Shown here: positions 1-64,000 of the stretch, piece by piece
How positions within the stretch are numbered: position 1 is the stretch's first letter
Layout of the letters: each line of letters begins with the position of its first letter
Program-made: the position numbers and the translations under genes
Assembly: GCF_009914755.1 (NCBI RefSeq)
Contig: NC_060938.1
Strand: one strand, 5' to 3'
Origin: the human T2T-CHM13v2.0 reference genome, Homo sapiens
DNA: 64,000 nt
Notes under the pieces: model-generated
Seen by the model: only the letters and a program-made list of their open reading frames with translations
Database searches by the model: none
What the model was told of the DNA's origin: nothing

Positions 1-385
1 TGCAAGTATGTGTGTGTGCATGTTGAGTGTGTTTGAATGTGTGCATGCATGTGAGTGTGTGATTGTGTGCACATGTGTGAGAGAGCATATCCATGTGTGA
101 GAGTCAGTGTGTGTGCACATCTTTGTGCACGTTGAGTGTGTGTTTGAAAATATGAACATGTGTGTCTGTGTGTGTATGTGTGTGTGTATGTTGAGTGTAT
201 GCACATACTTGAGCATGGATATGTGTGTGAGGGTGCATATGGATATGTAAGTGTGAGTCAATGAGTGTACATGAGTGTGTTTGAATGTTTGCATGTGTGT
301 CAGTGTGTAATCATGCAAGTCCAAGTGTAGGAGTGTGTGCAGGAGTGCATATGCATGTGTGAGTATGTATGAGTGTGTGGATGTG
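1..385. repeat. Degenerate (TG)n/GT-rich low-complexity tract (probably continues upstream of the window)
   Basis: Mostly alternating TG/GT with GCAT/GAGT interruptions over ~385 bp. Confidence 0.9.
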
Positions 386-701
386 ATTCTGGGGGCAACT
401 AGGCTGAGGCAGGCATGAGCCCATGGGTACAGGGGCAGGAATGGAGGAGAGATTTGCAACTTATGAACAGGGCTGGTTGGAGAGATGCCAAATACTGTAT
501 AGGAGGAGAAAGGAAGTTAGTGCCATGAAAAGGAATTGGGTGAATGTAGGAGCTCTTGTTTTGTTTTGTGAGATCATAGGGTGACAGGGGGAAAATCAAG
601 GGGAAATACCTCTACTGGTGAAGATGGTCAAGCTGCCATATTTACTCGGATCCCATTTTCTGAGAGCATTCATTAAAATGTTCTCTTCCTTATGATTAAG
701 G

Positions 702-870
702 CAAAGCTTCTCAACCTCAGCACTGCTGGCTTGTTTGTGGTGGGGCTGTCCTGTGCACTGTAGGATGGTCAGCATTTCTGGCATCTACCCGCTAGATTCT
801 AGTTATGATGAGCAAATCTGTCTTCAGACATTGTCAGATGTCCCTGGGGTAGTGGAGGTAAGAGCCATTG
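702..870 (-). mobile_element. MER20 hAT-Charlie DNA transposon fossil
   Basis: Reverse-complement match to recalled MER20: ttctcaacctc...ggggctgtcctgtgcactgtaggatg...cagacattgtcagatgtccctgggg...agagccattg. Confidence 0.8.
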
Positions 871-1571
871 GTTAAAGGCAATGAGAGATTATGTCACCAA
901 ACCTAAGGATCTTTGCCTGTTGATCAGTGCCAACCTTGGGCTCCTAAAATTGCAACTGGTTTCAGCAACTGCGCTTCTCCAACTAAAGCTTTGGCAGTTT
1001 TACTTTACTTAAATTTTGAATTTGCATATATTTTAATCTGCAAAATGGAATGAAATATTAAAATGTATTCTGGTCTTTTTTAATGTAGTTTTAACCACCC
1101 CATCAGTGCTTCCTGGTCATAAGAGTGCATGGGAGATTTTCATTAAAATGGGACCATTTATCTTATTATATTATTTTCTCAGTTGAGGTGAGCTCATTTT
1201 AAACTTTTAATTTCTTCAATCTCATTGTAAAATAAACTGTGATAAGATAAATACTAACTTTTAAATAATTGAAAAACAACTATCAGATTCTTTTACAGTT
1301 TATTATTTTCTAGCATTGAGGAAAAGGAGCTGACTTTGGGGGCCAGGCTGTACTGGGTGACCACAACCCTGAATTCAAGCCCACTCTCTTCCAAATTTGA
1401 GCCACGAGACTTCCAGCAAGTCTGTGACCTGTTTCCCTTTTTGTTTAATGGGAATTTCATCTGCATTTTTCGACTGTTGGAGAATTCAAATCAAATCAGG
1501 GCTATCAAAAAATTTGAAAACTGAAAAAAGTGCCACATAAATAGAAATAATTATTATATAGGTCGAGCATC

Positions 1572-2309
1572 TGTTCCATGATGAGCAGGTCTATGCAACC
1601 CTACCTCCAAAGGCTGAAGAAGCTGGGAGGCTGAGAAAAGAGGCTGAAAAATCTTGTTTCTCAGAAAGAAACATTTAATAGGAACTTATGATGAGAAGCC
1701 ATATCTCAAGCAGCCGAGGATGGTGGATCCCTGCATCTGCCTTCCGGAAAGTATATATAAACATATTTATTTAAAAGACAGGGTATCACTACGTTGCTGC
1801 AGTGCAGTGGCTATTCACAAGTGCAATCCTGCTACTGTTCAGCACGAGAGTTTTGACCTGCTTTATTTCCAACCTGGGCCAGTTCACTCCTCCTTAGGCA
1901 ACCTGGTAGTCCCCCAGTCACTCCCTGGAGGTCACCATATCAATGCCAAGCTTAGTGCAACATCCAATCAGCATAGCTCACCACAGTCCAGAACTCCTGG
2001 GCTCAAACGATCTTCTTGCCTCAGCCTCTCAGCAGCCGTAACTACAGGCAAGCCAGGCAGTATTCTTTATATAGCAAGTTTTAGGGTAAAACATGTGCAT
2101 TTGATCATGTCTTCACACTTTCTTGCCAAGACTTGTGACTACTGAGGAGGTTAGATAAGCATCTTTATGAGGGGTTAGCTATGCTACAGGCATTGTTTAA
2201 AGGACTTACTGCAGAACCCCTTGGTATACGGGAATCAAACATCGGACATCGCGGGGGTTTTGCTTCAAGATAGCGTCACTCTTGCCATGCAACAGGCTGT
2301 TTTCCTACA
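1572..2309 (-). mobile_element. Solo ERV LTR (LTR47-like), interrupted by a 7SL retrocopy
   Basis: TG...CA termini (tgttcc...cctaca) with near-perfect 5-bp TSD gcatc/gaatc; minus-strand start TGTAGGAAAACAGCCTGTTGCATGGCAAGAGTGAC. Subfamily name is from memory. Confidence 0.65.
1773..2058 (-). pseudogene. RN7SL: 7SL (SRP RNA) processed pseudogene, RN7SL-type; specific pseudogene number not determinable
   Basis: Reverse complement contains the Alu domain plus the SRP S-domain absent from Alus (gttcactcctccttaggcaacctggtagtcccc...ggaggtcaccatat, gttttgacctgct); ~11-nt deletion in the 5' A-box region; degenerate A/T tail at 1752-1772. Confidence 0.9.
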
Positions 2310-2559
2310 GAATCTTAAATCTGAAAATTCAAAATCTGAAACTTTTTGAGTGCCGGCATGATGCTCAACAGAAACGCTCATTGGAGCATTTTGGATTTTT
2401 GATTCTCAGAGTTGGGATGCCCAACCAGTAAACATAAAGCTAATTTTCCAAAATTTGAAGAAATCTGAAATCCAAAACACTTCAGTTCTGAAGCGTTTTA
2501 CATAAGGGATACTCAACCTGCAATGTTAATTATTATAATTCTGCAGAAAGGTTGAATGG

Positions 2560-2775
2560 TGTAAAATCAGGTAGCACTGAATACAAATTTTAGATCTGCC
2601 ACTTACTGGTGGTGAAAGTTCAGGTACGTTACTTAAATTTTCTAAAATTCTGTTTTCCCATCTGCAGAACTCAACAGCAGAACTCACAGCATGGAATTTA
2701 AGGATTACAGGCCAAAGGTTTTGCAAAATGTGCCCAGTGTGAGGCACAGAGTACATGCTCAAGAAACAGTAGCTA
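2560..2775 (+). mobile_element. MIR SINE
   Basis: tctgccacttact...gttacttaa...ctgttttcccatctg core and ggcacagagtacatgctcaag 3' end. Confidence 0.65.
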
Positions 2776-2981
2776 TATAATCAATGTGACCACAGCTATT
2801 ATTATTATCACTATTGTTAATTTTTCAAACTCAGCCTACATTCACATTTTGTTAAAAGCTCATATGGCTGGGTTTTTCACCAAAAGCCAGGACTTTTGGC
2901 ATTCGAGTACAGAACGGACATACAGTCAGTTTAGTCTCATCTTATTTGCACAATTGCAATGGCATACCTTCTGGTCACTGC

Positions 2982-3284
2982 TTTTTTTTTTTTTTTTTTT
3001 TTTGAGACGGAGTTTTGCTCTTGTTATTCAAGCTGGAGTGCAATGGCACAATCTGCTCACTGCAACCTCCGCCTCCTGGGTTCAAGCGATTCTCCTGCCT
3101 CAGCCTACCAAGTAGCTGGGATTACAGGCACCCACCACCACACCTGGCTAATTTTTTGTATTTTTAGTAGAGACAGGGTTTCACCATGTTGGTCAGGCTG
3201 ATTGTGAACTCCTGACCTCAGGTGATTCACCCGTCTCAGCCTCCCGAAGTGCTGGGATTACAGGCATGAGACATGCGCCCGGCC
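2982..3284 (-). mobile_element. AluS (Sq/Sp-like), full length
   Basis: Poly-T 2982-3003, dimeric Alu body ending cccggcc; TSD ctggtcactgctttt on both sides; diagnostic gctcttgtt and gcaatggc. Confidence 0.95.
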
Positions 3285-4009
3285 ACTGGTCACTGCTTTT
3301 AAAAGATGCTGTTATCAAATCCTCAAGCATGTGCCAGGCTGCCCATGGCATCTTCTATTTGGTCCTCACAGTAGCCTTGTAAGACATGCAATATTATTAG
3401 CCCTGTTTTACACACGAGGAAATGGAAAGCATAACAGGCAAGGAGGCAAAGACTTTCTTGTTTTCTATCTGCCTTCAGCCTTATAGCAGGCATTCAATAA
3501 ATATTACGACTGATTCAACGGAGGGATGAATGAATGGAGAAGTTCAGGGAGTTCCCCAGAACTGTCCTGAGTGGGATTCCCAATCAGAAATCCAGGCTCT
3601 GGGCATCCCCTAGGCCTAGGGCACAGATGCATTTCCTGTCAGAGGCTGCTGTCTTGCATATCCATCTCTGTGGTGCTTTATCTGTCCTTTTTTTAAATGT
3701 ATGTTTGCACCTTGTAAAGCACCTCTTCCCTTGATTTGAAAAATGGGAGAGTAGGGGTTGATTGTGGAAGAGCACCTGGTACTTAGTGGGCCCTTTATAA
3801 ATGCCTGTGGAGTGCTTGGGCCACCAACCACAGACTCACAGTCTCATGAACCTCATTCATGCCCACCTCTGTCTTCCCTAAAGAACTGCAAGTTCTTTGT
3901 AAGCAAGCCTGTGTGTTTGAAACTCCGTTCATCAAAGATTTGATAGCTTGAAGAGTATGTTGTTTTAAAGCAGACTTGCCATGCTACCTAACAATGATAC
4001 TGTTGATAA

Positions 4010-4121
4010 CAGCTCTCATTCATGTAGCACCAAATGAGTGCCAAACACAGTGCAGGCAGGGTGCATGCCCTTCCTTATTTTATCTTTAGAACAATCCTAT
4101 GAAGTTAGTATTGTCATTAGT

Positions 4122-4171
<50 letters not shown>

Positions 4172-4260
4172 TGCCATTCCAGTTTAACAGGGGAGGATTT
4201 GGGAGAATGGACAGGGGAAATTGATTGCCCCAAGAAGTCAGGCAGGTGTCATAGTGAACC
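4010..4260 (-). mobile_element. MIR SINE containing an expanded (ATC)n
   Basis: gtgccaaacacagtgc...acaatcctatgaag...ttaacagggggagga...gattgccccaag resembles reverse-strand MIR. Confidence 0.55.
4122..4169. repeat. (ATC)16 trinucleotide microsatellite
   Basis: Perfect ATC run read directly. Confidence 0.97.
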
Positions 4261-4528
4261 CTCAAAGCAACTCCACTGGCAGTGGCCCCATGGACTCTCG
4301 TCTCCTTTCTGCACTTTGGGGACAATGTCCAGCCTCTCCTGGTTTCCCTTCTTTAACTCAGAGACACTCTGAGCTCTGGCTCCCAGTGAAGACCAAAGCA
4401 AGGCAGGTCTGTTTCTGGCAGGTGCTGTGGCCACTGCGGCTGCTGGAGCCAACATGGACTGCTGTAGATTTTCTTTGGAGGGGCACTCAGATCCATTTCA
4501 GTACTGGGTCATTCATTTGAACCATTAG

Positions 4529-4885
4529 TGTCTTAGTCTATTTGGGCTGCTATAAAATACTATAAGCTGGATAATTTATAAACAATAGACACCTATTTCT
4601 CACAGTTCTGGAGGCTAAGAAGTTCAAGATCAAGGAGCTGGCAGATTCAGTGTCTGGTGAGGGTCCCCTTTCCTCTTCATAGAGGACAGCTTTTTGCTGT
4701 GTCCTTACATGGTAGAAGGGGTGAGGGAGCTCTCTGTGGCCTCCTTTATAAGGGCACTAATCCCACTGATGGAGGCTCCACCCTCATGACCTAATCACCT
4801 CCCAAGGGCTCTACCTCCTAACACCATCACCTTTAGGATTCCAGTGTATGAATTTGGAGGGGACACAAGCATTCAGACCCTAGAG
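4529..4885 (-). mobile_element. MLT1A-type MaLR solo LTR
   Basis: tgtcttagtc...ctcacagttctggaggct...gacctaatcacctccc...ggggacaca; perfect 5-bp TSD ATTAG (4524-4528 / 4886-4890). Confidence 0.9.
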
Positions 4886-6557
4886 ATTAGAATATCGTTA
4901 GCTCAAGCAAGCTCAAGTGTCTTTTGGGCATCACAGTGAGGAGCACCTGGCTTTCACTGTAGTCCACGCACGTCTCCTAATCACTGGCCTTAAGTCTTGT
5001 CGGTGCCCTGTTCTCTCACTTAACCCCAAGGTTGGAATCCAGCAGCTCCTGACTCCTCTGGGGATGCCTTAGACAAGCCTGGCCTTCTTCTCCCACAGCC
5101 TGCAAAGTGCCCCAAGGCAAGGCCCGAGGGGCATGTCTCCCTTTCATCTCACAGGCCCTCCTTTTCCCTGTGGGGCAAATCTCTCCTCCCTGCGAGTTGG
5201 ATCCATGGCCTCCACTTGCAGCTAAGCTCCACCAGCTGCCTCCACCTGTCCACTGCTGGACAGGGGCTTATGTTCTGACCACCTCTTCTCCTCATTTGAA
5301 AAATAGAAGAGTAGTGGCTGATTGTGGAAGAGCATCTGGCACTTAGCCCTTTATAAATATCTGTGGATTGCATGGATGCACCAACCATAGACCCGTTGTC
5401 TCCAAAGGAAACCAAGTCACAGTGGGCGGTTGGGACTCAACCCTCACAGTGCCAGGGTTGTACTGAGGGCTGGACACTGCCCCTTTGGACCTTCACCAGG
5501 TCCCTCTTACTAACTTCCACACCCTCTCCTCCGCAGATTGTCATAGACAAGCCCGTGCCCCTTCTCTGCCCCCATCAGCTCCTCTCCCAAGTGCTGTCTC
5601 TGTGCTCGGCTCATGGCATCATGCTATCTCTTAGAAACATGTCGAGGTAGGTTCACTGACTGTCCCTAAACTGGCCCTGTCTAACTCTCCAGCCTTCTTG
5701 TATCCAACAACTCCTGCAATATTCTCAACTCTGGCCACTGGAGACTATCCACAGCATGTCCAAAGCCCGTTCTACTTGCATGCTGACGTGAGGCTGCAGG
5801 GGAGGCTTCGAGCCTCAGAATCCAGCCCTGCATGTCCCTGTCTCACAGCACAGACCATGCCCCTTCGGTGTCTTGTAGTTTTCTTTTTTCCCTCATTGGA
5901 CTGGGACCCTCCTGAGGGCTGAGGCATCTCTTATTCACCTCTGTTTTCTTAGTGTCTGCCCAGACGGGATTTTGACATGGAGTAGACGCTCAGTAGCTCA
6001 ATAGAGCTTTTTGTATACATGAAAGATTTATCACGGTGCCTCCAGAAAGAATGATGGAACTTGCATAAACTGACACGATTATTATTGGAATTCATTTATT
6101 AGAAAAAAAACTTCAGATATTTTATTATCCCAAACACTGCATTTCAAGACATTTTTTATGCCAAACCTGACAAATGGATAGCTTTCCCCAGGTTTTTTTT
6201 CTTTTAATTATTTGCATTCATTTTCTGTTTCAAAGACATTTTAACATTGGGCAACCAGCTGATGGCTTAACAGATGTTATTAATGGGAATATTAGAAAAA
6301 TTAAAATCAGAACTTTTAATATAAGTTGAATGAAATGCTCAACCACCCGGCCAATCGAAGGACTGATTATGCATTCTGGGAGCACAGGAGAAGGTGAAGG
6401 ACTTGAGTGGTGTTTAGTGTGGGGAGACAGGAAGTGAGCTAGGGAGCGGGACTCAAGTCCCACTGCAGAGACCCTCAGGAGCCCTGAAACCTTGGGCCAC
6501 TCTCCTCCTCTTCCTACACCTGAGTTTCTTCATCTAGACCCTGAAGAGGGGCTGAAT

Positions 6558-6725
6558 GAGGTCCTCAATTTGTACCCAGGAGCTTTCTAGTCCTTCAGAG
6601 AGAGCTGTGAACCCACTAAACTGCATGCAAAATTGAGGTGGATGCGCATTTTTCCAAAATAGAGTGTTCACAACTTTTATGAGATTTCCAGAGATCTGTG
6701 ACTCAAAGACATTTAGTAACCATTA
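6558..6725 (-). mobile_element. Charlie4z-like hAT DNA transposon fossil
   Basis: gtgaaccc..tgcatgcaaaatt...gcatttttcc...tctgtgactcaaag..ttagtaaccat resembles the reverse complement of recalled Charlie4z. Confidence 0.55.
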
Positions 6726-6749
6726 AACTAGGCAGTTTCTAAGCTTTGT

Positions 6750-6870
6750 TCACTTGTTAATTCATTCATTCTTTCAGTCATTAAAGTAGCAGAGATTTTT
6801 GGGTATGTGGTAGGTGCCAGGCATTCTTACAGGCACTGGAGATACAGCAGTGAACAGGAAGAAGTCTCCA
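6750..6870 (-). mobile_element. L2 LINE 3' end
   Basis: ttcattcattc tail, gtgccaggcatt...ggcactggagatacagcagtgaaca. Confidence 0.75.
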
Positions 6871-7744
6871 CTGTACTGTTTCCCACTCAGACCATGCTAT
6901 TTATGTGTGCCGAGAATCCTGTCTTGATTAATATCTGCATTGACCTTGAAAGTCAAACACATTCCTCAGCTATTTGGCTTTGATCAGGTACGTAGGATCC
7001 AGGGAGAGCTGGACTACTGTGAAAGGCTGGCGGCTGAGCCTCCAGGACCCCACTTCAAGAGGCAGACATGCTTTCTGGAAAAGTGTTTATTAAGGAGCAG
7101 GCAGCCACAATGCTGGCCAGGCTCAGTGCCTCGGGGACGGGCAGTGGGCACAGTGGGCCCAGCTAGTTCTAGGGCACCGGGATGCGTGACACCAGACAGC
7201 CATTTCCATAGACAGCAGGAGACAGATCAGTGCAGTCTCTCCCCTCAGCTTTCTGTGGCAACAGAGATTCCACAGGGTAGTGGGATTCCCAGCCCTGTGG
7301 CAACTTCCTGGAGAGGAGGACGGTGGAGATCTAGGAATCAGGGCAGCGGCAGCTCCCAGACAGGGTGGCACTTTGATGGGAATTGAGTTACCTCAATCCC
7401 AGGGATCAGCAGACACAGATATGCATATGGCTTTTGGAGCCCTGTGTGATCTGCTGTTAGCCCCAGTTCAGGATGCCTGGAAAACACAGGTCACATTTAC
7501 ACCCAGGTGGCTCATTTGTGAACAAGGAGCCTGGAGGGGCCATTCTAAGATGTCCTGCCTGCTCTTTATGGGGGGTTAGACAGGCATGGCCTGGGCATGG
7601 GTCAGGAGGGGTCATCTTCTCTCCAAGGGTGGTGAGAGCATGTTGTGGCCCAGAAGAGGTCCAAGGAAAGGAGACTGATATCCGCCTTCCACCAAGCTGG
7701 GAATGGAAGACTCTGTGATGGAGCTGGAATCCAGGGAGATGTGA

Positions 7745-7933
7745 GGACCTGCCACACAAAACACAGAACTCCCATTAAATGTGAATTTCAGATAAACAAA
7801 TGGATATATTTTCAGGATAAGTATATCTCCAATATTGCATAGGACATACTTCTCCTGAACAAATTGTTTTGTTTGTTTGAAATTCAAATTTCACAGAACA
7901 TTCTGTATTTTTATTTGCTGAATCTGGCAACCC
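7745..7933. mobile_element. MER53 palindromic MITE
   Basis: gaatttcagataaacaa...aagtat...caatattgca...gacatactt...gaaattcaaattt...atctggcaaccc; near-perfect internal inverted repeat. Confidence 0.85.
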
Positions 7934-7938
7934 ATCCA

Positions 7939-8039
7939 GAATAAGAGCATGGCTCTATATCTATAAAATTTATTTTTTTTTTTACAAAAACTGATGTCAG
8001 GGCCGATTTGGTCTACAGGCCATATTTGGTTGACCCCTG
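7939..8039 (+). mobile_element. MER58A 3' fragment (hAT-Charlie)
   Basis: catggct...ataaaatttatt..tacaaaaac...gggccgatttgg...ttgacccctg. Confidence 0.75.
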
Positions 8040-8334
8040 ATCTAAGAGCGTGCGACACAATCCAAACAAAGTTGTGTGGATGAGACAGAGCCAGCTGGTA
8101 GCGCGGCCAGAAGCAGGAAGTCCCTTGTTTGCTAGAATGGCTCCTAGCACACAGTAGATTCCTAGCCAGGGGACTTGTTATTAATCTATGCACAAAACTT
8201 ACATCAAAAAGGTATGAAACAATTGCATGAATGCCCTTATGTGGGTCAAGCATGCACACACTGCAAGGAAAGGTATAGCTTGCTGGATAAGGTATAATAT
8301 AAGGTATAGCTTGCTGGCCCTGAGGCCCCACCCA

Positions 8335-8495
8335 CAGAACATAGGTCTGAGGTCCAGCACCTCCTGGTTACGTTTTTGTGAGACATGACTTCATCTCTGT
8401 AAGCCTCTGATTCCTCATTTGCAAATGGAAGCTAAAAATACTTATTTCATGAGGTTATACAAGGATTGATGAGTTGCGTTACTTATAATAGTGTC
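8335..8495 (+). mobile_element. MIR SINE
   Basis: gacttcatctctgtaagcctctgattcctcatttgcaaatgg core. Confidence 0.6.
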
Positions 8496-9534
8496 ATACA
8501 GTTCTCACTTTTTCCTTGCCAGCCCTCAGAGATTCCTTCTCCTCGCTGCTCCTCCTCTCCCAGGTAAGTACACATTGCCCCAGAAAATAGAAAGACTCTT
8601 CTTCCCTTTAACTGGCTCACAATTAAAGGAACAGAATCCCTCGGTTTCTGCTGCCAGATCACATTTGCTAAACAATCATTTTGCTAACTGGGATTCAGAC
8701 AATGTAGGAAGAAACACTTGAAAACAGTTTTAATTGGTGTTGAAAATAAAAAAGGGGAGAAAAAAAAAGTCAGAACATTATTAATTTTTGCTGCCGTAAT
8801 GACCACTGTAGAATTGGCTGGTTATTTCCCCATTAGAACATAATGACATCCATTGTTGGCGGCTCTGTACTTGATTATAAGATAATGACAATAATTCATT
8901 GTTTGCCGCTCTTTACCTTGAGACAAGGTAACCATAAGTTTAAAGGAAGATGTACAAGAGGTAAATTATATGTTGCTAAATATGAAACAGCACCTCACTT
9001 GTCCTGGTTTATAACAATAAAAACAACAATTTTAGATAGAACATATATTTAGTAGGTTTTCCCCCTAGGAAAGACAGAGACATTGATCATCACATAATTA
9101 CTACAAAGGAAAATCCTGCTAAATTGTTAGGTTTAGATACGATACAAACCATCTTCTTGAACTATGCAAAGAAAAAGGAGCTTTTTGAACCTTTTGCTTG
9201 CTGTTTGAACGAAGCCTTTTCTAATCACAGAGCTGGAAGTCACCCCAAAGCTCATCAGGGTGGGGGTTTTCAAGAACCTTTTAAAAATGCAGCACCTATG
9301 TACAAATATGGTTGTTTATGGATAGGCCATATGTGAAACAGATTTGAGCCTCAAACTCAGTGCTTTTCCACCACACCCTCTGCTGTGTCCCCAGTCATTT
9401 GGCTCCTGCCAGCTCCTGCCTGCAGAGGCTGCACCCACTTTGCACTAGCCCACAGGGTTACAGCTTGGCCTGCTTGGTCTCTTTTCTCCACCAGCAGTCA
9501 AATGAATCTTCTAACCCCCAGATCAGATCCATCA

Positions 9535-10283
9535 CTCCTCTGGAGGACAGTTTGGCAATTTCTTACAAAGCTAGACATGGTCTTACCTTATGATTCAGCC
9601 AGCGTGCACCTGAGCTTGTATCCACATAAACTGGAAACAAATGTCCAAGCAAAAACCTGCACACGAATGTTTACTCATCATTGCCAAAAACTGAAAGCAG
9701 CTGAGATGTCCCTCAATAGGGGAATGGATGAACAAACTGGAGTTCAGCCATACAGTGGAATATTATTGAGCAATCAAGAGAAATTAGCTATCAAACCATG
9801 AAAAGACATGGAAGAAATGTAAATGCACGTTACCAAGTGAAAGAAGCTGAAAAGGCTATATACTGAATGATTCCAACTATCTGACATTCTGGAAAAAGCA
9901 AAGTTAGACAGTAAAAACATCAGTGGTTGCCAGAGTTTCAGGGCGAAGGAGGAGGGGTGAGCAAGGGGAGCACAGGATTTTTAGCGCAGTGAAACTATTG
10001 TAGATGATGCCATCAGGGTGGATATGTGACACTTATGCGTTTATTTGAACCCGCAGAATGTACAACACAAAGAGTGAACCCCAATATCCCCTAAGGACTT
10101 CAATTAATAATAATGTGTGAATATTGGTTCATCGATCTTAGCGTATGAACCACACTAGTGCAAGACGTTTAGTGGAAACTGTGTGAGGGGAGAGGAGTAG
10201 GTGAGAACTCTCTGTACTCTCTGCTCAATTGTTCTGTAAACCTAAAACAGCTCTAAAAATAAAGTCTATTATTTAAGAAAAAA
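9535..10283 (+). mobile_element. L1M (L1MC-like) LINE, 5'-truncated: ORF2 C-terminal remnant plus 3'UTR
   Basis: ORF 9385-9801 includes LWRTVWQFLTKLDMVLPYD...KTCTRMF (L1 ORF2 C-terminus); 3' end aaacctaaaacagctctaaaaataaagtc plus A-tail; inserted within an L2. Confidence 0.85.
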
Positions 10284-10299
10284 CCCCCAAACTATAACT

Positions 10300-10684
10300 G
10301 AGCATCGCTGTCGGTTAAAAACCCAAGTCCCTACCGAGGTCTCAAGCCCCTCCACAGCCCGCCTCTGCCATTTCCATGGTTATTTCTTCCACTTCATCCC
10401 TCTTGCTTCCACGCCTCATGCTGGCCCTTCCCTCAGCCCCTAGTCTTGCTCTTGACCTGTTCCAATCTCTGTCTGAATGCCACTTGGGCCATCCCACCTA
10501 GAGGATGGTACTCCATGCCTCCTGCTATCTTCTCTCACTGGCTTTTGTTTTCTTCTTATATGCTGCCCTTTATTTTTCTCTTTATTTTCTGTCTCTTCCA
10601 CTACAAGTTCACTGATGCTCCCCCAGCACCTGCCAATGGCTGGCACATAATAGGTGCTCAGTAAGTATTTGTTGAATGAATAAA
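10300..10684 (+). mobile_element. L2 LINE 3' portion
   Basis: Ends ggcacataataggtgctcagtaagtatttgttgaatgaat, the canonical L2 tail. Confidence 0.75.
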
Positions 10685-11010
10685 GGTGGGGCTGCTTCCC
10701 CTCATCTCTGTCCCCCAGGAAGCTCCACCCTGCTTGAAATGTCCTGGAGATGCAGTTAAACAACAGATCTATCTGTTGATCTTACACCATGATGTTGGTT
10801 AGGGTGTGGGCCCTGCAGGGCCCCGTCGCCTGATGGGGCATCTTATGTGGCACTCTTTAACTAGGGACCCATGGGGGAAACCCCACCACGTTCTCCAGGG
10901 CTGTATCTTGAAAATGGTCTTAACACAAGCTTGAAATGTTTTTTTTTTATTCTAGCTTTAAACACACACACCTACACACAGAGAGAAATGTTAAGTTTGC
11001 TGATGACGTG

Positions 11011-11374
11011 TGATATGGTTTGGCTGCGTCCGCACCCAAATCTCATCTTGAATTGTAGTTCCCATAATCCTCACATGTCGTGGGAGAGACCCAGTGGGAG
11101 GTAATTGAATCACGGGGTGGTTACCCCCATGCTGCTGTTCTCATGATAGTCAGTGAGTTCTCATGAGATCTGATGGTTTTATAAGAGGCTTTTCACGCTT
11201 TACTCAGCACTTCTCCTTCCTGACATCACGTTTGCTTCCCCTTCTGCCATGATTGTAAGTTTCCTGAGGCCTCCTCAGCCATGTGGAACTGTGAGGCAAT
11301 TAAACCTCTTTCCTTTATAAATTACTCAGTCTCAGGCAGTTCTTTATACAGCAGCATGAGAATGGACTAATATA
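11011..11374 (+). mobile_element. THE1 (THE1D-like) MaLR solo LTR
   Basis: tgatatggtttggctg...gagatctgatggttttataag...aattaaacctctttcctttataaattac...ggactaatata; TSD acgtg/atgtg (CpG decay). Confidence 0.92.
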
Positions 11375-11636
11375 ATGTGACAAGGTTTAAAGTCTCACTA
11401 AAGCTCGCATGTGGCTGCTGGATGAAGACCTGCAATCAAGATGCAATCTGTGCAGAGGAAGGCCAAGGTTCTGCTGGCCCAGGGCCAGCCCTGCCGTTGT
11501 CTCCTGTGCTGTTGGCTCCAGCAGGAGCTTCTTTCATTGAACGTGCTGAGTGGAAAATTCTCTCCACATCTGGATGACACCATCTTCCCAGGCCACCTCT
11601 TGGGGACATTCTGGTTCTACTTTCTCCTTCCCTTTG

Positions 11637-11869
11637 GCAGAGCCTCGTACTTAAGTGCGTGGTCTTGAGCTGGAGTGTCTGAGTTTGCAACCCAGCTCCA
11701 CAACTTATTAGGAGTGTGGCCTTGGGCAAGTTACTTATGCCGCTGTGCTGCAGTTTTCTCATCTGTAAAATGGGAGGACGGAAAAGGAAGAGTTCAGATT
11801 AAATGATTTTGCACATGTCAAGTGATTAGAAGAGTGCCTGGCAAATTGTAGGTACAAATAAGCACTAGC
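11637..11869 (+). mobile_element. MIR SINE
   Basis: gtggccttgggcaagttactt...cagttttctcatctgtaaaatggg core. Confidence 0.85.
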
Positions 11870-12261
11870 AATGATGCACACTGGTCGTGTCAGTGGCATT
11901 TTGAGACTTCCCATCCCCATTAAGTGTCAGCATGACTCATCTCTTCTCCATACCTGTACATAGATGTCTCAGCCAGTTCTGTCCTGGGCAGCAATCCAAT
12001 GGCTCTCTCTTCAACATTCCACATTGTATTTGGACTGGAGAAGCTGAGGTTGGAAGTTGTAATGTGGCTGGGTCAAGGTGATAGAGTAAGTTGGTATCAC
12101 TCAAGGGATAAAAATCTGGAATCTGTAGGAGATGCTGGCATCTACTTTCTCCCTGAAAACGTCACAATGAAACCATAGGGCCACTGCCCAGTCCCACAGG
12201 TGCAGCGGTGCTTCCTCACTGTTCTGAGAGTTATTGATCTTTTTGAGACTTAAGGTGGGGT

Positions 12262-12696
12262 GGACATGAAGACCCACCTCTCAGAGCTCCAGGGCATCAC
12301 TGACCAAGGGCTCCAGCTGCTATGCTCTGAAATCTGTCAACCGCTATGTTAGTTCTCAGGCCACATGTCCCAGAGGATGCTCTTGGCCAAAGACTGAACA
12401 CAGCAGGCCCATTCCTGCGAAACCCAGGACTTCCTCACCCAGCAGCTTTGCTTGAAGACTCCTTCAGGGCCTTGCAGTATTTCCTTCAACGGCACTACAG
12501 ATGCAGACATTTCTGCCCAACCTTCTTTCCTTCCCTTTCTGCTTCACATGGATCAGATCTCTGTCACTGCCAGACGGTTCTACCTGTCTCCCTTCACCCC
12601 CTTTGCATACCCGCATCCTAGGCATCTCCTTAAGGAAATCTTTTGCATGTCTATTCCTGTCTGGGCATCTGCATCTCAAAAAACTTGGACTGATAT
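12262..12696 (+). mobile_element. LTR16-like ERVL solo LTR
   Basis: gggctccagctgct...gccaaagactga...ccttctttccttc...tcttttgcatgtctattcctgtctgggcatctgc 3' end typical of the LTR16 family. Confidence 0.65.
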
Positions 12697-12815
12697 CCGT
12701 GTGACATAATCTTTTCCCGGTAAGGTGCACCTGTACACAGGCAATCAGAATTCAGGGACTTTCAGACACCTAAACTGCATCTGCCACAGGTCTTCATTTA
12801 AAAATGTCAGTATTT

Positions 12816-13118
12816 GGCTGGATGCAGTGGCTCACCCCTGTGATCCCAGCACTTTGGGAGGAAAAGGCAGGAGGATCGCATGAAATCAGGAGTTTGATAG
12901 CAGCCTGGCAAACAGAGCGAGATCTTGTTTCTCCAAAACACTTAAAACATTAGCCAGGTGTGGTGACGCACACCTGTAGTCACAGCTTCTCAGAAGGATG
13001 AGGTAGGAAGATTGCTTGAGCTAGGAGTTGGAGTCTGCAGTGAGCTATGATCACACAACTGAGCTCCACCCTGGGTGACAGAGCAAGACCCTATAAAAAA
13101 CAAATGAACAAACAAAAA
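12816..13118 (+). mobile_element. AluJ, full length, diverged
   Basis: ggctggatgcagtggctcac...gattgcttgag...tgcagtgagctatgatc...gggtgacagagcaagaccc plus degenerate A-tail. Confidence 0.92.
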
Positions 13119-13519
13119 CCCCAAAAGCCAAAACTGTAATCATTTAAAGCAATTGAAGCATATAACAGAAGAAATTGTCTACGCAGTTTGAGATCAGTTT
13201 GCTTATTCATTCAACAAACATTTACTTGCTGTCTATTTTCTGTCCAGTCTAACGTCAGCACCAAAAGTGCACAGCTACTGCTCTTAAGACGCCCCCAGGC
13301 AGGTGGGGGAAACAGGCAGACAAAGAAGTAATACACTACAAGTGATTTTGTTGAAGCGCAGTTGGGCATGAAGAAGAGAGAGGGAAGCCCATGTTGAATC
13401 TTGAAGCAGGAGTAGTTTGACAAGAAAAAAGAGGAGTATGTGTTTCTTTGCATGGGGAAAAGCATCTTGTGAGCTCAGGTCGATAAAAGAACATGGCTTG
13501 AGGCTGACACGGTTCACCA

Positions 13520-13745
13520 CAGCAGCTAAGAGCACAGGCTCCAGAGCTAAGCTGCCTAGTTCTGGGTCCTAATTCCACTACTTCCTAGTGTGTAGACGTG
13601 CATGTGTTTCTAACCTCTCGTGCTAGAGTAGTGCCCTGGGAAAAGGGGCTAGTCATGCCTCATGAGGCTGTTGGGAAGATTGAAATAGTTCATAAGTACA
13701 AAGCTACTTAGATCAGTAAATGGCACGCACTCTTAAATATTATCC
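13520..13745 (+). mobile_element. MIR SINE
   Basis: taagagcacaggctc...ccactacttcctagtgtgt...cctcatgaggctgttg. Confidence 0.6.
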
Positions 13746-13974
13746 GCCATTTTGGCCACTGCGTCAAAAGTGTCAGGTAATGAGATTTAAAGGGTGATTG
13801 GATTACACTGAGCACTGCGGGCGTTTTCTCTGTAGACAGTGACTCTGCATTTTCTGGACCTTATGCGCTTACTAAGAGTTGGGCAGGCATCATCTTTGAA
13901 TTTCATACCCAAAGCACAGGAGGCACCAAAATACTCCAAGTCTGTCTCAGGAAAGGGCATAAACATAGAAATGC

Positions 13975-14340
13975 AGCCTCCCAGAGGAATCTCAAAACCA
14001 TCTGGTTCTCCCTCCCACCCAAAGCAGGAAACCCCTTCACAGCATCCCAGAAAGAGGGCCCTCCAGCTTCTGCTAACACACTTCCAGAAAGAGGTCCTCA
14101 CTCCCTCACAAGGCAGCTTGTTCGGGTGCACCCAACTGCTGAAAAGTTTGTCCTGACATTGAGCTGAAGTCTGTCTCCCTGTAGCTTCCACCGCTGTTCC
14201 TGGTTTTCCATCTGGAATTCCAGAGAACAAATCAAATCAGCTCCCTCACCCCTGCAAAGAAGAAAGAAAAAAAAAAGATTTGAAACACGTTGGTTGTTCT
14301 TGAATATTTTCTTCAGGGTAATTGTGTCCGATTCTCCCAC
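13975..14340 (-). mobile_element. L3/CR1 LINE fragment
   Basis: ctcactccctcacaaggcagc...ttgagctgaagtctgtctccctgtagcttccacc...cctggttt is typical of the reverse-strand L3 3' region. Confidence 0.6.
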
Positions 14341-15954
14341 CCACTTTCCCCAGGACCTGGTCTCTAAACCCTGTGACCCCCGGTTGCCTGCCTCTTCAGG
14401 GCTGGAGGCCCATTTGAAATTGAACTTTGGGACTTGTCTTGCCTCTGTATTCTAGAGAAAGCCAGTGCCCCAATTTCAAACTGCTGCTGGAGGAGGGGTA
14501 CTTTTTCTCTTCTCCTGGAGTTTTATCCCAGGTGGCGGGGATTTCACTAGCATAGCACTACTGGCCTCTCTCTGTCCCCTCATTTGCCTTACTTTAAGGG
14601 TAAACTGTTTGGGAATTTTGGAACGAATACCCTGGGATGCTTGGCTCAGGTCTCCTTCTATTCATTTATTTAAAAATAAATGGAAAAGTCATAGAAAGCT
14701 ACCTGTGCCAGAGAATGTGAGTTCTGTGTGTTCCTGAATGTGGTCAGTTTTGTCTTAGGTTCCTCGGGAAACGGTGATTGCAGTAACCCACTCTGGGAGA
14801 TACGTGCTAGGGAGTCCACCCACTTGCAGATAGAAGCCTCCTTCTCCTCGAGCTGCTGGAGAAGCAAGGTGTCATTGTGACTGATGGTTTCCAAATCACA
14901 TGGGGGGAAGGAGTGCTCTTTATAATGTTCCCCTTAAGGCCCCCAAACCTGCATGTGATGGTTCAATGGGAACCCTGATATTTCTGCAGTTGGATGGTTT
15001 TTTTATACACGTGTTCTCAGACTATGCATAGTCACAGATATACAATTTTCAAAAAATAGTATCTTTAGACTGCATAAAACATTCTGAAAGAGCTACATAA
15101 TTGTCTTCATTTTAAGTTTCCTTTTCAAACTTACCAGCAGTACTTTCATGAATGTCTAATCTAGACAATCCTTGATGAATTGACCTGAACAGAATCTCCC
15201 CATAATCCAATTCAGCATGGCTAGATGGCGACCACTTTAGCCTTATCTCAGCGAGACCCGTGACCTTTAAAATAATCACATTGTCCTCTCTATGCATCTT
15301 TAAGTACTTCCCTAATACATGGGGACAGGCCAGCCCTGGGACTGTAGTGCTCCTTCCTTAAAGAGATCTAAAACCTCCTCTACATCTCTCTTGTCCAACT
15401 GGCTGGAGCTATGTTTTTTTCCATGCGGTACTTCGTCAGAAAGCACCAAAAGTCAAAAAATTTGCATGCATACCCAAGCTGAAAACTTCAGCTTTTATTT
15501 TTCATTTTGAGAGTATGAAGTCTGAGTTCTTGTTCATACTCCATAAACTCAAAAGTCCTTTTCATCAACACCTTTTTTGAAATGATACAAGTTTCACCTA
15601 CCCCAAAACACCATACAAAATATTTATTTTTTTAACTGCCATTTTGAAAACAGGTAGGTATAGAATATCTTCATTAGTTAAAAAGTACGTTTTTTCTTCC
15701 CTGTAGCTTTCCACTTAAAAAAATCTAAGTTTCCAGTTTCCTTTCCCCCAACAATTGTTTAATCGAATATTTTGACTTCTAGTACCAGTTAGAGGAATAT
15801 ATATATTAAGAGAACTATCCTTCTATTAGAAGGAAAAATGGCTTGCCCTTATCTAAATGATTTACACACAGAGGCAAACATTGTAATTCAGGAAACCACT
15901 TGCTGTGGTTCAGAGAACCAGAGAACTAACATCCCTTTTTTTTTTTTTTTTTAG

Positions 15955-16273
<319 letters not shown>

Positions 16274-17263
16274 TCTTTGTCTCCTTCTGCTTGGACATCA
16301 GGAAGGTTCTCTCTCCCCACTGTCTCATTTGTACCCCACCATCTGTGCAGAGGCCTGGCCACTGCTTCTCTGGAAACTTCTCATGAATTCAGAATCCAAC
16401 TCCCACTCCTAACGGAAACTCAGCAACCTCCTGGGACCTCCAAGTTCCCAACTTTGCCTTCCTTCTGCCTCTCTCAGCTGAAACTGAAGTGAGTCATTTG
16501 GAAAGCAAGTTGAAATTATTATTACTATTAATAATTATTTTAATACATTCACTCTGGGAAACTTTAAATTCTCTACCAACATGCGCATACGGAAGCTTCT
16601 CAACATAAGTCCTGACCTGGTCACCAGGCACGGAAGGAGACTTCCCAGTGGTATTTTATAGAAGAGGAAGTTGAGTCAAAGTGAGAATGAAATGACCTCT
16701 CAGCAGCTGGTAAATTTCATATTTGAGTTTCAAAACCAGATTCTCTAAGTCCAGCATTTCTCTTTTTATACCACACTCTCCACATCATCTCTAAAATGGG
16801 TGTAATTAGACCTATCTCATGCGATGAGAATAAAGAGTAAATGAAATGAGAGATGCAAAAAGCCCATCTTACTTGCAGTAAGTTGCTATAAATATAAGGC
16901 ATGTTATCATGAATGCTTGAAAAGCTTAAAGCCTAGATTTTCTACTTCCAAGGTCCATGTCATCTGCCAAATGTCCCTTCTGAAGTTCAGTTACCTTATC
17001 TATCATTAATTAGTATTTATGTGTACCTGTAGGGTTGATATTTATTATAAAGTCTGTATTGGAGTCACTGGCATATAGTAGATGCTCATTAAAAGTCAGT
17101 TTCATTGTTTATGGGAACTCAATGATAACAGGGACTGATGTGAGCTTGAATCAGGAAGTCTTTATGAGTAGCGTTTTTTTAATACCTTCTCATTTAAAAA
17201 GAAATCTAAAACCTCCAAAAACAAAAGCAAAACACCAACAATGATTTTCATAATGTTCTAAAG

Positions 17264-17744
17264 CAGCAGCCCCCAACCTTTTTGGCACCAGGAGCCGGTT
17301 TTGTGGAAGACAATTTTTCCATGAACCAGGGGAGGTGGGGGAGGACTTAAGGATGATTCAAGCTCATTACATTTGTTGTGCACTTTATTTCTATTATTAT
17401 TACATTGTAAAAATATAATGAAATAATTATATAACTCACCATTATGTAGAATCACTGAGAGACGTGAGCTTGTTTTCCTGCAAGTAGATGGTTCCATCTG
17501 GGGGTGATAAGAGACAGTGACAGATCGTCAGGCATTAGATTCTCATAAGGAGTGCACAACCTAGACCCCTCACATGTGCAGTTCACAGTGGAGTTTGTGC
17601 TTCTATGAGAATGTAATGCCACTGCTGATCTGACAGGAGGCGGAGCTCAGGTGGTAATGAGAGTGATGGGGACCAACTGCTGTGCAGCTCAGTCCCTAAT
17701 AGGCCACCAGTACCAGTAGGTGGCCTGGAGGTTGGGGACCACTG
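17264..17744 (+). mobile_element. MER1A (hAT-Charlie3-derived) DNA transposon
   Basis: TIRs cagcagcccccaacct / aggttggggaccactg; 8-bp TSD ttctaaag/ttctgaag; internal gcattagattctcataaggag. Confidence 0.9.
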
Positions 17745-18232
17745 TTCTGAAGTTCCCTGACTCAAATTAGTTAGTCCAGATGGGGTATTCTTTCACCCTG
17801 CAACCCATTATTTGAGTATGTAACTGTTCACCATTCATTCAACATAACTCCTTCCAGTGGCTACTCTGGGGAGTTTTGGCCCTGGAATTGGAATATGGAA
17901 ATGCACGAGACACAGGTCCTGCCTTTAGATAGCAAAGGGTCGTAGGAGAGATGGCAGGGGATGAGTCATAGTAATAAGCGTGATAAGTAACATCAATTAA
18001 CATTACTTATTCACTTATTTCATTGATAGTAATATTAATATCTGTGTAGAGGGGGCAGGGGAAGGAGCAAGCAACTGACAAAGAGCTGTAAGGAAAAAAA
18101 AAAAAAATCAGTCACTGGAGTGTACACTCCTGAGGAATACACTGCAGCTCTTCCGGATAAGTCAGAAGATCATTCCCGGCAGGAGGGGGCAGCCCCGGAA
18201 AAGGGAAAGGGACATTAAGTTCAAGGAATCAT

Positions 18233-18312
18233 ATAGGTTGGTACAAACGTCATTGCGGTTTTTGCCATTACTTTCAATGGCAAAAATGGTAATTATGTTT
18301 GCACCAACCTAA
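18233..18312. mobile_element. MADE1 (Hsmar1-derived 80-bp MITE)
   Basis: taggttggtacaaacgtcattgcggtttttgccattactttcaatggcaaaaatggtaattatgtttgcaccaaccta; palindromic and TA-flanked. Confidence 0.93.
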
Positions 18313-19958
18313 TACGGCTGCCCATGGCAATGGTCAGCGTGTGATGGAGAGAGCGATATTCTACCGGGGCAGTTGCTGGCAGGGAGCTCTGATGAGGCAG
18401 GTGGGCCGTGATGGAAGGATACGGTGTATACCAGCACGTTAATTTTCAGAGAAGAGCGTCGTTAGTGCTTTCCTCTCTGCAAGCCCCCTGCCCTGCCTGT
18501 ATCTGCAAGGCCTATTGGTTCTCCACGGAGCCGGACTCTGACTCGCTCCAGCACAAAATGCCTAAGCCCTCGGAGGTGCTCCGTATTGTGAGGGCCACCA
18601 GGCCCCGCCAGGCGGTGGGGGTGAGCCGTGAAAGGAGGAGAGGGCCCAGCCTCTCAAAACCTGTTTAAGACAACATGAAAAACCACTCACGTACTTTCAA
18701 ATAGGTGAAATTTCACTTTCAGCTTTATTTACCTGAGAATGAATTTCAGTCTGAAGAGGCCTTTATGTCGTTGGAGCCGAAGCACCCGAGATATAAGCAA
18801 TTTTCAACGAGAGTACTACACATTTGTCTTTATAACAATTTGTGTGTAACAGCTTTTATGCAAATGACACTAAAGTGGCACCTTTTTTTCTAAATTGGAC
18901 ATTTTTATGGTTATAATTTTCTTCTGTAATAACAGCAAAAAAAAAATGGCTGTCCCAGTGGAGTTGAACATTTCATCTTTGAGCACTGTCTTGTGAAGTT
19001 GGAATGACAAGTTTCTTTCATTTGCGCCAAGAATGTCAAAAAAGTGTTCTTTGTCTTCCTTGTCTTAGTTTTCAGGGGTGGTTAAACTTCAGGTGTCATC
19101 GTCCCCCATCAGCAACCCTGAGTAATCAGAATGGTCTCAGAAAATCCCCACACAGCTTCCAGGCCCCCCAAAAACTGCCTGCTCTTTCTCCTTCCAAGCC
19201 GAGCAGCATAAATTAACTTGGTTAGATTTCAGTTTCAACACGTTGTTGGGTCTTTTACATTCATGCCCACTTTTCCCTAAGTCAGACAGGTGACTTTTAT
19301 AGACAATGAGGTTTAATTGACTCCAGTACAATGGAATTTATATACAGTATTCCAGGCAACCATCCCGAGATACTCATAGAATAATTCACGTTATTGTTGC
19401 TTAATCGACCGAACATTTTTGCAGAAACAACAGGAGACGGTGTGTGTTTCAAACAATGACTTAAATATATCCAAGGACTCGGTGAAACAATATCTATAAT
19501 TTGTGGCAGTGGAGGCCTTTGGGATGGACGAAACTAGAAGGTCTCAGCAAGCGCACATGGGAGGAGTAGAGAGAGGTGCCGGGAAGAACTGGAAAGAACA
19601 AAGGCCTGTGCCCGGCTTGACCTTGGAGGTGTTTCTCCCTCTTTCTACGCTCTGATTCCCGAACGGTTCCCCTTCACCTTCATTCTAAAGTCAATAGTTA
19701 AAAGGGGTTGTTTTAATACATTCAGAGAAACTTGCTGTAGTATTAACTCCTGATTTTTTTTGAATTTGGAGATAACAAGAGAAGAAGAAATTGGGAGGCA
19801 AGAGACCAAAAACTGTGTCTATTGTGTGGTGACAAATTGATGTGCATCATGGAGGAAAGAGACTCCAGGACATGTAGACTTGAACTCAAACATTGAGAAC
19901 TTGCTAGGTATTTGACACGGAGGAAGTAACCCACCCTTTCTAAACTTTTGCCTACCCG

Positions 19959-20312
19959 TGTCTTAGTCCTTTTGGGCTGCTGTAAGAAGATACCTTAGAC
20001 TAAGACATTTATACACAGCAGTCATTTATCGATCTCAGTGCTGAAGGCCAGGGAGTCCAAGGTCAAAGCACTGGCAGACTGGGTGTCTGGTGAGGACCTG
20101 TTTCTCATAGAGGGTGCCTTCTGTGTGTCCTCACATGGTGGAAGAGACAAGGAAGCTCCATCAAGCCTCTTTTATGAGCATGGATCCCGTTAATGAAGAT
20201 AGGCTTCATGACTTAATCACCTCCTAAAGGCCCCACCTTTTAGTACTATCACATTGGGGATTAAATTTCAACATATGAATTTTGGGGTGACACAAACATT
20301 GGGTCCAAAGCA
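19959..20312 (-). mobile_element. MLT1A-type MaLR solo LTR inserted in a MIR
   Basis: tgtcttagtcc...gtgtctggtgagg...gacttaatcacctcctaaaggcccc...caaagca; TSD acccg/accca; MIR halves on both flanks. Confidence 0.88.
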
Positions 20313-21089
20313 ACCCACCTGAAAAATGAGACCAGTGATATCTGTCACACGAGGTTCTCATGAAACTCAAAGGAGATCATAAGTATGAAACATGCTAACA
20401 TCTATAAATGGATGCTTATGTTTTTATCATTATGATGAAGACTTATTTTCTTTTCTTAATTGAACTGACATTATAAAGTCACCCAGAAGCTACCTGCTAT
20501 GTTGTTAATACCACCCAACCCAAAGGGTTGTAGTTCGTAGCTTGAAAATGGACACCCCTGAGGAGCCACCAATCATACATCATGCAATGCGTGCTCCTTG
20601 GCTTCTTTCCTGAGTCGTGGCCTTTCCTTTGCCCAGCAACACATATGCTGCTCAGCCATGCTCAGTCCTAGGCAGGCACTGGAGATTCAGAGAAAGGCAG
20701 GACATGGTCCCTGCCCCCACAGTTAGTTCCAGCTAACTCTAAGTACAGGGTTTTGATTGGATGTATACTGAAGCCGTGTTTCCTCCCTTCATCTCCCCTG
20801 GAGGGAGGGTTGTGTCCTGGCTGGTGGAATATTGGGTGATTTTTACTTTTAATTTTAACCCTTTTATTTAACCCTTTGTGAAATATATGAACTTTTTTGA
20901 ACAAAAATGTGTTATATATAAGATGAAAAAACTGCTTTCACTGTGAAATGAAAAAAAGACTTATAACAAAAATAGTTTGAAAGGGAAGTTGGCCGTCTTT
21001 GATATACAGGTTTTGAATTAGAGAGGCTTTAAATGATAAATGGAATGTGTAATTTGTTTTAGTAGAAAAGTTTATCTATCTGTCTACCA

Positions 21090-21149
21090 ATAGACAGATC
21101 AGATAGGTAGGTAGGTAGATAGATTAGATAAGTGATAGAAGATAGATAC

Positions 21150-21199
<50 letters not shown>
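21090..21199. repeat. Compound (TAGA/TAGG)n tetranucleotide STR with a pure (TAGA)12 at 21151-21198
   Basis: Read directly. Confidence 0.95.
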
Positions 21200-23159
21200 C
21201 TGGAAGCTAGATTTGCACATATGTGGGTACACTGTGTACATGCACAGCTGTGCGTATACACACACATGCCCACACCTATCAATATAGAGGCATTTGTGAA
21301 ACAGCACATCTTCAGCTGAGGCCACTTGGTGGGATTCCTGTGCTTTGATTTCTTCCTCCTGGCCATCTCTTCTACCCCTGGATGGGATGTCTTGGTGTTC
21401 TCACTCTGGCCCTCCTTCATCCAACTGCCCTTGATCCTCCACATTGAAGAGCAAATGACAGGACTAGGCAGGCCTGGCTCAGGACCCCAGACTTTAACCA
21501 CCAGGCCTCTGATTTCAGCATGCAAGTCCTCCCAGGCCGTACAGAGGAAGGGGAGAGCGGTCTCTGGGGTTCCTCTCTCCACATACCACTTGTTGATTAG
21601 TTCACTTGTTTATCCTTCATGCACTTTAGTCTCCTTATCAGCAAAATACGAAGAATGAAGACAATCTCAAAGACTGTTAGGGGAATGAGAGCCCTTGATA
21701 TAGGTTGGTCACTTTATAAACATCACTTCCTTTTTCTCTGATTTGATGGCTGGGAAGAAGGACAGTGACTTTTAAACTCCCTATAAGCTCATTAATAGGA
21801 ATTAAGTTTGTTTCAATTTTCTATTTTCAGAGAGTAATCTTAGAGACATTATAGTTACTATCCTTCACCCACGGGACAGATGAAAAAACGAAGTATCAAA
21901 GTAGGTGGTGCGTAAAAGTGCTGGTGACAGAGACCAGTCTATAGTCCAGCCAGCAGAAGATGTCTATTGGGGAAATCTATTCCAGGGTTTTATCCCACGT
22001 ATCACAGTGTGCTGGCAGCACAGTTTCACCTTGCATCTTGCAAGCAGAAATGCTTAGGGGCCAGTGTGCATACATCAGCATATATCTATATATCCTTACA
22101 GAAACCAAATATTGAAGCATGTCACCATTCTAGGATTGCTGCAGAAGACAAAGCAATTTGCATGGATCCTTTGTGAGCTTTCTTTTGCAGTGGTAGAAAC
22201 TCATTAAAATCTCATGAAATCCTTCTACACAAAATGTGAAGAAATGCCGAATGGCCGCCCTAAAAGTTAATATGTGTGTGTTCAAGGTGAGGGGTTGCGG
22301 GCGGGAGGGACACATGTATTTGAAGCAGCTCATCATTGGATACAGCTGCCTAGAACAGGAGCATTCCTTAGCATATTTTAATTACTGTCTGGCTGCCCCT
22401 GTAAATAAATGAGCCAGTGGCTGGAGCTTGGAGGAGGCTGGGGACGGAAGCAGAGGTGTGGAGTCCCAGTGGTGCCTCTACTTGCAGCAGGGCTGAACTT
22501 GGGCATGATTTTTGCAGTGAGAAGAAAGCCTGCTGGCCTACCTGGGATTAATGAGTACCCAGGGAATGTGGGATGACTCTAGGCTGGAGCTGGGGTCATT
22601 AAATTCCGCTGGTCATTAATCCCCTGGAAATGCCCAGGGCTGAGGTCATTATTCTTGGGAGATAAAAAATTCAGGACCAAACAGCACAAGAACATGAATA
22701 TCGTGCATGTCTCAGATTGGTGGTGTGTTTTTCAATTTGTTGGCAGAGTCCCATTCCAGGAAAACAAATCTCTGTTCCATATATCCATTGTGCATGCATT
22801 GATCATTTCAGCTTTAATTTTGAATCCAACCAGCATTTTTGGTGTGTCCCTACTGTGTGTCAGGAGCTGTTATAAGCTTAATTTCCTTTAGCCCCCAGGA
22901 GGTAAAGGTCATACCCTTCAGTTTAATTATGAGGAAATTGAAAGTCGGACAGTGTAAATGATTTAAGTCACACAACTATTCTTCAGTCTCTGGGCTTGGT
23001 GCTTTTTTCCTGCATTGAAGCCGCTTGCCCAGTGGTGCAAATTGTTAAGTGGTATATCAGACGGCAAACATCTTTTTTTTTTTTTTAATCTCTTCAGCTA
23101 GTTGTCCTTTTTCTACAAGACAAAAAAGACGCTCAATTCCACTTTAAAATTGCTGCAGT

Positions 23160-23457
23160 GGCTGGGCACAGTGGCTCGTGCCTGTAATCCCAGCACTTTG
23201 GGAGGCCGAGGCAGGCGGATCACTTGACGTCAGGAGTTTGAGACCAGCCTGGCCAACATGGTGAAACCCTGTCCCTACCAACAATACAAAAATTAGCTGG
23301 GCGTGGTGGCATGTGCCTGTAATCCCAGCTACTAGGGAGGCTGAGGCAGGATAATTCCTTGAACTCAGGAGGCGGAGGTTGCAGTGAGCTGAGATGGCGC
23401 CGTTGTAAACCAAACTGGGAGAAACAACAATATTCTGTCTCAAAAAAAAAAAAAAAA
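23160..23457 (+). mobile_element. AluS (Sx/Sz-like), full length
   Basis: Dimeric body, A16 tail, TSD aaaattgctgca(g/a)t. Confidence 0.95.
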
Positions 23458-23787
23458 TTGCTGCAATCTCTGATGCTGTTGTAAGAACAGCCTGTGTGGC
23501 ACGTGCCATCTTCTTGCAGAGTGGATTAAGCTTCTAAAAAGTGTTCTACATTGTTCTGAGCTAACTAGTAAATTAGACTGTATGATTACAATGCCTAAAA
23601 CCATCTTGGGCCAACAGCAAATGCACTCTGCAGACAACCTTACTTCTTTGTCCTTTAGTTTCTTTATTTGTAAAATGGAGCCAATAATTGTGGCACCTTA
23701 TGAGATTGTTGTGAGGATAGATGAGCTAGTGTTTGTAAAGTGCTGAGAACAGCATCCAAGGCAGAGTAGGACATACAGACGTAGTTG

Positions 23788-23872
23788 TAAAAGAAAACAA
23801 AGTAAAATAAAATGAAGTAAAACAAAATAAGTAAAAACAGATAAGATAAAATAAAGTGATATAAAATAAAAT
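23788..23872. repeat. Degenerate (TAAAA)n A-rich tract
   Basis: taaaagaaaacaaagtaaaataaaatgaagtaaaacaaaataa... Confidence 0.7.
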
Positions 23873-25156
23873 GCATTATTAAGGCTGGAAATAGGCACTA
23901 CTATAAGGAGTGTATGTTCTTTCAACTACTTTAGTGTGTTTGAATGCATAAACTATTTTTAGATATTTATTGGTCTTCAATACAACTTTGAAATGGCTTC
24001 CAACTTCTACAGTTTTATTCATACCTCCTTGCTGCCTGCCACTAGTGCATATGCAGATACCAGCAGAGCAGGGCTTGTTTGTTGCAAGTCTTTGAGACAT
24101 TTTGCAGGAACCTTATGCGTTCTTTTACATGCAAAGAGAAAAGAGCACCAACGCTTTGAATCCCAACTACGTGCTTAGAACTTTATATAAAAACAAGTCT
24201 GCAAGTGAGGGTGTTTTATCCTTATTCTGTAAGGCTTCAAGGTCTTGGAGGGTTAATAAAAAGTAGCTCCAGTCACCCAGCTGGAAGGGGTGGACTGGGA
24301 TTTGAACCCAGTGAGGCAACTTCAAAAGCTTTGGCTTCTCTTGCGCCAACAGACAAACATTTGTATAACTGTTTAATGCATCGGTTTTATCACCACTGTA
24401 ATTTCTAGTAATATACTTCTTCTTACCTTTATTTATTGAAAAGCATTTTTTAATAGCAGTGGCAAGCAAAAGAACAAGAATTAACAACTGAGCTACAGTC
24501 TCTTCTAAAAATCAAACTGTTGTCTTTTTTGGTCTATGGTCCTTCCCAGAGCCTTCGTATACACATGCAGCACTTTTACATAGTAGTAATCATAGGAAAG
24601 ACACATGTTTAATTCAGCTTTTTTGACTTAATATTAAACCAAGGTAGGTAATTTGAAGGACTTCATACATTCTGAAGCCTTTGCTCTAATGTGTTTGTTA
24701 AAAAAAGATCAAAACCCCTAGTTACGTTGCTGGTATGGTCATAACTGAATACTGTTCAGCTTCCAATAATTACCAATTAGAGCAGTGTACATAATATTTA
24801 AAATTGCATCAGAAGAAGGAATAAGTCTTCCAGGAGCAATGATAAGCCTTTCCATGATAATAGGACACTGCACATGTCTGTTATGAAACCACAGACTTCT
24901 AGACACTTCAGAGGGTCTTTGGTTTGGTTTTTCAACATAGTCAATGATCAATGACCGATGCATTTATATTACTGGGAGAATTCTTTTTATTCATTATGTG
25001 AACTAAATTTCTGTAGGCCCAGAAGTCTCACCATAAAATTTACTGACATGGGATATTTAACATTCGTATCTTTGTCTCAAATGCAAAGTGACACCATTCA
25101 TTCATTCAGTATGTGTTTATTGATCACCTGTTTTCAAGGTGCCAGGTTAGGACATT

Positions 25157-25310
25157 GATTTGCAAACTATGAAGTGCATGTGAGCTCCCAGGGATAAGAA
25201 GATACAGATTCTGATTTGGTAGGGTGGGGATTACAATATGCAACATTCTTATCAAACTCCAGGGCCCAGGCAGATATTGCTGGTTAGTGGACCACGCCCA
25301 TGCGGTGCTA
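25157..25310. mobile_element. MER5-family hAT fossil inserted in an L2
   Basis: cagattctgatttggtagggtgggg...ggaccac motifs; L2 sequence continues on both sides. Confidence 0.5.
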
Positions 25311-26000
25311 GAGGATACTGGTGGCAATGAACCCATCAATCCAGCCCGGGGGGCGGCAAAGAAGCAAGTAGGCAAGGGCCAAATGAGGTTACTTCAAAAA
25401 GTGACAAATGCTGTGAAAACATAGAGAGAACCTGGCTATGGGGATGCTGGACCTGTAGGATGCTCAGGGAAAGCCTCTGTCTTGGAAGAGGTGACAGTGA
25501 AGCTGAGAGCTGTCAAATGAGAAGGGTGCAAACATGGGAAACTCAGGAAGATGAGCATTCCAAGCAGAAGGAAGAGAGGTGCAAAGACCCCGAGGAAGAA
25601 ACGAATGGGTTGTGTTTAAGGAACAAAGAAATTTAGTGGGGAGAGAGTAAGTGAGGAAGAGAAGAGTGTGAAATAAGATCAGAGACATAGGGGAGGACCA
25701 GGGTGTGTCAGGCCCTCTAGACCACAGTGAGGAGTTTGGATTTTAGTCCATCCACACTGGGAAATCATGCCCTGGCTTTAGTAGGGCAATAATGTACTTG
25801 GAGGGATTTTTTTTTTTTCAAGGAGCTCTTTAGATAGGGTATGGAGGGCAGGTTCTAAAGAGGTGGGATGGGAAGCTATACACCAAGTAGACATCTGATG
25901 CCAGAGCCTATAAGACAGATGATGGGGTTTGGACAGGTTTGGTAGCAGCAGAGATGGAGACCCACAGATGGATGGGGCATATACCCTGGCAGCTTTTCTT
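25310..26000 (-). mobile_element. L2 LINE fragment (tail at 25097-25155)
   Basis: ttcattcattc tail; ggaagagcatt-type ccaagcagaaggaaga, gaggagtttggattttagtcc, gagatgga...gatggat. Confidence 0.7.
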
Positions 26001-26906
26001 TCTTCTATCAACCGACTGACTTGGGTGCTGCTAATGTGTCAGCCCTGTGCCAGTGTTGTCTGCTGATAACCACCTAGCTCTGGGAAGACCCACTCTATCC
26101 AGGGAGGGAGACAAGTGAGAGACTCGCCATTAGAACACCAGGACCAAGGGCTTCCCACGTACAGTGCTCACAATGAGAGCAGGTGATGATGTCTGTCCTG
26201 TGTTAGGCACTGTGCAATCCATTTCCCTTGAAGTACTTGCTATTATCTCACTTTACAGATGAGTAAAAATTGGGAGTCGGGAAGGCTGAGTACTTTGTCC
26301 AAGGCTAGTGAGAGGGTAACCTGGGGCCAGTGTTGCTACCTGTGGCTGTCTGACTCGAAAGCCTTTCCTGTTTCTTGGAACCCCACGCATCTTTCCTGGA
26401 AAGCCTCATTTTTCTACAGTCCCACAGAAAGACCCTTACACTAGTGACCACCAAATGTGGGTCTCTGCCTTAGGTCGCTACCCATCTGTTACGAGGCATA
26501 TGCATGAAACTCTGCTTTCAAACTTCATTTCGTTGAGCCTGTCATGCCAGACAAAAATTGTGTGACCTAGCTTATAGTAGCTTTTGCCATGAAGGTATCA
26601 TTTACTGGTGAGTATATTTTACTGCACCATTATAGATCTCTTCACTCAAGCAGCTGTCTAATATGTTGAATAGTCTTTCATCTTGTCAAACACTTCCATG
26701 CGCCTTTCTACAGCCTTCTCAGCCAACATGTACACACCTAATCAATCTAACGCCACTGTCTCCAGACTTTCAAACCCAAAAGCACTGCCCCAACCACTTT
26801 CTTAAAGAGACAATCCCTTTTCATTGAAATCTTTTTATCACATTCACAGAAGGGCTTCTTATTAGTGGATGCTTTCAGAGTGGTATAAAGGAAGAGGAAA
26901 CTGGGA

Positions 26907-27270
26907 TTTTTTTTATTGGTACATAATATGTGTACATATTTATGGGGTAAATGTGGTATTTCGTTACATGCATAGAATGTGTGATGATCAAATCAGGGTA
27001 TTTACGGTATCCATCACTTGGAGTGTTTATCATTTATGTGCAATGGGAACATTTTAAGTCCTGTCTTCTAGCTATTTTGAAATATACAATACATTATCAT
27101 TGACTATAGTTACCCTACACTGTTATCAAATATTAGAACATATTCCTTCTATCTAACTGTATGTTTGTACCCATTAACCAACCTCTTCATCTCCCCCACT
27201 GCCCCACCCATGTACCCTTCCCAGGCTCTAGTATCTATCATTTGGCTTGCCTGCATTTCTACTAGATCAG
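26907..27270 (-). mobile_element. L1MA (L1MA4/5-like) 3' end
   Basis: gtacatatttatgggg...atcaaatcagggta...tctagctattttgaaatatacaat...tgtacccattaaccaacct. Confidence 0.85.
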
Positions 27271-27776
27271 TTATGGAAATCTCTTGCTACAACAGGAAGA
27301 CACATGGGCTGTTTCTCCTGCCGTCTTGCGGGCCTACACATATACACATTGATAAAGGAGGTTTTATCAGTGGGGTCTCATGTATTCATTATCTCCCACA
27401 TGAAGCCTAAGGCTTGCAGAAGTGGCACACGATGTCTTCCATCTTCGAACATCAGAAAGCACCTAACCTCTCAGTCTCATCCAGCACCTTCCATCTCCCC
27501 CATCACCTCACTCTGTGCACTCCTGCAATATTAGTGGGCATTATTTTATGCCTTCCTGTTTTGGCTGTCTTCCCATGGCCTATAACACCTGCCTCCCCTG
27601 ATCTTTCTGATGAGCTCCCTGACCAGCCTCCAAACTCTGTGGAGACATTATCCTCCCTAGAAAGTCCTTTTTGCATCTCCCAGGGTGCATGGCTTTGTCC
27701 TCAACATCTCAGGGGGCCTTGCCTGCTCTTCCATTATACATATTTATGAAATGATGGTATATATCTTATCTGTCCC

Positions 27777-28224
27777 TGAAAGGCAAATTGCAAAAACAGC
27801 TCCCATTCTCACCCCTGCCTGCGCCCACACCCTTTGCTACATAACTTTGAAACACCTTTCCACTCTAACTTAGACTCGGCAATGTCATCCTTGGCCAATA
27901 AGATGTTAGCAGATGTGATGCAAGCAGAAGTTTGCAAAGCCCTGATGCTACTGGGCTTGCCCTGTCTCTTGCATCTCTGCTCTTGCCATGAGAGCATGTC
28001 CAGGCCAGCTCCCTGAAAAATGAGACTAGAGCCCACTCATCCCATTTCCACCCCCCCCCAACAACTTTGTGGACTTTTAGACACTTGATAAGGCCAGGTG
28101 AGATGAGCAGAGCTAACAAGCCAGCCCCCCAAGGTCCAGTAACAATCATTTTCTTCCTGTTTTATATAACTGAGCTATTATTGTTTATTAAACAGCATTA
28201 TTATGGCTGTAGGTGACCAATACA
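27777..28224 (+). mobile_element. MLT1 (H-like) MaLR solo LTR inserted in an L2
   Basis: ttggccaataagatgttagcagatgtgatgcaagcaga...cagcattatta..gtgaccaataca; TSD gtccc/ctccc. Confidence 0.75.
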
Positions 28225-28767
28225 CTCCCCTATAAACCTACATTCTCCTAAAGAACGGACATTGAATTTAAGTCATATTTGTGTCCTCAGGTCCCAACAC
28301 TTAGTTAGGAACTCAATCAATGTTTGTTGAATTAAAAGCAAAATGATTTTCAAATTCTATATACATGATAGCAGCTCTATAATACTTAATCTGGAGCTTT
28401 TGTTATGACGTGGGAAACTCAACATCATTTTTCTCTTTGGACTCCAAGTTACAGAATTTCCACTGATAGATTGAGCCTTCGTTTGTGTGAGGATAGAGGG
28501 GAACCCCACTTTAGAACAATATTACCAATCTCCTCGCAGAACTATCCTATAAACCAAGTCTGTGTACAAAACGTTAATTAAAACCTCTTATTTTTAGTGT
28601 AAATATTTTACTCATATTACTTAGGAGAATTGTGTGCAACGAACCACGTGGAGGACAGAGATCACTCATGAGTTAATAGTCACCCCTAAACCAGTTAATC
28701 GAAACAGATTGTGAAAAAGTCCATAGATAAAAATGATTGCTATTAAAAAAAAATCAAAACAAAGCAA

Positions 28768-28802
28768 ACACACACACACATACACACACACACGCACACA
28801 CA
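28768..28802. repeat. Imperfect (CA)n microsatellite
   Basis: acacacacacacatacacacacacacgcacacaca. Confidence 0.85.
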
Positions 28803-28985
28803 AAACATTCTCTTGCTAGCCTTGCAATTTAGTGATAGACTGTGGATTTCTCAATTGAACTTTTGTGTCTCGGTATGATATTTTCTGTTTAAATTTCAGA
28901 TTTGCTGCAAATACATCCACACAAAGGAGGCACTGAACACATAGGTAGATGTGTGCTCTGTTTTAGACTTTCTCCTTAAAAAAAT

Positions 28986-29040
28986 TATATATGTATATAT
29001 ATAGAGAGAGACACACACACATACACACATATACACACAT
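28986..29040. repeat. Compound (TA)n(GA)n(CA)n microsatellite
   Basis: Read directly. Confidence 0.8.
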
Positions 29041-29092
29041 TTGTATTTGAATTAGTCAGGATGGAAGGAGGTAAGTCACTTCAACCTTTAAG

Positions 29093-29268
29093 CCCCTTTG
29101 ACATTCACAAGGTGCTAAAAGTCAGCTGGGGTCTCAGCTCTGACGAATTTGCATCTCTTTGAATATGACGCTTGAAAAACCCCAGCGATAGATTAAATTT
29201 TGCCAAGGAGAAAATGAGAGAGAGGCTTCCATCTCTCAGGTCTGCTGGGAGGATCTTTATGGTTGATT
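29093..29268. promoter_or_regulatory. Putative enhancer module, copy A of a duplicated non-coding element
   Basis: Aligns to 44942-45125; shares CCTTTGACA, CAGCTG, ATTTGCAT, CTTTGAA, TGACG and GATTAAAT motifs. Confidence 0.5.
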
Positions 29269-30431
29269 TACTTTTTTAAAATAAATGTTTCTTTATGTGT
29301 TTCCCTCAGTTCCTGCCCAGGCTGACTCTATCATACAAGCTGTAACTTCTGCCAGTCCTATCAGCCAGCAAACAGTAAGTCAACCTGGCTCTGAATACGA
29401 GGTGAAGGGATATTTCAATCTAAGCTGCATATACCTTCTGTGTTTTCTGATTAAAATTTGCAAGCAAACCTTGGAATAAACTCTACCTGACACGACTTCT
29501 AAAATAATTTACGCTTTTTGCAAACCTCGAATGTAGGGATTGATTTTAGTTCCTGTCACTATATTTCAGATCATCAAAAATGGATCAGGGCTTTTAAGTG
29601 AATTTAATGACCAAAGATGTTTCCTTTAAAAAAAGAAATCACTGAGGTTAGAAGACAAAATTCCTTATCTAAAGCCACAGAAAAGTGTTCTTTTTTTTTC
29701 TTTTAAAAGTGGCCCATATTGATCATCAAAAATTTGAAAAATTCAGAAATAAAAAGAAGAAAAAATCACTCTTAAACAAATCAGAGATTCATTCTTATGC
29801 TTATTTTAACACATAAGCATATTTTTTCCAGTCTTATCTGTGTCTTTGTGTTTTTTGATACAGGTAAGCATAGAAAGCAAATACAACTTTGTTTCCTGAT
29901 CTTTTCATCTCTTGCAATAACGATGGTGATAATTAATTAGAATGAAGACGGTAACATCCAAGCACAATTGATGAGGAAATTTTTAAGCTCTATGCACAAA
30001 TTGCCTTGCTTTGTCATCAAAACAACCCTACAGGATGGGTTTTTATTATTTTCCTTATTTTTAAGTGTTAAGCAATTTGTCCAAGGTCACATAATCAGAA
30101 TGTTGGAAAACAGTGACTCAGATCAAGGCAATCTTATCCCTAAAAGCTATGCTCTAAATCACTATGCTATGCTATAACATATGCTTTTTAAACATTATCA
30201 TAAAGTCACTTTATATGTTTATATGTGATTTTTAGTGATTGTATAGTATACCAGGAGGCTCCATTTACCATGTATCTATATTTCATTCTATGCAAATATG
30301 CCTTAGGGAGGTGTGTAAGGTGGAAACCCTGTACTATAACATTATATAAATGACCTAATATCTTTTAAAGTCATTTCTTTATTTCTGGACATCAAGTGTT
30401 ATTGTTTATTTGTTCTTCCAATCACACTTTT

Positions 30432-30640
30432 GGTAGAGTTAAAAGAGCACTAAATATCTCATCAGATAGACCTGGGTTTGGATCCCAACTCTGCAACTTA
30501 CTACTGGTGTTTTCTTAGAGAAGCACCTTAATCTGTCTATATCTCAGGAAAGATAGGGTGTTGCAAAAATTAAATAAGATGTCATGGGTGTTAACTGTTT
30601 AGCACAGTTGCTGACACATGGGGAGCGGCTAATATCTAGT
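30432..30640 (+). mobile_element. MIR SINE
   Basis: agacctgggtttggatcccaactctgcaacttacta...ttagcacagttgctgacaca. Confidence 0.7.
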
Positions 30641-30929
30641 AATCCTTTTCATTATTAATCATTATTTATGACAGCTCTAATGTTTTTAGCAATATTGTCA
30701 ATTATGTGACCATAAATTATCTGATTCAATCTTCACATCAATGCAATAAAATAAGCATTATTTATTGTCCTTGATAGATAGAACAATGAGGCTCCCACAC
30801 GTCCAGCGATTTTCCCAGGTGAGGTCTGCCTCGGTTCCGGGGAATCTGATTTCGGAGGCTACAGTCTGAGGTTCTTTGCTGGGAACTGAGGTCCCATCCC
30901 AAGTGCCTTAATGACTGCCAAGGAGTTTA

Positions 30930-31525
30930 AGGGTAAAAGGGAGAACTAAAGAAACTTTAAGTAGGGAGTGGGTGAGATTGTCTGTCCAAGATCTGTCTGC
31001 TGTAGCTTATGACTTGAAGAAAGAGTAAGAATGAGAACTAATTATAGGGCTCTTATTGGAATTTAGGTAAGAGATGAAGTAAATATGAAAGAATGACAAT
31101 GAAGTTGGAAAGAAGTGAATGGTTCCAAGAATTATGTTGGAGATAGAACTTGGAGGATTTAATGCCATGAAGGAGACAGGGAAGAAGGGACAATAACGTC
31201 CAGGTCTTTGTTTAAGGGATGGTGGGTAAAACCAATAGATTCATCACACAGAAAAAAGAATGGTCAGAGGAAGATGGCCAGTTAAATTTTGGATAAATTG
31301 ACATTAGGTTCTTAATAGATACCCAGATGAAACTGACCAGGTTGCAGTTGAATGTAGATGTATGAAGCCCAAAAACAGAAAGCAAATTAGTGATCTGGAT
31401 TTGTGTGCTTCTATTGACAGTGGTTGGGGATGTGGAACTACATAGGTGTGTCTAGGGAGAATGTGAAAAGAAGGGAACTGAGAATAGAATATAAGGAAAA
31501 AGGTCAGTTAAAGGATGAGCAGAGG
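30930..31525 (-). mobile_element. L2 LINE fragment
   Basis: aggtaagagatga...ggagatagaa...aaattttgga...cagttgaatgtag...ctagggaga pattern. Confidence 0.55.
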
Positions 31526-31534
31526 CTATGCTGT

Positions 31535-31900
31535 ACATTAGTCAGGATGGGTTAGGCTGTGCTGAGGTAACAAACAAAGCACAATATCTGAGTGGACTGG
31601 CACAATAGACTCTTATTTCTTCCTGTGCAAAATGTAATGATGATTGGTGGGGGCTCTTCTCCGTCTCTCTCCATCTTGGGATGCAATCCTCTTAATAATT
31701 GGCTTCCAGAGCCCCAAGAGAGGGAAAGAGCATATACACAGACTCTTAACTGCTTTATTTCAAAGAGATACATATCACTTGTGCTGATGTTCCATTAGCT
31801 GCAGTAAGTGCAGGCCATGCCCTGACCATAAAGGAGAGGCTGGGAAGGATTGTGGGTGCAGGAAGAAGACATGACACGATAATTGAACACATAGCATCGT
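31535..31900 (-). mobile_element. Old MLT1 (J/K/L-type) MaLR LTR
   Basis: ttagtcaggatgggttaggctgtgctgaggtaacaaac...catatcacttgtgct...ccattagc. Confidence 0.65.
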
Positions 31901-34468
31901 CTTCATCTCCAACTCAGGTGGATTCCCAAATTCAGTATGAATTGTAAGCCTCTATTCAAGCACAAGAAGTAAGTGTTGATGTCATAGCTCAGGTTGGTAT
32001 GCCTTGAGGTGTGACGGGTGCTGTGCATTTCTGCTCTTGTGGGGAGAGATGAGCAAGATACCAGACAGGACAGAAGCTGGTAGAACTGTCCTAGCTCTAG
32101 AGGCTTTGCACACAGGTCCAACATAGTCTACAGGAGTGTTGGAAACTTTTTCCAGGGAAAGTCGTCAGTAGAGCCCAGCAGTCTAGGCCACAATTAAGCT
32201 CAAAATAAGAATTGTAATTCTTACCAATTGATCCTGATGTAGCAAAACTCTAGAGCAAGCCAAACAGTTCCAGGATCACTAAGGAATCAGAGAGCAGGAC
32301 ATGGAGATGAAGCCTGGAGCTCATTTGTCCTGAAAGGCGGAATCTTACTTCAGTAAGTATCCACTGATAATTCCAACCAACTCAGACTGGGGACTTGTGC
32401 AGTGCAGGCTTTGAACATCAGTCACAGGGGCCCAAGGGGTGATATTTGTCCTGCTTTCATCAGGACTGGATTGAGTTTTGAGCAAGGAAGAACTTTGAGG
32501 CTGAAGGAGACTCCAAGTGAGAGGGCGTGGGAAAGTTTCCACGGGCACATTCTTGATCTTCCTGCATCTCAGCTTTGGTTCCTTCTGGTCTCTGTTGCTG
32601 ACGATTTATGTCCTAATCCTTTAGGCACTTATTCCCCACCCTCTCTGGGTGCTGGTTTCCTGATTCCCGAGTGGGTAGAAAACAGTCATGTAGGTGATCT
32701 GTGAGGTCCCTGACCCTTTTAAATCTACTAATCTATAATTAATTGAAATATTGTAAAATGCAGCCCACATTAATGTATGCTGTTAGGCAAGCTGTTATTT
32801 TCATTAATCATAGACAGCTCTTCCCCACACTCCCAGTTAATGGGCACCGACTGCAGGTTTCAAAATTCATTTACAGGGGGCACTTGGAAGGGGGATGCTG
32901 TGTCCAAATAAAACTTCTCTTGAAGTTTAATTGCAATTCACTGCCGAGTGAGGCAGAGCCGTTTCCAAGTAAGAGCAATTCTCTAATGCATGCCGAGTTT
33001 TAAAATAAAAGTTAATACTGCTCATAACCGTGGCTGATGATACTAGGAAAACACAATTGCTTGAAGCATTTGAAGGTAAAGTATTTATTCTCCTTGCTCC
33101 AGCAGAGAAACACCTCATCGGAGCATTTGCAGATTCTGTTTCTCCTGCCTGCAGAAAGGGTGGGTGTGGCCAAGTTCATCTCCAGCTTCGGAAAGGCTTG
33201 GTGCCAGAAGCCCTCACTTTGCCCTTCTCAAGTGGGCTGTAAGGGTAACATATTTATGATAAACAAATATTCTTAATTCCCTTTTCCCCGCATTTCTCCC
33301 ATCACTCCCATTCACCCAATTCCAGGCCACTCTGTTTTTAGGAAGACCATGTTGCACCCTGGACCTCACTCTCTTGCACTTTGCGTTAGCCGGTTATGCC
33401 TGAGCAAACTCTCCTGGAGGAAGCTGGAAGCCAGGTTCTAGCAGAGGCTTGTACAGAAGAGGAAAGTCCTTAGAAGAAAGAGAGAAGAACAAAAGACAAA
33501 TTCCTTAAAGAAAGAGAGAAGAACTAAAGGATACAAGGGCAATCGGAACTGGTAACCTAAGGAAGTGCATAGTGAGGCAGGAATGGGCACAGCACTTCAG
33601 AACTTGCAAGGTCCTTCCCACCCTCCACTCCCAGCCAGCTCCTCCCCACCCCATGTGGCCTGAAGGGCTGGGATGAGGAAGGAAGATACAAGACTGCGGG
33701 AGTTACATGACTTGCTGTAAGCCACCCATTTACTCCTTGAAAGGTCTGAGCTTGCAATTCAAGGTCTTCACTGTACAGGCAGCCAATCCCCATTGCACTC
33801 ATATTCCCATCATTCCTCCCTCCACTCCCCTGCTCGGAGGCTTCCTCCCTCAGTGGCTTGTGCAGCGCCTGCCTTGGCTACCACCCTATGGCATTGCTCA
33901 CATCTCCTCTGCTCTCTTCCTAGTAATGTAACTAGCTGTCTGTTTCTATTTGCTGGGAACTCTGAGGGGTGTAACAATCTTTAATCATCAGAACAACTTT
34001 ACGAAGACCACCCTGAAGTGCAGAAGGATAATGCTCCTGGCTTGTATCACAGAGCTAGTAAACGACCAAACCAGAATTTGGTCTGAATCCTGAGATCGTT
34101 CTCTTACTTGTAAGCTACACACTTTCATGTACTGAAAGAGAGGTAGCTTTGGTTTGTGACTTTATAAAGCAAGGACCCATCCCATTTGTACAAATGGTAC
34201 AAATTTAGGTACCATTTTTCTGGAGATGCAGGATTTGGACCAGATGGGGAGAGGAAAGAGCAAGCAAGGTTCTGTGGTAAGAACATATAACAGGTACACA
34301 GGTCACAAGACATGGAGCAGGGCAGGTGTGAAGCACAGGGGAACATGAGAGGAAAGCCAAGCTCTGGAGGTGAGGGGCCCTGGGAAACCCATGGAGAAGG
34401 AACGCAGAGATGTACAGCACCATGAAACTTGGAGGGTCCCAAAGAGTGTTCAGTGAAGAGCTGTAGAC

Positions 34469-34625
34469 TAGAAGGAAGAGATGGAAGAAGGGAGAAAAGG
34501 AAGGAAAAAGGAAAGGAATGAAAGAGGGAGGAAGGAAGGAGGAAAGAGGGAGGAAGGAAGGAGGAAGGGACAGAGAGAATAAAGAATGAAGGGAGGAAAG
34601 GATGGAAGAACGAAAGAAAGCAAAA
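34469..34625. repeat. GA-rich polypurine low-complexity tract ((GGAA)n-like)
   Basis: Almost all A/G over ~155 bp. Confidence 0.85.
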
Positions 34626-35027
34626 GGTGGTAATCTTGTGCCTCATGTTTATACTCAGGTGAGAGTAGAAATTTTCAGAGACATGAAGCTCATCATTGAC
34701 TATAAATCTGATTTCCTAGGAAAACTAAAGGTTTTTTTTGTGTGTTTGTTTTTTGAGACAAGTGACACAAAATTCCATCAGAAAAAGGGTAGGGTAGCAT
34801 GTGCCTGCAGTCATTCAAGTCATTTATCTGATTCTTAGTTCCATGTCCCCTGGGTTTGCTGGAGAGGGAGAAGGCAGCAACAGAGACAGCGTGGTGGAGT
34901 GAGGTGAGCATCAGGAGAAAGCTATCTGGGCTCTCTTTTCTGATCTCTACCATCCGTGCATCCTTCCCTGAGCAAGACCTGACAGCAGACCTCTTAGAGG
35001 TTCAAGCACATCATCTGTATAAGAGGG

Positions 35028-35446
35028 TGATACAGTTTGGATATTTATCTGCTCTAAATCTCATCTTTAAATGTTATCCCCAATGTTAGAGGCAAGACCT
35101 GGCAGGAGGTGTTTGGATCTTGGGGACGGATCCCTCATGAATGGCTTGGATCCATTTTTGCAGTAATGAGTGAGGTCTTGCTCTACCAGTTCATGAGAGA
35201 TCCGTTTGTGTAAAAGAGTGTGGTACCTCTCCCATCTCTCCTGCATCCCCTGTCACCATGTGACATGCCAGCTCCCCATCACCTTCCACCATGATTATAA
35301 GCTTCCTGAGGCCTCACCAGAAGTTAAGCAGATGCTGGTGCTATGCTTGTACAGCCTGCAGAACTGTGAGCCAAATAAACCTCTTTTCTTTATAAATTAC
35401 CCAGCCCCAGGCATTTCTTTATGACAATGCAAAATAGATTAATACA
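35028..35446 (+). mobile_element. MSTB-like MaLR solo LTR
   Basis: tgatacagtttggata...ggatccctcatgaatggct...cagcctgcagaactgtgagccaaataaacctc...taataca; TSD gaggg/aaggg. Confidence 0.9.
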
Positions 35447-37327
35447 AAGGGACCTCAGTGCCCTTGGTGATGAAGTGCAGAATCCTGGACGAGACTATTC
35501 CTGAGAGCCAGAAGGAAGGGTATTACCTCTCTCCACAGTTTCCAGGGCCTTTACATACACATTTCCATGCTGCTCCTTAGAACAGCTCTGGGGTTTTGGC
35601 TGGTGAGGGCTCATTATACCTATGGTGGTGATGTCGTCAGTGTGTGTCACTGAGACTCAACTGGAGAAGTGAGTTTCCCAAGAGCACACTCAGAAGAACA
35701 GAGCCAGGGCCAAGACTCACATCTTCTGCCTTCTTTATATGATGTTGCCTCTGCAAAACTCATCCTGTGAAGGCAATTCCAATCCCTCCCCACCCTGGGT
35801 TTTAATTTATAAGACATCCTATATGTAAATGGGTCATTCCAAACATCCCTTTTGGCCTATTCCTTTACTTACAAACTATGCCTCCAAGTCCCAAATGGTG
35901 CCAATTCTCAAGGAGAGAAATTTACTCATTATATTTAGAATTTTGAATGAACATTTCACACAGAAACCTGGCTGAAAACAAATATTTCACTTGCCCATAA
36001 TGCAAAACAAAGCTTGGGTTTAAAAATAAACACAGCACTGAAATGACAATTATATTGACGAGAATACCATAAACAAGCCCAGATCCTGATCAGATGCCTC
36101 TCACATGGTGTGCCTACCTTTAACATGTTGGTGTTATACTTTGTCTCCCTATTTAATTAAAACTGTGTACCTAACAAGGGCCATATTGTTCAAGGAGTTT
36201 GTTCTTGCACTTGGCTTTCTATGCAGCCATCAAAACAGCCATGTTTCAAGTTGTATTCCCTGCCAGCTTTGCTAGATTTTGTATTTGCACTTGCAGAGTT
36301 TTTTTTTCTTTTTCTCTTTCAACTTTTATATGGGAACAAATACTTAACCCAGGTCCACCTTCTGAAATCTCATTCTCATCAGAAATTCACCACGTGGGTA
36401 GATTTTTGCATAGCACCTATTTTAGGGGCTCTGCTGTTTCTATTCTGACTGCTCTTGAATTTTTCAACTGTCACTCAGATTTGCCATAGTTCCCCCTTGC
36501 CGTTTCATTAATCAAACACTTCTCATCATGGCGCTCAAGGCCTTTCTTGACAAGACTCTAGCCTGTACCTTTCACAAAAGCATCTCACACACTGTCTATT
36601 AGCAAACATTTAGTCATTTATCCCACAATACATACCAAGTAGCTATTGCATTACAGATGCTGTTTTATTTGCTTCTACTATGTGCACCATGCTGAGAGAG
36701 ATGCATTCCTTCTTTCTCAAGATGTCCACAGTGCATATAGAGGTGAAAAGTGTCAGGTTGGCAGAAGGAAAGGATGAGTTTTTCATTCACAGGATATGGA
36801 AGACAGATTCTGGGAGGGGGTGGTGTTTGGATGGGACTTGAAGGAGGAGCCATTCAAAGACAGAGGTAAGATCAGTGGAACTTTCAAAGGGACAGAGTAT
36901 GAGTCCAGAGTACATGGACTGTTTTTGGAGAATGACCAGTGGTATAGTACATTTGGAACCTTAAAAGTATTTGGGGAAATACATTGATGAACCACACTTG
37001 AAGGGGATCTTGGGGACAGAGTGTGGAGGGCTATGAGTGCCACATCAGAAATTCAGAATATGATTTTATGAGTGCAGGAAGACAGACTGAACTTTGGAGT
37101 GTCCTACACACTAATCAATTCAGATCCCCCATTATTTTCCCAAACATGCCTGGCCTTGCCTGTTTCAGGGCTTCAGTCTTCCTCATCTCCTCTGCCTGGA
37201 ACAGTATTCTTGTATTTCTGCTCATGAATTTCCACCCATTTCTGTATCATCTGCGTATTCCATGCATGGAGTATTCCACGTATTCCATGCGTGGAGTTCT
37301 CCTGAAGTGCTTCTGCCTCCATGAACA

Positions 37328-37330
<3 letters not shown>

Positions 37331-37371
<41 letters not shown>
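37331..37371. repeat. (GT)20 microsatellite
   Basis: Perfect run. Confidence 0.97.
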
Positions 37372-37376
<5 letters not shown>

Positions 37377-38324
37377 CTTTTGCTTCCTGATATGATTGAA
37401 AGCAGATACAGGGAGTAAAAAACACAGAGATTCTTCAACATTTCTAGTCTGCTAATGGCACTCTTGATTGTTTTCACAAACTCATTCTGTTTTCTTGCCT
37501 TGTTTGAAATATATTCCCAGTGATTTTTAATATTTTTCATGAGCAGTAGACTAGTCACCTGTTCAGCCTGCCATCCTGAACTCATAACAAAAGTTCTTTA
37601 AATAGCTTGGAATCACCATTCTACTTTTCTCCCTCACATCACATTTTCCTAAAAAGGATAAAAGTCTTCACCTAACATACAATTAAGACAATACCAGTTT
37701 GTTTTTTTCCTTTCAATGTAGTGAGGTGACATTTCACAAAAACTACAAAAAATATCTAACTGTCCATTGACTTTCCTTGTCCTTCTCTCCCCAGGAAATT
37801 CCACAGTAACAAAGACAGAAAGCTACTCTCACTCTTTCTTTCTGCAGTTCAGGACCACTTTCTTTAGTTTGTGGCTGTTGATACACAGAACCTGGTATAT
37901 GGGAGAGGTCCAATTCATCCTTGTTGAATGAGTGACTATAGGAATTTGTTATCGAGCCCTGAATGTGAGTTGGTGTTGGTGATAGGGAAAGTCTCTTGCT
38001 CCCCTTTGTACTAGTGAATTGGGATTGTATTGGTGATTGAATGTTGGAACTCAGCATTGATCCTGCAGCTAATCTAAGGATGCTGGTGATATTGCAACTG
38101 CAGATACTACAGTACCACCAAACACACAGCAGCACCACCAAGCACTATCCCAGTTAATAGATCCTGTGGGACAACAGCCTATTTATAGCCTATTTCTAAT
38201 GAAGTCAGTTATGAAAAACATAAAAATAAAAATACTCTCTGAATCAAGTAGCAGGAGCAGACTTTCAAGACAAGATGCTGTTTCAGTTGCTTCTGCTTTA
38301 TTTGTTTGAAGATGCAATATTAAT

Positions 38325-38568
38325 AATGACCATTTATTTACTACCTACTATATACTACACACTGGGGTATATGCTTTGCATGGGTTATTGTATTTCAATC
38401 CCACCAAAAATTTAGGAAGCAGATACTGCAATTGTTTCCATTGTTACAGACGTGGACATCAAAATGTGGAGAGTTTAAATGGCTGGTCAAAGTCATGCAT
38501 CAAGTATCACAAAGAACAGGATCTCAGCCTCAGGCATTCTAACATGAGAGTTTGAGTTCTTAACCACT
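38325..38568 (-). mobile_element. MIR SINE
   Basis: ccatttatttactacctacta...gctttgcatgg...ttacagacgtggac...caaagtcatg...tcttaaccact. Confidence 0.7.
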
Positions 38569-40899
38569 GGCCCCCATGCCACCCCTGTGCTGCTCAAGGT
38601 ACCACCCAAAGGCTCAGGGTCAGAATTGCTTAAGCTGTGTATTCCATGGACTCTTTGCAGACCTGTTGGAGCTGAGACCCAAGCATCTAAGTTTTTAATG
38701 TTAGAGGAACAAGTGAATCGTATTCTCACCAAAGATTTGGAGCCACGGCCTTACCTCTTGAGAGCCCAGGATAAGGGGAATCATCGACCTGGACACGTCT
38801 TACAGCCAGGGAAGAGAGGTTTCCTTGAAGCCAGGGAAGAGAACAGTGCAGCTCTTTATGTCATGGGCAGGAGGATGGGCTGGGAGCTCCAGGTAAGAGC
38901 TTCTTTGCCAACAGTAAAGACTTCCCTGATTCCTAACCCAGGAATCTGGTGATGCCCCAGTTCTAGGTGGCAGAGGCTCAGATGACTACAATCTTCTGGA
39001 CTGTCCTCTATTTAAGTCATATGTGGTCTGGAAACAACTTTCTAGGCAAGAGCCAATGCTGAGGGTCTGGTCTGAAGCCCTCCCAGGCTTCTCGTCTTTG
39101 AAAGTGGTGCCTCCATATCTCACATCTGGCACATCCTCCAGCACCTTCAGAGAGAAGTCTTTGTGGGCTCTGCCTCTTTCCCAGCAGTGAGAGGTGGATG
39201 TGGAGGTGATTCTAGTCACAGGCTGGCTCACTGTGGCTGCCTGAGGCATGGTGTGCTCACTGCATCCAGGGTGGCAGCTGAGAGTCATTGGCCTCCACAA
39301 GTAGACAGTGAACTTAAAAAGGCAAGCTTGGTCTGGTTTTTCCACTGAACTTCCCCTTTGGGAAAATTAATCTTTCCCATCAATCAAGATTCTTTAACAG
39401 TTTTTAATGTCCTAATCACTCCTAGGTCTTTTTCTGACCTCCACCTTGTGGGCTTTATCAAGCTTATTAGGGCCTTTGGAAATGTCTTTTTCTCCCCCTT
39501 CAACTTAAAACCTCAAGATTAGCCTCCAGATCTTCTGCTTTTTGAAATTCCGTTCAATACAGAAAATATTTAGAGAATACCATGCCAGACTCTTATTAAG
39601 ACACAGATCTTGTCACAAGAGCAATCATGTTCTAACTGAGAATGGGCAAAATCTCTGAAACCATGAGCTAGCCTAGAAGAATAAGCAAAACATTGCAGGA
39701 AAACAGATGAGGCATTTATTTTATCAAGAGAGGGTTCTTAGTGAGTTGTGATCCCAATTGCATGAGACATCATTTTAGATAGCATTTAATGTTAGCTTTG
39801 TGTCATATTGCCACTTCCCTTACCGTACGCATTTTCCAGAAATCTAGAATGCTCCCTTTAGGTTGTAAAATTAACAGAATGAAGATAATACAGCCAGACT
39901 GTGGACTATTTCAAGGCAGTTACTGTGCCTTACTCCTTGTCCTGTTCCTGGACTAAACTCAGAGCTTCAAGGTATCAGACAAGTGAATGAAGAAGTGAGG
40001 ATGGAATCCTTCCTATGATCGTAAATGACCCTTAATATTTGCAGTATATTTTCCAAGTTTCAGAATCTTATCACATACTCTAGCATGTTTTATTCTTGTA
40101 CATATTCTGTGAATAAGAAAGTGAGGTATCATTTTTATAATGAAATTCAGCTTTCACCAGCCTAAATGCAGAGACCTGGAAGAGGCCAGGTTTGGACTTG
40201 ATCTCTGATCTGCCTGGCTTTTGATTCTACACAGATTCCCCTATATCACCTGAGGAATTAGAGTTGAGTATTATTATTACTATAACTGAATATTTTTCAT
40301 GGATTATTAATCTTTTTTCCTGAGTTGCAATTCATGGATTATTAGTCTTTTTACTATTTGTGATAATTAGCATATGGTAAAAGCAAAAGAATGTTCAGAC
40401 AAAATGACTTCACTTGATTCTAATGTTTGATTTGAGAATTTATGTTTGGTGAGTGATGATGTTCATTTCGTTGGAATTTCAGAGCCAATAGGCATGGCTG
40501 ATCATATTAACACCCTCCCCTCTTGACTTCCTGCTTATCACAGGCTACTGTCATACTCCTTTGTCACCGTGGTTTCTGCACTTCAGGATTCTTCTGTGAA
40601 TCCTTCTCTTTTTTATCTAAAAGGTGGTCCTGCTTAGGTCTTGATCTTCAGCCCCTTCTCTATGCCCTTTCCCTATTCCATTTCATCCAACTCTCTTGGC
40701 TTATTTACATTGTTAAGCCCATGGAGTCTCAATTTTTATCTCTAGTATGAACTTTAGTCCGTCATATCCAAATGCTTACTTGGAATCTCACAGACCTTCT
40801 TATTTCATTCAGTAAGTATGCACTCATTACTTACTACATATTTGGTACTCTTCCAGGCATTGAGAATACAGCAAGGAAAAGACTTAAGGTAACTTATCC

Positions 40900-41832
40900 A
40901 TCCATAACTTATTAAAGTGGAACTTCATTTTTCATCTGTGAAACCTGTTCTCTGGTTTGTCTTAACTTAATAAATGAAGTGCCATTCATCCAGTGTTCTA
41001 GATGAAAGCCTGGGAGTTGCCACAATTCTTTCATTTCTTTGACTTCTCAAATCCAGTCCATCAACAAGTTCTGTCAGTCCTAATCTTAACATTACTCTCA
41101 AGTTCTTCCCCTTCTCTCCATGTCTGTTGCAACTACAACTAGTCCACGAAGATCACCATCGTCTCTTATCCAGATGACTGCAATAGTCTCCTGACTTCCT
41201 GTCTTGGTGCTTCTGTCCCTTTTGCACACCACAGGAAGAGTGACCTTGAAGTATGTCACTGGACCACACCATTCCCTGATGAAAACCACTGATGCCTTTT
41301 CTTTGTATTTGGGAAACAATTCAAACTGTTAGCATGGCCTTCCCATATGTCTTCTGGGCAATCTGACCCCTGGGCGCATCTCCAAACTCATCTCACATAA
41401 TTCCTTCATCATCTACCACCCCCTAGTCACATTAGTATGCATACTGGTCCTTGAATACACCAATGCTCTTTCACATTTCAGAGTCTTCCCATACACCATT
41501 CCCTCTGCCTGGAATATCCCTTTTTCTTCTGTTTGTTGCTTGCTTCTTTTTCAACTTTTGAGCTGAGCTTAATGATCTCCTCAGAGAGGGCTTCTTTGAT
41601 TGTTCTTTTTTTTTTCTGTTCCAATACTTTATTCTTTATAGAATTTAGCACAACTCATGATCATTTTACTGATATTTGTGGTTTAGGTTTTTAAAAATAT
41701 CTTTTTCTACTAAAATATAAGCCCATTACAGGTAGACTTTGTGTTATCTTGTTCATCGGTTTTATGCCTAGTGATTAATCCAATGCCTGATATGTAGCAG
41801 GCCCACAATAAACACTTCTTGATTGAATAAAC
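40900..41832 (+). mobile_element. L2 LINE 3' portion (upstream pieces from ~40520)
   Basis: ccattcatccag...atccagtccatcaacaagttctgtc...gcaatagtctcctgact...ccctctgcctggaat...gcctgatatgtagcaggc..caataaa..ttgattgaat. Confidence 0.8.
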
Positions 41833-44800
41833 GATTATTTTGCCACATGAAAGACTAACAACTGAGATTTTGCTTAAATTTCATCAAATATCTAAGGCAA
41901 CTTATTGATTTTTTTCTGAGGAAAACATAAATAATAACTGGGCTCAGTGACATTTTTAATAGTCATGAAATAATTACAGAAAAGTCTTCATCTAAGCATA
42001 CAGTCAATAAGTGTTAATATTGTCTCTCTTCCAGACCAGGGTGTCACATGAAGAGATGTTTAGGGAGCTACTTTATATGGTTTCTGAGATTGCATGTAAT
42101 GACATTTATCATTTGCCCATGCAAATGTGATTTAATCTTAGTCGGTGATCCTTTATCAGTCCCTCCTCTGTGCGAGATTCCACGGGCAAAAGTTGAATAT
42201 ATGAGTCTTGGAGGAGCATCCAACCTGCAGAAAGGGACCACGACGATTTCAGACCTAACTCAAGGGAGATGATAAGAATGTAGCAGTCTTTGGTACAGAT
42301 ATGGAAACATATATATGTTTTGATAACACAGAAAAAAGAGATTGAATTTTCCCCTAGGAAAAGAGGGACAGTAATGGCATTTTTGTTGTGTCATGGGGAT
42401 GAAATAATATCAGGATGAGAAAAGGGGAGAAGGGAAACCAAAAGAAGCCGGATGCACTGGCATCTACGTCACAGATTGAGAAGCATGTTCCATATCTTTT
42501 CCAACTCCATAATCCTGTGGGCCAATAGTACAGGGATTTCTAATGTTTTGTGATTTTTGTTGTTGTCTGTTTACTTGTTTTTACCAAGGGAATTAAAAAT
42601 CAGAGGATCAGTGAGTTTTCCTAAGGACACTCGACTCCTAGCAGTGAGAGGTCTTCAATCACGGCTTGTGGATCTAGGCTTCTGAACCTAGCTCTGTGCT
42701 AGCCTGTCCCATGCAGATGTTGAATTAAACGGGTGGCTTCAGATCCCCCTTCACTTTTCTACTCCCTCCCACCAGTCTGAGAAACACTCTGTGATGATTG
42801 ATTTCCTCGCAGAATGTGGGTCCCAAATAGCCAATAGTGTCACCTGTCAACAAATTTCCCAAACTTTAAGGGGCAAAGTTTTAACTTTTTAAACATTCTC
42901 AAAATCAGAGAAAATGTCTACAACTCCTACATGCTGGGCCCGCTCAGCTTACACAATGTAGTGTGGACTCTGCAGTAACTGGTTATTTCACAAAGCCATG
43001 GGCTTCTGCTCACCTTCCCTTCCAGAGTGCTCTGTACGCTGCCAGAACCCTTTCTCTGGAATGGAATCATTTAAGGCTGTTGAAGGCTTCTCTCTCCTAA
43101 CTGGCTGGTAACCAAATGTTGGCAAGATGACAGCCATCTAATGCAGTGCCCAGGGTCTCAGAGAGGAGAGGTGGGAGCAAGGATAACATCTAAGGCTGCT
43201 CATTATTGCAAGCACCTAGTATTGAAGGAGGCCATCACTTGGATCTGGAACTAATGCTTTTTGTTGCAACATATTGTGCTGGCGCTAGGAGGAGGCTGGC
43301 ACTAGGCGAGAAAGCATAACGATAAGGTGGATGCCAAGTGCTTCTGTGAAGATGAGACAGATCCCCGTTTCATAGAACTGTCTTAATCAAAGAACCTCAA
43401 GAGCCCGCCCCTCCTCAATATACACATTCTGTCCCATGTATTATTCTAATCCTCACTCAAACCACCCAACCACCTCATACCTATGTACACACACCCACTT
43501 CCCACTAAACTTCCTGATGGCAAGAGCAAGGACTAGAGAGGGCAAGGACATTCAGGGCCCGCTAATATAAATGTAACTATCTAATAGATCAATTCCAGAA
43601 AGATAACAGGGCGCAGGCTTTGAGAGGCTGAGAAGAATTGAATTTCCTTGTCTAACAGAAGATCCGGCTCTTTCTCTTGTCTACTAAAAAAGGCTGGGCA
43701 TTAGCACGCCAGGTTCTCAGAGAACTCGCCAGCAGAGAGGCATCAGGTGGACTCTGGAGAAGGTCAGACCTGTGACCAGTGAGTTATGGGCACCCAAGAG
43801 ATGGCTGAGATTTGAGTTTACATCACTGCCTCCTCTGCTAGTGTGACTGCATCCTCCTTCCATCATCAAAACCCTCGTTTAACCTTGGCCTTGAATTCAG
43901 GCCAGCTACATGCAATGGTGTGTGCTAGCTGTGCTATGAGGAAGTAGATCCCTGCGGTGGTGGTGAGGAAAGACTAAGGTACATGATTCTGAGGCAAGCT
44001 GGGGGATGGAGAAACCAGCAAGATCAAAAATAAAGAGGAAGAAGAGGCTGTGAGAGCCTGGGCATCCGATGCTCTTGACTCAGAAAACCATAAAAGTCTT
44101 GGAGAAGATTCCAGTGCTCCACAGAGCTCTGGGGTCCCAAGGTTGAGATGTAGGCTGAAGGGAGGGGGCTGAGGAAGCTGTGCAATCCATCTGCAAGAAA
44201 CTGGACACAAGGCCCAGCCCAGCTCAGCAGGGCTACAGACTCCACAAAGGCCTTGGGAGCCAAGCAGGGGGCAGGTGCTTGTGGTATACCCTGGGCCGCC
44301 GTCAAGCTTCCAAGTCTCCCAGGAGGCCAGTGCTGGCCACCTCCCAGCCTCTCTCTAGCCCATCAGTACCCCAACCTTCCAGTGTCTTCTGCTTGGTCTC
44401 CTGCCTCATTTACTTAACCCTTCAAGCTGAATTGGTTGTCCTGGGCTCTGAACCCAGGCAACCAACAGAGCAGAGCATTAGCTTTCGTGTTAATGGCAAA
44501 TGGGGGAAGAAGTATCCAGAGGAAGATCTGAATAGTTTCCATGAACTTAGAAAAATAACCAAACCTAACAAAAGACTGAGCTCTGTGCATTCTACAATGC
44601 AATCGCTCATTCATTCATTTATCCCAACTCACTCATCTCTTCAGCCTCACCCCCCTCTCACACACGTGCTCCCTTACTGAGCATTGCAGTCCAGCCTGAC
44701 ATCTCAATGGAGTTGTTTTTCTGTTGTCTTTCCTCTTTCACCCCAACCCCTATTTGTTCCTTTCCTCCTCTCCTTTCCCTCCCAATGGCAGTTTTTTTTT

Positions 44801-44941
44801 TTTAATTTCAGAAGAAAACTTACAAAAATTGTTGAAACATTCACTACAAAGCAAAACCTTATTTTTTTTTTAACATTCAGCAGAGAGCTCCTCGCCCCCA
44901 ACCCCACAAAAAACCGGCAGCCATGTCAAAGACACTGCCTC

Positions 44942-45125
44942 CCCCTTTGACATTCATGCAGTGCTCTGAGTCAGCTGGGGTCTCCGCTCTGACAAATTTG
45001 CATCTCTTTGAATGTGACGCTTGAAAAAAGCCGGAGCCGCTAGATTAAATTTTTTTTTCCGTCGAGAAAATGAGAAAAGCCTCTATCTCTCGGCAGAGTC
45101 TACTGGGAAGATCTTTATTCTGATT
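44942..45125. promoter_or_regulatory. Putative enhancer module, copy B of a duplicated non-coding element (CpG-richer copy)
   Basis: Aligns to 29093-29268; 7 CpG within the element and raised CpG density over 44890-45290. Confidence 0.5.
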
Positions 45126-45772
45126 CTTGTTAGAATTGTTTATCACCCTGACAGGCCAGACTCGGACGAGATAAAGGCTCCGCTGCATCACGGGGCCTGA
45201 CAGTGGTAGGACATGCAGAAAAATGAAAGAAGCTGGAGAAAATATTATTAATAGATGCCGACTTGCTTTGCCTGCACGGCACGTCAGGGAAGGGAGAGGG
45301 GAGCCATGGCTTGATTGCAGGCCTATGAAGTTCTGTCCAAAAAAGAAGCTATTTTTCATTAAGTGATAGAAGGGCCTTTTTCATGTTCTTTCCTTAGGAG
45401 CTGATAACTTATGCAGGGTTATTCTAACCCTGCTGATTTCTGTCAGGGGAAGAAAACTCCTGAAAGATGGCTTTGACATGTCCTTTTCAGGGAAAGAAGG
45501 CTGGTTTGACAGACACACAAGCAGTCGGGAGGCCTGGCCTGGATAGGCTCAAGGTCCCCAGATTCTGGTCGGGCATGTGTTCTTGTGTCTAGGATAGATG
45601 GGGAAGGGGAAAGAAAGACTAAGCCAAGAGCCCCTCAGCCTCGAGGGGGGCTCTCTGCCTTATGAATGTAAGGCTTCCTCAAGTGGGTCTGTGTGTATGA
45701 CTCCCTTCCTGGAAATACACCCTTGGTGCTTCCATAAGTTGATGCCTTCCCAGCCACATTGCCGTTTACTGC

Positions 45773-46166
45773 TGTATCAGTCTGCTTGGGATGCCAAAGC
45801 AAAATACCACACACTGGATGGCTGCAACAAGAGAAATGTATATTCTCGCAATTATGGAGGCTGAAAGTCCAAGATCAAGGTTCTGGTAGGGTTGGTTTCT
45901 CTGGAGGCCTCAGTCCTTGGCTTACAAATGGCTTTCTCCTTGCTGTGTCCTCACGGGCCCTTCTTCTGTGCACGCACACTCTTCTCATCTCTTTCTCTTC
46001 TTATAAGGGCACCAGTCCAATTGGGTTACAGCCTCAGCCTCATGAACACATTTAACTTTACTTGCCTTCTTACAGGTCATTCCTCCAAATAAAGTTACAC
46101 TCTGAGCAACTAGGGCTTAGGACTTCAAAGTATTAATTTTGGGGAGACACAAATGAGTCCATAAGA
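45773..46166 (-). mobile_element. MLT1B-like MaLR solo LTR
   Basis: tgtatcagtc...aaataccacacactgg...ggaggctgaaagtccaagatcaagg...cttcttataagggcaccagtc...ggggagacaca. Confidence 0.85.
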
Positions 46167-46885
46167 ATGATGCAGCAATTTCTTCCATCTTTGTTTTTCT
46201 GGATTCAGGCAGCAGAATCTGAGAGTGGGACCTGATGCCAAGGCAGTCCTGCAGTGTCCCTAAGGAAAAGCTTATTCTTAGGGCTGGAAGCTATGCAGAT
46301 TTGTCTCAGTCAGCTGGCCCCTGGCACCAAGGAGAAGGCCCTTGTGAGGAAGGTGGGGAAGGTGGCCTCTGACAATCCTTTTTCCCTGATGGGACAGCTG
46401 TAGTGGGAGAAGAGCCATGGCATGCCTCAGCACTTGGACTGGTAGCTGAGTGACCCAAGGCAAGTTGCTTAACCCTCTGCGCATTGGTTTCCTCTCCTGT
46501 AGAGGTGGTAGCATTTCTGTTGATGCCTAAACTGAATGGGGACTGAATGAGATAAGGGGACGTGATAGCTCCTCATCTAAGCTGGAGGATCGTGTAGATT
46601 ATAAAGGATAATTACAATTGCTGAGGGGTGGGCACATGGTGGGTGTTTCCACCTGTCAGGCAGCACTGCCATGGGTAACCCAGTGAGTCTGGGCATGTGA
46701 ACTTTGTCCAACTTTGGTCTCAGCCATGAATCTGTAGGGGATTTATCTCCAGAGTTTTGTGGGAACTGGTGAATTTTCTCTGTAATCTGAGTCCTGATGC
46801 TGAATCTCCTCCTTCCCCAACCCAGAAGCCAGAAGGCTGGCTGAGGGCTCTGTGACAACTCAGTCGGACACCCACTAACACCAGG

Positions 46886-47228
46886 GGTATTCATCCATTT
46901 CACACTGCTATAACTAACTGGCCGAGACTAGGTAATTTATAAAGGAAAGAGGTTTAATTGACTCACAGTTCAGCATGGCTGGGGAGGCTTATAATCACAG
47001 TGGAAGGTGAAGGGGAAGCAAGGCAGCAGGAAGGAGATTGATCACAGGATGAACTACCAAACACTTATAAAACCATCAGATCTCATGAGAACTCACTCAA
47101 TATCAGGAGAACAGCATGGGGGAAACTGCCCCCATGATTCAGTTACCTCCACCTGTTCTCTCCCTTGACACATGGAGATTATAATTCAAGATAAAATTTG
47201 GGTGGGGACACAAAGCCAAACCATGTCA
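46886..47228 (-). mobile_element. THE1 (D-like) MaLR solo LTR
   Basis: ggtaatttataaaggaaagaggtttaattgactcacagtt...aaaccatcagatctcatgagaactcact...ccaaaccatgtca; perfect TSD CCAGG. Confidence 0.9.
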
Positions 47229-47384
47229 CCAGGAAATGGCAAAATTCACTCAATTTAACAGTTTGGGGTCTGTGGGAAGAACCTCAGTGAAACTGGAGGT
47301 GAGCGATGTGGTTCAGGCATTTCCATTTCAGTGGGATTCATGGAGCATCTGGGATGACCAAAGACCTTGTGCATAAGGGACTAG

Positions 47385-47590
47385 ACTTATGTAGACATAG
47401 GTGACACATTTGCCTTTTCTGTGTCATTTACTACTTTAGAACATGACTTAATTTTTCAAACATGACTTAACTTTTTCAAGCTTCAGCGTCCTTGTTTCTC
47501 AAATGGGTAATACTGGAGACAGCTGTATTAATAAAGTGTATACATTGTTGGCATGACTCCTGAAGTTAATAAGTGCTCAGTTTGCAGTTG
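47385..47590 (+). mobile_element. MIR SINE
   Basis: catgacttaactttttcaagcttcagcgtccttgtttctcaaatgggtaata...taagtgctcag. Confidence 0.55.
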
Positions 47591-47592
47591 TC

Positions 47593-47915
47593 ATGATGTT
47601 GTTGTTGCTGTTGACAACGGTGATGATAATGTTTGATGACGATGGTGATGGCGATGACAGCAATGATGGTGATAATGATGACAATGATGATAATGATGAT
47701 GATGGCAGTGATGATGGTGATGATGACCATGATGATGAAGAAGATGATGATGAAAGTGATGACAATGATGATGACGATGATGATGATAGTGACATGAGGA
47801 TGTTGGCAATAATGATAACAATGATGGTGGTGATGATGACAATGATGAAGGTAACGACTGATGATGATGATGGTGATAACAATGATGATGATGAGGATGG
47901 TGATGGTGAGGATGG
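47593..47915. repeat. Degenerate (GAT/GAC/GGT)n trinucleotide low-complexity tract
   Basis: ~320 bp of in-phase GAT-like triplets. Confidence 0.92.
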
Positions 47916-47919
47916 ACAT

Positions 47920-48110
47920 AGTTATTTGCTTGATAACTAACACATGCACAACACTGAAACGTGTGCTGGACAGTACCCTGGATCTTTCTGTGCTTTGTCT
48001 CATTTAATGCTCAACTTTAATGAGTAGGCATCCTTTTTATCCCCACTTTAACGATGAAAACCTTGATGTTCAAGAAAGGTCAATGAATTGTCCTGGGTCA
48101 TACAACCAGT
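47920..48110 (-). mobile_element. MIR SINE
   Basis: tctcatttaatgctcaac...atccccactttaacgatgaaaac...aggtcaatgaattgtcctgggtcatacaaccagtaag. Confidence 0.7.
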
Positions 48111-50189
48111 AAGAGACTCTGCAATTGGCTGGGATAGTGCTGGGCCTTGGCTGGAGAGTTGGGGAGGGTCTTTCATTTTACCACGTGAAAGACAGGAAAT
48201 TACCAAACATCCATGATGGGAGTAAAATCCCAGAAGAGCATCTTCACTTTATAATCTAGAAGGTAACTGAAATTATTGGCCAATTGTGTACAAAGTCACC
48301 TAGTAAGTCATGTAGACTGGTAGAAATTAGTCACTAGACCCTAGTGATTAATAAAATGAGCAACACTCAAAAATGAACTAAAAGGTCCCAAGTATTTTCT
48401 GGCATGGACTGACTAAATAGTTCCTGCAGGGATTCACCTTTCACAGAAATCTTTTGCTCATCCTTCAGCAAACAGGTTCAAAGTCACTTCTTCAATGAAG
48501 CCTTCCTTAAGTTCTCCAACATAGGTTACTGCCTATCTTCTACAGTGATGAAAAACGTCTTCTATGGTAATGAAAAACATGTAACATATTTGCAGATTTT
48601 CTGGCAGAAAAGTATCACAGCACAATGAAATCATTTAGGGACTGGTTTGTCTTCCCTCCTTGACTCTCCCAGTGGAAAGATGGAGGCCCTGCAGGACCCA
48701 GGACTTTGCCTGACACCAAGATGGTATTCAGTGAACATCTGTAAGCAGAACCATGGAAATTAAACAGCCTATGAATCATAAATATATTGAATATGAATCT
48801 TAAATCTGTAACGAGAAAAAAGTCATGATGTTAACAGAGAGCAAAAGTTTTATTTTGAAATATGCAATTTAGAAATAATAATGAAATTAAGAGTTATATT
48901 TTATTTTATTCAGCACAATAATAGCTCAGGCCAAGTACCAGGGTGGTGGCAGGGTTTGGGCTGTGTTGCAGAAATATCTGGGGTATGAGTTCTGCCCTGA
49001 GGGAGCTTCCCTCTAGAGACAAAGCAGCCCCTGAGAGTTACTTTTTCTGTTGTCATTGAGCAACCTGAAGGAAGAGGTGAATCTTAGAAATAGGAGGAGA
49101 GAAGACACAGGATTGAGCCTTTGGGCCACAGGAGTGGAAGTTTAAAGAATGAGTGGGATTTCTCTAGGTCATCAAACACTTGCAGTATATGCAAAAATGC
49201 TCCTGAAAGAAGAAATATGAACGAAGACCAGGAGGCATGAAGGAGGGTGGCAAGCTGAGGTCCATGAGTGCCAGGATGAGCTTTAGGCTCTGTGTGGAAG
49301 ACAGGATTCCAGCCATGGATTTTTCCCCCGTTCATCACAATTCAGTTGACCTTTCTGGGTGCAGATTCTTTATCTCTAAAATGACCGTGATGAAGTAGAT
49401 AAGGGAAGGGTCTCTTCCCAGCCAAGTGAGTCAGATTATCTATGGCTTGCTTTTCTTTGATGGCTTGAAAATGAAGTCTACTCATAACTGATTAATTCCC
49501 TTCAGAAATTAATTGAAAAGAGTTCTGATATTGGGATGAGGTCTACTTCTTAATTTCAACTTCTTCCTATACCTGGGGTCAATTCTGTTCAGCTTAACAA
49601 ACATTAATATGGTGATAACTAGGAGCCAAACATTGGGAAATCTGGACACATTTGAGAATAAAAGGTGGTACCACTCATAATTATGTTGTAAAAACAGGTT
49701 AAATTAAATGACTATACTAGGGAAACTAAGATGTGGGATCACCCTAGCCATATACCATATTAAGCACTTGAGAAATAGAGCGAGTAAGAGATTCAAGTTC
49801 TGCTCTCAGAGAGCCTATAGTATAGTTGGAGACACAGCCATATTTATTTACTCTCATATTTATTTGCTGAATTGTTTACTTATCTTCTCCAAGCCTCAGT
49901 TTCTGCATCTCTATGTTGGGCCTAATACTGGCATCACCCTTGTAGGATTGCCCTTGATGTTAATAGATACTTCTAAGGATGATATACACACAATCTTTTC
50001 ACAGTGGCTGGTACTGAATGAACATGCATTGGTTCACTGCCTGGAATGGTATTTGACATAAATAAAGTGTTCAATAAGTATTTATTGAAGGAATGAATAA
50101 ATTAACGTTGACCACTGTTATTGTTGAAATTGTTGTCCGTCATGGGTCCCGAGGTGATTTTATAATATAGTTTAATAAATATTATGATA

Positions 50190-50600
50190 TAAACAAGCAT
50201 AAGACCATCTATGCAGAAAAAAAATAGAGCACTGAAATCACCTCAAGAGAAAATAAAGAAACAACTTCTGGAGAAGAAGATACTTGAACTAGGGGTTAAA
50301 TCATGAATAGCGAAAACCAAAAGTTGGAGTGCGGAAGGCTGAGAGGAGGGTGAGTGTGCTCCAGGCAGAGATGACAGCACAGACAAAGGCACAGGACTGG
50401 GGCACAGCAGAGTATGTTTAGCAAACTACAAGTGTTTCTGGATCTTAAATGCAGGACGTGGGAAGCAGCTGTAAGTGCAAGGAGAGAGGAAGCCAGTCAT
50501 GACTTATTGTAGGCCATGCTAGGGTTAGACTTAACCTTGAACAGGTTGGGGAGCCATGGCAGAATTTTGAGCAGAGTAGTAACATGGCTTGACTTATGTC
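50190..50600 (-). mobile_element. L2 LINE fragment
   Basis: ccaggcagagatgacagcacagacaaaggcac...gtaggccatgct...ggggagccat...ttttgagcag. Confidence 0.65.
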
Positions 50601-52228
50601 TTAAGTCACCATCAATGTTCTTGTTTTTCTTCTATTATTAACATCCTGTCTTGCATTTGCAGACAATACCTTTCCTCCAGTAGATCTGGTCCGGTGGGTC
50701 TGTACTTGAGAGTAGCTAGACCTTCTCTAGCCAAGGTGTGGGTCTTAGCTAGATCTAAGCCAATCAGTCTTGTCCATGGATTTTGCATCTTAACTAGAGT
50801 GAAGTCTTTTTAAAGAAAATGGCTGGGACTGGTTGATCCTGGCAGAAGTGCTTGGAGACAGTCTGTGAGTTCCTGCTGCCCAGATCCCCAAGAGGGCCCA
50901 GTAATTTCCATCAAAGCTACAGTATCCCAGGTGCCTGCTGTCACACAGACCTGCTGGACTTACTGACAGTATTGCTGAGATCTGCTGTCAGCCCCAGTCT
51001 CCCACTTGCCTTCTAACCTTATGTTAGTGCTTCTTATTGGCAGAGCAGGGCTAAAGTCAAGTAACTAGAGACTGAGAAATGTAGTTTATAGGTTCAACCC
51101 TCTCTAACAAAGAAGAGGATATAGAAAGAAAAACATGAAACTGAGAGCCAGGATGCAAATCTATGGCACACTATTTTTTATGACTCTCTTTCCCACAGAG
51201 GTATTTTAATGCAGGTTTACACTAGAGGGCCTGTGATGTTAATCATATACTAAGGCAGATGAGGCCAAAGTCAATGAGGGCCAGATGGAATGATCAAAAC
51301 TGGTCAGGCAATTATCACTACAATGTAAATCCCCTGAGTGCAATGATTCTCTTTCTTATTCATTCCTCTAACCTGACTCCCAATCTCCTAAAATAAGTGT
51401 TCAATCAATATTTGTTGACTGTCTGGCTGACTAATGGGAAACTTCCATTCAATGATAGCTATAACTGAAAGTTGAAAAATCTTCTCACTGGCAATTTCAT
51501 ATGTGATCCAAAGACCTTTGCAAACTGCAAATGTTCTTCGATGGGTGGTCACAATGTTCTATAGGAGACCTCAAGTCTCATAAACCATGTGCTGTGTGGA
51601 TGCCATAAGCATTCATTAAGACTAGTTAAACTACTGAAACAAAAAGATCCCAACATATTTAAAGGCTCACCTATAATAATAAAATCCAAGATAGTTATAT
51701 TTGGCCATCAGGCAGTTTGTCTTCATGTTATGATGCAGGAACCCAATAACGTTCTATTTTGTGGCTCTGAACTCCCCTAATATCTTGCTTTCCTCAACTG
51801 CATTGAGCTGCGAGAACGGGAACAAGAATATGAAGTAGACCCACTGCTTCTTAGAAGACTTGGCAGAAGTGACACTAATCACTTGGGTCCATCCCATTGG
51901 CAAGAAGTAGCCCTGTGGCCAAGGAAACTTAAAAACATGGAAGAGCTGTGTGCAGTATGTGCAGAGGAAGAGAAGGAAGCTGATTTCTGGGGAAGACCTG
52001 TCTCTGCCCCGACAGTGTGCATGTGCATACATATGCATGTCTGTGTGTGGTATAAAATTTTTTCAACATAGATTTAATTCAATATTGCAAAAAGGGCGAA
52101 TACAGTTTAAAAATTACTTTGATGATAATTATTTAATTTACTCAAGTTTCACAAGATCTCATAGTTGCTGCTGCTTTTGTCTTTTTCTCTATTTATTTGT
52201 TTATTCCTGGAAGGGGAAGGAAAATATA

Positions 52229-52430
52229 TATTTGAGGATTTACTGTGTTCCTAAATTTTGCTTAGTAAGCCATACATATCATTTCATTGACTCTTCCCAA
52301 TAACTTCGTGAGTTAGATTCTGTCACTCTTCTTTCATAGATAAAAGCACTGAGGCTCACAAAAGTGAAGTAACTTTCCTCAAGTCCCAGGGCTGAGAAAT
52401 TGCAAACACATAATTTGGACTGAAGTTTGC
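52229..52430 (-). mobile_element. MIR SINE
   Basis: atagataaaagcactgaggctcacaaaagtgaagtaactttcctcaagtcccag. Confidence 0.75.
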
Positions 52431-53367
52431 CCCCTATTCACTGGGGCCACCTGTCTGCCAATGGGAGTAGGAAAGGCATTCACCATCAGAAGGCCACAAA
52501 GAGCTCTGAGGAACAAGTACACAAGGAGGTATTCCCACACATGGGTGGCACTGGTTTTCATATTAAATACTTAGGAGCATCTCCACTCTCACAAAGAAAT
52601 GTGTTCATTCACAGTTTCATAAAACATGGTATTTCTAGTTTATCTTTTATGTTTTCTACCATAGATAGCGACACAGCAGACAAAGGAAATTGTATTCTAT
52701 TGTAAGAAAACAAAAGAATAAACAAGGCCCTACTGAAGGGAGATGACAGGTGTTTAGGGTCGTGCCTGATGGCGAGTGAGCGTCCATGAGGTGTGAAGGA
52801 TTCTGCCCCTGACAGCTCCAGCCGCTGTGGCTACAAGCAGAAATGGAGCCCACTGTTGCCTCATTTTCCAACTTTTCAAGAGAAGCTGAGGCTGTAGATG
52901 TAAAATTCCCATTTGAAATATTAGATCAAATGAAAAAATAATAAGGTTGAACAAGTCATAGTCACAGGCTAAATTCAGCACCAGGGACAGCAGGGGTGTG
53001 ACCTCTGCTTTAGCTGATACTCTCAGGCTGCGGGTCCACAAGGCAGGAATTACTCACCCATCATCCCAGCCTCTCCTCTTTGTGTTACAGACAAAGCTGC
53101 AGCACTGCCAAGGACATGGATCTCTCAAGCTCCTGTCTGGCACATTGCAGGAAGTAAGGGGCATGTCTAACCACCACGCTCAGCCAAGCCAAAGAACAAA
53201 GGCAGCGGCACTCTCTCTGGACCTTGGGGAATAACACAGCCCTCCCAGGCAGAAGATGCAAGCATTCCTGTTGCAGTGCAATTAGGAGCAGCGAAGAAAC
53301 TCAGACATGTGCCCCTTCTGTGTTGGCAACTGATATGACAGAACTTCATGAGGTGCAAAATACAGGC

Positions 53368-53393
53368 TGTGTGTGTGTGTGTGTGTGTGTGTG
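53368..53393. repeat. (TG)13 microsatellite
   Basis: Perfect run. Confidence 0.95.
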
Positions 53394-54255
53394 CACACTC
53401 GGTGCTATATGCTGCAGCCCAAGTTTCAGAGTGATTTTTAACTTGAAGCTGATGAGATGGGATATTGTGTCTTTTTTAAAAATGTAACCAACAACAAACT
53501 TTGCTTGGTGTAATTTTAGCAAGGACGCAAGTGTGCCAAGGTGCAGTATGTTATTGTTGAACTACTGTTTTGACAAAATAGTATGTATGTGTGGTTGTGT
53601 CTGTGAGTATAAAGGAGGCAAGCAAAAAGAGAAAAAATGATATGTACTTTTTAGGGAAGTGAATGCAATAACAGAGAGACAAGAAATTTAGATTAGAAAG
53701 CTGTTAAGTTTCACTGTTGTCACAGGTCTTCTTGGAAGCTGTTTGTCTGTAAAGAGGCACCCAAATACTCAGCTAATTCTTAAAACATTTTTTCTAGCAA
53801 GTATCTCTGGAGCTTACCCTGTGCTAGGCACAGTAGTAGCCCAGGCCACTCCAAGATGCACAGGACATATTTCTGCTGCCCCATGGTCCACTGGGGACAA
53901 TTATATAGATCTGCACAGAACTGCCCCATCATTCCATAAGTCACCAGAGTGGACAATATTTTATTGCTATAATTAATGCAAAGCTCTGCTGGTAGTGACT
54001 GTCATATAGCAGCATCCCCAATAAATTAATAGGCACAGGGTAAGGTGTTTTGCACTAGTGTTTCTTATTCTCATAACAATATCAGATGAGATCACATTAT
54101 AAAGGAGGCAAAACAGAGGAAGGCAATACTGCAGAGTGATTAATAGATCAAGGCCTGGTTCAGCCTCTTACTAGTTGAATGACCTTGGTCACTTTACTTA
54201 ATTGTATTATTCCCCACTGTGCTTGTCTATGATTTATGGATTATAATAATGCTAT

Positions 54256-54720
54256 TGTATTCGTTAGTTTTGGTGCATAACCAACCATCACAAAATCCAG
54301 CAGTTTAGGCCACAGCCACTTATTATCATGCATGCATCTGTGATTCAGCTGGGGCATGTCTGATCTAGGCTGGACTCTGCTGAGGGTTCTGATTCCAGGG
54401 GCAGCTGCCTTGGGTCTTATTCTCACTGCAGGTCTCTGAATCGGGTGGGTGGCTCTGCTCCACGTGTTCTGTGTTTTTGTGGGGCAAGTGGGCTTGCTAA
54501 GGCATATTCTACCTATGGCAATGGCAGAAATGCAAGAGAGCAGGCTCCATCTCAAAAGTGCTTTTGAAGTCTCTGATGACATTACAATAGTGGTGGCCCA
54601 TTGGTCAAACTGAGTCACATGACCAAACTTAGAGTCATTTAGTGGAGAAGTAGACTCTGCTTCCTAGACACAAAGTGGGGGAAAGAGTATATATTTCTGA
54701 GCAATAATATAATCTACTAA
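54256..54720 (-). mobile_element. MLT1 (H/I-like) MaLR solo LTR inserted in a MIR
   Basis: tgtattcgttag...gcataaccaaccatcacaaaat...atggcagaaatgcaagagagc...ccattggtcaaa..gagtcacatgacc; perfect TSD GCTAT. Confidence 0.85.
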
Positions 54721-55854
54721 GCTATCTTTCCCCCAGAGTTGTTTTGAGAATTGCATCTAAAGAATGATATAAGGTACTTAATAAAAGGTTAGGACACAGT
54801 GAGGGATCAATGAAGCAAGATAATTTGTTATTAGTAAGAATTCTCTTTACGTGATGGATGATCCAATTGAGGTAGACGTTAAGTAACTTGTCTAGGATTA
54901 CACAGTGTCAAGTGAAGAAACATGATTTGAAATCATATTGTCCAAATTCCATTCATTTTGATAGAAACCTATGGACCGTTGGGCACTGGAGGATAGATTC
55001 TAAAGATCCAATAAAGGCAGGGTACGCATTCTAAATATACAAGCTGGCCCTATTTAGGAAGGCAGATTACTGTCTTGAATGTTGAGAGAGCAAACCTAGG
55101 TGAGCAAAGACCAAATCTAAGTCCTGGGAGCTAGAGTAAGAAAATAAATCACTATGACAACTATGCATTGAGACCCCTGTGTACCAAGTCCAGGGTGAGG
55201 AGACCAGGGGCCTGGGCCCTCCGGTGAGAGCTAATGATTGTTCCTTTGCTGTGCCTGCTTAAAGGCTCTACAGCCTGACCCCACACACTGGCCCTGGGGA
55301 GCGTGTGCCGGCGGCTGGAGCTCTCCCTTCTCTTTTCAGCCAGTCAGTGGGAAGAAAGAGATTTCCTCTAGAACCTTTCATTTGCTAACATTTATTTTCC
55401 TCCTCTGATCTTTCTTTTCCTCCCCTGAGGACCTTGAGTTTATAAGTATTAAATTTTTTAGAACTCTCTGAAAGTACTACATTAAATGCAGACAAGGCTG
55501 ACGGGTTCCCTGGGCATTTGGTGCTAATTTCTAGCATGCCCCTTGTATATTGGCTTAAGTCACTTGCTTATATGTTGCAGTCTACTTCCTGCCCTCTCTT
55601 CACTCTGTGCCCTCAATCCCTAGATGGCAAACCCATTGTAACGTTGTACCCAGCACATGCTTTAACCAGGTCACCCATTCAAAAATGGGTGAGTGAATGA
55701 ATGATGGATGAAAAAATGTGGTGAATAAATAAATGAGTCAACCAATTATACATAAATGGATATATGGGTGAATGAAGAAGTAGATGGGTCAACGGGTGGG
55801 TGCCAGAAGGTGAGGGGGAACATAAAAGAGTAGGTGACCTTTAAGCCCCAATTA

Positions 55855-56231
55855 CAATTAGTCTTTGTCAACAACTTTTCTTCTGTTCTCACACTACTAA
55901 TAAAGATATATTTGAGACTGGGTAATTTATAAAGGAAAAAGGTTTAATGGACTCATAGTTCTACATGGCTGGGAAGGACTCACAGTCATGGCAGAAGGCA
56001 AAGGAGAAACAAAGTCATGTCTTACATGGTGGAGGCAAGAGGGCAGGTGCAGGGGAACTTCCCTTTATAAAACCATCAGATCTCGTGAGACTTATTTACT
56101 ATCATGAGAACAGCATGGAAAAAACCTGCCCCCATGACTCAATTACCTCCAACCAGGTCTCTCCCATGACACTTGGGAATTATGGGAGCTAAAATTCGAG
56201 ATTCAGGTGGGGACACAGCCAAACCATATCA
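55855..56231 (-). mobile_element. THE1 (B/C-like) MaLR solo LTR
   Basis: gagactgggtaatttataaagg...aaaccatcagatctcgtgagacttatttacta...ggggacacagccaaaccatatca; left terminus degraded. Confidence 0.9.
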
Positions 56232-57959
56232 ACTAGCAAGCACATCTTGGTCAAGAAGATCTATTAATTACATTTATTGCATCAACTTTAACTCAGAACC
56301 TGTAGGAAGGAGGGGTCTTGCATTTGTGTCAGTAGGGCTGTCTTGGTAGTACAGTTTTGAGGGAGATTATAAAATTTGAGACAAACTCCTGGCTTCTGAT
56401 AGACACTTGGGTAAATTACTAATACAGCAGGGCAGAGAATTCAAGCATGGTATCTGAACTCATTCAGCTACAGTCTCTTGTTTATCTGTCAGGAAAGCAA
56501 ATGGAACCTGCGATCTGTGTATTTAGGGGTGTTCTTGAGGGAGATGTTATTGAGGGGGCGGGGCATAAATTGCCATGCAATTCTAATGGAACCTTTCAGA
56601 CCACTCTGCACTTCTGAGTTGACAGTGACCTCCTATGGCAAGGCAGGACATGGCACTGATACACAGGGAACCCTGGATGGTGACTCCTGGGAGGCACTCA
56701 ACATGAACTTACCCACTCTCTAGATTGGCTGCCACCTGAATGATCTCTTTCTCCTCTTACTTCCAGTGGAACTCTTTCTTGTAGCTCTCTTTTGATTCTA
56801 AGCTGCCTTAGACTCTCACTGACCTTAGACTCTCATTGACCTTGTTGTAGGCTACAGACAACTGGAGAGTAATCTCTGTGTTAACTCATCTCTAGCTGAC
56901 CAGAAGGTGCTATTTTAGCTGACTGTGGGATAATGGTGACAAGATGTCATTTCCAACTATGCTGATTCTTCTGAGCGTGCAGGAGCACCTTTGTTGGAAA
57001 AAGTGATGGGAGATTAGAGAGAGGAGAAACCACTAGAGTAGACTCTGGAGTGGCCGTGGAGTCACATCTTAGAAGTGATGGCATCAGAGCTGGGCTGTTA
57101 TAAGTAAAAACAACTTCAGAGTGCAGGGACGGAGAGAGAAGGGGTTTATGGCAGAGGGTGGGAACCCACAAGCAACATGTAAACTGAAAGGAACCAGATG
57201 CTTAGGGTATGAGATCTTGAGAAGGCTGACATGGTTAAATCAGTTCACTCCCTGGGCATGAATGAAAAGTCCAAAAATTATTTACAAAAGCATCCACTTG
57301 CATTTCATTCCCAAGTGGTCTTTTAAATGCCCAACAGGATTTGGTAGGTTTGGTGAACCCAGCCAAGCTCCATCAAGCAGTAAAAGACTCGAGTGTCGTA
57401 TAACACAGCCTAGTGGAGTCTACTCCACAGTTCTGCTCATGGCCACTGACATGTCCTCACCCTGCAACTTCATTCACCAATTCCTTGTTTCTAGGTGTTC
57501 CAACCTTATATAGGAATATCTTCATCATGTTCTGCTTCTCATTTCCATCTCTGTAGTTGAATGTGGTCTTCTCTTCCTGGGGGATGAAGGATTAACTGTA
57601 CACATTTACTTTCTTGAGGGCCTTTTAACTAGTTGCCTGGCTTAGTCTATCTTTTTAATGCCTCTGATTACTGGGGTAGGGGATAGGAATTTTGGTCATA
57701 AGATGTTCTAAGGACATACTTCTATCTGCATAAAGTATTTCTAACATGTAGAGCTTAAATAAATATCCTTCTTCTAAGTCCTCATGTCCTCATGTCTACA
57801 CTGACTATCGATATAAGACAGCCATGGGAAATATGACTAGAAAGGCAAGTAGAGGCCATTACTCAATTGCTAATGATGGAAACACACAAACTTGTCTGAG
57901 ATCTGGACTCAGTAAATAGCATATAACATGGCATTCTAGATGATTTTCTTCAAATGATA

Positions 57960-58400
57960 GTCTGAGCATTTTCACATGGCATCATGAATTCTCAAAGTCA
58001 TAACATAGCCCTGACTTTGAGCTTCATCTTCTATCTCTCTTCACTATTTCATTCTCACTTGAGCCACATGAAGATATTTATCATTCCTTGAACATGCTGA
58101 GAACTTGCAGAATTTGAGACTTTGTGATGTTCTTCTTGTAGCTTCATGTGCCCTTATTCACCATCCCCATCTGGCAAATCCATTAGACCAAGGTCCAAAA
58201 GCTCATCTTAATATTTACGCTCACTTTTAATATTTGGGACATGACAATGAGAGTACTTTATTGTATGATATATGCCTGCCTTACTCACCAGTTTGTGAGT
58301 AGCTTGAGAGCCAGAACCCATTGTCATGTTTGCCACCTTGCAGGTCCTCAGTAAATGTTTACTGGAGGAAAGAATGAATGAGTGTATGAATCAATGAATG
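57960..58400 (+). mobile_element. L2 LINE 3' portion with (TGAA)n tail
   Basis: cattccttgaacatgc...caggtcctcagtaaatgtttactg...gaatgaatgagtg. Confidence 0.6.
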
Positions 58401-59859
58401 CCTAAGTGAGGCAGTCAACTAATGAATGAAATGAGTAGACGAAAAAGTAAATAAATATGGAACAAATGAATGAATCAACACATGAGAAGTTGAGCACAGC
58501 AATCAAGAAAACAAGTGAATACGTGAATCAGTTAGTGAGAGCGGGTGAATATATTTAGGATGGATGGGAGAGCCTCCTGGATACTCCAGAGAGGTTGGAG
58601 AATTCCTTTTTACATATAATGAAATATGGGACTGAATCAGGCTATCCTTGTGTGACTATCCCAACTGGTTCCTTCCTCCCTCATCAAATGACTGAGCCAA
58701 ATATAAAAACCAGAATGCCATGCTGACTAAGGTGAGTGATTTGGAGTAATAATAAAAATGTGTTGTAAAAAATTGTTCCTATTAGATGGAGGTATGAATG
58801 ATGTTAATTTTTCACCTTCCAGTATGCTTCTCACAGGAGCTCATCAAAAAAGCCACCCCAGATTCACCAATTTTCTCCTAAGAAGACAAAAAGATCTGGA
58901 AAGTAGCTCCCAGCTTGGGAGCTAGGATCTAAGAGGTACCTTAAAGATTTTTGTGATGGTGACACCGGGACTGCACTTCTGGTTTTGTGAGAAGCTTTGG
59001 ACAGTGTCTATCAAATGGGAAGAATTTTACAATGAGTTTGGAATCATCCTGACTGCACCTGCATCCCCATCCCCAGCCCCTATCAAGGAAGCCAACACTT
59101 ACTTTCAAGTATGAGAGACCCTGCTGGATGCTTAGCTTTAGGAAAGTGGAATCATGGACAGACATCAAGACTTATAAATACCAGGACATAATCCACACAG
59201 AAATCAGGAATTAGTTGAAAAAAAAAAATCTAGGTACCTGCATATTTGGAGAGAGTGCTAGCGGGGAAAAACCCAAAACCTTGCAAATTTTTAAGAAGGA
59301 GGCTGACTTTGCTGCCCCTCCCCTCCTCACACTGCAATGTGGGCTCTAAGCCAAAATTCTCACTTCTAGAGAATATTTTTTCTTTCTCTCTCTTTTTTTT
59401 TCAAATATGCATTTCTTAATTTTGGGGGGACCCAAATAGACTTTGCTAACTTAGGTTCCTTCAGACCTATCAAGCCCTAGTGTAATATGACTGGATAACT
59501 CCAAAGCATTTTCACAAATTGTAAGTGGAGTCAGAATGTGGAGAAAATCCCCTATAAAGCACTGACCCAGTGTAGGTTATGGTGCAATCTAGACAGGCCA
59601 TGGGTGGCAACTACAGTAGATCATTGGGTATAAAAAAGAGAGGAGGGACCATTTTTGACACCACGGAACCAATATTTAGTTTAGATTTTTATTTTTTATT
59701 TTTTTATTTTTGGCTTTTGGCTGCTAGGGCTGCTGGGGAGCTGTTAGCTGTTAGAGACTTTGAGCAAGTACAAGATATTGGTGCCATGTTGTTTTATAAA
59801 TGCAGCAGGCATAAAAGGAGGAATCATTTTAAGTATTTGGAATTTTTCACATAGCCACC

Positions 59860-62114
59860 TGTATTAGTCCTTGTGTATTATTAAAAAGGAATACCTGAGG
59901 CTGGGTAACTGATAAAGAAATGAGGTTTAATTGGCTCATGGTTCTACAGGCTATATAAGCATGGCACCAGCATCTGCTCAGCTTCTGGTGAGGCCTCAGG
60001 AAGCTTTTAGTAATGGCAGAAGGTGAAGGGGGAGACCGCGCATCATATGGTGAGACAGGAAGCAGTAGAAAGGGGAAGGGGAGGTTCTAGACTTTTACAC
60101 AACCAGACTTCACATGAACTGAGTAAGAAGTCACTCATCACCAAGGGGATGGCACCAAGTCATTCATGAAGGATCTGCTCCTATGACCCAAACACCTCCC
60201 ACCAGGCTCCACCTCTAACATTGGGGATTATAACTCAACATGAAATTTAGAGGAGAAAACATGCAAACTATATCAATCAAACCCTGGCACCACCCCAAAT
60301 CTCATGTTCTTCTCATACTGCAAAATACAATCAAAATCTTCTCACATTGCAAAATACCCTCCCAATAGTCCCACGAAGTTTTAATTCATTCCAGTGTCTA
60401 GTCCAAAGTCCTGATTCTCATCCGAGACTCATCTTGTTCCACTATGAGCCTATAAAATCAAAACAAGTTATTTACTCCCAAGGTAAAATGGTAGTACAAG
60501 TATTGGGTAAACATTCCTGTTGAAAAAGGTAGAAATTGGCCATCAGAAAGAAATAACAGGCCCTACACAAGTCCTAAGCCCAGCAAGGCAGTCATTGAAT
60601 CTTAAAGCTACAAAGTATTCTCCTTTGATTCTTTGTCTGGCATCCAGGGAACACGCGTGCAAGGGAAACTCTGCCTCTGTGGCTTTTCACGTTGCAGCCC
60701 CTCTAGCTTCTCTTACGGGTTGGAGTTGAGTGCCTGCAGCTTTTTCAGGCAGAAGATTCAAGCTTCCAGTGAATCTAACATTCTGGGGTCTGGAGGGCAG
60801 TGGTCCCCTTCTCATGGCTCTGCTCCTGCAACAGACTTCTGTCTGGGCACCTGCAAGCTTACCACAGCATGGAAACCACCAGAGCTTATGGCTTGTGCCC
60901 TCGAGTGGTGGCCCAAGCTGTACCTGGAGCCCTTTGAGCTGAGGCTATAGCTGAAGCACCTAACATGCAGGGAGAAGTATTCTGAGGTTAAGCAGGGCAG
61001 CAGGTCTGGCTCCTGAAACCATTATTTCCTCTTAGGCTTCTAGGTCTGTGATAGGAGGGGCCACCTAGAAGATCTCTGAAATGCCTTTGAGACCTTTTCT
61101 CATTGTCTTGATATTAGCACTGGCTCTCTTTTAGTTATGTGAATCTCCTTAGCCAGTGGTTGTTTCACCGCCTACTTGCATTTTTTCTCTACCACAAGGC
61201 TGGGCTGCAAACTTTCCAAACTTTTACACTCTGCTTCCCTTTTAAATATAAGTTCCAACTTCAAGTCATTTCTCTGTTTCTGTATCTAACTGCAGGCTGT
61301 TAGAAGCAGCTAGTTTACATCTTGAATGCTTTGCTGCTTAGAAATTTCTTCTGCCAGATACCCTGTTATCATTCTTAAGTTCAAACTTTCACTTCACAGA
61401 CCCTGAGACCATGGATATAATTCATCCAAGCTCTTTGCTACGGTGAAACACGGGTGACTTTTACTCCAATTCCCAATAATTTTCTCATTTTCATTTGAAA
61501 GCCCATCAACCTGGCCTTCACTGTCCATATCTCTACCAGCATTTTGGCCATAACCACTTAACAAGTCTCTAAGAAGTTCTGAATGTCCTCTCATCTTCTG
61601 AGCCCCTCAAACTCTGTCCATTACTCAGTTTCAAAGCTGCTATTATATCTTCAGGTATCTTTATGGCAATACCCCCTCCTCAGTACCAATTTTCTGTGTT
61701 AGGCCACTCTTGTGTTGCTATAAAAAATGCCTGACTGGGTGATTTATAAAGAATAGAGGTTTAATTGGCTCACATGTCTACAGGCTGTACAAGCATGGCA
61801 GCAACATCTGCTCAGCTTCTGGTGAGAGTCTTAGGAAGCTTACAATCATGGCAGAAGCAAAAGGGGAAGACTGCATATCAAATAGTAAGAGAGTGAGCAA
61901 GAGAGAGGAGTAGGGGAGGTTCCTAACTTCTAAACATCAAAATCTCACATGAATTAACTGAACCAGAACACATTTATCACTGATGGGTTTGTGCTAAACC
62001 ATTCATGAAGGATTCGCTCCCACGAACAAATTACCTCCCACCAGACCCCACTTCCAACATTAGGAATCACACTTCAATATACGATTTGGAGGGGAAAACA
62101 TTCAAACTATATCA
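59860..62114 (-). mobile_element. Complete MST (MSTA/B-like) MaLR element: 3' LTR 59860-60275, internal 60276-61694, 5' LTR 61695-62114
   Basis: Two homologous ~420-bp LTRs in the same orientation, each ending aaactatatca; internal starts GAAAATTGGTACTG on the minus strand; TSD ccacc/ccagc. Confidence 0.92.
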
Positions 62115-62994
62115 CCAGCCTTTCCTCTTAAGGTCACCTACTAACACCATTTGCATGTTCTCAATAGACCGAAGTGAGGATCTAATTGCTGTAAACTACT
62201 CGGAACTGCTAGAGAGTGACGTCTTTAATTTAAGTAAGGCTGACTTTATAGATAGTTTGGAAGGGTGGCCCTGACAACAGAGTGGGGGTAGAAACAGATG
62301 GGAGGGATGGAGTGCAGATTGAGGGCGATGGCAGTGATCACAGGTGGGAAGATGAGGAGCTGGGTGAAAGCCGTCATAGAAGGCTGCATCAATGCTTATG
62401 CATGGGCAGGAATTGGATAGGACTTACTGACCAGTTGGATCTAGGAAGAGTGGGAAGGAGGAAGGAAAAGTTTAGCAGATGATGACATTACTATTCACCA
62501 CCCCTCCTACCCAGGCTTGTGTAGGAAGGAGAATAACATCTACATCCATAGGAAATATGAGTCTTCTGTCAATTTCACTAACTCAATGTTTTTGAGTTTT
62601 CCAATATTAGACTGTCCTAAGTCAGCCTGTATTTCTCCTTCTAAGTCTTCTAAAGAAAGAGCCAAATGTTTCCTAATCTTTATATCTTAAATTATCTCAT
62701 ATTCACTTAGAAGCTCTTGATTATCTGTGATAGATAGTAAAATGGAAATATGTGAAATTGTAGCTGAAACGGGAGAACTCCTGGAGGAGCGATTTATGAA
62801 GAATACAGGCTATGTTTTAAACTTAGGGTACAGAAGTAGTAGAAAAATGTCCTCCATTAATGTTTTACAATTGTTTTTTATAATTTTCACCTCTATATCA
62901 TATAAAAAGATTTATGGATTCCCACATAATAGTAATTATATGTTTAGTACTTCTTTGGTAATGTAGTTAAATTTGAATTTACTGGGAATCCTTA

Positions 62995-63232
62995 GTGCTT
63001 GGGAACTGGAGCGAGCTGGCTTTGGATGCCAGCTTTGTCTCTTCTAAGTGGGTGACATGTGCCAGCTGCTTAAGCTTTCACAGTTTTAGTTTGCTCATCT
63101 ATAAAATGGGAATAATATAATCAGCTACCTCTCTGGACCACTGTGAACACTGAATGAGGCCATGGATATAAATACATGTCCTAGGGCCTGATACACGGGA
63201 AGTAATGAATCGGTGCCTAGTTGTAGTAGCTA
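62995..63232 (+). mobile_element. MIR SINE
   Basis: gggtgacatgtgccagctgcttaa...agtttgctcatctataaaatgggaataata. Confidence 0.75.
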
Positions 63233-64000
63233 CCAAAGAATGATCTTTTGTGCATAGTTTTCTTATAACTAAATAAAAATAAAAATGACAAGAAGTTTTG
63301 TGTACATGGATTTGAGGACCTCATTGTAAAGTTTTTTTTCTCTCTAATGTTTGGGCATTAAATCTATCACCAATTGAGAAACCTGGACATAATATTTTTT
63401 GTTAACATTAATCTTACACCACCAATTAAAAAATAAAGATAGATCTGTCTATATTCCGAAGACAGACTATGGGTATATGAAGATGGGATCACTGAACCTT
63501 GCCTCTAATGCAAAATTCAATTTTGATTTCAAATTTAAAGGTCTGCAATTATCCAGACAATATTATAAGCATATTCAAAGTTTGGCTTTCATCTCATCTG
63601 GAGGCACACTTTCCAGGCCCACTCTTTATCTACTTACTTACAGGAATGCAAGTAACACTAGATCCATAAATTCCCCACGTCAGAATAAAATCACAGTCCT
63701 GTGTGTTTCTCATCCAAACAGCTTTTTTTTTCTCTATTCAGAGATAGATACAACCTAAGCATCTCCACCATGAATTTTGTTATAAAAAGCAGAGTTTACA
63801 TTTAGAAATGGCCAAAACCTCCCACTTGTATGTCAGCCCAGAGGAAGACAACTTTAGCAAAGTATTTAATAATACACATACTTGAAGGGAAAAATCCAGC
63901 TGAAAATCTTTGTTAAGCCTGCAATATTTATCAATATTTAAATTCTTAGATTGCATGGCACTTTTCCCCCCTAAGTCACACGGCTATGGGTACTCACCAT

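What the first reader, a model, noticed from the sequence alone, without database searches (positions are those of the whole stretch)
29093..45125. Duplicated ~180-bp non-coding module (29093-29268 and 44942-45125) with a conserved TF-motif grammar: candidate paralogous or shadow enhancer pair
Seen: two same-orientation copies 15.85 kb apart. The first 87 bp align without gaps at 77/87. Similarity continues with small indels through tagattaaatttt, gagaaaatgag and gtct(g/a)ctggga(g/a)gatctttat, while the flanks are unrelated and there is no TSD, TIR or poly-A. Mismatches fall between motifs, not in them: both copies keep CCTTTGACA (TCF/LEF overlapping MEIS/TGIF), CAGCTG (E-box), ATTTGCAT (POU octamer) 2 bp from CTTTGAA (TCF/LEF), TGACG (CRE half-site, an intact CpG) and GATTAAAT (homeobox). 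Known: neutral old repeats in this window (MIR/L2) are far more decayed, and a recent segmental duplication would have similar flanks. Inference: an ancient duplicated enhancer under purifying selection, possibly an exapted, rare ancient repeat, acting redundantly on a distant developmental gene.
Basis: partly seen in the sequence, partly recalled or inferred. Interest (0 to 1): 0.8.

Follow-up and report, generated by a model that had tools for sequence, protein, structure and literature searches.

The report
Two-copy non-coding module, function unproven
A 175-base stretch of non-coding human DNA really does occur twice, 16 kb apart and nowhere else in the genome, but similar small local duplicates lie nearby and nothing yet shows that it is an ancient or working enhancer pair.

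Summary
Copy 1 (29093-29262) and copy 2 (44942-45120) lie on the + strand 15,849 bp apart. The first 87 nt match 77/87 without gaps, and the whole alignment matches 143/181 columns (85% of ungapped columns, 6 indels). Flanks are unrelated, and I found no TSD or TIR. Only these two copies turn up in the T2T genome, with a tool that detects 70-76% identical old repeats. It matches no Rfam family, shows no stable RNA fold, and is not coding.

The interpretation (ancient, selected, redundant enhancers) could not be tested, because no vertebrate genomes or chromatin data were available. Its sequence-internal arguments are not diagnostic:
- The same gene desert holds three more genome-unique, same-strand, sharp-edged local pairs. 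Two are 93-96% identical and therefore young.
- The longest perfect run (19 nt) is no longer than random placement of the mismatches gives.
- The two halves do not differ significantly in substitutions.

In favour of function, copy 2 sits at the centre of a unique patch of 16 CpGs in 390 bp.

Best reading: a small local copy-and-paste duplication, probably from a regulatory element at copy 2, whose divergence fits neutral decay. Interest is low to moderate.

The parts
29093..29262 (+). Copy 1 of the module (170 nt), in a LINC02325 intron. It ends 47 nt before the 3' splice site of the exon at 29310-29374. Its flanks are AT-rich.
   Evidence: (D9). Model R1 scores it 156 bits. CpG o/e is 0.35 with 3 CpGs, and the flanks have 33-35% GC.
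44942..45120 (+). Copy 2 of the module (179 nt). I take it as the probable source copy (inferred).
   Evidence: R1 scores it 171 bits. It holds 7 CpGs, o/e 0.78.
44893..45282 (.). CpG-retaining patch of unique DNA around copy 2: 16 CpGs in 390 bp, against a window-wide CpG o/e of 0.19. It is a candidate germline-hypomethylated regulatory element and extends beyond the duplicated part on both sides.
   Evidence: 600-bp windows here hold 15-16 CpGs, against a mean of 5.1 and a 99th percentile of 16; 44300-45740 has no other match in the genome apart from copy 1.
29310..29374 (+). LINC02325 exon (hub annotation), with AG at 29308-29309 and GT at 29375-29376. It is context only and not part of the duplicated unit.
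   Evidence: sequence. (no similarity downstream of the modules).
28975..29045 (.). (TA)n/(CA)n microsatellite about 47 nt upstream of copy 1. It is context only. The sub-threshold Rfam mir-297 match falls here.

Best explanation
The two stretches are a genuine, genome-unique pair made by a small local copy-and-paste duplication of a discrete ~175-bp piece of DNA. The piece has sharp junctions and no flanking sequence, target-site duplication or poly-A, which is the anatomy of a templated patch laid down during break repair or a replication template switch. The likely source is copy 2, which lies at the core of a larger, unique, CpG-retaining ~400-bp patch that is probably a germline-hypomethylated regulatory element. 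The likely derived copy is copy 1, which sits in AT-rich intronic DNA beside a microsatellite and 47 nt upstream of a LINC02325 exon. The divergence between the copies (85% identity in ungapped columns, 6 indels, half of them in A, T or GA runs) is what neutral decay would give after roughly early-primate time. Shown: the pair is real, has two copies only, has sharp edges, is non-coding, is not a known or stable RNA, and has comparable younger pairs nearby. Inferred: the mechanism, the direction (copy 2 to copy 1), the age, and any regulatory activity. Copy 1 carries the same octamer, E-box and TCF-like words, so it could act as a weaker sequence-similar partner, but nothing here requires that.
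For: Two copies only. Either copy used as query finds just the pair (2 candidates, 2 scored). A 31-mer and a 33-mer core pattern with up to 3 mismatches each give 2 hits against 0 for the reversed control. The same tool recovers 70-76% identical old repeats from this window, so its sensitivity is adequate. No third copy appears in the window with the filter-free profile search: the next best hit is 10.6 bits and looks like chance. There were 0 hits in 240 kb of other sequence. Flanks score at shuffle level. No other collinear match lies at the ~15.8-kb offset. Recurrence of the process: a self-comparison of 304 kb (this window, three 60-kb stretches of the same desert, one 60-kb stretch of chr5) gave 5 in-sample-unique pairs. 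Four of them are same-strand pairs in the 244 kb of desert, and each was confirmed genome-unique by its own search. Their identities are 96%, 93%, 80% and 80%. All four have flanks without real similarity (a few 100-nt flank scores of the young pairs were marginally high, 5-16 of 300 shuffles). Neutral fit: 25 mismatches in 168 ungapped columns (JC K 0.166), and the longest perfect run of 19 is not unusual (14,677/20,000 shuffles reach it). The halves do not differ in substitutions (p 0.28). Source direction: the CpG patch extends beyond copy 2 on both sides and is unique DNA. A known mechanism with this anatomy exists: class 2 templated sequence insertions, with no TSD and no poly(A) and NHEJ-type junctions (PMC5110952, passages read).
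Against: The 15.7-kb spacer is ten times that of the other three pairs (679-1434 bp), so pair A may not come from the same process. Mismatches are clustered: 5 runs for 10 mismatches in the first 87 nt (15/20,000 shuffles) and 16 runs for 25 overall (48/20,000). That pattern would also fit conserved binding blocks separated by free spacers. All 6 indel events fall outside the first 87 nt. The window is very poor in repeats: 5% masked by the hub's table, and 14% of bases hit anything in my 304-kb sample. This is typical of constrained regulatory deserts. The control is small (240 kb, 180 kb of it from the same desert), so I cannot say how common such pairs are genome-wide. The age rests on recalled substitution rates. 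No microhomology or empty site could be shown.
Confidence: 0.5

Rival explanations
1. An old (pre-mammalian or older) local duplication of an enhancer, with both copies kept by purifying selection while the neutral flanks decayed. The two now act as sequence-similar, partly redundant (shadow-type) enhancers on a distant developmental gene in the desert. From recall, not tested, the candidates are BCL11B or VRK1.
For: The pair is genome-unique and is not a repeat family. Flanks are at chance level, as expected if only the constrained core survived. Mismatches are clustered into blocks (15/20,000 and 48/20,000 shuffles). No indel falls in the first 87 nt. Copy 2 lies in a CpG-retaining unique patch. 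The desert is repeat-poor (hub table). The shared words read as octamer, E-box, TCF/SOX-like, CRE half-site and homeobox motifs; those names are recalled and no motif library was run.
Against: Young pairs (93-96% identity) with equally sharp edges lie in the same desert, so sharp edges are not evidence of age. The longest perfect run is not unusual. The halves do not differ in substitutions. Half of the indels lie in slippage-prone A, T or GA runs. Copy 1 shows no CpG retention, with o/e 0.35 in the copy and 0.27-0.33 in the flanks. Neither copy overlaps the two RefSeq functional enhancers in the window (hub table). No copy was found elsewhere in the genome, so there is none in a paralogous desert of the kind classical duplicated CNEs show.
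Confidence: 0.3
2. Two surviving copies of a very low-copy ancient interspersed repeat of the exapted kind (families such as UCON, Eulor, MER121, LF-SINE and AmnSINE1; names recalled). They would have been inserted independently and kept because they were co-opted.
For: It is a discrete unit with sharp edges. Its size, about 175 nt, is SINE-like.
Against: Only 2 copies were found in 3.1 Gb, although the search finds 70% identical repeats. The two lie 16 kb apart on the same strand, which points to a local event rather than transposition. There is no tRNA-like head (0 genes in L001 and L003), no TIR or TSD, and no Rfam match on the modules.
Confidence: 0.07
3. An old, largely decayed duplicate pair whose first ~87 nt were later homogenised by ectopic gene conversion, so that the pair looks younger or more conserved than it is.
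For: Identity counting gap columns is higher in the first 87 nt (77/87) than in the rest (66/94; Fisher p 0.003).
Against: Without gap columns the difference disappears (66/81, p 0.28). Conversion between 175-nt tracts of about 80% identity, 16 kb apart, is expected to be rare (established knowledge, not tested).
Confidence: 0.04
4. A functional RNA gene or a protein-coding exon present in two copies.
For: None beyond the duplication itself.
Against: Rfam at E up to 1 finds nothing on either module; the 3 weak hits lie on the microsatellite and elsewhere. Fold z-scores are -0.06 and -0.31. The alignment fold has 1 compensatory pair out of 38. Every frame is broken by stops, and gap events of 1 to 4 columns shift the frame. 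Pfam matched 0 of 9 ORF translations at E up to 1.
Confidence: 0.02

Closest known systems
Class 2 templated sequence insertions and small dispersed duplications (patch repair of a double-strand break; PMC5110952, passages read)
   Same: A discrete short insert copied from elsewhere, with sharp junctions and no target-site duplication, poly(A) or terminal repeats. The result is a two-copy sequence.
   Different: The described cases are human polymorphisms templated from distant regions, often through RNA. Here the donor lies 16 kb away on the same strand, the event is fixed and old (about 85% identity), and neither junction microhomology nor an empty site could be examined.
Duplicated conserved non-coding elements (dCNEs; described in PMC2781166 and PMC2020477, passages read; the original paper, PMC1457030, is not held)
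   Same: Non-coding, non-repeat elements that occur in more than one copy with significant similarity, in a gene desert of the kind that surrounds developmental regulators.
   Different: dCNEs are defined by fish-mammal conservation and lie next to paralogous genes, because they were copied by whole-genome duplication. This pair lies within one locus, 15.8 kb apart, has no copy elsewhere in the genome, and its conservation is unknown.
Shadow or redundant enhancer pairs
   Same: Two candidate regulatory modules in one locus with the same set of factor-binding words, which could drive overlapping activity.
   Different: Shadow enhancers are defined by activity, not sequence, and usually share no alignable sequence. 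No activity data exist here for either copy.
Exapted ancient repeat families (MER121, LF-SINE, AmnSINE1, UCON/Eulor; recalled)
   Same: Short non-coding units kept in more than one copy near developmental genes.
   Different: Those families have tens to thousands of dispersed copies, whereas only two neighbouring copies were found here.

Membership tests
Interspersed repeat family (MIR/L2/UCON/Eulor/MER-type) | Many dispersed copies in the genome | tested here: not met
   2 of 2 candidates are the pair itself, with either copy as query. Core patterns with up to 3 mismatches give 2 hits against 0 controls. The tool finds 70-76% identical repeats elsewhere in the window.
Interspersed repeat family (MIR/L2/UCON/Eulor/MER-type) | Structural hallmarks: TSD, TIR, poly-A tail, tRNA- or 5S-derived head | tested here: not met
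   The longest word shared between the flanks is 5 nt or none, and TIR scores are 4-5. ARAGORN finds 0 genes. Rfam finds nothing on the modules.
Interspersed repeat family (MIR/L2/UCON/Eulor/MER-type) | Match to a curated consensus (Dfam/Repbase) | not testable with these tools
   No repeat library is on hand.
Duplicated CNEs (dCNE) | Conservation between mammals and fish or other distant vertebrates | not testable with these tools
   No vertebrate genomes are held. A scan of prokaryote contigs for the 31-mer core found 0 matches, as expected.
Duplicated CNEs (dCNE) | Two or more non-coding, non-repeat copies with significant similarity | tested here: met
   179 columns, 79.9%, E 9e-34. The pair is non-coding and not a repeat.
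Duplicated CNEs (dCNE) | Copies lie beside paralogous developmental genes at different loci | tested here: not met
   Both copies are in one locus, 15,849 bp apart, and no copy was found elsewhere in the genome.
Shadow/redundant enhancer pair | Both elements drive overlapping expression of the same target gene | not testable with these tools
   No chromatin, reporter or deletion data. Neither copy overlaps the RefSeq functional enhancers at 6675-7176 and 13601-14800 (hub table).
Templated patch insertion / small dispersed duplication | Discrete insert with sharp junctions and no flanking homology | tested here: met
   Flank alignments score at shuffle level on both sides.
Templated patch insertion / small dispersed duplication | No TSD and no poly(A) | tested here: met
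   for TSD. Sequence read for poly(A).
Templated patch insertion / small dispersed duplication | Empty site in an outgroup, or a polymorphism; junction microhomology or filler bases | not testable with these tools
   No outgroup genome is held. After a 2-nt mismatch the right junctions share TGATT, which is inconclusive.
Structured RNA gene | Rfam match, or stable and covarying secondary structure | tested here: not met

The most novel reading that the evidence does not exclude
Both copies are old, constrained and active. They would be a sequence-similar pair of redundant enhancers born by local duplication inside one regulatory desert, rather than by whole-genome duplication as for classical dCNEs. 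Pair B (3720-3845 / 5280-5402) would be a second example in the same window. This would mean that local copying of short modules is a way in which this desert's regulatory landscape grew.
Probability: 0.25. Interest if true: 0.6.

Novelty: new member of a known kind. Interest (0 to 1): 0.3.

Why it matters
If both copies proved conserved and active, the pair would be a clean natural case of a shadow enhancer born by local duplication. The two copies would still be alignable base by base, so it would be possible to ask which binding sites must be kept for redundancy. If the ordinary reading is right, the value is methodological. Short, sharp-edged, genome-unique local duplicates recur in this desert at a range of ages, so sharp edges and intact motif words in such a pair should not be read as evidence of selection without cross-species data.

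Tried and rejected
- **Larger duplication.** No other collinear match lies at the ~15.8-kb offset, and the flanks are at chance level.
- **Repeat family.** Genome searches and patterns find only the pair. The profile search of the window gives a next-best hit of 10.6 bits at 47418-47526 (-), about half identical, judged to be chance. There were 0 hits in 24 other loci.
- **RNA gene.** Rejected on Rfam, single-sequence folds, the alignment fold and the tRNA scan.
- **Coding exon or immunoglobulin-V-like promoter plus leader.** The octamer, E-box and TATA-like order prompted this idea from memory. The ORF lists show stops in all frames, and Pfam matched 0 of 9, so I dropped it.
- **CpG decay asymmetry as a clock.** On the optimised alignment only one clear CG-to-CA difference falls in each copy, and the other CpG differences are transversions or gaps. 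This is too few to use.
- **First half more constrained than second.** Significant only when gap columns are counted (p 0.003 against 0.28).
- **Prokaryote contigs.** A scan for a contaminating vertebrate orthologue found 0 matches.
- **Literature.** 10 papers mention LINC02325. From the listing, and the passages I read in two of them, they are cancer-signature and GWAS lists. A 17-nt core string is in 0 papers. None of these searches found the element in print.
Full report
**1. The observation.** Reading the two places and running the repeat finder (family D9) confirms two same-strand copies with a start-to-start spacing of 15,849 bp. The first 87 nt align without gaps at 77/87. Sensitive blastn extends the match to 29093-29260 / 44942-45118: 179 columns, 79.9%, E 9e-34. 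A gap-optimised global alignment of 29093-29262 with 44942-45120 gives 143 matches in 181 columns, 143/168 ungapped (85%), and 6 gap events covering 13 gap columns. One further TGACG in copy 1 reads TGACA in copy 2. The match is far beyond chance.

**2. Edges and surroundings.** Local alignment of 60, 120, 250 and 500 nt upstream and downstream of the two copies scores like shuffled sequence. The single low count, 20/500 shuffles for the 250-nt upstream window, comes from a T-rich run. No other match lies at the ~15.8-kb offset. There is no terminal inverted repeat and no target-site duplication. Copy 1 ends 47 nt before the AG of the annotated LINC02325 exon at 29310-29374 and lies about 47 nt after a TA/CA microsatellite. 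The exon itself is not part of the duplicated unit.

**3. Copy number.** With either copy as query, the search of the 3.1-Gb assembly returns only the pair (2 candidates, 2 scored). A 31-place and a 33-place core pattern with up to 3 mismatches each give 2 hits and 0 for the reversed control.
- The tool is sensitive enough. With 3-kb queries from this window it recovers an interspersed repeat at 45772-46167 (2,286 first-look candidates, matches at 70-78%) and an old repeat at 27785-28003 (70-77% over 110-200 nt).
- A sequence-only profile of the pair, run without filters over the window, finds no third copy. The next hit scores 10.6 bits, is roughly half identical, and was judged to be chance. 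It finds nothing in 240 kb of other fetched DNA.
- The module is therefore not a member of a detectable repeat family. I could not search Dfam.

**4. What it is not.** Rfam at E up to 1 gives 3 weak hits in the two 3-kb loci, none on the modules. The single-strand folds are no more stable than shuffles (z -0.06 and -0.31). The two-sequence consensus fold shows 1 compensatory pair in 38. No tRNA-like gene was found. All frames are broken by stops, and gap events of 1 to 4 columns shift the frame. 0 of 9 ORF translations match Pfam at E up to 1.

**5.
- The longest perfect run is 19 nt. Random placement of the 25 mismatches over the 168 ungapped columns gives a mean longest run of 22.6, and 14,677 of 20,000 shuffles reach 19. 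Finding intact motif words inside such runs is therefore expected.
- Substitution identity is 77/87 in the first part and 66/81 in the rest (Fisher p 0.28). Only when the 13 gap columns are counted does the difference become significant (p 0.003). Three of the six indels lie in A, T or GA runs that are prone to slippage.
- Mismatches are clustered: 5 runs for 10 mismatches (15/20,000 shuffles) and 16 runs for 25 (48/20,000). This fits free spacers between constrained blocks, but it fits multi-base mutation events equally well.
- Only two CpGs are shared.
- With K = 0.166 and recalled primate substitution rates, neutral decay would date the event to roughly early-primate time. This is an inference, not a measurement.

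**6. A control that changes the reading.** A self-comparison of the window finds exactly two in-window-unique pairs: the reported one and pair B (3720-3845 / 5280-5402, same strand, spacing 1,560, 127 columns at 80.3%). Pair B is also unique in the genome.
- I then fetched three 60-kb stretches of the same desert and one of chr5.
- In the 304-kb sample, 5 pairs are unique within the sample. They are the two in this window, two in the first desert stretch (227 nt at 96.5%, spacing 906; 92 nt at 93.5%, spacing 1,421), and one weak inverted pair on chr5 (79 columns, 74.7%), which I did not check further.
- A sixth pair, seen before the chr5 stretch was added, dropped out because it then matched elsewhere.
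- Both young desert pairs are unique in the genome, lie on the same strand, and have flanks without real similarity. A few of their 100-nt flank scores were marginally high, reached by only 5-16 of 300 shuffles.
- Short, discrete, sharp-edged local duplications therefore arise in this region as a mutational product, at about one per 60 kb of desert sampled, with identities from 96% down to 80%.
The reported pair can be an older member of the class. Its 15.7-kb spacer is, however, ten times larger than those of the other three pairs.

**7. Evidence for function.** Copy 2 lies in the middle of 16 CpGs within 390 bp (44893-45282). 600-bp windows there hold 15-16 CpGs, against a mean of 5.1 and a 99th percentile of 16 for the window. 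Only the spots at about 17.9-19.1 kb and 19.1-19.8 kb match or exceed that. The 1.44 kb around copy 2 has no other match in the genome apart from copy 1, so the patch is not a young transposon.
- CpG retention in unique DNA is what germline hypomethylation at a bound regulatory element would give (established knowledge; not measured here).
- The patch extends beyond the module on both sides, which is why I take copy 2 as the source in its native context.
- Copy 1 shows no such signal (CpG o/e 0.35, flanks 0.27-0.33, 33-35% GC).
- The window is repeat-poor (hub table; 14% of bases hit anything in my sample), as regulatory deserts are.
- The motif names (POU octamer, E-box, TCF/SOX-like, CRE half-site, homeobox) are recalled, and no motif library was run. 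The position of the window between VRK1 and BCL11B is also recalled and was not tested.

**8. Comparison with known kinds.**
- The anatomy matches class 2 templated sequence insertions: no TSD, no poly(A), break-repair junctions (PMC5110952, passages read). The difference is a nearby donor and an old, fixed event.
- It resembles duplicated CNEs in being a multi-copy, non-coding, non-repeat element in a desert. It fails their defining location beside paralogous genes, and its deep conservation could not be tested (PMC2781166 and PMC2020477, passages read; the original paper is not held).
- Shadow-enhancer status is defined by activity, which cannot be tested here.
- I found no paper on this element. 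The 10 papers that mention LINC02325 appear, from the listing and from passages read in two of them, to be expression-signature or GWAS lists. A 17-nt core string occurs in none.

**9. Verdict.** The enhancer-pair interpretation remains possible (I give it about 0.3), but the arguments offered for it are not diagnostic. The most economical reading (about 0.5) is a small local copy-and-paste duplication, probably from a regulatory element at copy 2, decaying at about the neutral rate. A cross-species alignment would settle the matter in minutes.

Noticed in passing
window 3720-3845 and 5280-5402 (+): A second genome-unique, same-strand local pair (pair B): 127 columns at 80.3%, 102/122 ungapped, spacing 1,560, flanks unrelated. 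It is about as diverged as the reported pair.
   Followed up: partly
L009:6417-6643 / L009:7323-7549, and L011:703-794 / L011:2124-2215 (same desert, 240-260 kb upstream of the window): Two young genome-unique direct local duplications (227 nt at 96.5% and 92 nt at 93.5%) with sharp edges and spacers of 679 and 1,329 nt. I used them as a control. How they arose is unexplained.
   Followed up: partly
window about 17900-19100 and 19100-19800: The densest CpG patches of the window, with up to 23 CpGs per 600 bp. The first contains a 78-nt palindrome at 18234-18311 that I recall as resembling the MADE1 mariner-derived MITE. I did not check whether the rest is unique DNA.
   Followed up: no
window 7758-7911: A self-complementary stretch of about 155 nt (160 columns at 71% against its own reverse complement). 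It is MITE-like, and from recall it resembles the MER53-type palindromic elements.
   Followed up: no
window 47625-47933: A degenerate GAT/GAC-rich minisatellite, with copies overlapping at 9- and 15-nt steps. It is complementary to an ATC run at 4114-4178 (D1 and I13-I24).
   Followed up: no
window 45772-46167: An old interspersed repeat about 650 nt downstream of copy 2, with more than 2,000 first-look candidates genome-wide at 70-78% identity. Related pieces lie at 4528-4873 and 19958-20300.
   Followed up: no
LINC02325 (gene-level, literature): One paper cites a Chinese Alzheimer GWAS signal, rs234434, assigned to LINC02325 with an unusually strong p-value (PMC11667495, passage read). Its position relative to the modules is unknown to me.
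   Followed up: no
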